The notes under the pieces were generated by a model. That model was not told the origin of the DNA. It made no database searches and saw only the letters and a program-made list of their open reading frames with translations. This document shows, in pieces, positions 1 to 55,616 of a stretch of DNA of 55,616 nucleotides. Positions within the stretch are counted from its first letter, which is position 1. Each line of letters starts with the position of its first letter. This stretch comes from a virus (Duplodnaviria > Caudoviricetes): IMG/VR virus record IMGVR_UViG_3300045242_000161, positions 1 to 55,616 of that record; one strand, 5' to 3'. Both the position numbers and the translations under genes were made by a program.

Positions 1-342
1 GTGGAGGGTACTACAGATCGTTATACGATTTGGATGATCAACGGGGCCGATAAGGTCGCCCAACAGGTGAAGATAACACTACTCGCTTTCTTTGGAGAGT
101 GGTTCCTGGATACTACGTTTGGAGTTCCCTACCTCGAAGACATTCTGGTTAAGAATCCTCACATGCCTAGCGTGGAGAGCATTCTGCGATCTCATATTCT
201 TGATGTGCCTCACGTTACTGGTCTTGTGTCATTTACTCTTACGTGGGATCGTCAAGACCGTATACTTCGTGTGGTCTTTGAAGCGACGACTGATTACGGT
301 ACTATCCAGGATTCGATCAGATTGGAGATGATGCGTGTCTGA
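1..342 (+). CDS. Baseplate wedge / sheath initiator (gp25-like), 3' part; the gene starts at 55541 and spans the circular junction
   Basis: GADKVAQQVKITLLAFFGEWFLDTTFGVPY motif; lies between spike and baseplate J genes; in frame with 55541..55616 through the 7-nt terminal overlap. Confidence 0.8.
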   Translation: MEGTTDRYTIWMINGADKVAQQVKITLLAFFGEWFLDTTFGVPYLEDILVKNPHMPSVESILRSHILDVPHVTGLVSFTLTWDRQDRILRVVFEATTDYGTIQDSIRLEMMRV

Positions 343-1804
343 TCTCGTCAATCCTCTCGACTATGGAGTCCTGCCAATAGGATTCTCGCGGATGCGGTTG
401 CCGGAGATACGGCAGGCCATCATTGATGATCTACAGCACCGCACGAAATTGACGTTTGAAACACGCCCAGATTCAATCACAGGTCAATTCATTGATGTAT
501 TCGCAGAGCGTGAGGCGACCGTATGGGAACTGGCGGAGGCTGTTTACCATGCGATGTATCCTGTTTCTGCTTTCGGTGTTAATCTGGATCACGCTGTTAG
601 TTTTGCCGGTGTCCGTCGTCTATTCGCTGAGCAGTCTCTGGCATGGGTAGTTCTCTATGGTGTAGAAGGAACGGTGGTTCCAGCCTCCTCTGTAATCCGA
701 TCGACAGATAATCAAGAGGAATTCGCCACTGTTGCTGGTGTGACTATCACCCAAACCGCAGGAGGAGATGTAACAGTATCGGTTGACACTCAGGTTGTAG
801 GGCAAGAATATTACGTGCGTCTGGATGCTACCTTCTATCGATATACTGCGGTAACAGGGGACACCAATGTCTCCATCGCAGCGAACCTTGGAGCTCTTCT
901 AATCGCATCGCGTAATGTGATTGAACTTGACGCCAACCATATTCGCATCTACACAGTTACTAACGTCCCATTTGCACTCCTGTTATCCACAGGGATCTCC
1001 ATCTTCCTTTTGGGAACACCCGCAGTTGCCCAGGCTATCAACTACGGGCCGATAGAGTCTCTTCCGCATACGCTGACGCAGATCGTCTCTACTGCTACAG
1101 GTTGGAACAGTGTTGATAACGTGGTCGCTGGACAGATTGGGCGTGACCAGGAGACGGATGATGAGCTCAGGTTGCGGTATCAGAATGGCGTTTATCGCCT
1201 CGGTGCTGCTACCCTACCAGCTATTAAGTCCAATTTAGAGCAGAACATCATTGGGCTACAGACTGTTGAAGTGTACGAGAATGTTAGTGATACAGTTGAT
1301 GCCGATGGACGATCTGCCCATAGCATTGAGGTTGTAGCCTTCGGGGGAGATCCACAAGACATCGGTGACGAGATCTTCCGCCTCAAGGCAGCAGGTATCG
1401 ACACGTATGGTGATACCCAGGTCATGGTATCCGATGTTTCCGGATACCAGCATCCCATCAACTTCAGTCGCCCTGAGCCTGTCTATGTCTGGATCAACTG
1501 CACCGTTCATCTTTACAATGAAGAAGTATTCCCACCCAATGGAAACACCGTCGTACAGCAGACGATCGTAGACACAGGTAATTCATTTGGCGTTGGTGTA
1601 GACATCATCATTCAGAGGTTCTATGGACCTATCTATACCGCCGTGTCGGGGATTGGTCAGATAGAGATCACTGTTGCAGTTGAGTCTGATGCGACGACGA
1701 CTCCTGCTGCAGGAGACTATAGTGCAGTGAACGTGCCAATCGCCGTTCGAGAGTTGGCGCGGTTTGATATCGTCCGCACATCGGTGACGGTGGTCTCTAC
1801 ATGA
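335..1804 (+). CDS. Baseplate J/gp47-like wedge protein
   Basis: GRDQETDDELRLR and GVNLDHAVSFAGVRR motifs, length, synteny. Confidence 0.9.
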   Translation: MSDLVNPLDYGVLPIGFSRMRLPEIRQAIIDDLQHRTKLTFETRPDSITGQFIDVFAEREATVWELAEAVYHAMYPVSAFGVNLDHAVSFAGVRRLFAEQSLAWVVLYGVEGTVVPASSVIRSTDNQEEFATVAGVTITQTAGGDVTVSVDTQVVGQEYYVRLDATFYRYTAVTGDTNVSIAANLGALLIASRNVIELDANHIRIYTVTNVPFALLLSTGISIFLLGTPAVAQAINYGPIESLPHTLTQIVSTATGWNSVDNVVAGQIGRDQETDDELRLRYQNGVYRLGAATLPAIKSNLEQNIIGLQTVEVYENVSDTVDADGRSAHSIEVVAFGGDPQDIGDEIFRLKAAGIDTYGDTQVMVSDVSGYQHPINFSRPEPVYVWINCTVHLYNEEVFPPNGNTVVQQTIVDTGNSFGVGVDIIIQRFYGPIYTAVSGIGQIEITVAVESDATTTPAAGDYSAVNVPIAVRELARFDIVRTSVTVVST

Positions 1805-3702
1805 GCGGAGACGATTTCAACTTCCCCCACGTCCATAGTGATGTTGCCTGGAGTCATTTCCTGTCACAACACGTGGGGAAGGTGTACACGGAAGGTTACG
1901 TCAGAGCTTTCTATCCACCGTTGGATGTTATCGACAAGGCACAATACGATCTCCTCACTCTAAGATGGCTAGAAAGTGCACAAGGAGTCCAGTTAGACGG
2001 TATCGGTAGTATCGTTGGTATCGACCGTGAACTACAGAATTCGGTCTTCCTACCTTTCTTCGGGTTCGTATCACAACCTGCTGGTAAGGGGTTCAATCAG
2101 GCGCGTATCCGACGCGATAGAGAGCCCTATGCGACAAGCCGCGTCATGGGAGACATCGAGTATCAGAAAGCGATCATCGCAAAGATCGCGCTCAACAACG
2201 CGCATGGAACAGCCAATGACATCATTGCCAATGTGAACTTCGCGCTAGGCGTGACGGGCACAACAGTGATGGACATGATGGATGCCGAAGCCTCGGTCCT
2301 GATAAATGATATGTCGATCACGACTGCGAATCCTCGGTTCTCGATAATAGATCAAGTGATACCACGAGCAGCAGGAGTAAGAATATGGCCTGAGTTAGTT
2401 AATACAGGACACATGTTCGGCTTCCAGAACCAGGGGATGTACTTTGGTTTCAATGTAGGTATACTGGCACGTCGGCCGGTGTCTAATCTTCCAATCGTAG
2501 TTGATCCTGGACTACCATCTCTTGATATCAGCTTCTTGACAGGAACTCTTGACTCTCGCATTATATTTGCGCGAGCTAGCACAGCAACTTATTATGATGT
2601 GAATGGATTAATACAAACTGTTACTGCAAATACTCCAAGATTTAGTTATGATCCTATAACTCATGCTGCTCGTGGATTGCATATAGAGGAAAACAGAACT
2701 AATCTTTTCTTGCAAAGTGGTGACTTTACTAATGCTAGTTGGACTAAAACTAACTGCACACTTGCCGCTGGAACTGCTGGTCCGAATGGCGCTACTACTG
2801 GAGTTGGTGTAATTGGCAATGCTGGTGCGACCGCTTCAATTATACAAAGCATTACATCAATAGCATCAACTACATATACGATGAGTTGTTTTGTTAAAGC
2901 TGGCACTCAAACAACAGTACAAATGTTGATGCCTGGGACTTGGTTTACTGGAGGAGTTAATCGCTTAGGCACATATGATTTAAATGCTGGGACTTCTATT
3001 CCAGGTGGAGTTGGCGCTACTTCTACAATTGTGCCTATTGGTAATGGATGGTATCGAATTAGCTTAACAGTAACCCCTGACTTAGCCGCTGCTGCTTCTC
3101 ATCAGATTGTGCGTGCCAATGCATCTGGTGATGGTGTATCTGTATTGTTTTATGCTTTTGGCGCTCAAATAGAAGCTGGGGCTTTTATTACAAGCTACAT
3201 TCCTACAACTACTGCTACTGTAGCTCGTGCAATTGAAACTACAACTATGTCTCTTGATCCCTGGTTCAATGCTGCTATCGGAACAATATCAATTGATACT
3301 TTACAGATAACAGCGAATATCAACAATAGTTGGATAGGAGACCTTGGAGACTCAACGGCGAATAATGAAATGGGATTATTCATATCAAATACTACTGGTG
3401 GTCAAGTATTGTTTCGAAATGCAGGAACCTCCATATATAATCCAACTGTAACCTCTGGCATGTATACAGCAGGCACAGCAGCTAAGTCTGCATTCTCCTG
3501 GCAGTCCATTAATGCTACTTGGGCTGTTAATGGAGTTATCCGAAACAATGCAGGAGCAGTTACAGGAACACTTCCAGTGGTTATTGCATTAACAGTTGGC
3601 AATCGTTCTGGTGGCTCTGGTCAATTAAATGGTTATGTTAGGAGGTTACAATACTGGAGGCGTGCTCTGTCTAATGCTGAACTACAATCCGTAACAACGT
3701 AA
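1801..3702 (+). CDS. Baseplate wedge protein (DUF2612/gpI-like N-terminus) fused to a fibre/lectin-like C-terminal extension
   Basis: AQGVQLDGIGSIVGIDR and FFGF motifs in first ~230 aa; then FARASTATYYD...GLHIEENRTNL...GAQIEAGAFITSYIPT typical of phage fibre/spike domains. Confidence 0.75.
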   Translation: MSGDDFNFPHVHSDVAWSHFLSQHVGKVYTEGYVRAFYPPLDVIDKAQYDLLTLRWLESAQGVQLDGIGSIVGIDRELQNSVFLPFFGFVSQPAGKGFNQARIRRDREPYATSRVMGDIEYQKAIIAKIALNNAHGTANDIIANVNFALGVTGTTVMDMMDAEASVLINDMSITTANPRFSIIDQVIPRAAGVRIWPELVNTGHMFGFQNQGMYFGFNVGILARRPVSNLPIVVDPGLPSLDISFLTGTLDSRIIFARASTATYYDVNGLIQTVTANTPRFSYDPITHAARGLHIEENRTNLFLQSGDFTNASWTKTNCTLAAGTAGPNGATTGVGVIGNAGATASIIQSITSIASTTYTMSCFVKAGTQTTVQMLMPGTWFTGGVNRLGTYDLNAGTSIPGGVGATSTIVPIGNGWYRISLTVTPDLAAAASHQIVRANASGDGVSVLFYAFGAQIEAGAFITSYIPTTTATVARAIETTTMSLDPWFNAAIGTISIDTLQITANINNSWIGDLGDSTANNEMGLFISNTTGGQVLFRNAGTSIYNPTVTSGMYTAGTAAKSAFSWQSINATWAVNGVIRNNAGAVTGTLPVVIALTVGNRSGGSGQLNGYVRRLQYWRRALSNAELQSVTT

Positions 3703-3750
3703 TGGCATGTTGGTCAGAATGTTCTGACGATACCGTAAGGAGAACAGCCA

Positions 3751-3951
3751 GTGGCTTCTAATATTGATCCGACCAAACCGACGTATGGCAAAGCCTATAC
3801 CTCTGAAGTGAGGAAGAATTTCCAGTATGCTAAAGACGAAATTGAAGAGCTTCAGAAAGGGACCTTTGCAGTGATGAATTTGCCTAAGTCAAACGCTGGT
3901 CTCCCGCCAGGTGCATTGTGGAATAATGGAGGGTTTGTATGTATCGTTTGA
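3751..3951 (+). CDS. Small virion appendage/adaptor protein with the shared SNIDPTKP N-terminal module
   Basis: RBS AGGAG before GTG; N-terminus similar to ORFs at 5842 and 6840; C-terminal LPxSxAGLPxGxLWN motif seen in fibre proteins. Confidence 0.6.
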   Translation: MASNIDPTKPTYGKAYTSEVRKNFQYAKDEIEELQKGTFAVMNLPKSNAGLPPGALWNNGGFVCIV

Positions 3952-5624
3952 TCTTCCTAGTATTCCTCCTGTGCTTCGCCAATATAGCACAGGCAGCATG
4001 TCCTGCTGTATTAACAGATTGTCCGACCATCAATGCGAATAACGGCAACTTTGGTGGGATTGTAAATTTTAGTGGGGCGTTAAAGTTAACTGGCACTGGG
4101 CAGCCTGCCAATAACGATACTAAGACACAATGGAGTTTTGCTTATACTACCACTAATCCTTTGAATGAAGGTAGGCCATTTGTTATAACTACAACTGCTG
4201 ACGTAACAGCAGCGCCTACAAGCAATGTGACTCTTGGATTTGATAGTGAATTATACACTGTTGTTGGTGTAGTGCCATTTGGTAGCACAACATTTAATCC
4301 ACAGGGCGCTGGTGGTGGTGAACACCAAAGTGCAATCTATGGCCATGGTCAATTGAGGGTCTCTCCGCCTATGTTCGGTTGCACACCTAATCTTGATTGT
4401 CCAGGAACAGTATTCGCGCAGAATGGTTTAAACGCATTTGCTGATAACATCAGCACAGCAGAATTATTCAGTGCGCGGTCTATCATCGTTCACTCTCCTG
4501 CTCCTTCTAAGTCTTTCACCAAAAATGGTTATGCTGCTGGATTTGGAGGAACCACAGATGTTTGGTCAGCTTTATCTAGTGACGATTGTATAAGTGGTCA
4601 GCAGGCTAGTCAGTGTCTTGGTATTATTATGAGTGCCAATTCTCCTTATCAGTTTAATGGATTTGGTATCGCCAATCCCGTAGCAGAAGTTCACAGCCAA
4701 TGTGGCAATCGAACTGATGCTGCGACTGGTTGGATTAGTGGCAATACACTATACCTTGCTTCGCCTCCAACCACATCACTGAACTTTGGTCCTGGAAGTA
4801 TAGTTTCTGCGCCTGGTATGGTTAATGCCCATCTTATGTCAGCCGTAAGCAGCGCGCCCGTAGCTGGAGTGACTCCTGGCGGATATAACGCATACAATAT
4901 AGATGGTGATCCTCAAACTCTTGGAAGCCAAGGAGTGCCAGTTAACTTTACATTCACTGAAACTTGTATACAATTTATAGCAAGTAATTTTTCATCTGGT
5001 GGATTAGCGACATACGGATTTATTGGTGGTGTTGGTGGGCTCCGCAATACTTTGTTGGCCAGTATCAATCAAGGAACTGTAGCTAATGTAGGAACATATA
5101 TTGATGCTCGAATTAATGAAATACCATCACTGTATATTTACGGTGCGGCTGGCGGGAGACCAGCAGGTATGGCTGTTGGATTTACTACTCCTCCATTGAC
5201 TCCTCCGCTTGATGCTTTATGGGTTAATGGTAGTGTTCAGGCAGATACTCTATGGGTTAATGCTAGTGGATTTACTTCCATTAGCACTGTTGAAAATGTT
5301 GGTATTGGCTGGGGACATAATGGAGTTCCATTCAGATTAAGCATCAAAGGAAAGGATACATCAACTACTAATGCAGTATTCATTACTGATAGTGCTGATA
5401 AGGTTATCTTCCGTATTCAAAATGATGGTCTTGTGGTGACTACAGGCAATGTCAATATTCAAGGTTCGCTTACTTTACAGAGTCCAGTTTTGGATTTAAC
5501 ACCCCATACACCAGCAACATCAGCTGAACCTTGTCTAGCAGGACAGTTCGCCACTGACATCAATTACCTGTATTCTTGCATACAATCTAATACTTGGCGT
5601 CGTGCTCCACTTACTGCTTTCTAG
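3939..5624 (+). CDS. Fibre-like beta-rich protein with predicted Sec signal peptide and 10 mature Cys
   Basis: MYRLIFLVFLLCFANIAQA/A signal-like N-terminus; GIG...RLSIKG and FRIQNDG fibre-type repeats; C-terminal TPATSAEPC..GQFATDINYLYSC..NTWRR module. Confidence 0.6.
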   Translation: MYRLIFLVFLLCFANIAQAACPAVLTDCPTINANNGNFGGIVNFSGALKLTGTGQPANNDTKTQWSFAYTTTNPLNEGRPFVITTTADVTAAPTSNVTLGFDSELYTVVGVVPFGSTTFNPQGAGGGEHQSAIYGHGQLRVSPPMFGCTPNLDCPGTVFAQNGLNAFADNISTAELFSARSIIVHSPAPSKSFTKNGYAAGFGGTTDVWSALSSDDCISGQQASQCLGIIMSANSPYQFNGFGIANPVAEVHSQCGNRTDAATGWISGNTLYLASPPTTSLNFGPGSIVSAPGMVNAHLMSAVSSAPVAGVTPGGYNAYNIDGDPQTLGSQGVPVNFTFTETCIQFIASNFSSGGLATYGFIGGVGGLRNTLLASINQGTVANVGTYIDARINEIPSLYIYGAAGGRPAGMAVGFTTPPLTPPLDALWVNGSVQADTLWVNASGFTSISTVENVGIGWGHNGVPFRLSIKGKDTSTTNAVFITDSADKVIFRIQNDGLVVTTGNVNIQGSLTLQSPVLDLTPHTPATSAEPCLAGQFATDINYLYSCIQSNTWRRAPLTAF

Positions 5625-5633
5625 GAGAGGGAA

Positions 5634-5852
5634 TTGAAACGGCTACTCATCGTGTTGGTTTCAGTTGTTAGTCATGGTGCACTGGCCCAAGATCAACAGC
5701 CAACATCAAATGAAGCTAAGGCTCTTGGTTCTATGGTTGTAGAAGCAGCACAGAGAGAAGCTCAATTGAGAGCCCAAGTATTTGCATTACAAGATGAAAT
5801 TACTCGCCTCAAGACCCAGAACAAAGTTGTGGAGAATAAGAATGGCCAGTAA
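5634..5852 (+). CDS. Small coiled-coil protein with predicted signal peptide (fibre chaperone-like or spanin-like)
   Basis: MKRLLIVLVSVVSHGALA/Q then heptad-rich helix; RBS GGAGAGG; TTG start. Confidence 0.55.
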   Translation: MKRLLIVLVSVVSHGALAQDQQPTSNEAKALGSMVVEAAQREAQLRAQVFALQDEITRLKTQNKVVENKNGQ

Positions 5853-6825
5853 TATTGATCCAACCAAGCCGAATGGACCTGTTGCGTATACCTCTGATAT
5901 GCGTACCAATTTTACGGCGGCTAAATCAGAAATAGAAGCGTTACAAGGGTCTGTTCAGAACATTCCGCCCGGAGCAATAACACTGCCATTGATGGATGGA
6001 ACTGCGACTATTGGTGTATCTACTTCTTGGGCACATGCTGATCATGTTCATCCTACAGATACCTCTAGAGCAGCAGCAACTGCTTTGGCAAGTTATCTGC
6101 CTTTGGCTGGAGGAACGGTTACTGGTAATACTACATTCAATGGAATAAACACTTTCGGCTCAGCAAACGTCTTTTCCGGAACTGGTAATGCTATTGATGT
6201 TACCAATAGTGCCAGAGTTCAAACGCTACTTAATATTGGCACTACTACAATAGGTGGTGCTATTTGGATGAATGGACCTGCTGGAAACGCTAGGTCACTT
6301 AGATGGAATACTGCAGGAGTTGTTCATTGGCAATTTGGATTGAATGCGGCTGCTGAATCTGGTGGTAATGTTGGCGCTGATATGTCATTCAGTAGATATG
6401 ATGATACTGGAGTGGCTATGGGCGCTGCTATCCAGTTCATCAGATCAACTGGATTAGTGAACATATTTAATGGCCTCTCATTAACCAGCAATACCGTTAC
6501 AACAAATACAGATAACAGTAAACATCTTGGTTTGTTCGGAACAACTGCTGGTATCAATGTCAATAATGCCTCCGCTAGACAGAATTACGTTTCTACTGGC
6601 GCGAATGCCCATTACTTCGTTGTTGGAGTTACAGACGCAATCAGTATAGATGGCACTGGTCTAAATGTAATTGTGGGTGGGGTGTCAGGACGATCCGGCG
6701 CTGCGGCTCCAACCACCGCACAATTACCTGCCGGTAAGAGTATCGTTTGGAAGAACACTACTGATGCTACTGTGAAATTGTATTACAATGATGGCGGAAC
6801 TATGCGCTCTGTAACCCTGGCCTAG
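5842..6825 (+). CDS. Tail fibre protein with the SNIDPTKP N-terminal module
   Basis: Start reassigned to ATG 5842 (RBS GGAG; paralogous N-terminus); WAHADHVHPTDTSRA and YLPLAGGTVTG fibre motifs. Confidence 0.75.
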   Translation: MASNIDPTKPNGPVAYTSDMRTNFTAAKSEIEALQGSVQNIPPGAITLPLMDGTATIGVSTSWAHADHVHPTDTSRAAATALASYLPLAGGTVTGNTTFNGINTFGSANVFSGTGNAIDVTNSARVQTLLNIGTTTIGGAIWMNGPAGNARSLRWNTAGVVHWQFGLNAAAESGGNVGADMSFSRYDDTGVAMGAAIQFIRSTGLVNIFNGLSLTSNTVTTNTDNSKHLGLFGTTAGINVNNASARQNYVSTGANAHYFVVGVTDAISIDGTGLNVIVGGVSGRSGAAAPTTAQLPAGKSIVWKNTTDATVKLYYNDGGTMRSVTLA

Positions 6826-6839
6826 TAGGAGATTATCTT

Positions 6840-7247
6840 ATGACAAGCATGATAGATCCAACCAAACCAACACAGGGATCTGCTCTTACCGCAGATGTTC
6901 GTGCCAACTTTTCTGCTGCTAAACAGGAGATTGAGTCCTTGCAGACGAGCGGTCTCGGTGGAGGTGGAGTGCAGAAAACAGACCATTCAGGATACATTAT
7001 CATGGGAGGACAGGCACAGAGTCTAATGCCTGCCAATCCTAATCGTCGTGGCTGGTCATTCCAAAACAAGTCGCTCTCCGACATGTATTTCAATGATCTT
7101 GGAACTGCTGCTGATCCGGCGCTCGCCAATTCCGTTTATCTCCCACCAGGAGCATATTATGAGAGTGAAATAGGAGGTGCCTCTGTAGCCGCCATTTCAC
7201 TTTACGGTTCACAGACATTCGCTAACTTTGTAGCGAAGGAGTGGTAA
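6840..7247 (+). CDS. Small beta-sandwich appendage protein with the IDPTKP N-terminal module
   Basis: RBS AGGAG; PANPNRRGWSFQNKS pattern typical of small phage jelly-roll proteins. Confidence 0.6.
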   Translation: MTSMIDPTKPTQGSALTADVRANFSAAKQEIESLQTSGLGGGGVQKTDHSGYIIMGGQAQSLMPANPNRRGWSFQNKSLSDMYFNDLGTAADPALANSVYLPPGAYYESEIGGASVAAISLYGSQTFANFVAKEW

Positions 7248-7248
7248 G

Positions 7249-8277
7249 ATGCCGATTTCTTATCCCTCCTATCGGTTAAATGCTCTTGAGTTTTCTGGTG
7301 GGTCTATATTGACTTTGGGTACTATTACTCCTGGCTCTGGATATGCTGATGGAGTTCATCCTAATGTGTCGTTGATGGGCGGTGCTGGCAAAGGAGCCAT
7401 AGCTACTGTCACTGTTTCGGGAGGAGCAGTAACCGCAGTTGTATTAACAAATCCAGGAGGAAATGTTACTTCAACAGGATGTGTTGGTTATTTCCCTGGT
7501 GACGTTCTTACAATAACTAGCACGGGTGGTGGAACCGGCTTCTCTATTCCTGTGCTAACAGTCAACAATAGTTATCAGTGGCAGGTTCCTCAAGGACTGA
7601 GCCTAATTCTTATGGATGCTTGCGGTGCTGGCGGTGGCGGTGGTGCTGGCGGACCTTCTACTGCTGGTGGTGGTGGAGGAGGATCAGGCGCTTCTTTGAT
7701 AGGTTTCCCAGTAACTGTTGCTCCAGGTGCCATACTTATTCTTACTCCAGGACTACCTGGGTCTGCAGGTGTGTTCAACGGCAACATTGCTACTGCTGGC
7801 GGTGATAGTATATTCTCAGGAACAATAACACCTCAACCCGTATTAACTGGAGGGCTCCCTGGCCAGCCAGGAGTGGCGGGTGTTGGTGGAACGTCTGGTG
7901 ATGGCGGTGGAATTTATCATGGTTTTGGAGCAGCAGCAGGGGCAACTCCTGCTAGTCCAGGAACAATCATGCCAGGCTTTTATATGGGTGGTTCTGGTGG
8001 TGGGGGCGGCGGCTCTACTGCTACTCCTGGTGCTGTGGGCGCTGGTCCTGGACCGTATCAAGGCAATTCGCCTGGGGGTGGAACCGGCAGTGGTGGCGGT
8101 GGAGCTAAAACTCCTTGGGGTAAAGGCGGACTTGGTGGTAATGGTATAGGTGGAACTAATCCTACATCAGCAGGAAGTAATGTAGTTTCTGATGGTTGGG
8201 GCGGCGGTGGTGCTGGAGGAGGTCCAGGATTCAATGGTAGTGCGGGCCATTCTGGTTGGTTCCGGTTGAGGTTCTAA
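7249..8277 (+). CDS. Glycine-rich domain virion/adhesin protein
   Basis: Many GGGGG tracts, GAGGGGG...GGGGGSG pattern, ends GHSGWFRLRF. Confidence 0.7.
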   Translation: MPISYPSYRLNALEFSGGSILTLGTITPGSGYADGVHPNVSLMGGAGKGAIATVTVSGGAVTAVVLTNPGGNVTSTGCVGYFPGDVLTITSTGGGTGFSIPVLTVNNSYQWQVPQGLSLILMDACGAGGGGGAGGPSTAGGGGGGSGASLIGFPVTVAPGAILILTPGLPGSAGVFNGNIATAGGDSIFSGTITPQPVLTGGLPGQPGVAGVGGTSGDGGGIYHGFGAAAGATPASPGTIMPGFYMGGSGGGGGGSTATPGAVGAGPGPYQGNSPGGGTGSGGGGAKTPWGKGGLGGNGIGGTNPTSAGSNVVSDGWGGGGAGGGPGFNGSAGHSGWFRLRF

Positions 8278-8278
8278 T

Positions 8279-9634
8279 ATGTATACATCACTCGGTAATG
8301 GTCCGCCTCCACCAATACATACTCCATTTTTGAATCCTGAGGTGCATATCTCTGCCGGTCAATCTTGGCGCGGAGTATTTAAATCTGGTGTCTCTATTAC
8401 TTCAATGGGATGGAATTCACAGACCCAAACTACACTTACTCTGGGATTCACTCATCCATTCTATTTGAGTGGTGTGCTCTATACTTCTTCTGGTATCGGC
8501 ATCCCTAACAACGGAAAGTTCACTGGTATTCGCGGATACACTCCTGATATGCTGTGGCCTATGCCTCCTCCATCATCCTCAATTGATACGTCTAACGCAA
8601 CAACATTCGGACGGTCGGCAGTACTGGCTTTGCAGTTACTTCGTATGGCGAATAACAGGTTCATGAATCCTATCATTGAATACTGTATGCTGTGTCCTGG
8701 AAGTTCTTGGGTAGAAAGTCCCGCCAATGGGTGCGGTGGATTAGGGCCCGGAAGTGCGCCTTGGATTAATATGCATACGATCAATGACCAGATTATCAAC
8801 AAATTACTTCCCAGCAGTTTCGCTAGGTTGAATAAGGCAACATTTCGATCAGTAGGATGGACACAAGGCGGTTCTCTTGATCTATCATCGCCTCAAAAGA
8901 CTATTGATGAATGGTCAGATATGACATATCAATACGATATGTTGTTCCTACCCGGAACCGACACCAAACCGCTAAACTTCTACTTAGGGATACGCGCCCC
9001 AAATTCAAATGATACTGTTGCGACTAATGCAGTAATTGGAGCTTGGCAATTCGTTCGCACCAATCAAAACGGAAGAACAATAGGAACCTCTCCATGGTAT
9101 CAATGGAAGTTCAACGGAGGCGATGGCATTCACACAGATATCTATGGCGTAATGCGAGAAGGGGAATTTGAAGGTCTAGCCAAATACATTACAGAAGATG
9201 AAGGTGTATTCTTTAAACCGCTATGGAGGTCATTGACTCTGCCAATTACAATTACAGGACAAACAATTACTATACCATTCGACAGGCCCACTGGGAGTTT
9301 CTTCACCAATTCTCAGATGCTCTGGATGGCAGAAGATGAAGATGGTCCCAAGGAGTGGCCCCAGAAAGGCTTCCATGTTTTACGTGGAACAACTGAACTG
9401 ACCGTTACACCTGTAATCTCTGGTATGAATGTCGTGCTAACTATTACGGAACCTATTCGTACTGGAGATTCATTGGAAGTTTCATACGCGTATCGCGGAC
9501 CAGGAGGACCATCCATTAGTTTCTATACGGGTGTTGGCGGTAACTTAACCATACCTGGACCGCCATCGCAGTTGTTTCCTGGCAAGATCATTAACTCTTG
9601 GGCATGGCCTTTCATGGAAATGGTGACGGTATGA
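8279..9634 (+). CDS. Putative SGNH-type carbohydrate esterase (sialate O-acetylesterase-like) virion protein
   Basis: AGQS (block I), WTQG (block III-like) and DGIH (block V) motifs in the expected order. Confidence 0.5.
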   Translation: MYTSLGNGPPPPIHTPFLNPEVHISAGQSWRGVFKSGVSITSMGWNSQTQTTLTLGFTHPFYLSGVLYTSSGIGIPNNGKFTGIRGYTPDMLWPMPPPSSSIDTSNATTFGRSAVLALQLLRMANNRFMNPIIEYCMLCPGSSWVESPANGCGGLGPGSAPWINMHTINDQIINKLLPSSFARLNKATFRSVGWTQGGSLDLSSPQKTIDEWSDMTYQYDMLFLPGTDTKPLNFYLGIRAPNSNDTVATNAVIGAWQFVRTNQNGRTIGTSPWYQWKFNGGDGIHTDIYGVMREGEFEGLAKYITEDEGVFFKPLWRSLTLPITITGQTITIPFDRPTGSFFTNSQMLWMAEDEDGPKEWPQKGFHVLRGTTELTVTPVISGMNVVLTITEPIRTGDSLEVSYAYRGPGGPSISFYTGVGGNLTIPGPPSQLFPGKIINSWAWPFMEMVTV

Positions 9635-9849
9635 GTGATCTTCCAGAAGCCTCAGAACCTATTCCGGGCAACACACAGATGGCGCTCGATGAAGGTTACA
9701 TGCCTGACATAGATGGATTCCGTCTATTTTGTAAGAGTAAGATTGAGGAGCAAAACATTTCACTACACTACCGCTCAACTGCTCTGGCTAAGATGGATGA
9801 GATGATCTTGGCGATCAAGCTGGGATTGGAGGAGAAGGCTAATGTCTGA
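9631..9849 (+). CDS. Hypothetical protein
   Basis: ATGA-coupled to upstream gene; overlaps start of next gene. Confidence 0.5.
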   Translation: MSDLPEASEPIPGNTQMALDEGYMPDIDGFRLFCKSKIEEQNISLHYRSTALAKMDEMILAIKLGLEEKANV

Positions 9850-11584
9850 TTCTATCAAGAACGATATCACGATCACAGTTACTGGGTCTATTGACTTTAG
9901 TGGCACGGTCGATGCAGAGTTCATTGTGACGTTGCCTGATACTCCTCCGCCGACACCTGAACCGACACCACCACCTACACCAGAGCCTACTCCTCCACCA
10001 ATACCTTCGGCGGATACACTAATTGTCGAACTCACCTACCAGGGCAAGGTGTACCTATTTGATGAAAGTTTTGGGATTGATTTAGGTGATTATGTAGAAC
10101 CGGGCGGGCACTTCGTTCAATTGTGTATGCTGACTACACATCCTGAGCTCCCTGGTTTCCGCGTAATGTTCCGCCCGGACAGCAGTGGACAACGCGAAGA
10201 AATTGTATTTGAACTCGGCATGCTACACTCTGGCACACCTGTTAATATGGTGGACTATACAGTAGTAATCAAGCGTGCCGATCAGACGGTGACTACAATA
10301 CAGGCACCGTGCCATTACTGGAACTCGCGTTGGCGGTGGCAGTCAGCACCAAGACCCATCATCTACCCTGTAGATGATTTGTTGGGTAACCTACTGCCTA
10401 TGTACAGTGAAGATTTGTTCGGTAGTAAACTTCCCCTGTCGTTACCGCGTCAATATCTCGGTCCGATGGATCTGGCGGGCATCCAACCCTACATCCCATC
10501 AACTGGCGAGAGAGACGAGATCGGCATCTGCACAGAAGGGCAGGCAGAATACCTGTGCCAAAGAACGACAACCGCCTGGAGTTCTGTACAGGCGTGGCTC
10601 GAAGCGTCGGGTACGATACCTTGGCACTTCCGCGATGAGAAAACCAACGCCCCTATCGACGTGAATGAGTATCCTCAAGCAACGATGTATGGATCGTCTG
10701 GCGATCCCTTGATCAAGAATCCAACATCACCTATCACCTTGGATGTTTCACACATGGGATCGTTTGCCTATGTTCCCTTCGTCCTAACTGGTGATCCGTA
10801 TGCATTGGAAGAAATGCAGTTCTATACGACATACAGTATAATAATGCAATCGCCTAGTGCACGCCAGAACTGGAACCTCGGCAATGCGGTCAGAGCAGTT
10901 GCATGGTCGTTGCGCGCTCTGATGCATAACGCAACGGTTACTCCTGATGAAATCCCTTCTTGGTTGAAGTCGAAACAGTATTTCAAAACACTGCTCGACC
11001 AGGAACGTGACTGGTTCATGAGTAGATTCGTCAATGCTACTACTGCACCGTTTAACAATCTCAATTTGGTGAGTGATGGTAAGGGTGGACCTGCATCACC
11101 TCCGCTTCCACCGGATACCTATGTCAGCGTATGGATGGAGGACTTCCTGACGGCCGTGTTGGGTTGGATCGTTCAACTAGGCCATAATGACTGGTTGCCT
11201 ATACTGCAGTGGAAAGCCGCCGACGCTGTAGCCAGAACTAGCGGTAAGTCGGGATGGGTGCGAGCCGTTCCTACCATGTATCAAATGGCTATCAAATTGG
11301 ATACCAATGCACAGGTAGCCTACGATTGGGGTGCGTGTTGGGAAGCCAACGAACGACTACAGCCAACCAAGTGTGAATACGCGGACAAAGATATCATGCC
11401 AACCACCGTCAGTTTGACGTATCCTTCATATATGTTGGGGTCACTTGGACTGGCTGCGCCCGTGGGAATTGCGGATGCCCCAGAATGTTATGAGTGGCTC
11501 CTTGAGCAGATACAACATAACACCACCAACAATAGTTATATTCGGAGAAGATGGGCAGTTGCTACTGGTCCGGTTTCTGTTTAG
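9842..11584 (+). CDS. Large protein: short N-terminal segment, Pro-rich linker, then putative alpha/alpha-toroid glycan-active domain
   Basis: RBS GGAGGAG; PPPTPEPTPPPTPEPTPPP linker; aromatic-rich helical region AYVPFVLTGDPYALEEMQF...RAVAWSLR. Confidence 0.5.
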   Translation: MSDSIKNDITITVTGSIDFSGTVDAEFIVTLPDTPPPTPEPTPPPTPEPTPPPIPSADTLIVELTYQGKVYLFDESFGIDLGDYVEPGGHFVQLCMLTTHPELPGFRVMFRPDSSGQREEIVFELGMLHSGTPVNMVDYTVVIKRADQTVTTIQAPCHYWNSRWRWQSAPRPIIYPVDDLLGNLLPMYSEDLFGSKLPLSLPRQYLGPMDLAGIQPYIPSTGERDEIGICTEGQAEYLCQRTTTAWSSVQAWLEASGTIPWHFRDEKTNAPIDVNEYPQATMYGSSGDPLIKNPTSPITLDVSHMGSFAYVPFVLTGDPYALEEMQFYTTYSIIMQSPSARQNWNLGNAVRAVAWSLRALMHNATVTPDEIPSWLKSKQYFKTLLDQERDWFMSRFVNATTAPFNNLNLVSDGKGGPASPPLPPDTYVSVWMEDFLTAVLGWIVQLGHNDWLPILQWKAADAVARTSGKSGWVRAVPTMYQMAIKLDTNAQVAYDWGACWEANERLQPTKCEYADKDIMPTTVSLTYPSYMLGSLGLAAPVGIADAPECYEWLLEQIQHNTTNNSYIRRRWAVATGPVSV

Positions 11585-11595
11585 GAGTCATGTGA

Positions 11596-12657
11596 ATGCC
11601 AGCTAATTGGTTCAACCGCTTCACGAAATGGTGGGCTTCGAGCGGCACACTGCAAGATCCTTCGGATACGCAGGCTGCCGCTGGCTGGTCCTTCATCGGC
11701 CAGGCCCCACCGACTGTAGAGCAGTTTAATTCCGTCCAGCAGTGGAACGACCAGAAGGATAACTACCTCTTCAATCAGATTGGGAGCGTATTAACTTGGG
11801 GTGGTCAAACAGCAACTGATACTAACCCCAATACACTACGCGATGCTATTAGCGGTAAGATGAAGATTGTGCTTACTGCATCTACCAATTACTATGTTGA
11901 TCTAGCTGGTAATGATTCTACTGGAAATGGAACGGTTGGTAATCCTTGGAGAACAATACAATTTGCTGTTAATTGGATAACAAATCACATTGATGCTGCT
12001 GGTTGGCAAGTCAACATTCAGTTGAAGACTGCGGGAACTTATGCTCAAGCCTATTTTGGTATTCCAATTAACGGCAATTTTATAATTACTGGAGACAAAC
12101 TTAATCCAAGAAACTATATTGTCAAAAATCTTGATGGGCCTGCTGTAGTAGCTACCCAAAGTGCTGTTGTTATCTTAATAGGCATTTCATTAGAAGCAAC
12201 TGGACAAGCCACAGGAGCACCAGATTATAAGACTGTAGGACACGGAATATATGCTGCTCGTGGGGCTGTTATTTATTATGATGCTGTTGCATTGGGCCCT
12301 TGCACTCATGTTCAAATGGTGGCTGAGACTGGAGCGGTTATATTTCCACTTAATGGTTTATCAACTACACTGAGTGCTTATGGCGGAGGTCAATCTTTTG
12401 CCACTGCTAATGCCGGTGGTGCTGTAGTATTGCAATCAATTCCAACTACATTTACTGGCACTGTCAATTATACTGCTGCTACCGTTCAAGCATCCCAAGC
12501 AGGAACTATAAATGCAATAGCCTGGGCTCCTACAGGAACTGTTACTGGTCCTAAATGGAGTGTATTTCTTAATGGCGTTTTGATAACAAATGTTGCTGGT
12601 GCTAATATTCCAGGCAGCACAGCAGGACAAGTAGTCTCTGGCGGTCAACTACAATAG
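11596..12657 (+). CDS. Main tail fibre/tailspike (baseplate-anchor N-terminus, beta-helix-like C-terminus)
   Basis: AAAGWSFIGQAPPTVEQFNSVQ anchor motif; YYVDLAGNDSTGNGTVGNPWRTIQFAV beta-helix cap. Confidence 0.75.
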   Translation: MPANWFNRFTKWWASSGTLQDPSDTQAAAGWSFIGQAPPTVEQFNSVQQWNDQKDNYLFNQIGSVLTWGGQTATDTNPNTLRDAISGKMKIVLTASTNYYVDLAGNDSTGNGTVGNPWRTIQFAVNWITNHIDAAGWQVNIQLKTAGTYAQAYFGIPINGNFIITGDKLNPRNYIVKNLDGPAVVATQSAVVILIGISLEATGQATGAPDYKTVGHGIYAARGAVIYYDAVALGPCTHVQMVAETGAVIFPLNGLSTTLSAYGGGQSFATANAGGAVVLQSIPTTFTGTVNYTAATVQASQAGTINAIAWAPTGTVTGPKWSVFLNGVLITNVAGANIPGSTAGQVVSGGQLQ

Positions 12658-12670
12658 TAGGAGAACAAAC

Positions 12671-12847
12671 ATGTCTGATAAGCAGAACGATGAAGTTGTT
12701 ACGCCTCCGAATGTAGGTGTAATGTCAGCTGATATGTCAGTTCCTGATCAAGTCAGAGCGGACATAGAAGCATTACTTGAACAAGCAAATATAGAGATGG
12801 GGAGGACTCCCGCTGCCGGCCAGGAGCAATCTGGCAAACGTGACTGA
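12671..12847 (+). CDS. Hypothetical 58-aa protein (not in ORF track)
   Basis: Hand translation MSDKQNDEVVTPPNV...GKRD; RBS AGGAG. Confidence 0.55.
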   Translation: MSDKQNDEVVTPPNVGVMSADMSVPDQVRADIEALLEQANIEMGRTPAAGQEQSGKRD

Positions 12848-13043
12848 AGAACAACGAGGCATCTCTGGTCTTGCTAATAAAGTAATAGGCTCTTTACCAG
12901 CCCAATTTTTAATGCTGATACTGATCAACATGATATTCATAGGCGGTCTAATTTGGTTTCTTGATCGTAGAGACAGTGCCAGAGAACGTATGCTCATCCC
13001 CATACTTGCCGCCTGCCTGAAAGGAGGTAGTCCAATTCAATGA
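12840..13043 (+). CDS. Single-TM membrane protein, possible holin
   Basis: One hydrophobic helix (FLMLILINMIFIGGLIWFL), charged C-terminus, end of late operon. Confidence 0.45.
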   Translation: MTEEQRGISGLANKVIGSLPAQFLMLILINMIFIGGLIWFLDRRDSARERMLIPILAACLKGGSPIQ

Positions 13044-13153
13044 AACCCTTCCCATGCACATGTATATTTCGTATGGGCGTGTGTATATGTGACTCGCGTG
13101 ACTATCCAATTCCACAGAAGTCGAAACAAGGATTCGCTACCTGCTAGGTTTCC

Positions 13154-13194
13154 CTTGCAAATAGGTATCCTTTCCTTAATATAAGGATGCCTAT
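13154..13194 (+). promoter_or_regulatory. Candidate sigma70 promoter for the PEP-CTERM gene, overlapped by a 12-bp inverted repeat
   Basis: CTTGCAA-N16-TAATAT; arms ATAGGTATCCTT (13161-13172) and AAGGATGCCTAT (13183-13194), one mismatch. Confidence 0.4.
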
Positions 13195-13237
13195 GAGGAG
13201 CGTGCATGCCGCCTACTAACGCGTATGGAGATGACAA

Positions 13238-13885
13238 ATGACTAAGTACCTGCTCGCCTCAGTCGCCCTGTTCGGCCTGGCCACCACACAGGCCAACGCT
13301 GCACTCATCGCGTCGTTCAGTCAGAACCCGTCAGCTACCCCAACCGTCAATGCTACTGATAACGGCACGACAACCAACATCACCATTGGCAGTGTTTCCA
13401 CCAGCGTCACGGCCGGTGCCAATGTTGTGCCGAATGCGTTCTTCTCCCTAGCCGCCACCAGCATCGACGCCGCCGTCCAGATTGGTGCAGCCGTGATCCA
13501 GCACTACAACGGTAACTTCTGCATCACCTCGGCGGCCGGTTGCGGAGGCACCAACTTCCTCTCAGGCGTGTTCTCCGACGCAGCATTCGGTGCACTGGGC
13601 GGTCCCGGCCTGGCCGTGAACGTCAACAATCCGCCCGACACTTTGACGTTGACATCGTCGGTGGTCCCGGCATCGAGCCTCCAACCGCCATCGGCGTTCA
13701 ACCTGGGCTTCGTCGATCTGGCGCCCTTGCTGCATATCGACGGTAGCACCATCGCGGCGTTCACTGCCGACTTCGCAGGTAACGTGTCGTCCTCCGTCGA
13801 GGCACCCGAGCCAATGTCGATCGCCCTACTCGGCATGGGCCTGGTCGGCATCGGGATGGTCCGTTACCGCCACAAGAACGGATAG
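13238..13885 (+). CDS. PEP-CTERM sorting-domain surface protein
   Basis: Signal peptide ending ANA/A; C-terminal APEPMSIALLGMGLVGIGMVRYRHK (PEP, TM helix, basic tail). Confidence 0.9.
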   Translation: MTKYLLASVALFGLATTQANAALIASFSQNPSATPTVNATDNGTTTNITIGSVSTSVTAGANVVPNAFFSLAATSIDAAVQIGAAVIQHYNGNFCITSAAGCGGTNFLSGVFSDAAFGALGGPGLAVNVNNPPDTLTLTSSVVPASSLQPPSAFNLGFVDLAPLLHIDGSTIAAFTADFAGNVSSSVEAPEPMSIALLGMGLVGIGMVRYRHKNG

Positions 13886-13930
13886 CATCATCCAGGTTGG
13901 GTTGCTCCGTAGGTCCTTGAACACATGACG

Positions 13931-14126
13931 GGCGCACATGGCGACATGGCTGACCTCCCTATACCCCTGGTCCCCCAAGCAACTGCATTCACCAGGGACG
14001 TAGTGGGTAAACTCGGCGGGGCGTAATGAATTTCAGAGCAAGGTCAGCCGCGCCTATTTCGACAGTTTGTCGGTCCATCTTGCCGGACCCTTTGGGTCCG
14101 GTTTGGGTGTCGAAACCACCTTTTTT
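13931..14126 (+). ncRNA. Putative structured RNA or 3' UTR (multi-hairpin)
   Basis: GGCTGACCT/AGGTCAGCC (13948-13956/14041-14049) enclosing CCCTGGT/ACCAGGG; CCGGACCC-TTT-GGGTCCGG (14083-14101); GGTG/CACC hairpin followed by T6. Confidence 0.35.
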
Positions 14127-14146
14127 ATGGGTTGTGGACGAATACC

Positions 14147-14176
14147 CTTGCGATAATTCTGCGGCCATGCTATAAT
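14147..14176 (+). promoter_or_regulatory. Near-consensus sigma70 promoter with extended -10
   Basis: CTTGCGA-N17-TATAAT with TG at the extended -10 position. Confidence 0.7.
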
Positions 14177-14182
14177 ACTGCG

Positions 14183-14306
14183 GACGCGGTTACAAAACGC
14201 GCAAGGCATAGGCCCTCTCCTAGGCAACATGCGAACGATGAGCTTCTGAGCTATGATAGACAAGCCTCAGGGGTGGACCCGCTACCCATATAGCGGGTCC
14301 CTTTTT
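14183..14306 (+). ncRNA. Candidate ~120-nt small RNA
   Basis: Bounded by a near-consensus promoter and an intrinsic terminator; no credible + strand ORF; contains CCCTCTCCT (14213-14221). Confidence 0.5.
14275..14306 (+). terminator. Intrinsic terminator
   Basis: GGACCCGCTA-cccata-TAGCGGGTCC perfect 10-bp stem followed by CTTTTT. Confidence 0.8.
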
Positions 14307-14331
14307 GGTCCTTCTAACAAGCTCTCTCGCA

Positions 14332-14592
14332 CTAGTGGCAATCTGTACGCGTATATCCCAACGAGTCTTTCTTAGATGTGCAGTTGACAGATCGACCGCC
14401 ATCATTGAATTGTGAGTGTGTGTAACCGAGCGAGTCAGTCTTGCTCGTCCCACTGAATGATTGGCCATCGCGGTTACTGCCATTGTAGTGCGTGTAACCG
14501 AGCGAGTCCGTTTTACTGGTGATACGTTGTGCGGTGGCGAATCCGAGCATAGTGGCCGAGGCGACAAGAGCGGTGGCGATGAGGAGGCGCAT
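14332..14592 (-). CDS. Small secreted protein with three TSKxDSLGYT repeats
   Basis: Start reassigned to ATG 14592; signal peptide MRLLIATALVASATMLGFATA; 17-nt DNA direct repeat at 14420-14436 and 14492-14508. Confidence 0.7.
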   Translation of the reverse strand: MRLLIATALVASATMLGFATAQRITSKTDSLGYTHYNGSNRDGQSFSGTSKTDSLGYTHSQFNDGGRSVNCTSKKDSLGYTRTDCH

Positions 14593-14600
14593 TTCAGGTC

Positions 14601-14993
14601 CTAGCCGCGTGGATGTTGATTGATGAACGACTGGTAGGCAGGCTGAACGTCGGGACAAGGTTTCGTGCCCAGACGGTGCATCTCACTGAAAACATACAGC
14701 GTGCCCGCCCCATTCTTGACGAAGGCAGACTTGGAGGCGGATCCCTGGATCTGGGACCAGTCGATCTCTTTGACGCGACCTTTGATGGTCTCCATGCTCA
14801 TACAACCGCCACCCCAGGGCTCGCGGCCGACGGATCCGTTATCAATAGATTCGCGTTCCCATCGAACCCTGTCTTCAGGTGTAATTGAATTCTCAATCGC
14901 AGAGACCCCGGAGAAGAGGCCCCAGCCAACCAATCCAATTACTGTTAAGCTAACAGTTGCATTCAGCGGAGTAACCTTAGCTTCTTTGGCCAT
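14601..14993 (-). CDS. Hypothetical membrane-anchored protein
   Basis: N-terminal hydrophobic helix; downstream of a family promoter. Confidence 0.55.
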   Translation of the reverse strand: MAKEAKVTPLNATVSLTVIGLVGWGLFSGVSAIENSITPEDRVRWERESIDNGSVGREPWGGGCMSMETIKGRVKEIDWSQIQGSASKSAFVKNGAGTLYVFSEMHRLGTKPCPDVQPAYQSFINQHPRG

Positions 14994-15025
14994 TGGAGGA
15001 TATCTTACTTGCAGTTGGTATCGCT

Positions 15026-15056
15026 CTTATAGAGGTAACTGCCATCATTACGCAAG
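15026..15056 (-). promoter_or_regulatory. Phage promoter family copy
   Basis: CTTGCGT-N18-TATAAG. Confidence 0.55.
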
Positions 15057-15066
15057 TAAAATATGC

Positions 15067-15435
15067 TCAGGACTCTGAATTAAATATGGATGGATCGTTA
15101 TCCTCTTTGGTCGGTATGAAATGCGCGTAGATGTTGCCCACTTTCAGTAATTCTGCTTCCATCATTTCGATTTCTTTGAGCAGTTTCGTAGCCCAGATGG
15201 CAGCGTTTCCTACAATCAACACCTCTTCGTCAACGAAGGTGGTTTCACTGTCAGCCGCGATCAATCCTTTGCAGCCATTCTTCAACTGGTCCATCGACCA
15301 ACCGAGTCGCCGGTTGCGACGCCGCGTCTCATACACCTTCTGGCGCGGATCAGTCTCGGGATCGGCTGGGACGTTGGTAGGCGATGAGGCAGTGTTTGCC
15401 GCAGTAGGATCTTCCTGCATAACTGCGTTCTCCAC
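15067..15435 (-). CDS. Hypothetical protein (start uncertain)
   Basis: Fills gap in the - strand operon; 5' part overlaps the GcrA-like ORF. Confidence 0.4.
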   Translation of the reverse strand: MENAVMQEDPTAANTASSPTNVPADPETDPRQKVYETRRRNRRLGWSMDQLKNGCKGLIAADSETTFVDEEVLIVGNAAIWATKLLKEIEMMEAELLKVGNIYAHFIPTKEDNDPSIFNSES

Positions 15436-15856
15436 AGAAGATGTATTTCTTGATGGTCCGCTCCATCCCCCACATTGGCCATTGGCAGGTTACGGCGGGG
15501 CCAAATGACGGCGGTGTATACGGCGTCGGTTGAATTGTTGGTCCAACCAGTGTAGGGATTTCTACAACCTCAGGAGTTGGAATCTCAAGGGCCTTGCGAC
15601 TACTGTAGCGGGCTCGGGAGGCGCGCTTCTGAGCGTTCTTCCGGAGTCTCCCACACTCTTTACACCGTTGAGTCGTGCGCGGTCCAAAGAACTCAGTTCC
15701 GCAGTCGGCACAGGTCTTTAGCCCAGATCCCTTTTGAGTGACGGCAGTAGACGTAGCCGTAGAACTCGAGCCAGTCGATGACTTCGTCGAGAGTTCCTCC
15801 TGCGACGATAAGTCGTGTGTCCGGGTTATGAATTTCTCCAAGGAATTGCTTTCCAT
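15350..15856 (-). CDS. GcrA C-terminal-domain protein with N-terminal zinc ribbon
   Basis: TCQWPMWG...FCGERSYAGRSYCGKHCLIAYQ matches the GcrA C-terminal pattern; CADC...CKEC ribbon upstream. Confidence 0.7.
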   Translation of the reverse strand: MESNSLEKFITRTHDLSSQEELSTKSSTGSSSTATSTAVTQKGSGLKTCADCGTEFFGPRTTQRCKECGRLRKNAQKRASRARYSSRKALEIPTPEVVEIPTLVGPTIQPTPYTPPSFGPAVTCQWPMWGMERTIKKYIFCGERSYAGRSYCGKHCLIAYQRPSRSRD

Positions 15857-15917
15857 AGGGACTTGCCACCACTTTCAGTTGGATAACGTCAGGCACTTCC
15901 CCCAATTGCGTAGTCAT
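15693..15917 (-). CDS. Hypothetical protein
   Basis: RBS AAGGAG and ATGA coupling to the helicase stop. Confidence 0.5.
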   Translation of the reverse strand: MTTQLGEVPDVIQLKVVASPYGKQFLGEIHNPDTRLIVAGGTLDEVIDWLEFYGYVYCRHSKGIWAKDLCRLRN

Positions 15918-17593
15918 TCTAACTCCTTAAGGAGCGTAGGCCCCTTTGATAATAGCATTCTAGCAAGGTCTGCACGATCCGCAAGCACTGATAATATGAC
16001 AGTATCAATGGATTTTGGCACCACGAGATCAATATAGGTGACCGGAGCCACAGTGCCGATGCGATGGCACCGATCTTCGGACTGCTCCCTGTGCTCAAAG
16101 TTGAATGAATTGTTGTAATAGATTGCGGTTGATGCGATCTGGAGATTAAGGCCGATACCCCCTGCGGCCGGATTAGATACGAAGATGCGTGTCTCCCCCG
16201 TCGTGAAGCTAGACACTACATCGCCACGATCTTTCTGGATGGTCGTTCCATCGTATCGGACGAAAGACTCTCCAATGCCCGACAACATTGTACAGATCTG
16301 GTTGAGGTCCTCCTGAAACCGTGCCCAAATGATCATCTTACCTGTGATCTGTTTGACTTGTTCCTCGAGAACGGTTATGCGGTTTGAGTCAAGATAGTGT
16401 AATACAGTGTCTGTATCATCTACACTGGGCAAGAAGCCAGATAGAATCTGCTGCAACCTCACCAACCGCGCAAGGGCGTTTGGCAGTAGGAGTGTCTCAT
16501 CATTGATTTCGGCGAGGAACTCCCTGCGGACCTGGTTGTAGAGTCGTCGCTGTTCCGCGGTGTATTCTACATAGACACGCTCGTAGAGTTTCGGCGGTAG
16601 ATCCACGCACTCCTCTTTCCGCGCCGTAATCGAGAAGGGACGGATTCGAGCGGCGAGCTCGGCCATGTTACGGTAACCGACAACTGCCATCGCCCCGCGT
16701 GGCCCACCGTAGATAGGTTTCAAGACACAATAATGTTGTTGGAAAGATGTGTATGAGCCATGACCCAGGATCCGTCGATCCAGGAACCGAAACTGCGTGT
16801 AGAGGTTCTCGGCCCCGTGTGGTGAAGGATCGCCGGATGAGATGATTCTGACAGGAGCCTTGTCCGATAACGCAAGGACGTTCTTAGTGCAGGCGGCAGT
16901 AGGTGATCGGATGCGTGTAGACTCATCTACAATTACTGCCATCCTGCCGGATGCCACAAACTGCTGGGCGATTTCAATGCCCTGTCCGCGACTCAACGCT
17001 TCGACGTTAATTGCAAGTATTCGACAGTAGGTGGATTTCTGTTGAATAGGATCTTTCTCTGTTATCGGTTTGAAAGATGAATGGACACGCGATAATAGCG
17101 GGACCCGGTCCACCCAATGGAGAGGCACTTGCTCTTCAATCCATTGGCGGTGGACACCTGAGGGTGCGATCACCAAGGCACCGTCAATCTCGTGTCGCTC
17201 ATATCGGTCTGCGATGATGTCGAGAATCAGTTTGGTCTTACCGAGTCCTTTATCTAGGAAGATGGCGAATTGATCCAAGGTTCGGGCCCAGTCGAAAGCC
17301 TTCTCCTGGTGATTCATCATTGCAGTTTTGGGGATGAACGTATAGTCGGGAGCCCTGTGGACAGGTTGAGAAACCTCTGATACGACTTCTTTCTTATCGG
17401 TCCAGGTGGCATCTGCTAGATTGGTCTTGATGTATTCGATATTCGCAGGGGTCGGATCGAATAAGAACGAACCACGTTGTCCCCAACGAAAACGATCAGG
17501 GACCGAATTGACTGTGGTTCGTTCCTCAGCCGACCACCGCCCGTCTATACGGGCCAGTCGTTCGTTCTGGATGATGACAGTTAGATTGGGCAT
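15914..17593 (-). CDS. SNF2-family (SF2) DNA helicase
   Basis: DKGLGKT Walker A, VDES Walker B, SGDP motif III, AGGIGLNL, QSEDRCHRIG motif VI. Confidence 0.93.
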   Translation of the reverse strand: MPNLTVIIQNERLARIDGRWSAEERTTVNSVPDRFRWGQRGSFLFDPTPANIEYIKTNLADATWTDKKEVVSEVSQPVHRAPDYTFIPKTAMMNHQEKAFDWARTLDQFAIFLDKGLGKTKLILDIIADRYERHEIDGALVIAPSGVHRQWIEEQVPLHWVDRVPLLSRVHSSFKPITEKDPIQQKSTYCRILAINVEALSRGQGIEIAQQFVASGRMAVIVDESTRIRSPTAACTKNVLALSDKAPVRIISSGDPSPHGAENLYTQFRFLDRRILGHGSYTSFQQHYCVLKPIYGGPRGAMAVVGYRNMAELAARIRPFSITARKEECVDLPPKLYERVYVEYTAEQRRLYNQVRREFLAEINDETLLLPNALARLVRLQQILSGFLPSVDDTDTVLHYLDSNRITVLEEQVKQITGKMIIWARFQEDLNQICTMLSGIGESFVRYDGTTIQKDRGDVVSSFTTGETRIFVSNPAAGGIGLNLQIASTAIYYNNSFNFEHREQSEDRCHRIGTVAPVTYIDLVVPKSIDTVILSVLADRADLARMLLSKGPTLLKELE

Positions 17594-17602
17594 GGTTCCT
17601 GT

Positions 17603-17631
17603 AGAATAGCGTAATTCTGCGGAATCCGCAA
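17603..17631 (-). promoter_or_regulatory. Phage promoter family copy (very short leader before helicase ATG)
   Basis: TTGCGG-N17-TATTCT. Confidence 0.6.
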
Positions 17632-17677
17632 TGGCTCTGCGAGCGCCTTAAGCGTATAGAGCTACAGGGCTCCGTCT

Positions 17678-17830
17678 TCAAGGGCGCGATAGAGCCTCCA
17701 ATAACTCCGGCTCAACACGAATTCGACGCTTCAGGTCCTCGACGATCTCATGCGCCATCTTCGCAAAGGTCTCATCCTGGTTTTTCGCTATCTTTTCAGC
17801 GATCAGCAGTTCGAGACGGTATTCGCTCAT
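17678..17830 (-). CDS. Hypothetical 50-aa protein (not in ORF track)
   Basis: Hand translation MSEYRLELLIAEKIAK...LSRP; ATGA-coupled to polymerase stop. Confidence 0.5.
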   Translation of the reverse strand: MSEYRLELLIAEKIAKNQDETFAKMAHEIVEDLKRRIRVEPELLEALSRP

Positions 17831-19776
17831 TTCGAGTCTCCCCAGGTTGCGGCTACTTTACTATCGACAACAACAGGTATCTCCAACTGCACACAGTCTT
17901 CCATGATCGAGGCCTGTTCCCGTGCTACCCTCTCACTGGTTACCGAGAATCCAAGCGCGTCGTGTTCCGTGATCAGCGGTAGGTGACCGGCACGATAGCA
18001 GTTGACCATAGCCTGCTTCGTTTGATCCGCTGCCGATCCCTGAATCCGTCTATTGAGCGCCTTATTCAGGAACATATACTCACCGCCTCGCATAGGGAAG
18101 CGGCATCTGCGGTTGTATATGGTGGTGATGTAACCGAGCTGCTTAACCATCGTCTGAGCATCTCTAGCCAAAGGCTGGACGAATGGCACACGTTCATAGA
18201 ATCTATCGAGCAGGGCTTGGCCCTCGGTTCCAGCAACTTCGACGGTTCGACCATTGATCACTTTATGGGTGGTAGGTAGACCTAATTCATGGCAGAGTTT
18301 AGCACCGCCCATGCCGTATGTAATGCCCAAGAATATCGTCTTGGCGTGTTGGCGGGAAATGCCGCCCATCCATTTGGCACACATACCGTGATAGTCGGTT
18401 CGTGGATTCTCGTTGAAGATCTTAACTGCTTCCGCGGCCCCGCGTAACCGCAATATAGACGCGTAGTGCAAGGATAGCCGCGGCTCCTGTGATGAATAAT
18501 CGGCATTGTGCCACAATTCACCTTCTTCCGGCAACATGAGACAGCGGACTAGTTTCTTGATCTCTTCATCGCGCGATGGCAGTTGTTGAAAGTTCGGGTT
18601 AGACGATGAGAACCGGCCCGTAACAGTGCCGTAACCGCTTCCATCGTCATCTTCGCGTCGTAGAGGATGAAACTCAGGGTGGATTCGTCCGTTCTTGACA
18701 TGGCGGAATACATGTCCGTCGATGAAGGTGGTCCTCGCCTTGTTGTATCTCCGCAGTTCCAGTATGTCTCCAATGACGGAGGATTGTGTGGCGTTTTCTT
18801 CAAGCCAATTCTTCTGGACGGAGGGTTTGTCCGTCTTGGTCCGAGGTAAGGAGATGCCGGCCTGTACACAGGCTCGCGCGATCGTCTCATTCTCCCACGC
18901 CGATACGAGGACTCCTGTGGCATTTTGAATACGCCTGATGCAGTCGAGTTCTTTGTTTTGGAGTTTGATCCTTGCCTGTTCCGCTGCATCGAGATCAACA
19001 CGAACGCCGCGCATACGCATCGCCACACAGACGGTGATGACATCACGCTCTAGGTCTGCGAGCTCTTTCAGCCCTTGTTGAGCGATCTGCGGTTTGAAGA
19101 AGTCGTATAGTCTCAGGGCTAGAGTCGCGTCCATCTCGGCATACGGCCCAACGTACTTGGCAGGCAATCTCCAGAGATTGTCGTATATATTTTTGACGCC
19201 GTAACCCCCGGCAACCTTCTGTAGGAGAGAGTCGTCTTTGCCAACCCCAAGGATATCCTTGGAGAGATTGTCCAGGGAGTATGACAGACGGTTCTCGTCC
19301 AGGAGAGCGGCGAGACCTTGTACGTCAACCGCACCATTGTAAGGTCTGATCCCCATACGGTTGCACCAGCCCAGGTCGTAAAGCGAATTGGCGGCAACCA
19401 TCTGCACATTAGATCTACCCAACTGCTCACGGAGCCAGGCGATTACGTCTCCGTCGAAGTTGCCTTCGGGATGACGAATCGCGTAATAGGCCGATCGACC
19501 ACAGGAAGCCACCGCAACTCCGATTGGGTAATCGTCAGCGGTTGGGAAGGCCCAAGCACTACCGACTGTTGTAAGGGTGGTATCTCGGGTTTCCCAGTCA
19601 ATTGCGGTTACTCCTTCTATCGGGATGAATTCCGTAGGTGGCACCCAGTTAGACTCATAGTTAGGCGTGATCATTCCCTTGGGCTCGAATAGCGTTGTGC
19701 CGCCCACCGTTGGGCGTGTCGCGGTCCTGACAGGAGTGCGTGTGGGTTTGGCTGGTTCGTCCCAGAAAAGATTCAT
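17827..19776 (-). CDS. polA: Family A DNA polymerase with 3'-5' exonuclease
   Basis: AIDWET exo I, YAEMDA exo III, TGRFSSSNPNFQQLP, ADYSSQEPR motif A, RQHAKTIFLGITYGMG motif B, EHDA motif C. Confidence 0.95.
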   Translation of the reverse strand: MNLFWDEPAKPTRTPVRTATRPTVGGTTLFEPKGMITPNYESNWVPPTEFIPIEGVTAIDWETRDTTLTTVGSAWAFPTADDYPIGVAVASCGRSAYYAIRHPEGNFDGDVIAWLREQLGRSNVQMVAANSLYDLGWCNRMGIRPYNGAVDVQGLAALLDENRLSYSLDNLSKDILGVGKDDSLLQKVAGGYGVKNIYDNLWRLPAKYVGPYAEMDATLALRLYDFFKPQIAQQGLKELADLERDVITVCVAMRMRGVRVDLDAAEQARIKLQNKELDCIRRIQNATGVLVSAWENETIARACVQAGISLPRTKTDKPSVQKNWLEENATQSSVIGDILELRRYNKARTTFIDGHVFRHVKNGRIHPEFHPLRREDDDGSGYGTVTGRFSSSNPNFQQLPSRDEEIKKLVRCLMLPEEGELWHNADYSSQEPRLSLHYASILRLRGAAEAVKIFNENPRTDYHGMCAKWMGGISRQHAKTIFLGITYGMGGAKLCHELGLPTTHKVINGRTVEVAGTEGQALLDRFYERVPFVQPLARDAQTMVKQLGYITTIYNRRCRFPMRGGEYMFLNKALNRRIQGSAADQTKQAMVNCYRAGHLPLITEHDALGFSVTSERVAREQASIMEDCVQLEIPVVVDSKVAATWGDSK

Positions 19777-20462
19777 GGTATCTCCAGATATTTGTGGATC
19801 TGTAACTGGGCCGTGTAACCGTATTGCATAGCGGTTCTGGCGACTAAGGCACGGTTGTTGCCGTTGGTATTTTCTTCCGGTGTGTCAACCGGTGTTATGT
19901 AGACTGTTGAGTTAGGAGGCGGACGGGAGAGAAAAACCTTCGGCCCATCTGTTCTTTGCGTGTTGGTGTAAGGTAATCCATCGGAACTGTCAGTGTGCCC
20001 CTCCAGCAGGGGGTACTTCCAATACTTGGCGTGTTCCCGAATCTTTGGATGGACTAATGGAGTTTTTGGCGATACTACTATGGTGGTTGCCAGTAACCAA
20101 TCCTGCCAAATAACTCCTGCCGTTTCTACCTGTATTGGATAGCCGGCAGACCAGAGCAGTTCAACAAGTTTCAGGAGGTTCTGTCGGCAGGGTTCTCCTC
20201 CTGTCAGGACTACCAAGGTTTCCTTACGTCTTGCGAGTTCTTTAATCTGCCGGAACATCTCATCCGGAGACATATATGGATCACGGTCATCATCCCACTG
20301 TGTATCACACCACCAACATCTCAGGTTACAACCGCTCATCCGAACGAAGACGGCACGCTGTCCGGAGAATGGGCCCTCTCCCTGTAGTGTCAGGAAGATC
20401 TCATGGACCTGTAGGCGGTCGGGGTTGGTCTCTTTGGCACGAACAGGATTAGTTCCGCGCAT
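19773..20462 (-). CDS. queE: 7-carboxy-7-deazaguanine synthase (radical SAM)
   Basis: EIFLTLQGEG, CNLRCWWCDT, LTGGEP, VETAG, VVSPK, LQIHK. Confidence 0.93.
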   Translation of the reverse strand: MRGTNPVRAKETNPDRLQVHEIFLTLQGEGPFSGQRAVFVRMSGCNLRCWWCDTQWDDDRDPYMSPDEMFRQIKELARRKETLVVLTGGEPCRQNLLKLVELLWSAGYPIQVETAGVIWQDWLLATTIVVSPKTPLVHPKIREHAKYWKYPLLEGHTDSSDGLPYTNTQRTDGPKVFLSRPPPNSTVYITPVDTPEENTNGNNRALVARTAMQYGYTAQLQIHKYLEIP

Positions 20463-21432
20463 TGGATTCCCCTCCTTCTGTGTATACGGCCATTAGTCCC
20501 TTGACATTTCGACCTGACCAGAAGGCTTTTGCAGATGTAAGTTGAATATGGGTTGCGTCTCGCAATACTTCTTCAAATCTGTCTACACTCCATCGAGTTA
20601 CATCCGATGTAGGAGTCTCGATTTCAATCTCAGCATCTGATAGAGTAGAGTCTACCACCATTTTATTAGGATGGATCGTGATCATTCCACGTACTGCCCG
20701 GGTAACTTCTGCGAAGGCAGATCTCCAGTCCCCTGGAATCTCCCAAAGATTATCTGGGACCTGATCAACGATAGAACTGGCCCGCGGATCGAATTCCTGA
20801 TTGATTGTCAACCCTCTAACAGCTGTTCCGTCAGGCCAACCGAAGACGATAAACGGTTGGGTTCCTTCGGCATTAATTGGGGCTGCGATTGTGGAGGGGA
20901 GTGATGGGGCTGTAGAAAGGAATTCTAGTACCCAATTGGGGAGTAGGGCCTTGATCGGGGCAGGTTCGGGTAGTTCGAACCGGGCTAGGGTCTTAGTGTC
21001 CGTGACGAAGATCCTGTTGCCATCAACCTGGGCTCCCATCGCCCATGGATATTGGGCGTCATTTGCGACATACCGTCGTGCCCGCATTAGAATCTGTAAG
21101 AATGCCGGGGTCAGTGGAGAACTACTATTCGGGAAGTATGCGTCCGGATACTCGTCGGCACTCCTGACGGTAATATTAACTTTAGTGCGGCCCGTCTTGA
21201 CCGTTAGTCGATTACCAAGTTCAAAGGTTGATGAATCGCTGATCGCCTGCTTGAGTTCTTTGGCAGGTGCCAAGAAATGAATAGGGAGGTCACACGGGCT
21301 GCGTGCGAGTAGGCGATCATTAGTTGCGTATACATAACCGCCTCGAACTAGGACGTGCGTCATATACGTGATAGCAGAAGTTGAGGCTAGTGCTCGCTCA
21401 ACCCGGCTTAAAGCCTGTGCAAGGGACGGCAT
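20449..21432 (-). CDS. DNA polymerase sliding clamp (beta/DnaN-like)
   Basis: ~330 aa, repeated domain pattern with YATND and FVTDTKTL strands; lies near the polymerase gene. Confidence 0.55.
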   Translation of the reverse strand: MPSLAQALSRVERALASTSAITYMTHVLVRGGYVYATNDRLLARSPCDLPIHFLAPAKELKQAISDSSTFELGNRLTVKTGRTKVNITVRSADEYPDAYFPNSSSPLTPAFLQILMRARRYVANDAQYPWAMGAQVDGNRIFVTDTKTLARFELPEPAPIKALLPNWVLEFLSTAPSLPSTIAAPINAEGTQPFIVFGWPDGTAVRGLTINQEFDPRASSIVDQVPDNLWEIPGDWRSAFAEVTRAVRGMITIHPNKMVVDSTLSDAEIEIETPTSDVTRWSVDRFEEVLRDATHIQLTSAKAFWSGRNVKGLMAVYTEGGESNARN

Positions 21433-21441
21433 GTATTCCTC

Positions 21442-22383
21442 CTAATCGAACAGGGACGTTTGGACGCCTACTTCTTTTCGTTCTTGGCTGAGGATCTCCT
21501 TCATGGAAATCATATTAAAGGCACACCGGAGAGGAAATGAGTCAGCGAGCTGCTTAACATCGAAGCCTCGCTCATCTATGATCCGCATCCAATGAGCACG
21601 TCTCTCAGATGAGAATGTGTCGAAATGTCGATCCTGGTCACTCAATCGCTTTGATTTACTGGAGATAGGCACCATCTTAAAAGACCCGCTCTCCACGGAG
21701 AAGAGGATATAGCCATAAGCAGACATATGGATCCATGATGCACTATCCACGCTGTGCCATGGCACCGATAATAGCATATCAGCGCCCGTCGTCGCAAGCC
21801 CATGAGTCCGAAAGTTTTTGGTAAGTCGGTGGACTCTTTGGGCCCAAGGTCTACGTTCACTCTCATGAACGTCATTTCGCGGACTCGCACAGATGTAATT
21901 ACCGTCAGCCGCCTGGGCCATTACTTCGTCAAGTCGACTCCAAGCCTCATTCTGGTGGAATACCGGCAATACAATCTTCCCAAAACCAGCTTCTAATCGC
22001 GTCTGGTTCCAATCACTGTCTTTGCACGCCTGGATCCGTTCCTCAGGTGTGGCAGTTTTGGTCCAGGAACCTGGGATAACGTCTAGGTTGATGAGCCATA
22101 TCTTATCACATACATCTTTGAAGGCGTTAATGCCGAACTGGAAGTTGACATGGACTTCACCAACAGTCATCCTACGACCTTTCGTCCAGGCCGTGAATGC
22201 ACCACTGTCTAGGATGACTTCTTTGAGTCGAAGGCCATTCCGTGAATACTGCAGTCCGGTCCGCTCTACGCTGCTCAAATACTGATCGTGACAAGAGAAT
22301 AGGCGGTACTCCATCCTGGGGATGTAGGGCACGAATTCCTTGGAAAACTGGAACCCGCTGAAAAAGAACTTCTCAGTCATCAT
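21442..22383 (-). CDS. dpdA: DNA guanine transglycosylase (TGT fold, DpdA-like)
   Basis: ILDSGAFT, NLDVIPG, LPVFHQ, THGLA and SVDSASW motifs; adjacent to queF. Confidence 0.8.
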   Translation of the reverse strand: MMTEKFFFSGFQFSKEFVPYIPRMEYRLFSCHDQYLSSVERTGLQYSRNGLRLKEVILDSGAFTAWTKGRRMTVGEVHVNFQFGINAFKDVCDKIWLINLDVIPGSWTKTATPEERIQACKDSDWNQTRLEAGFGKIVLPVFHQNEAWSRLDEVMAQAADGNYICASPRNDVHESERRPWAQRVHRLTKNFRTHGLATTGADMLLSVPWHSVDSASWIHMSAYGYILFSVESGSFKMVPISSKSKRLSDQDRHFDTFSSERRAHWMRIIDERGFDVKQLADSFPLRCAFNMISMKEILSQERKEVGVQTSLFD

Positions 22384-22816
22384 TCTGCCAGGTGATAGAC
22401 GGTTGGAAGGAGAGCCCACCGCGCGGTGAGAAGTAGCCTGTGATCTCGAGCTCTGCCGGATCAACCGCTTCGATGAAGTCGCTGGCGATGCGTGCGATAA
22501 CTGCCTCGTGGAAGGCTTTTTGATTGCGATAGGATTGTAGGTAGAGTTTTAGACTCTTGCTCTCGACACACTTCTCATTAGGAGTGTAGACGATGCGGAT
22601 CTTCCCGAAGTCAGGTTGACCCGTCACTGGGCAGAGACAGGTGAACTCATCTCGTTCGGATTCGATCGTGACAGAGGATTCAGGATACTCCATCATGGGA
22701 TTTGGAAATGTGTCCAGCGTGAGGACATTCGGCTCCATAGGTGTCTCTGTCCGCACACCCAACGTGTGGAGTTGGATGGGCGGTTGGCGACGTGGCCTAA
22801 GTGGGGACGTGCTCAT
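22373..22816 (-). CDS. queF: preQ0 nitrile reductase (unimodular QueF)
   Basis: EFTCLCPVTGQPDF catalytic Cys/Asp; QueF motif ESKSLKLYL; FHE; PRGG. Confidence 0.92.
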   Translation of the reverse strand: MSTSPLRPRRQPPIQLHTLGVRTETPMEPNVLTLDTFPNPMMEYPESSVTIESERDEFTCLCPVTGQPDFGKIRIVYTPNEKCVESKSLKLYLQSYRNQKAFHEAVIARIASDFIEAVDPAELEITGYFSPRGGLSFQPSITWQNDD

Positions 22817-23136
22817 TCGAACAGATTACCTCCTTCTTTTGCCTTGATGTTACGTGGGTTGGTGTCGGATCGCCGTATATACTGGGGTGGATGTAGGACG
22901 AGATTGGGCAGGCACCAGACGACGACGCGGTTGTATGTGTCATCATATGAAGCGACGATATCGCGCTTCATCAACCTTGGAAGTTCGCGTCCAACATCTT
23001 TCGGATCACGCTTCGAAAAGACGTGGGTGTAATCAATCAGATAGTTCTCAATGTCGTTCGCCGCAAGGGGTCTGTTTGGGTCAATATTCAAGACTTCCAA
23101 GACTGCTGCGGTGACTTTAGCATCATCGTCAATCAT
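22813..23136 (-). CDS. Hypothetical protein
   Basis: First gene after a family promoter; coupled to queF. Confidence 0.6.
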   Translation of the reverse strand: MIDDDAKVTAAVLEVLNIDPNRPLAANDIENYLIDYTHVFSKRDPKDVGRELPRLMKRDIVASYDDTYNRVVVWCLPNLVLHPPQYIRRSDTNPRNIKAKEGGNLFE

Positions 23137-23160
23137 AGGAAGATCCTCAGTTGCCTGAGG

Positions 23161-23190
23161 ATCCTAGCGTAATTCTGCCAAATACGCAAG
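23161..23190 (-). promoter_or_regulatory. Phage promoter family copy (queF-dpdA-clamp-queE-pol operon)
   Basis: CTTGCGT-N17-TAGGAT. Confidence 0.7.
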
Positions 23191-23197
23191 CCCAGGA

Positions 23198-23246
23198 CTA
23201 CGGGAAGATTGCTCTTCCCGTAGCCTTGCGGTAACTAGACCGCAAG
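23198..23246 (-). terminator. Tandem hairpins at 3' end of DUF932 gene (no U-tract)
   Basis: 11-bp stem CTACGGGAAGA/TCTTCCCGTAG with GCAA tetraloop on the - strand (23198-23223); 8-bp stem CTTGCGGT/ACCGCAAG (23225-23246). Confidence 0.55.
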
Positions 23247-24266
23247 CTCAAGGGCTAGGTTGAGTGCCTTCTGCTTCGTCTTAGCACGCTCCCCCAGCCA
23301 CGCCTGGTAGATGCGGTTGTCCTGGCTACGGCCCACTTGATGGTCGAGCACATAGGTGACAGCATTCACCGCACCCCACCACGTTCCGCGGGATGACGGC
23401 AGCTCGCTTCCCGGCGCCGTCTCGAACGCCTGGAGCGACTTCGTCACCAACGTAGACTGCCGCGGTGCCCGGGTCGTGGTCACCACTGCCTCTTCAGTCG
23501 TCTCAGACTCCTCTGCCCCAACAGCCTCATCAGCGACCTGTCGGACGGTCAACTGCGTCGGCGTCAGCTTGAACACCTTCGTGAGGTATTCGGTCAACGC
23601 CTCAGTGCTCGGCACGTTGTGTTGGGCCAAGACTAGCGCCTGATCAGCCAGCCTCGCATTAGCATCAACTGCCATGCCTAGGGCCTGTTCTGCCGCCGCC
23701 GTCGCCTCACCGTTGAACTCACGCAAGTGCGCCATCTTGAACGCCCGCTGCGATAGGTTGCTGAGAGCCATCGTCAGGGTGTTCATGCAGACGACCCGCA
23801 CACTGGTGAAGTCCGCTGTCATCGCGTAGCCCGGCACATGAGGATTGCAGAGCAGCAGGTAACCGCGGTTGATATCGTCGCCGATCGCGAATTCGCGGTT
23901 GATACGGGCCAGGCCCCAGATGAACTTGCCCGCCATCAGACTGCCGGCCGTCTCCATGGTCATGTGACCCGCTTCCGTGAACTTCTTGAAGAAGTTCATG
24001 ACGTCGGAGTTCTGGATCGGGACGTACCGGTTAGTGACGACACTCAAGACGGAGTTGTCGCTGACACGCACCAGTCCCTGATGTGACGGGATCTGGGACA
24101 TGCCATTAGCATTGGACGCCATGAACAGCGGACGCTTCTCCACGGCCCAGTTGATGCCGGCGGCTTGCGCCATCTCTTCCGGCGTGAGATTGGGGTCGAC
24201 GATATTGCCCAGGCCGTGCCAAGGCGTCTCGATGGCCGAAGCCATTGTCTCCACTGCGTCAGTCAT
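23235..24266 (-). CDS. DUF932/DUF945 family phage/plasmid protein
   Basis: TPWHGLG, YVPIQN, ETAGSL, SVRVVCMNTL, GTWWGAVNAVT. Confidence 0.88.
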   Translation of the reverse strand: MTDAVETMASAIETPWHGLGNIVDPNLTPEEMAQAAGINWAVEKRPLFMASNANGMSQIPSHQGLVRVSDNSVLSVVTNRYVPIQNSDVMNFFKKFTEAGHMTMETAGSLMAGKFIWGLARINREFAIGDDINRGYLLLCNPHVPGYAMTADFTSVRVVCMNTLTMALSNLSQRAFKMAHLREFNGEATAAAEQALGMAVDANARLADQALVLAQHNVPSTEALTEYLTKVFKLTPTQLTVRQVADEAVGAEESETTEEAVVTTTRAPRQSTLVTKSLQAFETAPGSELPSSRGTWWGAVNAVTYVLDHQVGRSQDNRIYQAWLGERAKTKQKALNLALELAV

Positions 24267-24300
24267 TTGGTACTCCTTGAATATAACGTGCAGATGAGCT

Positions 24301-24330
24301 GATATAAGCCTTAATCAGCTGGACCGCAAG
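24301..24330 (-). promoter_or_regulatory. Phage promoter family copy
   Basis: CTTGCGG-N17-TATATC. Confidence 0.55.
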
Positions 24331-24331
24331 A

Positions 24332-24610
24332 CTAGACCTTATTCGGACTCAAAAGAATATTGTGAATTCCTTCCAGTGCCGGATCGTTCGGGTACAGTTC
24401 ATCCGCCTTGGCGAGCAACTCCTGTATGAGCGGATAGTGAGAATCGTGCCCATACAATACACCCAAGGTCCGGGGTGTCTTGCCGTCGCCGACATAGTAG
24501 GTGTCAGAGGGTAGCATCCGAATTGTAGCAGTTCGGATCTCGTCTTCGATCTTATCGTCACTGTGGCCCATGAGTTGGCCGTATGCGATGATCAGAGGAT
24601 AATCAACCAT
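24332..24610 (-). CDS. Hypothetical protein
   Basis: Strong RBS AAGGAGG. Confidence 0.65.
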   Translation of the reverse strand: MVDYPLIIAYGQLMGHSDDKIEDEIRTATIRMLPSDTYYVGDGKTPRTLGVLYGHDSHYPLIQELLAKADELYPNDPALEGIHNILLSPNKV

Positions 24611-24657
24611 TGAAGCCTCCTTTCGATACGTCTATATATAATGCGAGATCGCACAAT

Positions 24658-25125
24658 TCACAAGGAGAAGGATGCCCAACAATTGGGCGTTTCAAAAACA
24701 GTTACTTTGAATATCCCAGGAACCGCCTTTTGCAACCGGTAGTACCAAAGCTCTGAGAGTCGCTCTGCGGTTGGAGCGTGTTCGATCAGAGTGAGCTTGG
24801 TGAAGAAGGGCTCGGACGGCAGTAAAGAAAAACACGGTCTAGGCACCACGCTAATCGGTGCGCCCGCGATTATCTCAGCCACAGGATCATTATACGCTAG
24901 GATCATCGCATGATCGAACGTAGCGTGGATGAGTTCCATCATCGCCTGTTTGATCGTTCCGAAGTCAGTCACCATATCGGATTCCGCACCGACGGTGACG
25001 AGCTCGCCGAAGACCGTTGCCTCGATCACATAGCGGTGGCCGTGGAGACCTTTGCACATGCCGCCATGCGTGGCGATACGATGCCCGGCGTCGATTTCGA
25101 TCCTACGTGTGATCTTGCTGATCAT
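24658..25125 (-). CDS. queD: 6-carboxy-5,6,7,8-tetrahydropterin synthase
   Basis: DAGHR, CKGLHGHRY, DFG, FDH, PTAERL, VFETP. Confidence 0.93.
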   Translation of the reverse strand: MISKITRRIEIDAGHRIATHGGMCKGLHGHRYVIEATVFGELVTVGAESDMVTDFGTIKQAMMELIHATFDHAMILAYNDPVAEIIAGAPISVVPRPCFSLLPSEPFFTKLTLIEHAPTAERLSELWYYRLQKAVPGIFKVTVFETPNCWASFSL

Positions 25126-25937
25126 ACAGCCCCCATTTCATGTGCGAGCAGATCTAGCTTGTAGTCGATCGTGCCCTTCAGGTTGTGTAGCCTCCGCACA
25201 ACCGCATAGTGAACACCGTCTGGACAGTTTATCTTGCCTTCAAAGGCTGCCCGCGCGATCATCGGATCCGGCACCGCCGCCACACGGAACCCTTCGGCCC
25301 GTAACACGGTTGCATGGTCCTGCGTAATAGGCGGATATTCTCCCGAATAGGCCGTGTGGGTGTATGCCAACGCCTTATAGCACCCAGGTAAGGTCATCGC
25401 GTATCGGATTGAATCGGCCTTAGATCGATACGCCAAAGGAGTGTGGATCTGTAACCGTGTATGCCCCTCACCAAGGGCAATATTTAACGCGTCTTCTGCC
25501 GATGCGATGAAAGAGCTACGGCAATCGGGATAATTGGCTGTATCCTCCTGTGATACGCCAATACCGATCTCCGTGGCACCGACGTGCACAGCATAGTTCG
25601 CAGCGAACACTAAGAAAATCAGGTTACGCATCGGCACGAATGTAAGTTCGGTCCGCCCACCAATAGTTTCAACCATCCTGGCGAAGCTCTCGTAAGTCTC
25701 TAGGGACTGTTTCTCATCCACCAGGGGAGAGGCGGACCAGAGTTTGTCGATACGGCAGAGATAGTGATCGCGGACGTTAGCAAGCCGGGCAACGTCAATT
25801 GCCGCCGACACCTCTATAGAGTGCTTTTGGTTGTAGTTGAACGTGATCGCGTGCATGACCTCGCACGTCTGTTTCATGTGGAACAGGACTGTTGTACTAT
25901 CCTGGCCACCGCTTAAAATACATAGACCAACTGTCAT
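25122..25937 (-). CDS. queC: 7-cyano-7-deazaguanine synthase (lacks the C-terminal Zn cysteines)
   Basis: LSGGQDSTT PP-loop, YNQKH, TFVPMRN, YPDCR; start reassigned to ATG 25937 (RBS GGGAGG). Confidence 0.92.
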   Translation of the reverse strand: MTVGLCILSGGQDSTTVLFHMKQTCEVMHAITFNYNQKHSIEVSAAIDVARLANVRDHYLCRIDKLWSASPLVDEKQSLETYESFARMVETIGGRTELTFVPMRNLIFLVFAANYAVHVGATEIGIGVSQEDTANYPDCRSSFIASAEDALNIALGEGHTRLQIHTPLAYRSKADSIRYAMTLPGCYKALAYTHTAYSGEYPPITQDHATVLRAEGFRVAAVPDPMIARAAFEGKINCPDGVHYAVVRRLHNLKGTIDYKLDLLAHEMGAV

Positions 25938-25948
25938 GTGAACCTCCC

Positions 25949-26782
25949 TCAAAAGGGGATGTTGTCGTCTATCTTCTCCTGGTCGCGGTTCCACGTTGGA
26001 CCGTCGTCTACTTGATTGCCGTATTTGGGATCATAGGCATCGTCAGTTGCACCCGGCGGTGCCGTGACGGTTACAGACCCCTCACCAACCGCCTTGCGGA
26101 ATATGCGTGCCTTGTTCAGGAGCATGATGCCGTTGGGGTATGCGGACACGGTCTGCAGTGGTGTCGTCTCCCAGCCGTACCAGTCATTCTTGTCGTTGCT
26201 CTCGTGCACGCTCGTCAGTTTGAAGACGCGCGCGTAGATCGGTGCCGGATACGGGCCCTTATCATCCTGCAGTTCGAAGTTCTGTAGCAGTGCGTTCCAG
26301 CGCCGCGCTTTCTTCCACTGTGTGCTGCCCATAGAGATCAACGCCGGTGTGACTTCGTTTTCGTTTATGTGCAATACATAGTAGGTAGCCAGGGACACGA
26401 TCTCATTCCCCGCACGCGTTAGCCGGGTGAAGTTCGGACCCTCCGACGCATTGTTATAGGCGCTATCGTCACTGCCCCAGTCCCGCACCAAACCGCCACG
26501 ATCGGGCTTCCATTCGACGTATCGCCGTTGGAAACGGCACGGTATCACCAACACCTCTTTGAAGAGTTGGTGGGTGACCGTGTTGAAGATATCGCCGGAC
26601 AGGGCCTCTTTGATATACTCAGGCCTAACCGACTTACGCTGCGGGCTCAGGTCCTGGATGATCGTGAGGAATGGTAGGACGATGTCTTCAACGGCAAACG
26701 CCTCACGGTCCTCGGAGTGTTCGCGCATGGAGAACGCCTTGGTGGCGATCTCCTTGTTATCGGTCGGAATAACATCAGACAT
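25949..26782 (-). CDS. Putative single-stranded DNA-binding protein
   Basis: Acidic tail DDNIPF; LPFLTIIQDLSPQ and YVEW motifs seen in phage replication modules. Confidence 0.6.
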   Translation of the reverse strand: MSDVIPTDNKEIATKAFSMREHSEDREAFAVEDIVLPFLTIIQDLSPQRKSVRPEYIKEALSGDIFNTVTHQLFKEVLVIPCRFQRRYVEWKPDRGGLVRDWGSDDSAYNNASEGPNFTRLTRAGNEIVSLATYYVLHINENEVTPALISMGSTQWKKARRWNALLQNFELQDDKGPYPAPIYARVFKLTSVHESNDKNDWYGWETTPLQTVSAYPNGIMLLNKARIFRKAVGEGSVTVTAPPGATDDAYDPKYGNQVDDGPTWNRDQEKIDDNIPF

Positions 26783-27326
26783 TTTTGGGCTCCTTGAGAA
26801 CGGCCTTGTTTGCCGTAAAAAGGTTGAGCACTTCATGAACATGCGTGCCGAGTTTCAAGCAGTCACGCATCAGTTTCTTTAGGGTCATACCATGAACCCC
26901 TTCAGAAATTGTCACATTCGTCTGGTTGTCACCACGCAGTTGGTTGTAAAGGGCGATGGCCTTGTCGCGATTTGCCCTGCCAAAATCAACCGATACCTGG
27001 ACTTTTAAGACCCCTTCATTGTGGGTCTCTTCTAACCAGCGGATGGCAGTTTCTGCTTTCTCAGTCTCTTTTGGCCATGTGGCTTCAACTACCTGGCTGA
27101 GAGAGATTGTGGCTCCATCAACAGTGACGAATTTCTGCAGGCCGGCTTCAAACATGAGATCTGGAATACGATACATCTCCAGCTCAGTAATTTCTGTCTG
27201 GAGTAATTTCAAGGAGTTCTCAAGAGCGGTGCGCTCAGCCAATTTGCCACGTAGCCGTTCGATATTGGTTGAGAGGCTATCCAAGGTCTCTCCTCGGGCC
27301 TTCACCAATGGTGCGAATTCGTCCAT
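26775..27326 (-). CDS. Conserved phage replication-module protein
   Basis: N-terminal coiled coil, IPDLMFEAG, AIRWLEE, VHGMTLK; RBS AAGGAG; precedes the SSB-like gene. Confidence 0.65.
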   Translation of the reverse strand: MDEFAPLVKARGETLDSLSTNIERLRGKLAERTALENSLKLLQTEITELEMYRIPDLMFEAGLQKFVTVDGATISLSQVVEATWPKETEKAETAIRWLEETHNEGVLKVQVSVDFGRANRDKAIALYNQLRGDNQTNVTISEGVHGMTLKKLMRDCLKLGTHVHEVLNLFTANKAVLKEPKNV

Positions 27327-27348
27327 GCTTGGCTCCTTTCAGATACGC

Positions 27349-27378
27349 ATACTAGCGTAGGCACGCAGAATACGCAAG
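27349..27378 (-). promoter_or_regulatory. Phage promoter family copy (ssb-queC-queD operon)
   Basis: CTTGCGT-N17-TAGTAT. Confidence 0.7.
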
Positions 27379-27424
27379 GGCCCCAGGCTCTTTTTTCGCA
27401 AAACAGGATGCGTATATCTTAGCA

Positions 27425-27730
27425 GTGACCGAAGAGCACCTCTGGAAGATCTGGAGACCAAGGCTTAGAGGGTGGTGGGAACGTGTCGAGGTATACCAAC
27501 CTGTTGGATATCCGGATGTATACGGCATCCATGAGGTCCAACCGCAGTACCTGGAACTCAAAGTAGGACCGCCATCTCCGAGTCTGCTACGCGCTTCGCA
27601 AAGAATCTGGTTGCGCCGATGGTGGGAACTAGGAGGCGTGGCACACATCATGGTAGGCGACGCAGACCACATCCTCTTCTTCAAGGACCTGGACCTACGC
27701 CGCCCTGTTGAGGTGCCGTTTTACAGGTAG
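27425..27730 (+). CDS. VRR-NUC / PD-(D/E)xK nuclease (resolvase-like)
   Basis: GYPDV...YLELK...SQRIWLRRWWELGG. Confidence 0.75.
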   Translation: MTEEHLWKIWRPRLRGWWERVEVYQPVGYPDVYGIHEVQPQYLELKVGPPSPSLLRASQRIWLRRWWELGGVAHIMVGDADHILFFKDLDLRRPVEVPFYR

Positions 27731-28269
27731 AAGTATTTGGCGGTGCGTTTGATTTTCCGCGGCATCCGACTCACTGCCTCGTGGAAGCGTATCAAATGCG
27801 TGTTGCGGTCCTTCTCAGGTAGGCTAGACTCCAGGGCCTCGTGCAACTGTCCGGCAGGGCAGTGGAAGTCGGTGTAGCCGGTCCTGATGATGTGATAGTA
27901 CCATGGACTCGGAGGCGCCTCGTCATTCGTCGTCATGACATAGGCGAAACCGGTGACGGTCTTCTTCTTGGTCCTCACGGGGAGGAGCACCCGCTGGTAG
28001 AGACGGGGCCATCCTTCATACGCATCCAGGGCCCGCACGTTGTTTTCCTCCACCCACCAGAGACCTACGGGCAGGCTGCCGCCTCGCTGTGGGACGATAT
28101 CCGCCACTCCGCGGAACACGAGCTCGGCCGAGATACGCCCAGAGCAGATGGCCTGTGCTCCTGGGCACCGGCCCTTCATCCCATCCTTGCTCATGTTGCT
28201 CCCATAGGCGATATAAGGTATCCGGGCCAGTTCGGCCGGAGTGAGGTTGTCGGCGTTCTTCCAAGGCAT
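27721..28269 (-). CDS. Gamma-glutamyl cyclotransferase family protein
   Basis: YIAYGSNM, RCPGA, LDAYEG, YVM, PSPWYYHII. Confidence 0.88.
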   Translation of the reverse strand: MPWKNADNLTPAELARIPYIAYGSNMSKDGMKGRCPGAQAICSGRISAELVFRGVADIVPQRGGSLPVGLWWVEENNVRALDAYEGWPRLYQRVLLPVRTKKKTVTGFAYVMTTNDEAPPSPWYYHIIRTGYTDFHCPAGQLHEALESSLPEKDRNTHLIRFHEAVSRMPRKIKRTAKYFYL

Positions 28270-28280
28270 CGTCTTACTCC

Positions 28281-29312
28281 TTATACGAATGAAGTGGTCA
28301 ACCAGGCGACGGCGAACTCAGGCAGCCCGTCGGTTAGATAACCGCGGATCTCAAACTGGGTGGCGGTTGTTGTAGCCACCGACCCCGTCGTCATGCGAAC
28401 CGGAACGTGATAGGTTGCGTTCGCGCCACGGCCCTCGCGCACTACGTTGATGCCCCGACTGCGAATATCACTAATCATGGACGAGATCGTCGCCATCTCC
28501 CAGCCCGTCAGGCTGGCGAGTTCAGCGGCGGTTGTGCGCCGCGCGATCACTGCTGTGCAGCAGAGTGCATTCTTCGTGCCGGAGCGGTAGGGGTTGATGA
28601 CGGGCTCCACCACCATCGCTGGGGCTGCTTCACCATTGCGTGGGGTCCGCATCTTCGCCACCGTCTCGTTGACGAAGAAGACCAAGAAAGCGATCCAACT
28701 GGCCACGCGTGCGGAGTCCAGCGTAGACTCATGCATCCGAAACTCGATGGTGCCCAGGTCCCCCAACCGCATCGTGTTGACACTCGCATACCGCGTGCCG
28801 TGGATGCCCGACGGCCGCATGTAAGAAGCTGCACTCCCCACCACCAGGTTCCAGGCATTCTGCATCGACCGGCTGCTCATCGCAGGGCAGTAATGCGGAT
28901 TGTTCTGCCGATGTTCGGGGAAGTGCTGCATGATTTCAGTTTCGAACTGGCCGTAGCGCCAAACCACCGCCGCCTGCTCGGCTGGGCTAAGGTCGCGGGC
29001 ATCAACATGAACATGGATGCCACACCGCTGATTGGTGACATAACCGTTGGTGCGAAGAAGGTCCACGACCTTCACCACTTCGGCCCGACCACGAGCGTCC
29101 TTGAGCTTGGGGCTCACCAACTCAACGCCACGATCGTAGCCGATCGAGCCGTCGGTCTTGGCGCTCCAGTTGCGGTGCGCGTTACGCTGGAAGTAACCGC
29201 GGGCCGAAGTGCTTACACCATTTTCAGTGAGCAACCTCGCGGCGGAGGCTGTCGGACTCGGCGTATGCGGAGGCGACCAGCACTCGATCTCAACTCCAAA
29301 GTAGCGTCCCAT
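28281..29312 (-). CDS. Amidoligase (COOH-NH2 ligase) with C-terminal winged-HTH-like domain
   Basis: FGVEIE, DGSI, ELVSP, CGIHVH, RYASVN, TIEFR; then GTKNAL...TAAELASLTGWEMATISSMIS...TYHV. Confidence 0.85.
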   Translation of the reverse strand: MGRYFGVEIECWSPPHTPSPTASAARLLTENGVSTSARGYFQRNAHRNWSAKTDGSIGYDRGVELVSPKLKDARGRAEVVKVVDLLRTNGYVTNQRCGIHVHVDARDLSPAEQAAVVWRYGQFETEIMQHFPEHRQNNPHYCPAMSSRSMQNAWNLVVGSAASYMRPSGIHGTRYASVNTMRLGDLGTIEFRMHESTLDSARVASWIAFLVFFVNETVAKMRTPRNGEAAPAMVVEPVINPYRSGTKNALCCTAVIARRTTAAELASLTGWEMATISSMISDIRSRGINVVREGRGANATYHVPVRMTTGSVATTTATQFEIRGYLTDGLPEFAVAWLTTSFV

Positions 29313-29350
29313 CTTCTTTCTCCAGGTTGTGGTATCGTCTTAATAACGAC

Positions 29351-29380
29351 ATGATACCATATTTCCGACCTAAACGCAAG
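29351..29380 (-). promoter_or_regulatory. Phage promoter family copy (amidoligase-GGCT unit)
   Basis: CTTGCGT-N17-TATCAT. Confidence 0.7.
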
Positions 29381-29406
29381 GTCGAAATTACCTGGAGTAA
29401 AGAAAT

Positions 29407-29973
29407 TCATTTAGTCTTTTCTGCCGCCAGACACAGCTGTAGAAACTCGGCGCGAGCAGAAGGCTCGTCACGGAAACACCCGAGCATCGCACTGGTGGTG
29501 GTCACCGACTGGTGGAGCTTAACGCCACGACTCGACATGCAGCCGTGCTCAGCGCGTATGAGCACACCGACGCCTAGCGGTTCTAGGTTGCGTGAGAGGC
29601 AGTCCGCCACCTGCATAGTGATACGCTCCTGGACCTGAAGGCGGGCGGCGTAGGCTTCGACCACGCGGGCCAGTTTGGAGAGTCCTACAATCTTACCGGA
29701 TGGCACGTAACCGACATGTGCGGTTCCGATGATCGGGGCCAGGTGGTGTTCACAGTAACTGTGCACGTCAATCCCGTGGACGATTACCATCGCGTCGTAA
29801 TCGTTATCATTCTCGAAGGTCTTCAACAATTCGTCCGGGTTGATAGAGTAGCCACGCATCCAATACCGCCACGCCTCGGCGGCACGTCGCGGTGTCTCAA
29901 ATAGGCTGGGACGGTTGACATCCTCACCCGTAGCATGGATTAATTCGATGAAGATGTCTTCTAACTGCTTCAT
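29407..29973 (-). CDS. folE: GTP cyclohydrolase I
   Basis: ETPRR, SYCEHHLAP, GLSKLAR, LQVQER, HGCMSSRG. Confidence 0.95.
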   Translation of the reverse strand: MKQLEDIFIELIHATGEDVNRPSLFETPRRAAEAWRYWMRGYSINPDELLKTFENDNDYDAMVIVHGIDVHSYCEHHLAPIIGTAHVGYVPSGKIVGLSKLARVVEAYAARLQVQERITMQVADCLSRNLEPLGVGVLIRAEHGCMSSRGVKLHQSVTTTSAMLGCFRDEPSARAEFLQLCLAAEKTK

Positions 29974-30080
29974 TATCGCCTCGTGAAGATCAGTATCAGG
30001 GCGATTACCATAGCAATGCCCATACTGAAGCCTGCGATGACTAGGCTGATGACGACAGTAAGTGTGTCAGCGGGCGGCAT
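29973..30080 (-). CDS. 35-aa single-TM peptide (not in ORF track)
   Basis: MPPADTLTVVISLVIAGFSMGIAMVIALILIFTRR; TAATG coupling to folE. Confidence 0.45.
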   Translation of the reverse strand: MPPADTLTVVISLVIAGFSMGIAMVIALILIFTRR

Positions 30081-30201
30081 TGGTCACAACTCCCCAAGGC
30101 GTTAGCTCAGAGGCGTCTGGCATCGTGCCGATCGCCATCCCGACCGCCCAGCCGAGCATGATGCCAACGACGATCCAGAGGGCGTGTCTCACGACATGCA
30201 T
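30067..30201 (-). CDS. 44-aa single-TM peptide
   Basis: MHVVRHALWIVVGIMLGWAVGMAIG...; overlaps neighbours by a few codons. Confidence 0.45.
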   Translation of the reverse strand: MHVVRHALWIVVGIMLGWAVGMAIGTMPDASELTPWGVVTNAAR

Positions 30202-30335
30202 ACGAAAATGGTCGCCATGACGCCGAAGAAAGCAACTGCTGGGATCGCCGCGGCACCCTCTCCGGCCATCGCCCATACGGCGACCGCGATGCCGGCCCAT
30301 ATTCCAGCGATGGCGATGCCTGTGCCGAGCGTCAT
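30189..30335 (-). CDS. 48-aa hydrophobic peptide, probably 2 TM (not in ORF track)
   Basis: MTLGTGIAIAGIWAGIAVAVWAMAGEGAAAIPAVAFFGVMATIFVCMS; RBS AGGAG; ATGA coupling. Confidence 0.55.
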   Translation of the reverse strand: MTLGTGIAIAGIWAGIAVAVWAMAGEGAAAIPAVAFFGVMATIFVCMS

Positions 30336-30532
30336 CGGCCACTCCTACCGGGCGCTTTTGTTGCCTCTCGGCATCGCGCCGCCCACTCGACGTTGGTTGC
30401 CGCCTTCTCCGAGTCGGGCGGCACCTTCGCCAGATGGTAGTTGGCATAGCGCGTGAACTGCTCGGCGGCAGCGACCAACGCAACGCGCATCTGAATTGCC
30501 CAGGCTTCCCGGTAATCGTCGAAGTATGTCAT
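30332..30532 (-). CDS. Hypothetical protein
   Basis: RBS AGGAG. Confidence 0.55.
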   Translation of the reverse strand: MTYFDDYREAWAIQMRVALVAAAEQFTRYANYHLAKVPPDSEKAATNVEWAARCREATKAPGRSGR

Positions 30533-30556
30533 CAGCCACTCCTGCAGATGAGGGGT

Positions 30557-31879
30557 TCACAGATTAACTTCAACTATGACTACGCCGGGTTCTAGGTCGA
30601 ACATGACCTGGATGACGTTGTGCACGGTGTTGATCGGCTTTGAACTGTTGAGTGGGTCATAGATGTTGACGATACTTTTCCGTGTATCGAATGTGAGCGT
30701 TACTGTGACGGAGTCACCCTGATTGAGCTCTTCAGCCGCATACCAAATTGGGACAAGGAACCGTCCTCCATCGGCCGCCTGATACACGTCGTAGTCCATG
30801 GCCTCGGTCAGACCCGTCATTTCTACGTCCAGCTTACCCGGTTCAAAGCCATACCGATCACCCCTATCGGAACAGATATCGCACATGTTGCGGATCGCTT
30901 CAGCCACCGGCCGCGGATCATTGGCGAACCCTTGCGGAAACAAACCGCATTTGTAGACGGTGCCATAGTCGAACAAGGCGTACCACCACAGACCCTGCGT
31001 GCCATTCTGGCAGCAGCGCAACCAGGTGCACAGAGTGTAGTAGGCATCGCGCTCGCCCGACCAACCGTCCTGGTCCGGCTTGAACCCGCGGCTGTTGTAC
31101 AAGGTCGGATGGAACTCGGTCAAGTGGATCGGTTTGTTTGCATATGCGGTCCATAAACCGCCGATGTATTCATTGACTGAATAACCTGTATTCGGCACGT
31201 CGGGACTCGCGGGCGGATAGTAGTGGCCATTGCCGAAGCTGAACAGAGCATTCAACGCGGCCAGGTTCTCCGGCGTCTCGCAGTAGCCCGTGATCCAGCC
31301 TTCAGGGTGCGGTGTGCCGGCTACGATACTGGGACCCATGATACCTTCGTCTTCACCGTCGAGGATGGCATTCTGTATAGCGAGGGTAACGGCAAACGGA
31401 ACCTCGCCACTGCCGAAGTCGGTATTGGGCTCATTGAGCCCTTCAACGTAGTGGTGGGGCAGTTGAAGCATCGTAGGGACGTCGGCGGAACTGGCATTGG
31501 CGGCAGGGCAGACGGTGAACTTCGTATCAGGGAACGCTCCGAGGATCCTGACGAACCATTGTTTCTGCATGTCGTAGCGACTCGCGTAGTGATATTCACG
31601 GATCGGTAAGGTGAACCCGCTATCACCAACCAAGTAACGCAGTGAGGCTATCACGGAGTCCGGTGAGTAGTTGGCAGGCCAACTGCCCCAGGTGTTATTC
31701 TCATCAAGACTGGAGAAGGTGTTGATGCCAAAGCGCTCAATCAGGTCAACTACGCGCTTGGCCTGGACACCTTCAAGGGGTTCAGGCGGTGTTGGCCCTG
31801 GGATACCAACCTCCTCCTCGAGCGCCGATACGCGTGCCTCTAACGCGTCGAACTCCTGACGGGTCACCGTGTCAGACAT
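30557..31879 (-). CDS. Putative clan GH-A glycoside hydrolase with N-terminal coiled coil and Pro linker
   Basis: EGLNEPN (acid/base), NGHYY, IHLTEF (nucleophile), WYALFD; RBS AAGGAGG. Confidence 0.65.
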   Translation of the reverse strand: MSDTVTRQEFDALEARVSALEEEVGIPGPTPPEPLEGVQAKRVVDLIERFGINTFSSLDENNTWGSWPANYSPDSVIASLRYLVGDSGFTLPIREYHYASRYDMQKQWFVRILGAFPDTKFTVCPAANASSADVPTMLQLPHHYVEGLNEPNTDFGSGEVPFAVTLAIQNAILDGEDEGIMGPSIVAGTPHPEGWITGYCETPENLAALNALFSFGNGHYYPPASPDVPNTGYSVNEYIGGLWTAYANKPIHLTEFHPTLYNSRGFKPDQDGWSGERDAYYTLCTWLRCCQNGTQGLWWYALFDYGTVYKCGLFPQGFANDPRPVAEAIRNMCDICSDRGDRYGFEPGKLDVEMTGLTEAMDYDVYQAADGGRFLVPIWYAAEELNQGDSVTVTLTFDTRKSIVNIYDPLNSSKPINTVHNVIQVMFDLEPGVVIVEVNL

Positions 31880-31891
31880 GGTGTGCCTCCT

Positions 31892-32524
31892 TCATGTATT
31901 CCAGTATCTGTCTACAAAGGTTCGCGCGGCGGCGATATGGTAGTAATTTTCGGTGCCTTTATTGGACCATAGGATACGACCTCGCCACTCACCGGCATCT
32001 ACTTTGACCGTAAACTCTTCTCCAATCTCACGCCTCCAGGGTTGGGCCTCCAGGACCAGTGACATATCGGTTTTGATGAAGGCTTCGTCCTGCGTGCGAC
32101 CACGTTGGAACCGCCTCGCGATGGCATGGATGCTGATCTGGCATATCGGCCGCGGGTAGAAACGGAATGAAGCCCGACCGAAGCTGTACTCAAAACCGGT
32201 GAGTGCGATGCTCTCCTCAAACTCCGCCTTATTCTCCCAGTGCTCAATCCGCATCTTCGAAGAGGTCATGCGGTAGTCCAATAGGCACAGGTTCTTCTTC
32301 GATCTGTCGATTATCAAAGGGGCGAGGCGAAACTCATTTGGCAATAACTCCACCATCGCGTGGAACTCATCCAACTGCTGCGGCTTGAAACAGGAGTGCC
32401 GCTGTTTCACCCAGCGCGCGGCGGTTTGTTCGATCTTATCGACGCCTAAGCAATATTTTTCATCCTCACGGTCAACACAGCGGATCAATTCACGTGCCTT
32501 TCCCATGTACTCGGCCGGTATCAT
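31892..32524 (-). CDS. Hypothetical protein
   Basis: RBS AGGAG; downstream of a family promoter. Confidence 0.65.
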   Translation of the reverse strand: MIPAEYMGKARELIRCVDREDEKYCLGVDKIEQTAARWVKQRHSCFKPQQLDEFHAMVELLPNEFRLAPLIIDRSKKNLCLLDYRMTSSKMRIEHWENKAEFEESIALTGFEYSFGRASFRFYPRPICQISIHAIARRFQRGRTQDEAFIKTDMSLVLEAQPWRREIGEEFTVKVDAGEWRGRILWSNKGTENYYHIAAARTFVDRYWNT

Positions 32525-32549
32525 CTCCTGCTCCTACATATGAGCAGAT

Positions 32550-32579
32550 AGTATAGACCCAGTCTACAGGAAACGCAAG
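32550..32579 (-). promoter_or_regulatory. Phage promoter family copy
   Basis: CTTGCGT-N17-TATACT. Confidence 0.7.
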
Positions 32580-32583
32580 AGGT

Positions 32584-33249
32584 TTAATCGTCAAAGATCA
32601 TTCCGCCCGTCTTATAAGAGGCAGGTGTGAGGCGGGCCACAGGATCCTTCGCCCATCTTAGGATGTCGGGAATGACGTTTGGCAGTTCCAGGTAAGTACA
32701 CCAGGCTTCTAGGCGCTCGAATTTGCGAATCACGTCCGCCACCGCTTCTTGCGTTGGTGCGTGGATCGTGCACATGCCTCCCTTACCGCCAGCGGGTTTA
32801 CGCATCTGGCTGAGACGGCCGAACAGTTGTCCACCAATCTCCCAATGCCCCCGGACGTGCTTGACCGTTATCATCGGAAAGTCACAAGATAGGGTGTGAA
32901 CATCATGGATGTTACAGCGGCCGTCTTCGACCCGAAGATAGCGGCACGCTAATTGACCTTGGCGGTCGGCTTGGAGGTCCGAGAAGAATTCGACTTCTTT
33001 CCCGTTGAAGGTTTCAACGCGTGATGGAATGTCTGGGGGTCGCGGTTCACTGGGGATCCAGTCCATGGTAAATGGACGGCAACACGCACCGCAGTGTGAA
33101 GGGCACTTGTAATCGCGGAACACGGACGGGCTCACGCGTAGCGGTTGTAAGGGGTAGTCGATCCCTTTGAATGTGAAATCCTCCGCCGCCACTGCGTGCA
33201 AGTATTTGGCGACCTTATCAAGCGAATCCATCAGGGTATGGTAGGGCAT
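32584..33249 (-). CDS. YkgJ/FliB-like cysteine-cluster protein
   Basis: CPSHCGACC...CRYL....GRCNIH....LSCDFP. Confidence 0.7.
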   Translation of the reverse strand: MPYHTLMDSLDKVAKYLHAVAAEDFTFKGIDYPLQPLRVSPSVFRDYKCPSHCGACCRPFTMDWIPSEPRPPDIPSRVETFNGKEVEFFSDLQADRQGQLACRYLRVEDGRCNIHDVHTLSCDFPMITVKHVRGHWEIGGQLFGRLSQMRKPAGGKGGMCTIHAPTQEAVADVIRKFERLEAWCTYLELPNVIPDILRWAKDPVARLTPASYKTGGMIFDD

Positions 33250-33267
33250 CGCTACTACCTAGCATGG

Positions 33268-33501
33268 CTAGTGCTTCGTCGCAAGCCTCTCTTTGTCGAA
33301 TTCTCCGGCTACGACAGCACGGACCGTGGCGACAAGTATCCGTGCACCCAACTCCCGGATCCGACGATTGAGTCCGGGAGTAGATAGGATGACTCCTGTA
33401 GATACACCCAAGGCCCGCATCGACATGTCAACAGACTTACCATCGCACAGTTTCACGATGGCAGTTACAAGTTTCTTGAGCTCTTCTTCTTCGTCGATCA
33501 T
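33268..33501 (-). CDS. Hypothetical protein
   Basis: ATGA-coupled; RBS GAGG. Confidence 0.55.
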   Translation of the reverse strand: MIDEEEELKKLVTAIVKLCDGKSVDMSMRALGVSTGVILSTPGLNRRIRELGARILVATVRAVVAGEFDKERLATKH

Positions 33502-33968
33502 GGAATGTCCTCATCTGTAATGAGAGGTATCCCCAAATTGGTAAGGAGTTCTCCTAATTGATTTGCCCCATTTAGGACGGATTCTCCTTGGCTACGTCGT
33601 TGGGCTTGGTATACACGAGCTAATACACCTCCGCAGTAATCCACCATGCAGTATCCGGCAGTTGAATCTCTTCCATGTCTTCTTGATCCAAGATACTCTT
33701 CAGTGTGGACAAGAATATCGCGAGACACATCTACAGTTGTTCGTCCGCGTCTCCTTGTTCGTTTGAAAATGTTGGTAGTAACAGGAGTGCAGAAAGATTT
33801 GGGAGACAGATGTTCTTCTATGATTTCAATCGCCTTATTCCATGGAGGTGAGAATCTCTCATATCCAAGGTCTCTTTCTACATCAGAGATTCTTACAATT
33901 CTACGGACATTGAGATCTTCTTTGATAACGTCACAGAACTCTCGTAAGCGAGCTGTATCAGGACTCAT
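33498..33968 (-). CDS. Hypothetical protein coupled to the ParB-like gene
   Basis: Start reassigned to ATG 33968, overlapping the ParB-like stop. Confidence 0.55.
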   Translation of the reverse strand: MSPDTARLREFCDVIKEDLNVRRIVRISDVERDLGYERFSPPWNKAIEIIEEHLSPKSFCTPVTTNIFKRTRRRGRTTVDVSRDILVHTEEYLGSRRHGRDSTAGYCMVDYCGGVLARVYQAQRRSQGESVLNGANQLGELLTNLGIPLITDEDIP

Positions 33969-35070
33969 TGGTAATCTGTTGAAGTAAATTTCGAGATCCT
34001 GGATTGTCGGATGAGGAACGTTGAATATGGCGGATCTGCCAGTCGTGGTAGGTCCGTGAGAATCTGTCACGGAGATTGGCTGCACGATGTGCAACGTTGT
34101 TAATCTCCTGGTGGATCTTGTGGAGTCGCTCATTTACTGTTTCACCTTCTAGTGTTGGTAGGAGTTCTTCCATCGCTTGGAGTTCTGTAGCAACTAAGTC
34201 ATATCGTAATGTCTCCTGTAACTTACTGATAATACGCCCTGTGTATTCAGTAAAGTTAACAAGACCGTCTCGATTATGGTAGTGTCGTGTTGCTCTTGTT
34301 GGTTCTTCTTCTTCCGGATCATCCTCAACTATCGGGGGATTACGCACAACACCGATAGACGGTTGCGGAGTAGGATGCGGTGGGTAAATAGGCTCAGGAA
34401 TGGCGACAGGCTCAGCTCGCTCTGCTGCTCTTTGTCGAGCGGCGGTTGTAGGACCGACTTCGTCGGGTCTTGGGGCGTTGAGTCGGACAATGGCTTGGTC
34501 TGCGTGATAGATCTTGGTGCATTCTCGGAAGATCTCAATACGATCAGGTTGTGCAGTTATGACTTCGTGGGCTTTGGCACATACTCGGGCCTGGTGGGTC
34601 ATGCCATTCGATGTAATATCAATCCATCCTAAGAATTCAGCTACATTTCTTTGGGCAGTTCGATTGTGTCCACCAGATCCGTTTGCCTGCGAATTCGCAG
34701 GCAAACCTTGTCTTGCCAGATGTTTTTCGGCAGCGATCCATACTTCCAAATACCGGAAGAAATGGGCGTCATAGTCGTTATCGTTTTCGTTCTTCATGAA
34801 TTGTAACATTTTTACATCGTCTATGTCTCTAACGATGATTGGAATTTCCGCTAAACCGGCACGTCTCCCTGCTTCAATACGATGGTGTCCAAATGCGATT
34901 TGGAACTTACCGCCTTGCGGTCGGGCTAATACGCCTTCCCAAAAACCAACTTCATTGATTGATGCCACGAGGCGTGCGACCTTATCTTCTCCAAGAGGAA
35001 AGGTCACCAAATCGCGGTGAGGGTTTGGCAGTAGTAAGTCGATTGGGATGTTTCGAAGCTCAGCCATCAT
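33958..35070 (-). CDS. ParB/sulfiredoxin N-terminal domain protein
   Basis: IPIDLLLPNPHR, LVASINEVG, FQIAFGHHRIEA, EN. Confidence 0.8.
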   Translation of the reverse strand: MMAELRNIPIDLLLPNPHRDLVTFPLGEDKVARLVASINEVGFWEGVLARPQGGKFQIAFGHHRIEAGRRAGLAEIPIIVRDIDDVKMLQFMKNENDNDYDAHFFRYLEVWIAAEKHLARQGLPANSQANGSGGHNRTAQRNVAEFLGWIDITSNGMTHQARVCAKAHEVITAQPDRIEIFRECTKIYHADQAIVRLNAPRPDEVGPTTAARQRAAERAEPVAIPEPIYPPHPTPQPSIGVVRNPPIVEDDPEEEEPTRATRHYHNRDGLVNFTEYTGRIISKLQETLRYDLVATELQAMEELLPTLEGETVNERLHKIHQEINNVAHRAANLRDRFSRTYHDWQIRHIQRSSSDNPGSRNLLQQITNES

Positions 35071-35345
35071 GTAATCTTCTTCGGGTGTATTGTGTAGGCG
35101 GTCAGCGGTCGGTTTGGCTCACCATCCGGGCGTAAGGGCAGCGCCTTTGACTGGGTCTTCCAGGTCTTCATGACGGCTGTCAGCGATGGGAACTTCATCG
35201 CGTGCTCTACGTTCGCGGTTGTTGTGGCGTATCCACGCCCTGCGAAAGCCTCTGCACTGAAGGTCTCGAGGTAGATGTGGTTCGTGTCGTTGAAGAAGTC
35301 CTCTTGGTCGTACACGATGACCATGACCCAGGTTTCAGTCATCAT
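35067..35345 (-). CDS. Hypothetical protein
   Basis: Coupled to the ParB-like gene; RPDGEPNRPLTAYT. Confidence 0.6.
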   Translation of the reverse strand: MMTETWVMVIVYDQEDFFNDTNHIYLETFSAEAFAGRGYATTTANVEHAMKFPSLTAVMKTWKTQSKALPLRPDGEPNRPLTAYTIHPKKIT

Positions 35346-35511
35346 CCTTTTCCATCACTAGGTGGGTATACATAGGGAGCATGTCGCATATATGTATTAT
35401 GGCCTGTTCCAATTCGGGTGTATTCTCGTCTTCGTCCATTGCCTGGTCTTCAAGCGAATGGCAGATATCGTGTATCTTCGCGGCAAGCGCGTTTTGGGAT
35501 CTTTTGTTCAT
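35335..35511 (-). CDS. Hypothetical 58-aa protein (not in ORF track)
   Basis: Hand translation MNKRSQNALAAKIHDICHSLEDQ...KDDD. Confidence 0.5.
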   Translation of the reverse strand: MNKRSQNALAAKIHDICHSLEDQAMDEDENTPELEQAIIHICDMLPMYTHLVMEKDDD

Positions 35512-35519
35512 GGTTCCGG

Positions 35520-35693
35520 TCAGGTCCTCAGTTGGCTGTTAAGAAGGGCGCATTGGATGTTGGCGTCTGACTCTGTCAGATCTCGCACAACAACATCCGT
35601 ATGCTTTGGCGATTGGCATAGCTTCACGATGTAGTAACTGCCCGTGTCATATTCATATACGCGGTATTCAAGGATTGTGTGTAGGTGCAGCAT
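35520..35693 (-). CDS. Hypothetical 57-aa protein (not in ORF track)
   Basis: Hand translation MLHLHTILEYRVYEYDTGSYYIV...; RBS GGAGG. Confidence 0.55.
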   Translation of the reverse strand: MLHLHTILEYRVYEYDTGSYYIVKLCQSPKHTDVVVRDLTESDANIQCALLNSQLRT

Positions 35694-35732
35694 ACTGCCT
35701 CCAGGTCATGGTAAAGAAAGTGCAATTTCAAT

Positions 35733-35762
35733 CTTGCGTGCTGGTGGAGTGCACGCTAGGAT
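35733..35762 (+). promoter_or_regulatory. Phage promoter family copy pointing toward the primase gene
   Basis: CTTGCGT-N17-TAGGAT. Confidence 0.65.
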
Positions 35763-35841
35763 TGTGATCCACCCACGAGGGTTCCAGTTGGCCGGATTCT
35801 GGGGACAAGATAACTCGCCACCAATAGCCGGCCCCTGAAAG

Positions 35842-35876
35842 TAGGGTCGGCGGCATTGGGGTGACCGCCGACCCTA
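35842..35876. repeat. Perfect 12-bp inverted repeat (attenuator/terminator-like hairpin)
   Basis: TAGGGTCGGCGG / CCGCCGACCCTA with 11-nt loop. Confidence 0.8.
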
Positions 35877-35921
35877 AGGTTTAAGACGGGGTGGCAGGCT
35901 GTATTCAGCTTCTGCAGTGCC

Positions 35922-35951
35922 CTTATAGACCCGTTCTTTGAAAAACGCAAG
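35922..35951 (-). promoter_or_regulatory. Phage promoter family copy facing the 35733 promoter
   Basis: CTTGCGT-N17-TATAAG. Confidence 0.65.
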
Positions 35952-35967
35952 CCCAGGGGTGGAGATA

Positions 35968-38244
35968 ATGTCAGATACTTTTAGCTCTTTCATCGACTCC
36001 CGGACTCATTCCACAGTATTGGCGGCGGCGTTAGATTATGCGAGCAAAGGATATCCCGTTTTTGCGTGCAAGGCGGATAAAACGCCGAATGTCCCCAACG
36101 GTTTCATGGATGCGTCCACCGATCCTGAGACCATTCAAAAGATGTTCACCAAACGTGGCTCTATTATGTTGGCTGTACCTACAGGAGAGGTCAGCGGTTT
36201 TGATGTTATCGACATAGATCCACGCAATCAAGGTGACCAGTGGCCAGGATTGGCGCAGTTACCACCAACACATCAGCACGGGACACCATCGGGTGGCTCA
36301 CATTATATCCTCAAACATTTCACAGGTATGCGGTTATCCCGCGGGTACACCAAAGATGGCATTCCCTATGGTATCGCAGATGGTGTTGATGTTCGGGCTG
36401 ATGGTGGCTACGTATGCGTCCCACCGTCTCCTGGATACTCGGTAGCAGTTAATATTGATCCTGAGCTCTGGGCAGAATGGCCTGCCTGGCTGATACCTCT
36501 AGGGTTACGAGGGCGTGCTGGTTTAGATGGTATCCACCGCCGGGTTGTCTCCAATGGCACCCAACCGCTGTCGTTGGATCAAGCCAAGAAGAAGATTGAT
36601 AAGTTATTGGAGACCGTCCCCAACTTCCCAGAAGGGGGCAAACACCATGAGCTGTTGAAGCTTGGGCTGTTGATGGGAGGCATCGCCTGCTGGACGAATT
36701 GGACGCCCGAATTCCTATGGGACTGGGTCAAACCGCAGTTACCCACAACCGTTCGGAATTACGACAATGCTCGCAAGACCTTTATCTGGGGGTTTTCAAA
36801 AGGTGAGGCAGCACCTATTCATGCGGATTCGGCGTATGTTCCATCATCCACGAGGGTGGGTTTATTAGGACGACGGCAGTGGACGCCACCTGTTGCTCAG
36901 ACGTCTGGGCAGTTGGCGGACATGCCCTCCTTGAATTCACCTGATGATGTTATCACTTGGATGAATACGCGTTACGCAGTTGTTAATCACCATGGTAGAA
37001 TATTAGTAGTGCAGGAGGTGTATGATCTCGAGTTATCGCGAACACGGACAGAATATCTAGAATTCGAGAGCCTGCGCAAGATGCACATGGACCTGACGGT
37101 TATGGCGAATAATCGTTCTATTGGAGCCGCGGATTATTGGCTGGCGAATCCTAACCGGCGGTTTTATAGCAGTGTTGTATTCAACCCGAAAGATGATCAA
37201 CAGGATCCGCTTGCATACAACCTTTGGCGTGGTTGGGCGGTTACTCCAAAAGGCGGTCCTGAGAAGTGTAAGAAATTTCGAGACCATATTAAGAACGTAT
37301 TGTGTGACCAAAATCCAAAGACGTATACCTATCTGATGAAGTGGCTCGCTAGGATGGTCCAAAAGCCATGGCTCCAGGCGGAGGTGGCAGTTGTTATCAA
37401 GTCTAGCGAAGGGGCAGGGAAAGGGACGTTGACGAATGCACTATTACGTATTTTAGGGCGGCATGGTTTTATGACAGCCCAGAGTCGCCATGTGGTAGGG
37501 GATTTCACCGGGCAGTTGCACGATTGTATTCTGTTGGTGGCAGAAGAGGCATTCTTCGCTGGAGATAGAGTCAACAGATCAACACTGAAGGCGATGATCA
37601 CAGAACCTTACCTGTCGATTGAGCCAAAGGGGCTGCCAGCCTTTCAGTCGCGGAATTATCTGCACATCATGATGAATTCTAATGAGGAATGGGTTGTTCC
37701 CGCCTCACTTGAAGCAAGGCGGTTTTTTGTATTGCGGGCGTCGGATAGTATGAAGGGAAATAGGCAGTATTTCACAGAGCTCTATGAGGAGTTGGAGAAT
37801 GGCGGTTTAGAGGCGTTCCTTGAAGTTTTGTTGAATATTGATATAGGCGATTTCGATATACGCGAATTTCCAAAGACGGAGGAGTTGAGGAATCAACAGG
37901 CGCAGTCCCTGTCTGGTCCAGATGCCTGGTGGTTTGCAGTTTTAGAAAGAGGCAAGATTCTTCCTGATGACTTGGGTTGGCCGTTAGAGACTGAAAGAGG
38001 GAATGGTGAGTATTTTGTGTCGAATGAGACCTTATTGCGGTCGTACTCATTTTGGACGCAGGAGAGGCGGAATAGACAACCACCATTAGGAAAGAGGAAT
38101 TTGGGTGTTTTCATGAACCGGATGGGGTTTGAAGTTTCCAATATAGGCAGTGATGGAACACGGGTGTATGGTCGAAATGTTGAGTCATGGGAGGAGGCGA
38201 AAGAGAAATGGACGGTCAGAACCAGGATTGAGGTGGAAGACTAG
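35968..38244 (+). CDS. Bifunctional primase-polymerase fused to SF3-type helicase
   Basis: VIDID, TPSGGSH, DVRADGGYVCVPPS (prim-pol); EGAGKGT Walker A, VAEE, MMNSN, RRF. Confidence 0.92.
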   Translation: MSDTFSSFIDSRTHSTVLAAALDYASKGYPVFACKADKTPNVPNGFMDASTDPETIQKMFTKRGSIMLAVPTGEVSGFDVIDIDPRNQGDQWPGLAQLPPTHQHGTPSGGSHYILKHFTGMRLSRGYTKDGIPYGIADGVDVRADGGYVCVPPSPGYSVAVNIDPELWAEWPAWLIPLGLRGRAGLDGIHRRVVSNGTQPLSLDQAKKKIDKLLETVPNFPEGGKHHELLKLGLLMGGIACWTNWTPEFLWDWVKPQLPTTVRNYDNARKTFIWGFSKGEAAPIHADSAYVPSSTRVGLLGRRQWTPPVAQTSGQLADMPSLNSPDDVITWMNTRYAVVNHHGRILVVQEVYDLELSRTRTEYLEFESLRKMHMDLTVMANNRSIGAADYWLANPNRRFYSSVVFNPKDDQQDPLAYNLWRGWAVTPKGGPEKCKKFRDHIKNVLCDQNPKTYTYLMKWLARMVQKPWLQAEVAVVIKSSEGAGKGTLTNALLRILGRHGFMTAQSRHVVGDFTGQLHDCILLVAEEAFFAGDRVNRSTLKAMITEPYLSIEPKGLPAFQSRNYLHIMMNSNEEWVVPASLEARRFFVLRASDSMKGNRQYFTELYEELENGGLEAFLEVLLNIDIGDFDIREFPKTEELRNQQAQSLSGPDAWWFAVLERGKILPDDLGWPLETERGNGEYFVSNETLLRSYSFWTQERRNRQPPLGKRNLGVFMNRMGFEVSNIGSDGTRVYGRNVESWEEAKEKWTVRTRIEVED

Positions 38245-38515
38245 TTCTCAGCCTCTCAGTCAGTTCTCAGCACAGTTCTCCGCAGGTTATCTTATTGATT
38301 ATCTTTATTGTTTTATAAGAAGCTGAGAACTATAAGAATAAAAGCTATGTTGCACAACAGTATGCGAATCTTGTTCGTCGTCGTCGCTCAAAAAATATTT
38401 CGCGAGCTCGGCGCTGCAACCCAAACAGTTCTCAGCGTTCTCAGTTCTGCATGTAACACCATGAAAACATTGATAAAAACTCGCTGAGATAGTTCTCAGC
38501 GGCAAACTTCTCCGC
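38243..38515. repeat. Iteron-like AGTTCTCAGC repeats around an AT-rich tract; putative replication origin or packaging site
   Basis: Direct copies at 38243, 38262, 38427, 38491; inverted copy 38322-38331; several partial copies; AT-rich 38288-38345. Confidence 0.65.
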
Positions 38516-38548
38516 GCAAGAATATTACCCAAAACAGCTGTTTTTGGG

Positions 38549-38578
38549 CTTGTGGTGTGCAGAATCAGGCTATATTAT
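38549..38578 (+). promoter_or_regulatory. Candidate promoter for the terminase operon
   Basis: CTTGTGG-N17-TATTAT; spacer contains GCAGAAT shared with other promoters. Confidence 0.5.
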
Positions 38579-38617
38579 GAAATTCGTGACATATTGCGTC
38601 TGTGCAAGGAATATCAC

Positions 38618-39112
38618 ATGGCACTCTTGTTCATTCAGGGAGATCCTACGCCTCTTCCTACTGTTCCGGATACTATGTTTAACTATCCACCTGAAGGTAT
38701 GACTGTAGAAGCCGCAGCGATTTGGGATTGGTATGGCGATAATCTGCCGATGTCAATCAAGACATATTTCAAACTGCATCACATTCGACTATTCGCTGAT
38801 ATGTGCGAACTCGAGGCCTGGTTAGTTAGGAACCATTTCAAGGATGAGCCTGCGACGGTTGTAAACCGCATGGGCGATGCGAAGATGAATCCCGCGTTAA
38901 CTGCTTGGATGTTCGTCTGGAACCAGGTGCAGAAGATCCGGAAGGAGTTGGCGATTCATCCGATGTTCTGTAACACGCTAGATTCATGGCAGAGAGGGGC
39001 GTTGTTTGAGATTCCAGGAGACGGAAACGTTCAGATGCCATCGCGTATTCAGTATTTCTTGCCTGAGAATGGGCGTCGGTATGAAGGGATAGATGAGGAA
39101 GAAGGATCTTAG
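38618..39112 (+). CDS. terS: Terminase small subunit (P27-like)
   Basis: PPEGMTVEAAAIW...KMNPAL...ELAIHP pattern; directly upstream of terL. Confidence 0.65.
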   Translation: MALLFIQGDPTPLPTVPDTMFNYPPEGMTVEAAAIWDWYGDNLPMSIKTYFKLHHIRLFADMCELEAWLVRNHFKDEPATVVNRMGDAKMNPALTAWMFVWNQVQKIRKELAIHPMFCNTLDSWQRGALFEIPGDGNVQMPSRIQYFLPENGRRYEGIDEEEGS

Positions 39113-39113
39113 G

Positions 39114-40490
39114 ATGGCAGAAACTATCGAAGTAAAACCGCAACCCGGACCACAGACCGATTTCCTGGCCACGTCCGCGGATATTGCGATATACGGTGGT
39201 GCGGCTGGTGGAGGTAAGACCTGGGCGTTACTGATGGAGGCAATCAGATATCAAGAGAAGGTAGCCAATTTCATGGCTGTCTTCTTCCGTAGAACTACGC
39301 CGCAGATTAAGAATCCAGGGGGCCTATGGGATGAGTCTGTCGCACTGTATACTGGTTTCGCCAAACCACGGCAGCAGGGACTAGAATGGATATTCCCGAT
39401 GGGTGGTCGGGTGAAGATGGCCCATATGGAGTATGAGGCGAATGCTCACGACTGGCAAGGCTCACAGGTGCCACTTATCTGTTTCGATGAACTCACACAC
39501 TTTACTGAGCGACAGTTTTGGTATCTCTTCAGTCGAAATCGTTCAACTACTGGAGTGCCTGCATACATACGCGCCTCCTGCAACCCAGACCCTGATTCGT
39601 GGGTTGCTGGTTTCATTGAATGGTGGATTGACCAAGACACAGGTTACGCTATCCCTGAAAGATCCGGGGTGGTTAGGTGGTTCGTCAGGATAGGTGAGAA
39701 GATTGAGTGGGATGATAGTCGGGAGGCTTTGATACAGAGGTTCCCGATTCTACTCCCGAAGTCGGTTACTTTCATCCCGTCGAAATTATCTGATAACCGC
39801 ATTCTAATGCGTAAGGATCCTGGATATCTTGCCAATTTGATGGCGTTAGGTAGAGTAGAGCGTGAACGCCTATTGAATGGTAACTGGAGAGTCCGTGCTC
39901 AGGCAGGCTCTTACTTCCCCCGACATCTGGTAGGGACGATTGACGCGGTGCCTACGGATGTTATTCGCTGGGTCAGGCGATGGGACCTAGCGGCGACAGA
40001 AGTATCTGAGAAGAATCCGTCTCCCGATGCGACGGCAGGTGTGTTGATGGGCCTAAGGCGTAACGGTAGGGTGGTGATTGCCGACGGGATACACATGCGG
40101 CGTAACGCACACATCGTTAGAGACGCCATCAAATCAACTGCCATGCGTGACAAGTCGATGTATCCGGCGTTAACTACTGTTGTGCCGCAGGATCCTGGAC
40201 AGGCAGGGAAGGATCAGGCAGCATCATACATTGCGTTTCTCGCAGGATACAAGGCGAAAGCGATAAGAGAGACCGGCCCAAAAGAGACTAGGGCCGAGCC
40301 TCTGTCAGCACAATGGCAGGCGGGGAATGTTGACCTTGTCGCAGGGCCTTGGAACCGTGACTATCTCCAGGAGATGGAGGGGTTCCCTGACGCGGATCAT
40401 GACGATTACGTCGATGCCAGTAGTGGTGCCTACTATGAGATGGTGTCGAATGTCAGTGATTATGAGAGGAGGAGGGCGTTGGCGGCTTGA
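39114..40490 (+). CDS. terL: Terminase large subunit
   Basis: PQPGPQ, GGAAGGGKT, ICFDE, SCNP, WDLAA, HDDYVDA. Confidence 0.95.
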   Translation: MAETIEVKPQPGPQTDFLATSADIAIYGGAAGGGKTWALLMEAIRYQEKVANFMAVFFRRTTPQIKNPGGLWDESVALYTGFAKPRQQGLEWIFPMGGRVKMAHMEYEANAHDWQGSQVPLICFDELTHFTERQFWYLFSRNRSTTGVPAYIRASCNPDPDSWVAGFIEWWIDQDTGYAIPERSGVVRWFVRIGEKIEWDDSREALIQRFPILLPKSVTFIPSKLSDNRILMRKDPGYLANLMALGRVERERLLNGNWRVRAQAGSYFPRHLVGTIDAVPTDVIRWVRRWDLAATEVSEKNPSPDATAGVLMGLRRNGRVVIADGIHMRRNAHIVRDAIKSTAMRDKSMYPALTTVVPQDPGQAGKDQAASYIAFLAGYKAKAIRETGPKETRAEPLSAQWQAGNVDLVAGPWNRDYLQEMEGFPDADHDDYVDASSGAYYEMVSNVSDYERRRALAA

Positions 40491-40898
40491 TTATCCTCTT
40501 TTCTCCAGTATGTCCATGTTAACCGCTGGACTTCCGTAGGTGCTGGGCGGACCGTTGACGAAGAGTCTATCGTGCAGCGTCAACCGCGTATCTTGGAGCG
40601 ATACCGGCATACGGACCTCACGGACCTCATCCACGCCTTGGTCAACGACGTTGGAGGAGGCTGTGAACAGTCGGTTGACGAATAGGCTTGCGGTAACGGT
40701 GCCACGACATTCGATCCAGACGCCATAGTAGGGTAGCCGGTTGAACCCGCCGCCGTCATTGGTCCACTCGATGTGTGCGACCACGTCATAGGTGCCGGGA
40801 GGGATCAGGTAGTCGGTGTACCACGAGGCGGTCTCATAAGACTGCCGGTAAGTAGTGGGTTCAGTGATAGTGGCGGTTCCGATCTTGTAGTTGCTCAT
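40491..40898 (-). CDS. Moron-like hypothetical gene inverted between terL and portal
   Basis: RBS AAGGAG, own family promoter, stop abuts the terL stop. Confidence 0.7.
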   Translation of the reverse strand: MSNYKIGTATITEPTTYRQSYETASWYTDYLIPPGTYDVVAHIEWTNDGGGFNRLPYYGVWIECRGTVTASLFVNRLFTASSNVVDQGVDEVREVRMPVSLQDTRLTLHDRLFVNGPPSTYGSPAVNMDILEKRG

Positions 40899-40924
40899 GA
40901 CTTCATCTCCTTTTCCATACTCAA

Positions 40925-40954
40925 CTTATAGTTTAGATGGGAGAAATACGCAAG
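40925..40954 (-). promoter_or_regulatory. Phage promoter family copy
   Basis: CTTGCGT-N17-TATAAG. Confidence 0.65.
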
Positions 40955-41100
40955 TAAAAACTTACCAGATGAATTAAGAATCCATGCAAGATCCGCAAGG
41001 CAGCCATGCCCAACGAATCCTTGAGATTTTCGAGAAAAGGCTAATTGTGCAATGATGAGCGGGGGATAGGGTTCTGGGCGTCATTCGAAGCGATGGCTTC

Positions 41101-42489
41101 ATGAATGTCCTCTCCGGGCTAGGTGTTCCTGGCCTGGACCGCTCCTCAACGACTTCATTTTACGGTGGTTACTCCAACCGCCGAGGCTTCTCTCAACATT
41201 GGGCCAGCCGTTATTCGCTATGGAGCTACACCGACCTCTACATGAGCCGCGGTGTAGCAGCGAAAGTTGTAGATCGACCGGCTGACGACAGCCTAGCGCG
41301 CGGGCTCAAGATTGAAGGTGACGAAGATAACGTGATGGCGGACGAGTTTGACCGCCTCCAGGTCATCTCGAAACTCCAAGATGCCATGCGGTGGAGCCGT
41401 CTCTACGGAGCCTCAGTCATACTGGTGGTGGCGAAAGACGGAGGAACCTTTGAAGATCCTCTGAATCTTACTACCCTAGACCAGATAATCGAACTACAGG
41501 TATTTGACTGTAACCAGATCCGACCAACGAATGAGCTTTACCTGGATCCGTTAGATCCTAGCTACAACCGCCCAGAATACTACGAAATACACCCACCTGG
41601 TGGACTGTCGTTCCGTGTGCACGAGACGCGGTTGGTGCCGGTAGGTGGAGATCCGATACCGCCGTCTTTCGCAGGACGCGGCACTATCTGGTGGATGGGT
41701 CGTAGTGTTCTGGAAGGATCTATCGGTGATCTGGCCCGATACGAACAAGGACTTGAATGGTCCCTCCGACTTCTGGAAAGGAAGCAGCAGGGCATCTACT
41801 CGATGGAGGGTCTCGGGGACCTTTTCGCCGAGGGGCAAGATGATATCGTCAGCCGTCGGATTAACCTTGTTGATTTGGTGCGTGGTAATCTCAATAGTGT
41901 GGTTGTTGACAAGAACGATGCCTACACTGTTGAGAATCTGGGACTAGACGGCGTTCAGACGGTTCTACAAGAGTTCCAAACCGCAGTTAGTGCGGCTACC
42001 GACATACCTGTGGTGGTGTTGTTTGGCAAGTCTTCTACGGGTCTTAACGCCACTGGTGCAGGTGATCTGGAGAACTACTACTCCTTGTTAACGCGTATCC
42101 AGACGCGTATCTTGAAGCCGGCGTTAGAGCGAATCGTTTCCTATCTCTGGGCGCAGAGAACGCTTGGAGTTACAGCCCCTGAGTCTTGGCGTGTGGTATT
42201 CAACCCGCTTTGGGTCGCCACGGATCAGGAGAAGGCGCAGGCAGAATTGACCGAGGCGCAAGGAGAGGCATCTGAGATCAATGCTCTCATCGCTCTCCTA
42301 AACGCCTCTATCCTACTGCCTGAAGAAGTGCGTGAAGTGGTGGTAACTGAATACTACGACGACTTCAACTTCCAGGCTAACATGCCCGAGAAGTTACAGG
42401 AGTTGGCAGACTTCTCACATGAGATGGCGACAACTCCACCCCCTGATCCTACCCAACCGCCTCCGCCTGGAGGTTCTGGTGGCCCGTAA
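41101..42489 (+). CDS. Portal protein (DUF1073-like)
   Basis: WSRLYGAS, RVHETRL, ATDIPVVVLFGKSSTGLNATGAGDLENYY, FNPLW. Confidence 0.9.
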   Translation: MNVLSGLGVPGLDRSSTTSFYGGYSNRRGFSQHWASRYSLWSYTDLYMSRGVAAKVVDRPADDSLARGLKIEGDEDNVMADEFDRLQVISKLQDAMRWSRLYGASVILVVAKDGGTFEDPLNLTTLDQIIELQVFDCNQIRPTNELYLDPLDPSYNRPEYYEIHPPGGLSFRVHETRLVPVGGDPIPPSFAGRGTIWWMGRSVLEGSIGDLARYEQGLEWSLRLLERKQQGIYSMEGLGDLFAEGQDDIVSRRINLVDLVRGNLNSVVVDKNDAYTVENLGLDGVQTVLQEFQTAVSAATDIPVVVLFGKSSTGLNATGAGDLENYYSLLTRIQTRILKPALERIVSYLWAQRTLGVTAPESWRVVFNPLWVATDQEKAQAELTEAQGEASEINALIALLNASILLPEEVREVVVTEYYDDFNFQANMPEKLQELADFSHEMATTPPPDPTQPPPPGGSGGP

Positions 42490-43351
42490 ACGTCTTCCTG
42501 CGATGCGGTATCCGCTCGCTCAGGAGATACAATACAGGGTCATTCTGAATACCTTGATACGCGCGGTAACTGCGGCCCTGAAGAAGTATGTCGCCCCTTA
42601 TGTGCGAGGCTGGGCCGTAGAGGCTACAGCAGTAGACCTACCAACTGGTCCCATCCGCCAGGATGTAGAAGGACATGGTTGGCGAGAGCAGATGACGGCG
42701 GCGTTGCAGAGGGCGTTTCTCTCCACCCAGAGGGAGCAGCAAGAAGCCATCCGCAAGATGATTGATGTAGGTAAGCGAACCGACACCTACAATGAGAAAG
42801 AATGGCGTCGCCTGATCCGTTCTGCGTATGGTGTTGATCCAATCAAAGAGGATCCGAAGAAGTATCAGCCTCTCCTGGATAAGTGGGCAGATACGAATGC
42901 TCGACTGATTACCAACATCCCCCAAAAGACGATGGAACAGATACAGGAGCAGTCGATGGCTGCTCTGACAGAGGGGACCAGTGTTGCAGATACGACCGCC
43001 CGGATCTATGAGATCATGTCGGAGCGGGTGGATGTATCTTATAGTCGGGCACAGTTGATCGCACGCGACCAGGTAGCCAAACTAAACGGTCAATTCACGC
43101 GAGAACGCCAAGAGGACCTTGGTGTTGACTCTTATATCTGGAGAACCGTACAGGACGAGCGTGTGCGTGAGACCCATCAGGAAGTAGATGGACAGACGTT
43201 CCCTTGGGACAAACCGCCTGAGGAGACAGACGGCAATCATCCTGGTGAAGATTATCAGTGTCGGTGTTGGGCAGAGCCCATTCTCCCTGAGCGTATGGCC
43301 TTCGAGGCATCGCTACAGGAAGAAGAGGATGCCTTGGACGAAGCCGCATGA
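42479..43351 (+). CDS. Minor head morphogenesis protein (SPP1 gp7/Mu gpF family)
   Basis: RAQLIARDQ, YIWRTVQDERVRETH, HPGEDYQCRC; start reassigned to GTG 42479 (RBS GGAGG). Confidence 0.9.
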   Translation: MARKRLPAMRYPLAQEIQYRVILNTLIRAVTAALKKYVAPYVRGWAVEATAVDLPTGPIRQDVEGHGWREQMTAALQRAFLSTQREQQEAIRKMIDVGKRTDTYNEKEWRRLIRSAYGVDPIKEDPKKYQPLLDKWADTNARLITNIPQKTMEQIQEQSMAALTEGTSVADTTARIYEIMSERVDVSYSRAQLIARDQVAKLNGQFTRERQEDLGVDSYIWRTVQDERVRETHQEVDGQTFPWDKPPEETDGNHPGEDYQCRCWAEPILPERMAFEASLQEEEDALDEAA

Positions 43352-44433
43352 CTGTCATCCGATACGACTTCGTTGAACTCAAGGCGACGGTGACCCCTGA
43401 TGGGTTCATCAAAGATCGGCCTATCATTACTAGGTCGGGCATCTTCAACTACCGCACCGCAGATGGTAAGATTCGCCGTGAATACCGTCCGGAATCAGAA
43501 GTATTTTCTGAGGATAGCCTTGGAACCCTTGCCGGTGTTCCTATCACTGATGGTCACCGCGGTTTGGTTAGCGCTGCCAGCCTTAGTGGCAATGTCGGCA
43601 CTGTTCTAACGCCGGGCCAAAAGGAAGAAAAGAATGTCGTGGCCGGTATTGTTATTCACCAACCTGCTCTGCTTGGTGATAGGCGTGATCTTTCGCTTGG
43701 CTACACCTGTAATCTGGACGAGACTCCAGGAGTTTCACCCGACGGTGAACCCTATGATGCCATACAGAAAGGAATTGTCTACAACCATCTTGCTGTTGTG
43801 AAGAAAGGCAGGGCAGGTAACGCACGCCTTAGGATGGATTCGGCGGACGCGGCTAGTGGGAGTTTTGAAACGGAGGACGTTATGGACGTAAAGTTAGTTC
43901 CCGTCCGCCTGGATGAGTTGGAGTACCAGGCGTCGCCTGAGGTGGCCCTAGCGTTGAAGAAGGCCCAGATAGATCTCGAGGGCCTGAAGAAGCGGTATGA
44001 TTCTGTTGAAGCAGAACGTGATACCGCCAAGTCTGAACTCGAGACGCAGAAGACTACGTTCGCGGCTCGGGAGAAGGAGATCCAAGCGCAATCTCGGCAG
44101 GAGATCCGGGCGCGTATGGATCTGGATGATGTCGCCAGGAAGCTCGAGGCAGATCCCAAGGACACAGACTCCGATCGCCTAGTGCGGGAGAAGGTCCTTG
44201 CGAAACTGCGGCCCGAGATGAAATTCGATGGTAAGAGTGACGACTACGTCCTGTCTGCCTTCGATACAGCCGTTGCCTATGATGCGGAGAAGGTGAAGAA
44301 GGTTGGTGAGCAGCGTAAAGCATCCAACCAACGCCAGGATTCTACTACGCCTAAGTCTGGAGGTTCATCTGAAGATGCCCGACAGCGGATGATCAACCGC
44401 ATTAAAGGTATCAAAGAACAGGAGGCCGCATAA
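43348..44433 (+). CDS. Prohead protease/scaffold (DUF2213)
   Basis: PITDGH, LSLGY, NHLAVVKKGRAG, coiled-coil C-terminus. Confidence 0.88.
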   Translation: MTVIRYDFVELKATVTPDGFIKDRPIITRSGIFNYRTADGKIRREYRPESEVFSEDSLGTLAGVPITDGHRGLVSAASLSGNVGTVLTPGQKEEKNVVAGIVIHQPALLGDRRDLSLGYTCNLDETPGVSPDGEPYDAIQKGIVYNHLAVVKKGRAGNARLRMDSADAASGSFETEDVMDVKLVPVRLDELEYQASPEVALALKKAQIDLEGLKKRYDSVEAERDTAKSELETQKTTFAAREKEIQAQSRQEIRARMDLDDVARKLEADPKDTDSDRLVREKVLAKLRPEMKFDGKSDDYVLSAFDTAVAYDAEKVKKVGEQRKASNQRQDSTTPKSGGSSEDARQRMINRIKGIKEQEAA

Positions 44434-44913
44434 ATGTCCGGCACAACGGGGCCTTATGCCAACTATATGGCGCCTGCCTTCATCGGTATGAAGGCGGATT
44501 CTATGGATGATAACGTCGACACCTTCGCCGCGAGCACGACTATTCCGGTAGGTGTCGCTGTTCAACGCACGGCGGCAGGTGCCTTGACGACCAAGGCAGG
44601 TGCAGCGTCGGCGGCTCTGTTCGTGGGTGTATCTTTGCATGATCATATGGCAGGATACAATGGTGGATACCGCACAGGTGATGCGGTTTCTGTTCTCACG
44701 CGCGGTCGTGCTTGGGTGGCTGTTGACGATCCTACTGCAGTTGTAGATGGTGCTGCCTGTAAGGTGACGGCGGCTACAGGGGCCTTCAATACGACAGGAA
44801 CCATTGCGGTGACGAATGCTGTCTTCCGCAGTGGTGCAATCGACCTACTGAATGTCGACTGGACGACCTACACCAAGGGCGCCGTTGTCGAACTCCACTA
44901 TCCGAACGTGTAA
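44434..44913 (+). CDS. Capsid decoration/cement protein
   Basis: GDAVSVLTRGRAWV; lies between protease and MCP. Confidence 0.75.
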   Translation: MSGTTGPYANYMAPAFIGMKADSMDDNVDTFAASTTIPVGVAVQRTAAGALTTKAGAASAALFVGVSLHDHMAGYNGGYRTGDAVSVLTRGRAWVAVDDPTAVVDGAACKVTAATGAFNTTGTIAVTNAVFRSGAIDLLNVDWTTYTKGAVVELHYPNV

Positions 44914-44925
44914 GGGAGAGCGACG

Positions 44926-45906
44926 ATGGATCCCCTCAGCCACGAGTACTATGACGAATACGATGTTCAAGTACTGCGGGCTAATCCTGCGGTTGCTGCG
45001 GCACTTCGTGAAGATGCCGATACAATCTTCCTCGCTCGCCAACTCGACTATGTGCGCGCCAGCACATATAATCGGCAACTGCCCGCGATAAACGCCGATC
45101 GGCTCGTTCCGGACGATACTAGTGTCCCGGAATGGGCCGAGAATGTGTGGCAGTATGCCTATGATATGGTGGGTATGGCGAAAGTTATATCCAACTACGC
45201 AGATGATCTGCCGCGTGCCGATGTGCGGGCCACCAGTCGATCGGTGACCGTTAGGACCCTTGGCGATTCTTACGGCTACAACATCCAAGAACTGGCCGCT
45301 TCAAGGCAGACAGGTCAGGGCCTTGATGCCAGGAAGGCAGCAGCCGCTCGTCGGGCGATGGATCTCAAGATCGCCGACATCAAGTTGCGTGGTGATGCTA
45401 CCTACGGATTGTACGGACTGTTTACGCATCCGAACCTACCGGCGTTGGTTCTCACGAACGCGGGGGATTGGGGAGCTCTCACAGGTGACCAGATCCTTGC
45501 CAATCTGAACCAGTGGGTGGTAGCCTACCAGAGTCAGGTGAAGGGGACGCACACTCCTAACTACCTGGAATTGGCACCCAAAGCCTACAACGCCGCTTCG
45601 ACGAAATTCATCACGGGTGCCTCTGGTCTAACGCCGATTACTCCACTGCAATGGTTCCGAGCCAACTATCCAGGTATCACTGTCGAATACATCTGGGAGT
45701 TGCAGAATGCGGCAGTCAGTGCGACGAAGGATCTGGGACTACTCTATGAACGGAACGCAGATAACATCGCCCATGTGTTCGTGAAGCCGTTCACCCAACT
45801 GCCACCTGAGGCCCGGAACCTCGAGATCGTGACGGATTGTATCGCACGATCAGGTGGAGTGAATATCTTCTATCCGTTGGCGCTCCTGAGTGCTCTGACC
45901 ACCTAA
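44926..45906 (+). CDS. Major capsid protein (DUF2184, HK97 fold)
   Basis: FLARQL, ADDLPRAD, YGYNIQEL, GLFTHPN, RSGGV. Confidence 0.9.
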   Translation: MDPLSHEYYDEYDVQVLRANPAVAAALREDADTIFLARQLDYVRASTYNRQLPAINADRLVPDDTSVPEWAENVWQYAYDMVGMAKVISNYADDLPRADVRATSRSVTVRTLGDSYGYNIQELAASRQTGQGLDARKAAAARRAMDLKIADIKLRGDATYGLYGLFTHPNLPALVLTNAGDWGALTGDQILANLNQWVVAYQSQVKGTHTPNYLELAPKAYNAASTKFITGASGLTPITPLQWFRANYPGITVEYIWELQNAAVSATKDLGLLYERNADNIAHVFVKPFTQLPPEARNLEIVTDCIARSGGVNIFYPLALLSALTT

Positions 45907-45917
45907 GGAGGACGTAG

Positions 45918-46166
45918 ATGTATGCTCTTGTCAATAAGACTGAGCGGCTGATCACAACCCATCTTGGTGATCAACTGCCTCCTGGCCTTCCGGTGGCGGT
46001 ATCTGAGGTCACTATGGAACACCCAAGTATGCAGGCTCTGTCTGCAGAGGGTGCGGTTGAAGTGACGGAGATCCAGGACCCAGTTCCGCCGCCTCCTGAG
46101 CCAACACCTCCTCCAGAGACTCAAGAAGGGGGTTTGTCGATGCGGGTATCAGGCGCAGCCAGATGA
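45918..46166 (+). CDS. Small hypothetical head-associated protein
   Basis: RBS AAGGAGG; similar to the next ORF. Confidence 0.65.
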   Translation: MYALVNKTERLITTHLGDQLPPGLPVAVSEVTMEHPSMQALSAEGAVEVTEIQDPVPPPPEPTPPPETQEGGLSMRVSGAAR

Positions 46167-46474
46167 TGCTTCCTGATCCGACCACCCAACAACTCCTCAA
46201 TAGGTCTTTCCGGACCTACATGTTGTTGGGGAGACCGTTAATGCCACTCATCCCGGTGGACTATACTTTGGATGATTTGGCAGCTATGCTGGTTTGGCCG
46301 GATCTTCGCCGCGGCGTGTTCTTCTTGATACCGACTGACACGCCAGATGATCCTGGTCAGGATATTCGGATGATCCCTATATCAGTGATACAGGAGATGC
46401 GGTTTGAGGCGCAGACACCTCCCGATACTATGGAAGGGGGCCTTTCAGTCCAGATTCAAGAGACTAAGGCCTAA
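46163..46474 (+). CDS. Small hypothetical protein, apparent paralog of the preceding gene
   Basis: Shared TPP(E/D)TxEGGLS C-terminal motif. Confidence 0.6.
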   Translation: MMLPDPTTQQLLNRSFRTYMLLGRPLMPLIPVDYTLDDLAAMLVWPDLRRGVFFLIPTDTPDDPGQDIRMIPISVIQEMRFEAQTPPDTMEGGLSVQIQETKA

Positions 46475-47082
46475 TGTCATCGTCTAATACGTCTTTCTCT
46501 AGGACGACATGGGATGTGAATACTACATCCTGGGATCAGAAGTCGACGTTATGGGATTCTTTCTACACTCCGGAGCCTGACGACCCTACATACTGGGCAG
46601 ATGTAATAACTATCTTGAAGGTGTTCTTTCCTCAATACTTCAATCCTGAATCACCTTCCTATGTTGATCCCATAACTCTTGGTGCTCTTCTACTCATATC
46701 AGATGAAGCGAGACCGTGGTGCCTTTCTACAAGTCGTCAGAATCTTGCCCAGGCGATGTTTCTTGCCTACCTGATATCTGTTCAACAGGAGACGTCCTCT
46801 GGACAAAAGATCAATACGGTCTCCGGTCCTGTTACCATGGAGCGGGAAGGTGATATCGCGGTTACCTATGCGGACGCTTCAAAGAGTGGTGGCACTGTCT
46901 CGAAGCGGCCATCCTCGGATCCATGGGATGCCTGGAATCGCCTCTGGACGATCTGTTCCCGAGGAGCAATCACAACTCGATACGGTGATCCATGCCAGCC
47001 GGTAAAGTCATCGACACAGACCATGGGTGGCAAAGAATTAAGCGCGACATTAGTAAACTCAATGGCCACCAAGTTAAGATAG
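46474..47082 (+). CDS. Head-tail adaptor (DUF4054-like) with N-terminal Trp-Asp heptad repeats
   Basis: GPVTMEREGDIAVTY; synteny; TTWDVNTTSWDQKSTLWD. Confidence 0.65.
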   Translation: MSSSNTSFSRTTWDVNTTSWDQKSTLWDSFYTPEPDDPTYWADVITILKVFFPQYFNPESPSYVDPITLGALLLISDEARPWCLSTSRQNLAQAMFLAYLISVQQETSSGQKINTVSGPVTMEREGDIAVTYADASKSGGTVSKRPSSDPWDAWNRLWTICSRGAITTRYGDPCQPVKSSTQTMGGKELSATLVNSMATKLR

Positions 47083-47444
47083 GACTCTGGGGCAGTGAGA
47101 TGGCAGAAGGTGTCTCAGTTGTGGACTACGCTGTGTACAACGAGTTTGGCACTTCTCGCATACCAGCGCGTCCGTTTATGGCGCACACGTATGATACTCA
47201 GAAAGTTCAAGTAAACAAATTCATCGACTTCAATGTTGGTTTGATGGAGGACGGTAAATCGACGCCTGATCGTGTCTTGCGCGTGCTGGGAGAGGACTAC
47301 CAGGAGAGAGTGCGTAAAGTGATTCGTGACGCGAAGAATTGGGCGGAGCCTAATGCGGCTTCTACCGTCGCTGCTAAAGGATCTTCTTCACCGCTAATCG
47401 ACCATGGTCGAATGATTAACGCCGTCCGCTATGAGGTCTCATGA
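46992..47444 (+). CDS. Neck/tail-completion protein
   Basis: AVYNEFGT.RIPARPF, PNAASTVAAKGSSSPLIDHG. Confidence 0.8.
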   Translation: MPAGKVIDTDHGWQRIKRDISKLNGHQVKIGLWGSEMAEGVSVVDYAVYNEFGTSRIPARPFMAHTYDTQKVQVNKFIDFNVGLMEDGKSTPDRVLRVLGEDYQERVRKVIRDAKNWAEPNAASTVAAKGSSSPLIDHGRMINAVRYEVS

Positions 47445-47854
47445 GTACGTCGTTCCGCAGTTCCTATGAAGTAATTCAAAGGAATATCGGCACGATCGTG
47501 AATGGCAAGTATATGTTGGCCGAAGACTCAGGAGTCAAAACAACCATACAGGCCACTATCCAACAGCCTTCGGTTGGTGACCATGCCATAATCCAGGCTA
47601 CGCCCTATGGTAGAAGGGCGGCCAGGTTCATCAAAGTCTTTACTGATACCCGCCTTCATTGTGCGAATCAGGAGATCGCTCCTGGTCGGGAACGCTATCC
47701 TGGTGACATCATCCTATTCGATGGGTCGGAATACCTGTTGTTTGGAGAGTCTAACTTCAATGAGTTGAAGAAGACACGGGCTAACAATGTATCTCATTGG
47801 AGATACTACGCCTGTGAGACCATAGAGGATGCCTTTATGGACGAGGCTCCTTGA
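47441..47854 (+). CDS. Head-closure/neck protein
   Basis: IQATIQQ, IKVFT, DIILFDGSEY; synteny. Confidence 0.7.
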   Translation: MSTSFRSSYEVIQRNIGTIVNGKYMLAEDSGVKTTIQATIQQPSVGDHAIIQATPYGRRAARFIKVFTDTRLHCANQEIAPGRERYPGDIILFDGSEYLLFGESNFNELKKTRANNVSHWRYYACETIEDAFMDEAP

Positions 47855-48591
47855 TCGATCAGCTCTACCAGCTTGTGTCTGCTGCGGTTACGCAGGCAGG
47901 ATTCCCTTGGCAGGTAGTGTTTGCCAATCAAAATATCCCCCGACTGGTGAAGCCATACGTCCAGTTGAATGTTACAACGGTAGATGTCCCAGACCATCTC
48001 TACTATACGCTTCCAGACGATGAAGGAATTGTAACTACATCTGGATGGCGGAAAGCTACTGTAGAGATGCAGGTCTTCAACGGCATCAACTCGTTGAATA
48101 CAATCAGTCGATTGGCAATGATGTTACAGTCCACAGCAATGTTGGATAAACAGGCTGAACTGGACTGCTCAATCGGTCAACGTCTTTTCATGGGATACGT
48201 TCCTGAGCTCCTTAACAATTCCCAGTATGAAGGTCGTGGTATCTACCATTTCGAATTCTTCTATACAGAGTCCTTGTCTGAGAAGGTAGATACTATTGAT
48301 ATAATAGAGACTCATGGACAGTTTATCGGGACCCATAGTGATGCTGATCCGTATGTGATATTTGATCCGAATCCATTGAATGTTGATATTATATGTGACG
48401 AAGAAATCTTTGGTCCCGACGCGGATGGGACAGGGACCGATTGGGACGACGGTAATACAGGTTGGGATAAGGACGACATTACAGGATGGGATGATCAGTT
48501 GTATCTAGGTCCTGAGATAGATTGGGACGATGATACAACGACATGGGATGATAATACTGTGACATGGCATGATGAGTTTCATAATGGCTAA
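47851..48591 (+). CDS. Tail terminator protein with acidic Trp-Asp repeat extension
   Basis: VVFANQNIPRLVKPY, YEGRG; synteny before sheath; C-terminal W-D repeats. Confidence 0.75.
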   Translation: MIDQLYQLVSAAVTQAGFPWQVVFANQNIPRLVKPYVQLNVTTVDVPDHLYYTLPDDEGIVTTSGWRKATVEMQVFNGINSLNTISRLAMMLQSTAMLDKQAELDCSIGQRLFMGYVPELLNNSQYEGRGIYHFEFFYTESLSEKVDTIDIIETHGQFIGTHSDADPYVIFDPNPLNVDIICDEEIFGPDADGTGTDWDDGNTGWDKDDITGWDDQLYLGPEIDWDDDTTTWDDNTVTWHDEFHNG

Positions 48592-48757
48592 CATTATGAA
48601 TCGCATCGTCAAAGTTGACATATTTCTACAGGCGGAAGGAAGTTATCCCAGTGGCCCTATTCCCCCATTCGCTGTTGGAGAGAAAATTACTTGGGATGAG
48701 TCTACTACGAAGTGGGATGACGATACCACAGAATGGTATGAACCTGACGGGAGGTAG
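48584..48757 (+). CDS. Mini-protein duplicating the sheath N-terminal arm, plus Trp-Asp repeats
   Basis: MANIMNRIVKVDIFLQ versus sheath MANIDRIVNVEISLQ; first 12 nt identical. Confidence 0.65.
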   Translation: MANIMNRIVKVDIFLQAEGSYPSGPIPPFAVGEKITWDESTTKWDDDTTEWYEPDGR

Positions 48758-48759
48758 TC

Positions 48760-49863
48760 ATGGCTAACATTGATCGGATTGTTAACGTCGAAATCTCACT
48801 TCAGACGGCGGCGATCGCAGAGAACACGTTTTCGGATCTACTCCTATACGGTCCGTTCACCAAGGTTGGTACGTCCACAGTAGGGATCATCACCAGTCCC
48901 CAGGACTTGGTCGATACGTATGGAGTATTGACAACGGCTCCGCTCTACAAAGCAGCATCAACTGCGTTCGCTCAAATCCCAAGTCTCAATCGTATCTTCA
49001 TCGGTTGGGATGATGCGGCACTTGATGCAACGGTTGCGTTGAACAATATCAAAGCTGAGAATAACAGTTGGTATGCGTTCTGCGATGTGAGTCATCTCAA
49101 TACACGAACGTTGAAGATGGCGCAATGGGCAGAAGCCAATGAGAAACTCTACGTCACCTGCCTTAACGATCCGAATACAGCCGCTGTATCTCCTGGAACA
49201 GATACGATTAGTGTCGCACATCAGTTGATGCAGGGACAGTACTTCCGGACGGCTTGGTGGTACGACCCAATCTTAACTGATTTCCCGGATGTTGCGATAG
49301 CTGTGCATTCGTTCAGTAAGTATCCCGGACAAGAAACTTGGGCCAATCAACAGTTACAGGGAGTGCCATGGGTCCCGATGACAGAGACCCAAGCACAGAA
49401 TGTATTCGGAAAGAACGGTAATACGTTCGAACAATTCCGAAATGTCGCAATCACTCAGAATGGTAAGGTCTCTGGGGGTGAGTGGATCGACATCATCCGG
49501 TTCCGGGATTGGTTGTGTGAAGAGATCAAAGTCAACATCTTTCAACAGATGATTGATAACCGCATCCCATACACCGACCATGGTATCGGTGTCATCAGAA
49601 GTCGTCTTGCAGAGTCACTTGATTTTGGTGTTAGACGGGGTGGGATAGCGCCTCCGGAAGTCGATATCAATGGTAAGTTGATTCCAAGTTACACTATTGA
49701 AGTTCCGTTGGCAGCGACAGTGTCCGCCAATAACAAAGCTAACCGCCTTCTGCAGGATGTATATTTCACGGCAAGAGTGGCTGGTGCTATCCATGTGGTA
49801 GAGATCCAGGGTGCTCTGACGTACCAGAGTCTCCCAGTGGCATCCGTTCCCGTCATCGCATAA
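48760..49863 (+). CDS. Tail sheath protein (DUF3383-like)
   Basis: PGQETW, GEWIDIIRFRDWL, IPYTDHG, AGAIHVVEIQG. Confidence 0.92.
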   Translation: MANIDRIVNVEISLQTAAIAENTFSDLLLYGPFTKVGTSTVGIITSPQDLVDTYGVLTTAPLYKAASTAFAQIPSLNRIFIGWDDAALDATVALNNIKAENNSWYAFCDVSHLNTRTLKMAQWAEANEKLYVTCLNDPNTAAVSPGTDTISVAHQLMQGQYFRTAWWYDPILTDFPDVAIAVHSFSKYPGQETWANQQLQGVPWVPMTETQAQNVFGKNGNTFEQFRNVAITQNGKVSGGEWIDIIRFRDWLCEEIKVNIFQQMIDNRIPYTDHGIGVIRSRLAESLDFGVRRGGIAPPEVDINGKLIPSYTIEVPLAATVSANNKANRLLQDVYFTARVAGAIHVVEIQGALTYQSLPVASVPVIA

Positions 49864-49872
49864 GAGGTCTAG

Positions 49873-50313
49873 ATGTCAACTGTCAGAACATACAATCCGT
49901 CGCGTGTCGTGGTTGTGGTCGGTGGTTTTCCTGTAAGCGGATTCGCCGATGGGGCCTTTGTAGATATCGTCATGCCGAGTGACGGTATCACATCTCAGGT
50001 TGGAGCGGACGGTGAGATTGCTCGTGCGATCAACTCCGACCGCAGGTGCACTGTCACGATCACACTCCAGCAGACGAGTCCTGCAAATGACTTTTTGTCA
50101 GTGTTGTTTAATACTGATATCTTGACGTGCGGGGCGACGATGGTGCCTGTTCTCATCCAAGATCTTTGCGGTGAGACGATATTCATGGCATCGCAGGCAT
50201 GGGTAGTAAAGATGCCCGACACGCAGTTCTCAAAGGAGGTGACCACACGTGCATGGCAGTTGATGACAGGAGCTCCAGCCGTTCATGTTGTCGGAGGGAA
50301 CTCTTTCAATTAA
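49873..50313 (+). CDS. Tail tube protein (DUF3277-like)
   Basis: TYNP, VGADGE, TITLQQTSPANDFL. Confidence 0.88.
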   Translation: MSTVRTYNPSRVVVVVGGFPVSGFADGAFVDIVMPSDGITSQVGADGEIARAINSDRRCTVTITLQQTSPANDFLSVLFNTDILTCGATMVPVLIQDLCGETIFMASQAWVVKMPDTQFSKEVTTRAWQLMTGAPAVHVVGGNSFN

Positions 50314-50324
50314 TGGGGTAACGT

Positions 50325-50780
50325 ATGCCACCACCAGGACGGACCGAATTCGTATTGGATAACGGAAACAAGTTCTACATCCGACGCTACGACGCTTTCT
50401 TGTCTTTGAAAATCTTGGGAGAGGTACAGAAGAAATTCTTGTCTCCTTTGGCTTCGTTCTTGGAGGCCCAAGATAAGACAGGTGGCGGTGACGCACAGAT
50501 GAAGAGTATGTTCGATGCTGTTGATAAGATCTCACGGAGCCTCGATGGAGACAACCTAGTTGATCTTACGAAACAGGTATTGAATCCAGAATATATCTCT
50601 GTATCTTACCAAGGAGAACCAGCTGTTCAGTTGCAGGAAGGAATGCTGAATCAGGCAACTGATGGAGTATACGACGTGATTGCATTGGTGGTTGAAGTGT
50701 TGAAAGTAAACTACCAAGAGCTTTTTACGCGAGGCAGAACCCTTATTGGGATGGCCCCAGGAGCTACGGCGATCCATTAG
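50325..50780 (+). CDS. Tail assembly chaperone
   Basis: Between tube and tape measure; ends LKVNYQELF. Confidence 0.8.
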   Translation: MPPPGRTEFVLDNGNKFYIRRYDAFLSLKILGEVQKKFLSPLASFLEAQDKTGGGDAQMKSMFDAVDKISRSLDGDNLVDLTKQVLNPEYISVSYQGEPAVQLQEGMLNQATDGVYDVIALVVEVLKVNYQELFTRGRTLIGMAPGATAIH

Positions 50781-50959
50781 GTGTTCTGCGGGAGGATTTC
50801 GAGGCGGAACTATTGATATGGCGACCGGTATTGGAAGGGAAGGTGAGTCTAGCGGATGTGAAGAGCGGAGCGATAGACATCATCGACCTGATGAAGATCA
50901 ACGCTTTGATGGATATGCGGGCTGCGGCTGAAAAGAGGGAATACGACAAGTCTAAGTAA
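50696..50959 (+). CDS. -1 frame extension of tail assembly chaperone (G-T type frameshift product)
   Basis: Open -1 frame from 50696 to TAA 50957-50959 encoding ...LREDFEAELLIWRPVLEGKVSLADVKSG...; T-run CTTTTT at 50721-50726. Confidence 0.65.
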   Translation, partial: SVESKLPRAFYARQNPYWDGPRSYGDPLGVLREDFEAELLIWRPVLEGKVSLADVKSGAIDIIDLMKINALMDMRAAAEKREYDKSK

Positions 50960-52797
50960 TGGCAATCGTTAGAGAACTTACGACCGTCCTAGACTTTAAG
51001 GAGGACATGGCTGGCCTCAACCGCTATGAGGCCGGGGTGAATCGTATTAAGGAGATTACGAAGGGCATCCTTAGTGCGGTCGGGCTAACACTCGCTCTTG
51101 ATAAGATCATCGAATTCGCTGACGAGCTCGTCAAAACCGGAAAGGAAGTAAACCGCCTATCTGCACAGTTGAAGGTGCTCGCAAGGCCCTTCGATGATAT
51201 GGACGAAGCCCAGCAGCAGGTCTTTGAAGGTGCCCAGAGAATGGGCCTGGAGTATAAGGAAGTACTCGAAACCTTCAAGGGAATGTACACGGAACTTCGT
51301 GGCACAACTACACCTTTGGGGGAGATAGAAGACGCTACTGAAAATATCTACAAAGCCTTGCGTGTTGGTCGTGCGTCTGCAGAAGAGATGCACCAGACGT
51401 TTCAGATGCTTGAGCGAGGGTTTCGTCGCGGTGGAATCCGCTCTATGGGCATTGGTGCCCTTGCACAGTTGGCGCCACGAGCCTTTGATATCCTGGGAGA
51501 ACAGCTGGTAGGAGGTGACCGATCGAGATGGGAACACGGCCTTCGGGAGATGGCCAAGGAGGGGAAACTAACTGCTGAGGTGGTGATTGGTGCTTTCAGC
51601 AGAGGGAGTAAGACCTTACAAGATGACTTTGAGAAGGTGCCTCAGAAATTAGGCTGGGTATTCACCCGCATCTACAATGACCTTGTGAAGGTCACTGCCC
51701 AGATCTACAAGATGACGGATGCATCTGTAGCCCTGGGCCGTGTTGTTTGGTTCGTGTATTCGAGGTTCCGGGATGTCGTTGTCAGAGTAACTGACGCGAT
51801 GGGCGGTCTCAAGAATATAATTGAGATCGTAGGGATTGCGATCGCTACGTATCTGGTACGTAATCTTTTACTCTTGAACCTCCGGACATGGGCGGTTGTA
51901 TTCGCAAACCTTGCGTTAATCGCCACCTATGCTGCGATGGCGTTAGCTGTTGTTGCTGTGGCGGTTGCGATCCAGGATCTGTTCTACTGGTTTATGGGGA
52001 AGCCAAGTCTGTTGGCGACTTGGATCGGTCCGTTCAAAGACCTCAAAAAGAATTTCGAGACCCTCGACATTTTCGCTGGACCTCGAGCCCTGAAAGAGTT
52101 GTTCACAGGAGACTTTACAGGTGCCTGGAGGGACCTTAAGAAGGTGTTTACTGAGGTAGACGCTGGGATGTTGGCTTTGATTGGTACTGCTGCCTTTGTG
52201 AAATTGGCGTTCACTGCGTGGAACATCCTCAAGTTCACAGGGTTGATCGGTGCGATCGGAGAGGTCGGTGGAGCAATAACCGCGTTGACTACTACTATTC
52301 AGACTCTCAATACAACTTCTTTGGTGACATTGGCGGGTCAGTTCGGGGGCATACTCCTGTTGACCCAACAACTACTCGCCTTATGGCAGTCATCCAAGGA
52401 CATGGCAGGAGATCCCTCGAAATGGTCGAAAGAGTCTCCATTCTGGAGAGGGATACCCCAGGAAGAACGGAACAAATGGCCCAATGCTCCAAAAGAAGGA
52501 GACACTGATCCTGGTAGAAGTTGGCTGTGGGATACATTGAAGGGGTTTGTTACAGGCGGTGGAACACCTACTGTTGCCCCTGGGGCGATAGGATCCGGAG
52601 GAGGAGGGTCTCCAATCATTACTCCTCAGGGCAACGTCACACTTAACAACACCAACAACGTAACTGTTCAGGCAGGTGAAGCAGAACTAGCCGCACAGAT
52701 CCAGAATACAATCCAGCGGATGAATAACGACATGGTAGACCGTGTCTCCCGTGAGGTCTCAAGTGCCACTCCTCGAATTGAGTCGCCCATCAGATGA
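50959..52797 (+). CDS. Tape measure protein
   Basis: MAIVRELTTVL start, helical/amphipathic repeats, LREMAKEGKLTAE; synteny. Confidence 0.88.
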   Translation: MAIVRELTTVLDFKEDMAGLNRYEAGVNRIKEITKGILSAVGLTLALDKIIEFADELVKTGKEVNRLSAQLKVLARPFDDMDEAQQQVFEGAQRMGLEYKEVLETFKGMYTELRGTTTPLGEIEDATENIYKALRVGRASAEEMHQTFQMLERGFRRGGIRSMGIGALAQLAPRAFDILGEQLVGGDRSRWEHGLREMAKEGKLTAEVVIGAFSRGSKTLQDDFEKVPQKLGWVFTRIYNDLVKVTAQIYKMTDASVALGRVVWFVYSRFRDVVVRVTDAMGGLKNIIEIVGIAIATYLVRNLLLLNLRTWAVVFANLALIATYAAMALAVVAVAVAIQDLFYWFMGKPSLLATWIGPFKDLKKNFETLDIFAGPRALKELFTGDFTGAWRDLKKVFTEVDAGMLALIGTAAFVKLAFTAWNILKFTGLIGAIGEVGGAITALTTTIQTLNTTSLVTLAGQFGGILLLTQQLLALWQSSKDMAGDPSKWSKESPFWRGIPQEERNKWPNAPKEGDTDPGRSWLWDTLKGFVTGGGTPTVAPGAIGSGGGGSPIITPQGNVTLNNTNNVTVQAGEAELAAQIQNTIQRMNNDMVDRVSREVSSATPRIESPIR

Positions 52798-53435
52798 GTG
52801 GCCTCATCAGCAAGGCGACGTCGTTTCTATTCCCCATGCCGCAGAGCAAGATTGGCGTGTTAACTATTGATGCCCTGGTAACAGAGAACATTAAACTACC
52901 CTCCGAAGTGACGAAGTATCCTGTAGAAGATGGCAGTGAGGAGATCAGCGACCACATTACTGCGAACAATGAAGAGTTGACGATAACAGCATCGGTTGCG
53001 TCAGGAACTGCGTATGGATTTGAGCTTGGGTCTTGTAAGTCGAAACTCATCAATGCGGTTGATCAGCTTCGCCAGATGCACAAAGACCGGAAGACCATTA
53101 CCATAGTAACTGGTCTCGGTCAATACAAGGACATGGCCTTCACCAACCTTACCATCAACCGATCGAATAGTGATCGTGGCGGTGGATGGTTAGATGTTAA
53201 CGCGGACCTTCGGAAGATTAAGAAGGTTACTCTAAAGACGGCGGATCTTCCAGCGGATAAGGCGGCTACAGGTCCAGGAGGAGCAGACGGAAAGACCGGA
53301 AAGTCAGAAGCTAGGACAAGTAAGTCGGGAACATCATCACAAACACCAGGAGGATCGGCTGCGTTGAATGGTGCAGAAACCCTGCGCGATAAGACCGGAT
53401 TCAGCGGTGCTATTGGACCTCAGCCGTCAAGTTAA
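52794..53435 (+). CDS. Tail tube initiator / Dit-like baseplate protein
   Basis: VTKYPVEDGS..ISDH, ITIVTGLGQYKDM. Confidence 0.8.
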   Translation: MSGLISKATSFLFPMPQSKIGVLTIDALVTENIKLPSEVTKYPVEDGSEEISDHITANNEELTITASVASGTAYGFELGSCKSKLINAVDQLRQMHKDRKTITIVTGLGQYKDMAFTNLTINRSNSDRGGGWLDVNADLRKIKKVTLKTADLPADKAATGPGGADGKTGKSEARTSKSGTSSQTPGGSAALNGAETLRDKTGFSGAIGPQPSS

Positions 53436-53785
53436 TGATAGTCCTTGAAGTAGCCGATTTGAACTCGCAGGCGATAGAAGCAGTGCTCGATGATGAGCTG
53501 TTCTACATCATCTTGGATTGGAATGATTCTGGCGGATATTGGGAGATGGGTATTCGCAATTCTGCGTATCAGACTCTTGTAGATGGTGTTAGCCTTGTTC
53601 CTAACTATCCACTTACTTGGCAGTTCCGATACACAGATATGCCGCAAGGAGAGTTGATGGCACTATCAGCTAACCGCGGACACGATGGACCGATACCACG
53701 TGATGGATTTTCAACGCAGTATTGGCAGTTGGTGTATACGCCTAAGGATGAGCTCGTGGTGATTGGTGTAGGGCAACAATACTGA
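53435..53785 (+). CDS. Small baseplate hub/plug protein
   Basis: LDWNDSGGYWEMGI, GVSLVP; synteny. Confidence 0.7.
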   Translation: MIVLEVADLNSQAIEAVLDDELFYIILDWNDSGGYWEMGIRNSAYQTLVDGVSLVPNYPLTWQFRYTDMPQGELMALSANRGHDGPIPRDGFSTQYWQLVYTPKDELVVIGVGQQY

Positions 53786-54753
53786 TGCTCTTCGACCGGG
53801 TCTATAAGCTGCTCATCGGCCAAGGGAATTCCGGTCTGGAGATTACTAACCTGAAGATACAGTTCGAGATCGAGAAGACGGCAAAGAAGAATCCGAACAC
53901 CAATAAGATCCGCGTCTGGAATCTGAGGAAAGAGACCCGTGCACAGTTAGAGAAGCCGGATACGCGGTGTCTGTTGTATGCGGGTTACGCAGAAGAGGCA
54001 GGACCATTACTGATATTCCAAGGTGGAGTGACCTATGCCTGGACGAAGTTCGATGGGCCGGACGTCGTTACAGAGTTTGAAGTGGGAGACGGGACCCAAG
54101 AGATCCGCGATTCGATGGTATCAATGGGCTATGGTAAGGGCGTTAAGTCAGGTCAGATACTCAAGGATGTTTCTGAGAAGATGGGGCTCCCGTTGACGTT
54201 ACCGTCCAACGCTCCTGAGCGGTCCTGGATAAATGGACTCTCATACTTTGGGTCGGCTAGAACACTGCTCGACAAGGTGACGAAAGCCACGAACCTTGAA
54301 TGGTCGGTTCAAAATGGTAACCTCCAGGTCCTTGAAAAAGGAATGGTGACTACGCGACAGGGTGTAGAGATCGCACTTGACTCTGGGATGGTAGGGTATC
54401 CCGAGCGTGAGCGTGAGGCGAAGGCAGAGACTACCAGCAAGAAGAAGTCGGGAGCCGCCCAGAAACAGTGGGATGGTTGGAAGGTGAAGACTCTTCTGAT
54501 GCCCCAGTTGAATCCTGGAGATCGTGTCCATCTGAAGTCTCGTGCCGTTGACGGTGTCTTTCGGATTGAAGAACTCAAACATACTGGGGACAACTGGGAG
54601 GCAGATTGGCAGACCGAATTGAAGTTGGTGGATCCTGCGAAGCCGATCGGCGGTAAGTCTTCAACGAAGGGCGGCAAAACCGCAAGAGGGACACCTGTTG
54701 CGAAGCATGAAGAATTCGTGAGTGAGTCTGGAGAGGGAAGGTTTTTACAGTAG
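53785..54753 (+). CDS. Baseplate hub protein
   Basis: IRVWNL, LYAGY, WSVQNG, SGMVGYP, HTGDN. Confidence 0.85.
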   Translation: MLFDRVYKLLIGQGNSGLEITNLKIQFEIEKTAKKNPNTNKIRVWNLRKETRAQLEKPDTRCLLYAGYAEEAGPLLIFQGGVTYAWTKFDGPDVVTEFEVGDGTQEIRDSMVSMGYGKGVKSGQILKDVSEKMGLPLTLPSNAPERSWINGLSYFGSARTLLDKVTKATNLEWSVQNGNLQVLEKGMVTTRQGVEIALDSGMVGYPEREREAKAETTSKKKSGAAQKQWDGWKVKTLLMPQLNPGDRVHLKSRAVDGVFRIEELKHTGDNWEADWQTELKLVDPAKPIGGKSSTKGGKTARGTPVAKHEEFVSESGEGRFLQ

Positions 54754-55377
54754 ATGGCGTATGATTCTTTGATTATCGCACTACAACAGATGCTGGAGTC
54801 TCACCTGTCGGAGGTGAATACCCAGATACCCGGGACGATTGTGTCCTATGATCCGAAACGAAATCGCGCTGTTGTTCGCCCTGCTCTGCCTCGCCGCCTT
54901 GCCTCTGATGAGCCCCTGGCTCCACCTGACATTGTTGAGGTGCCAATCGTATGGTCTTCTGGTATGGGTGGGACGACTTCTTTCACTATGCCCGTGAAAG
55001 CGGGTGATGGAGTAATGCTTGCTTTTCAGCAACGGTCATTGGAGGGGTGGCTCTCAGGTAAGACTGATATGCCGGATGATCCTCGGCAATTTGATCTCTC
55101 GGATTGCGTGGCACTTCCTGGTTGTTCTCATAGTGGGATCTCTGCTGATCCTACTGATGTTGTGCTCAAATTCAATGATACCGAACTACGGATCACGCCC
55201 GAAGGTACAGTTTCTCTGGGGAATGCCAATGGTGCCGTTACCATTGACAAGGATGGGAACATGATTCTCAAGGCGAAGTCAATCCATGTAGAGACTCCTG
55301 CTCACCAGTTTACGTTGGAGACCCACCAGCATATAGGTGTTAGGTCAGGTCCAGACGTGTCAGGAACACCAATATGA
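54754..55377 (+). CDS. Baseplate central spike (gp138/gpV-like)
   Basis: PGTIVSYD OB-fold, RQFDLSD, C-terminal HQH metal motif. Confidence 0.88.
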   Translation: MAYDSLIIALQQMLESHLSEVNTQIPGTIVSYDPKRNRAVVRPALPRRLASDEPLAPPDIVEVPIVWSSGMGGTTSFTMPVKAGDGVMLAFQQRSLEGWLSGKTDMPDDPRQFDLSDCVALPGCSHSGISADPTDVVLKFNDTELRITPEGTVSLGNANGAVTIDKDGNMILKAKSIHVETPAHQFTLETHQHIGVRSGPDVSGTPI

Positions 55378-55544
55378 GCCTCCTTCTACTGGTCATCCTC
55401 ATCTTAATTCTCTTTGGAGGATTCGGTGGTGGATACTATGGCTACCGTGGTGGATATTACGGCCAGTCTGGCTTTGGTGTTATTGGCATTATTCTTGTTA
55501 TATTGGTATTGGTGATTTTATTTGGTCCTGGGAGAATTTGGTGA
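55374..55544 (+). CDS. 56-aa two-TM membrane protein (DUF3309-like; not in ORF track)
   Basis: MSLLLLVILILILFGGFGGGYYGYRGGYYGQSGFGVIGIILVILVLVILFGPGRIW; coupled at both ends. Confidence 0.65.
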   Translation: MSLLLLVILILILFGGFGGGYYGYRGGYYGQSGFGVIGIILVILVLVILFGPGRIW

Positions 55545-55616
55545 GCGGATCACAGGGCAGTTACGACTTGGCTTTGAGTCGGTTGAACCATGATATGTTG
55601 TTCCCTCTGGTGGAGG
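55541..55616 (+). CDS. 5' part of the baseplate wedge gene continuing at position 1
   Basis: RBS GGAG, GTG start, MSGSQGSYDLALSRLNHDMLFPLVE; in frame with 1..342 if the terminal 7 nt are merged. Confidence 0.75.
   Translation, partial: MSGSQGSYDLALSRLNHDMLFPLVE

Follow-up and report, generated by a model that had tools for sequence, protein, structure and literature searches.

The phage described here builds its particle in the host cytoplasm, while one half of a tail fibre, the distal one, and a small helper protein fold in the periplasm: periplasmic folding is considered probable for both, because both carry export signals and the distal part features paired cysteines. The reading favoured is that of a two-piece fibre, whose distal, receptor-binding part would be exported by the Sec pathway, oxidized in the periplasm and joined to the virion at lysis; its chances are put at about even.

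The fibre cluster

The window, i.e. the whole stretch of 55,616 nucleotides analysed, is the complete 55.6-kb genome of a contractile-tailed phage, in which terminase, portal, sheath and baseplate genes are present. Upstream of the fibre genes Pfam recognizes Baseplate_J (335-1804) and DUF2612 (1801-3702); fibre-like genes follow, up to position 12657. The features discussed are collected in Table 1, where the last column reports the evidence for each of them. Coordinates and reading frames of the two ORFs of main interest, 3939-5624 (561 aa) and 5634-5852 (72 aa), were confirmed.

Table 1. Features of the region of the proposed two-piece fibre, with positions in the window
Feature	Position	Strand	Description and basis
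66-aa stub fibre	3751..3951	+	GTG start after AAGGAG; N-module and conserved tail LPKSNAGLPPGALWNNGGFVCIV, closed by the stop codon
Signal peptide of the 561-aa protein, residues 1-19	3939..3995	+	predicted cleavage AQA/A; n/h/c heuristic and relatives
Mature N-terminal peptide ACPAVLTDCPTINANNGNFGG	3996..4064	+	CX6C loop C21-C28; conserved in relatives
Mature fibre-like body, 542 aa	3996..5624	+	relatives, PHROG, Cys table
Inserted small beta-barrel, residues 255-343	4701..4967	+	flanked by C255 and C343; AlphaFold2
Putative exported helper, 72 aa	5634..5852	+	signal 1-18 (ALA/Q), relatives, model
One-piece fibre, 327 aa	5842..6825	+	no signal, 0 Cys; N-module same as that of the stub
Third protein with the shared N-module, 135 aa	6840..7247	+	ORF list

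The third protein with the shared N-module is directly followed by a Gly-rich domain protein (7249-8277; Gly_rich_2, E 3.9e-4, below the cutoff). The same kind of domain is found fused to the signal-bearing family in the relatives P0008, P0010 and P0011.

Predicted export signal and cysteines of the 561-aa protein

The 561-aa ORF starts with an ATG, located 5 nt after GGAGGG. Its N-terminus is composed of M-Y-R, a 14-residue hydrophobic stretch (LIFLVFLLCFANIA) and Q-A/A, where the slash indicates the predicted cut. Sec-type signals cut by signal peptidase I feature a positively charged n-region, an h-region of about 7-15 hydrophobic residues and small, uncharged residues at both -3 and -1, a pattern which both ORFs show. 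Signals were scored by a heuristic of our own, which evaluates n/h/c regions and the residues at -3 and -1, is uncalibrated and is distinct from SignalP: it is passed by 26 of the 317 ORFs of at least 50 aa in the genome, with the 561-aa and the 72-aa ORF ranking first and second (scores 6.54 and 6.06). The classical n/h/c signal peptide, ending in AQA/A, that the original prediction had attributed to the larger ORF is thus ranked by this heuristic above every other candidate of the genome. The third-best score (4.96) belongs to a PEP-CTERM surface protein, encoded at 13238-13885. PEP-CTERM proteins are a known exported type, and the phage therefore does export proteins outside the virion.

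Conservation of the signal in homologues had been suggested as a check. The n/h/c and AxA pattern is kept in 13 of the 18 relatives of the large protein, with variable sequence of the h-region; the five that fail the heuristic are four fragments or truncated starts and one protein with an upstream extension. For the small protein, 14 of the 15 database relatives pass. It had also been considered that the true start might lie downstream of the hydrophobic stretch: codons 15-21 (GCC AAT ATA GCA CAG GCA GCA) do not include a start codon and, since none is found between the stretch and the conserved mature N-terminus, a later start would remove conserved sequence. Bacterial lipoprotein signals feature a lipobox, [LVI][ASTVI][GAS]C, with the cysteine at +1; this motif is absent from the large ORF, where Q-A-A precedes C21, while H, R, E or S is found at -3 in the relatives.

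One cysteine of the 561-aa protein (12) is located in the signal. The others, at residues 21, 28, 148, 154, 217, 226, 255, 343, 532 and 547, give exactly ten for the mature protein, arranged as neighbouring pairs as initially described. Within a set of 16 sequences, C148/C154 are present in all; positions 217 and 226 are jointly occupied by Cys in 10, and by other residues in the remaining 6; C255 and C343 occur together in 7 and are missing together from 9. A lone cysteine of a pair is never seen, and the two variable pairs are gained or lost only jointly. As a contrast set, 60 fibre-like matches were used, which align mainly to the shaft region: four pass the heuristic, of which one, with 6 Cys, is convincing, while 54 of the 56 failures contain 0-2 Cys. 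The median number of cysteines per 100 aa is 0.16 in the contrast set versus 1.5 in the signal set (n=15), a difference with a Mann-Whitney p=3e-8 when the relatedness of the sequences is ignored. The joint variation of the cysteine pairs, the preservation of AxA and the association of high cysteine content with the signal, as opposed to the cysteine-poor fibres devoid of one, agree with the predicted exported, oxidatively folded protein: export and oxidative folding may be regarded as well supported by comparison of sequences.

The hydrophobic N-terminus could also be read as something other than an export signal, in a cytoplasmic fibre whose N-terminal helix is buried at the fibre/stub junction and whose cysteines oxidize after release. 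The N-terminus does sit right at the stub junction and, to our knowledge, the parts of tailed phages are made in the cytoplasm in every case studied. The h-region, however, is too short for a membrane span (10-14 residues), and the retention, despite drift, of a positively charged n-region and small -3/-1 residues is what characterizes a signal peptide, as opposed to a structural helix. Moreover, cysteine richness accompanies the signal, and the adjoining small protein has the same features; likewise, P0011 and its 94% relative in locus L011 are followed by a signal-bearing small protein, and in L017 the next gene carries a twin-arginine-like signal. A buried helix is accordingly judged improbable.

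Mature body of the 561-aa protein

The mature body is composed of a family-defining, Cys-stapled domain (residues ~60-430), a fibre-shaft repeat (430-520) and a C-terminal tail-protein motif (523-561), which contains C532-C547 and matches phrog_17312, "tail protein" (E 9e-5). Among the 72 matches found in all, P0006, P0008 and P0010-P0018 are relatives over the main domain; the remaining ones match mainly in the shaft region, their best stretches falling within profile positions 391-575, and the shaft repeat is common to 60 fibre-like proteins. Identity to the large protein is 55-62% for most relatives, with one at 91% and one at 35%. On the basis of its location in the fibre cluster, the shared shaft repeat and the phrog_17312 match, the protein is classified as tail-fibre-like.

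An AlphaFold2 monomer, obtained from a 16-row alignment, has a mean pLDDT of 45.5, the barrel at residues 255-343 being the sole confident part (pLDDT 55-87). In a fold search this segment alone was matched, by small beta-barrels, including insert domains of phage tailspikes, with Z up to 6.3, within the noise range. ESM Atlas matches are phage fibre-like clusters, with scores of at most 0.84 and TM below 0.5, to be taken as leads only. Pfam and NCBIfam contain no family for the large ORF or for the stub, and the sequences of the PDB, searched at E up to 1, include no relative of the large protein. No match to the large protein, to the partner in locus L019 or to P0014 was found by tblastn in 50,697 phage records; scans of genome contigs gave no relative of the large protein, and the remote relatives P0016 and P0096, used as single queries, gave no match in viral contigs. 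In Burkholderia phages Bcep43 and Bcep781, a protein annotated as a tail fibre is matched, with 38% over 97 aa and E 8e-6, by a sister signal-bearing partner, that of L016.

The 72-aa coiled-coil protein

The small ORF begins 10 nt past the stop codon of the 561-aa gene, with a TTG start after GGAGAGGG, and its end runs past the ATG (5842) of the fibre gene that follows. Its N-terminus reads MKR, LLIVLVSVVS and HGALA/Q. The mature product is modelled as a single 46-residue helix (residues 25-70; pLDDT 94-97 over 31-60), with a heptad core formed by L31, A38, L45, L52, L59 and V66 together with V35, E42, V49, I56 and N63. The description of this ORF as a coiled coil preceded by a signal peptide agrees with both its rank in the signal test and the one long heptad helix.

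In its relatives (n=15) the mature part is nearly invariant, with 26 invariant columns in 16 sequences, while the variable signal keeps A-x-A/Q. The one database relative that fails the signal heuristic, P0079, corresponds to the protein of the window itself, with its start placed at an internal GTG: the source gene call loses the signal, a feature that annotation pipelines in this way hide. The helper gene is also found directly after the large gene in four other loci (L001, L002, L003, L004); a distant, 67-aa relative is located downstream of another type of partner in L019 and L020, and the helper is absent after the 485-489-aa partner type (L015, L016, L023).

No chaperone family matches the helper above cut-off or with E <1e-3 in Pfam, PHROG or NCBIfam. 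Its only family matches are weak ones, to two coiled-coil Pfam entries and one PHROG, with none in NCBIfam. The sole match in the genome contigs, from an Acidobacteria MAG, was discarded as a chance occurrence of QREAQLRAQ within a WD40-like protein. The ORF was also evaluated as an Rz-like i-spanin, a class in which a membrane anchor at the N-terminus precedes a periplasmic coiled coil and which is encoded along with an o-spanin lipoprotein, a holin and an endolysin, and rejected as such for its 10-residue h-region, its AxA site and its fibre-gene neighbours; no lipoprotein ORF is seen embedded in it or adjoining it. It was rejected as a lipoprotein too, being devoid of cysteines.

The stub and its signal-bearing partners

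The N-module of the stub (MASNIDPTKP...EIEELQ) is common to the fibres at 5842 and 6840. The rest is a short tail, of pattern LP.S..GL..G.LWNNGG..C.. before the stop; alignment of six tails shows G37, P45, S47, G50, L51, G54, W57, N58, N59, G60, G61 and C64 to be invariant. The stub would therefore comprise a docking module and a tail only, with no evident use but as an adaptor. Its stop falls inside codons 4-5 of the 561-aa gene, whose ATG region overlaps the end of the stub, and the two genes are predicted to be translationally coupled.

In 25 viral loci a WNNGG tail closes an upstream ORF, 68-861 aa in length: an overlapping signal ORF is present in 13 of them and absent in 10, while 2 are unjudgeable. 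For the tails of the Cys type, all the judgeable cases (8 out of 8) feature an overlapping signal-peptide ORF. The tail also ends a fibre with no signal-bearing partner in Vibrio phage AS51. The complete order of stub, large gene and helper is seen again in three loci (L001, L003, L004), and that of stub and partner in L005. In L004, the 91% relative, a second stub and a second signal-peptide ORF are located where the window has the one-piece fibre at 5842.

The overlap might conceal a single protein, in which stub and 561-aa ORF are joined by programmed -1 frameshifting and the hydrophobic stretch is internal. In the window, as in L001 and L003, the reading frame of the large ORF is indeed -1 with respect to that of the stub. 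In the frame of the large ORF, however, a TAA at 3924-3926 allows just 4 open codons ahead of the ATG; no slippery site of the type X XXY YYZ is present there, and the junction varies among loci. The ATG, moreover, has its own GGAGGG, and in L032 the partner starts 11 nt past the upstream stop. The fusion was rejected on these grounds, and is hardly credible.

The conserved N-peptide

The N-terminal peptide of the mature 561-aa protein has the consensus ACPAVLTDCP.INAN.G.FGG and is found on three unrelated bodies. It is the sole part shared with unrelated signal-peptide proteins of 489 aa and 148 aa (E 3e-12 and 9e-15, respectively), and its amino acid sequence is conserved despite numerous synonymous substitutions, across loci ranging from 44% to ~65% GC. 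It is proposed to be a module docking on the stub, although adjacency and overlapping frames alone could be enough to explain the joint travel of stub tail and N-peptide. The occurrence of one N-peptide on unrelated bodies resembles the behavior of fibre attachment modules. Together with the predicted coupling of the gene to a stub that comprises a baseplate-type N-module and a conserved tail only, it leans towards a part of the virion. The apparent rule connecting stub tails to signal ORFs, and the portable N-peptide, were both worked out in this analysis.

The signals and cysteines, taken by themselves, would be identical if the large protein and its coiled-coil partner were exported and never entered the virion, acting in, or from, the periplasmic space of the host during infection. 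By covering or filling the receptor, such a pair might exclude later phages and spare progeny loss on debris, as the lipoproteins Llp of T5 and Cor of T1/phi80 do; alternatively, release might be eased by binding or cleavage of polysaccharide of the envelope or slime. The PEP-CTERM protein is a clearly non-virion exported protein of the same phage, genes for exported proteins that block the receptor are known to accompany receptor-binding genes, and the extreme conservation of the 72-aa helix, versus 55-62% identity for most relatives of the large protein, would fit a conserved host target. Left unexplained, however, are the consistent overlap with the stop of a fibre or stub, the purpose of a 66-aa stub with a baseplate-type N-module and the preservation of one N-peptide on unrelated bodies. 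Furthermore, comparison of the window with the 91% relative shows that a one-piece fibre swaps, at the same position, with a stub followed by a signal ORF. The gene is also placed inside the late tail operon and, as weak evidence, the stretch 1-13500 contains promoter-like and terminator-like sites no more often than shuffled sequence does. Finally, a free receptor-binding protein would, at lysis, compete with progeny, and a Sec signal puts no protein on the cell surface. The "cell-surface" decoy envisaged by the original prediction is for this last reason a less apt wording, since in a Gram-negative host a Sec signal alone delivers to the periplasm. On balance, a role outside the virion is considered the main alternative, less likely than the two-piece fibre.

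Proposed assembly

Drawn from sequence features, conservation, cysteine co-variation and gene order, the proposed course of export, cleavage, disulfide formation, docking and timing for the two-piece fibre would be the following. The stub, which has no signal, would stay in the cytoplasm, seated on the baseplate, with a foldon-like tail whose cysteine lies three residues from the end. The 561-aa protein, translated by coupling from the overlapping ATG, would cross the inner membrane via Sec and be cut after AQA by signal peptidase I; once mature, it would fold in the periplasm, where its five disulfides would be formed by the host Dsb system. The 72-aa protein would be a likely periplasmic helper, in the role that Tfa/gp38-type chaperones have for cytoplasmic fibres. 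When holin and endolysin breach the envelope, the oxidized distal piece would meet the finished particle, and dock on the tail of the stub via its N-peptide. The lysis step is assumed, since no holin, endolysin or spanin was recognized anywhere in the genome.

In its most specific form, the proposal is that of an assembly in two compartments, where a disulfide-stapled tip snaps onto the WNNGG..C tail when the holin opens the inner membrane, and where exported tips are modular and exchangeable, in many uncultured phages; its chances are put slightly short of even. It is a long shot that the invariant C-terminal cysteine of the stub attacks the CX6C loop of the partner, generating a covalent latch.

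Comparison with known systems

Assembly of tailed phages is, in textbooks, wholly cytoplasmic. We know of no tailed phage shown to add a Sec-exported part, and a full-text literature search found no description of Sec-exported tail fibres in tailed phages. Multi-part fibres with a helper are well known: gp34-gp37 of T4, with gp38/gp57A, H of P2, with G, and S of Mu, with U. As in these phages, the genes described here come right after baseplate genes of the J/I type, a small helper gene is located immediately downstream, and a conserved N-terminal attachment module is combined with exchangeable distal parts. The fibres of T4, P2 and Mu are added late to finished particles, fibre addition being in T4 the last, spontaneous step of assembly; here, late addition is a proposal. 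Unlike the present case, where Sec-type signals are seen on both distal piece and helper, and five Cys pairs on the former, the parts and helpers of those phages are signal-less, Cys-poor and assembled in the cytoplasm.

Small exported lipoproteins which block the receptor are Llp of T5 and Cor of T1, phi80 and N15. Like them, the two proteins, for which export is predicted, are encoded within the host-recognition gene cluster of a tailed phage, such clusters belonging to virulent or temperate phages; unlike them, neither ORF has a lipobox, and fibre modules make up the large protein. The pIII protein of filamentous phages is a Sec-exported, receptor-binding virion protein, with disulfides formed in the periplasm. 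The putative receptor-binding protein described here shares with it a Sec-type signal and paired cysteines, but inoviruses are extruded through the envelope, while the present genome encodes the terminase, portal, sheath and baseplate of a tailed phage.

The MAT adhesins of Bdellovibrio bacteriovorus are phage-fibre-like trimers with a signal peptide, a conserved N-proximal domain and variable tips (PMC10769870). They demonstrate that a fibre of this kind is able to fold once exported, which speaks for the feasibility of the two-piece fibre (PMC10769870). Unlike the phage pair, they are surface or vesicle proteins of the predatory bacterium itself, encoded outside any phage tail operon and with no baseplate stub. 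No sequence relation between them and the phage proteins was seen in this analysis.

If the two-piece fibre is real, a conserved, modular class of Sec-routed host-recognition proteins would extend tail assembly by a periplasmic branch, and infectivity of the phage would depend on the Sec and Dsb systems of its host, as well as on when lysis occurs. The origin of the disulfide-hardened receptor-binding tips of soil phages would likewise be explained. Such proteins would misfold when expressed in the cytoplasm, which matters for the making and engineering of receptor-binding proteins. If the pair should instead act outside the virion, it would represent a new class of large, fibre-derived, exported phage factors.

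Signal peptides of two adjacent proteins

The 561-aa large protein opens, as originally predicted, with an n/h/c signal peptide (MYR, then LIFLVFLLCFANIA, then QA/A, the slash marking the predicted cleavage site), and the 72-aa helper encoded next to it with another (MKR, LLIVLVSVVS, HGALA/Q). Signals were scored by an uncalibrated heuristic of our own, combining n/h/c structure with the -3/-1 rule and standing in for SignalP: 26 of the 317 window ORFs of at least 50 aa pass, with the large and small ORFs ranking first and second and a PEP-CTERM protein third. A later start for the large ORF was looked for, and no start codon lies between its hydrophobic stretch and the conserved mature N-terminus. 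Coordinates are reported in the table.

Features of the window discussed in the text
Feature	Position	Strand	Remarks
Stub, 66 aa	3751-3951	+	GTG start after AAGGAG
Large ORF, 561 aa	3939-5624	+	ATG 5 nt after GGAGGG
Small ORF (helper), 72 aa	5634-5852	+	TTG start after GGAGAGGG
580-aa protein of the fibre cluster, family not known	9842-11584	+	7 Cys, no signal peptide
PEP-CTERM protein, 215 aa	13238-13885	+	TIGR02595, 16.7 bits (cutoff 16)
7-deazaguanine gene set	19773-29973	-	Family matches
DUF3309 protein, 56 aa, hydrophobic	55374-55544	+	E 1e-5, above cutoff

The signal is kept in homologs: the heuristic is passed by 13 of 18 relatives of the large protein (P0001-P0018) and by 14 of 15 relatives of the small one. 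Among the former, P0005 fails, its start falling inside the stretch that comes after the signal in P0004; P0009, P0010 and P0013 are fragments, and in P0015 the segment MRTILRIILLALTVGTAHA/QG sits after a 36-residue extension. The one exception among the latter is P0079, the gene as the source itself called it for the window, where an internal GTG start (66 aa, VLVSVV...) removes the n-region; relatives have ATG where the window has its TTG.

For the small protein, described as a coiled coil, an AlphaFold2 model (16-row alignment) shows one helix, residues 25-70 (pLDDT 94-97 over 31-60). Its sequence has heptad spacing, with hydrophobic residues recurring every seven positions (L31 A38 L45 L52 L59 V66; V35 E42 V49 I56 N63). 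Comparison with 15 relatives shows a mature helix that hardly changes (26 invariant columns), while the signal part is variable, retaining a basic start, a hydrophobic core and A-x-A/Q.

Paired cysteines

Cysteines of the large ORF are found at positions 12 (inside the signal), 21, 28, 148, 154, 217, 226, 255, 343, 532 and 547; the mature protein has exactly ten, arranged in pairs as first described. In a 16-sequence alignment C148 and C154 are invariant, C217/C226 are jointly Cys in 10 sequences and jointly replaced in 6, and C255/C343 occur together in 7 and are missing together in 9: none of these three pairs is ever reduced to a single Cys. C255 and C343 flank a small beta-barrel insert, the sole confidently modelled part of an otherwise poor predicted structure of the large protein (mean pLDDT 45.5). 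The N-terminal CX6C loop is also found at viral-contig loci L013-L017, and takes the form SCPATPTDC in L018-L021 and CPTYPSAC in P0011.

Sixty matches aligning mainly with the shaft region (P0019-P0078) were used as a contrast set. Four pass the heuristic, P0053 (6 Cys) being the only convincing one, and among the 56 failing ones 54 have 0-2 Cys. Per 100 aa, these have a median of 0.16 Cys versus 1.5 in 15 signal-bearing proteins (Mann-Whitney p=3e-8, a value in which independence is overstated, many of the 56 being mutually related). Other fibre-like proteins of the window have 0-3 Cys, except the 580-aa protein, which also carries a Pro-rich repeat, TPPPTPEPTPPPTPEPTPPPIPS.

The original observation on both ORFs is confirmed, with signals predicted by the heuristic. 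Signal and paired cysteines go together, as expected if folding takes place in an oxidising compartment. Export itself is highly probable, and a reading of the hydrophobic N-terminus that does not involve export is improbable.

Relatives of the large protein

A word-index search found 8 relatives (35-91% identity), all metagenomic; an exhaustive profile search gave 72 matches, the main domain being covered by P0006, P0008 and P0010-P0018. Remote relatives retain the signal even where 90-260 fibre-like residues separate it from the domain. The large protein is absent from 50,697 deposited phage genomes, and a search of a collection of representative bacterial and archaeal genomes found no genuine relative of either protein.

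Viral contig L011 (positions 1-8460) encodes a 94% relative of the remote member P0011, with signal, fibre motifs, family domain and Gly-rich end. Downstream of it come a 153-aa signal-bearing protein (MKRVTLATVLGAMFVPTIAMA/Q), a homing-endonuclease-like gene, and ORFs whose translations were read as tail sheath, tube and tape measure. L011 has a different tail-module layout with the same pair, predicted to be exported.

Gene order and the upstream tail

The large-ORF ATG falls inside the 66-aa stub ORF, 12 nt short of its end. Fusion of the two by a -1 frameshift is very improbable: a TAA stands four codons before the ATG in the frame of the large ORF, a slippery site is absent at the junction, and a separate ribosome-binding site serves the ATG. 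The N-module of the stub (MASNIDPTKP...EIEELQ) also opens the fibres at 5842 and 6840, and the C-terminus of the stub, a tail containing WNNGG, reads LPKSNAGLPPGALWNNGGFVCIV to the stop.

The order stub or fibre with this tail, signal-bearing large protein, signal-bearing helper recurs in L001 and L003, both high-GC IMG/VR contigs, and in L004, the 91% relative. The L002 contig is cut before the start of the large protein, with the helper present 3' of it. In L005 a full-length fibre of 549 aa, ending in the same tail as the stub, stands upstream; as this contig ends within the large ORF, all that is visible is that fibre and the beginning of the signal-bearing ORF. In L004 (3490-3755) the helper is followed by a second stub of 70 aa (...WNNGGVLCVV), whose stop is overlapped by a second signal-bearing ORF (MRRLIYVIFALLATPVAA/QNSTT...), cut by the contig end; the matching position of the window has a one-piece 327-aa fibre.

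A stub-alignment search of viral contigs gave 25 loci with this type of tail, terminating ORFs of 68-861 aa; the set is partly redundant (L014 is the L003 contig, L031 the L001 contig, L018-L021 are near-identical and L025-L028 identical). An ORF passing the heuristic, here called the partner, stands at the tail end in 13 of the 25; 10 have none and 2, where contigs end, are unjudgeable. Partners start 12-13 nt ahead of the point where the upstream stop codon ends (33 nt ahead in L031), or else 11 nt past it. They range in length from 148 to >835 aa, and the complete ones contain 4-16 Cys. When the tail has a Cys three residues from its end, a signal-bearing partner is present in all 8 judgeable loci, versus 5 of 15 judgeable tails lacking that Cys. 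In the cultured Vibrio phage AS51 the tail also terminates a protein of 558 aa, with no signal-bearing partner there. Because of these counts and the AS51 case, the tail is best described as a general fibre end, whose Cys-type variant goes with a partner predicted to be exported.

In L019 and L020 (3914-4117) a 67-aa signal-bearing protein follows a different type of partner (mature N-end SCPATPTDCGSP); judged by eye (ALG..., RE.Q, LE.E..LKA), it seems a distant relative of the helper. In L017 (3009-4538) a 148-aa partner is followed by a 509-aa ORF beginning MRRRDLVSGAVAVAAMA, which looks like a twin-arginine (Tat) signal, so that export in the folded state may also be used in such cassettes.

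A portable mature N-peptide

Past the cleavage site, 20-25 residues (ACPAVLTDCP.INAN.G.FGG) are conserved across many synonymous changes between the high-GC L003 and L005 and the window, whose GC is 44% here, while the h-region differs and the protein beyond is only 35% identical. Partners in L016 (489 aa) and L017 (148 aa) align with the large protein only over residues 1-43 (58% identity, E 3e-12) and 1-48 (56%, E 9e-15), respectively; their bodies are unrelated to its own, that of L016 matching the annotated tail fibre protein of Burkholderia phages Bcep43 and Bcep781. Fibre attachment modules likewise have a constant N-end carrying exchangeable receptor-binding bodies.

The phage and its likely host

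The window, a single contig of 55,616 bases and the entire record, encodes a phage with a contractile tail, structurally of the Pam3/E217/KPP10 type. Family matches include terminase, portal, Mu-F-like protein, major capsid, cement and neck proteins; a DUF3383 sheath-type protein, tube, tail chaperone, tape measure and Dit-like protein; and baseplate hub, spike, Baseplate_J and DUF2612 proteins. Family searches recognised no holin, endolysin or spanin anywhere in the genome; the DUF3309 gene lies directly 3' of the spike gene. GC is 40-45% over 2400-6800 (the C-terminal half of a DUF2612/LamG-like protein, the cassette and the next fibre), versus about 50% genome-wide, which fits a mosaic, exchanged host-range region.

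The nearest terminases are those of Rhizobium phages RHph_TM3_3_3 and RHph_N28_2 (53-54% identity), and a GcrA-like protein is also encoded. The PEP-CTERM protein has a signal peptide (ANA/A) and a C-terminal sorting motif made up of PEP, a hydrophobic stretch and RYRHK, and matches flocculation protein PepA weakly (E 4.9e-8, under that family's cutoff). From these three elements we infer a Gram-negative host with an exosortase system, possibly an alphaproteobacterium. That a phage codes for an exosortase substrate suggests that its Gram-negative host forms flocs or slime and has its surface remodelled.

The 7-deazaguanine set is a full one, with GTP cyclohydrolase I, PTPS/QueD, QueC, radical-SAM QueE-like and QueF-like genes and a tRNA-guanine-transglycosylase/DpdA-like protein (phrog_887); with the interspersed amidoligase and GGACT protein, these genes suggest modified DNA.

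A proposed fibre made in two compartments

Addition of fibres in T4 is a late, spontaneous step. Here, the stub would be synthesised in the cytoplasm and sit on the baseplate, while the distal piece and the helper would be exported by Sec, cleaved and oxidised in the periplasm, docking on the stub once lysis mixes the two compartments. Such a two-piece fibre has about an even chance of being correct. Docking on the virion is suggested by the gene order, by a 66-aa stub otherwise pointless and by the portable N-peptide, bearing in mind that stub tail and partner N-end adjoin on DNA with overlapping frames, so that their being inherited together does not count independently as evidence that they touch. 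Phage-fibre-like trimers can be exported, as shown by the Bdellovibrio MAT adhesins, which have signal peptides (PMC10769870).

Alternatively, the exported proteins may never enter the particle, masking receptors or acting on the envelope. Precedents are Llp of T5 and Cor, exported proteins encoded beside receptor-binding genes, and the same phage is predicted to export its PEP-CTERM protein as well; yet the stub, its coupling to the partner and the portable N-peptide are left unexplained, and this, the main alternative, is less likely than the two-piece fibre.

A search of the full-text literature found no description of Sec-exported tail fibres of tailed phages. With the two-piece fibre as the preferred reading, the finding would be a tail fibre re-routed through the periplasm, to which we give roughly equal credence for and against.
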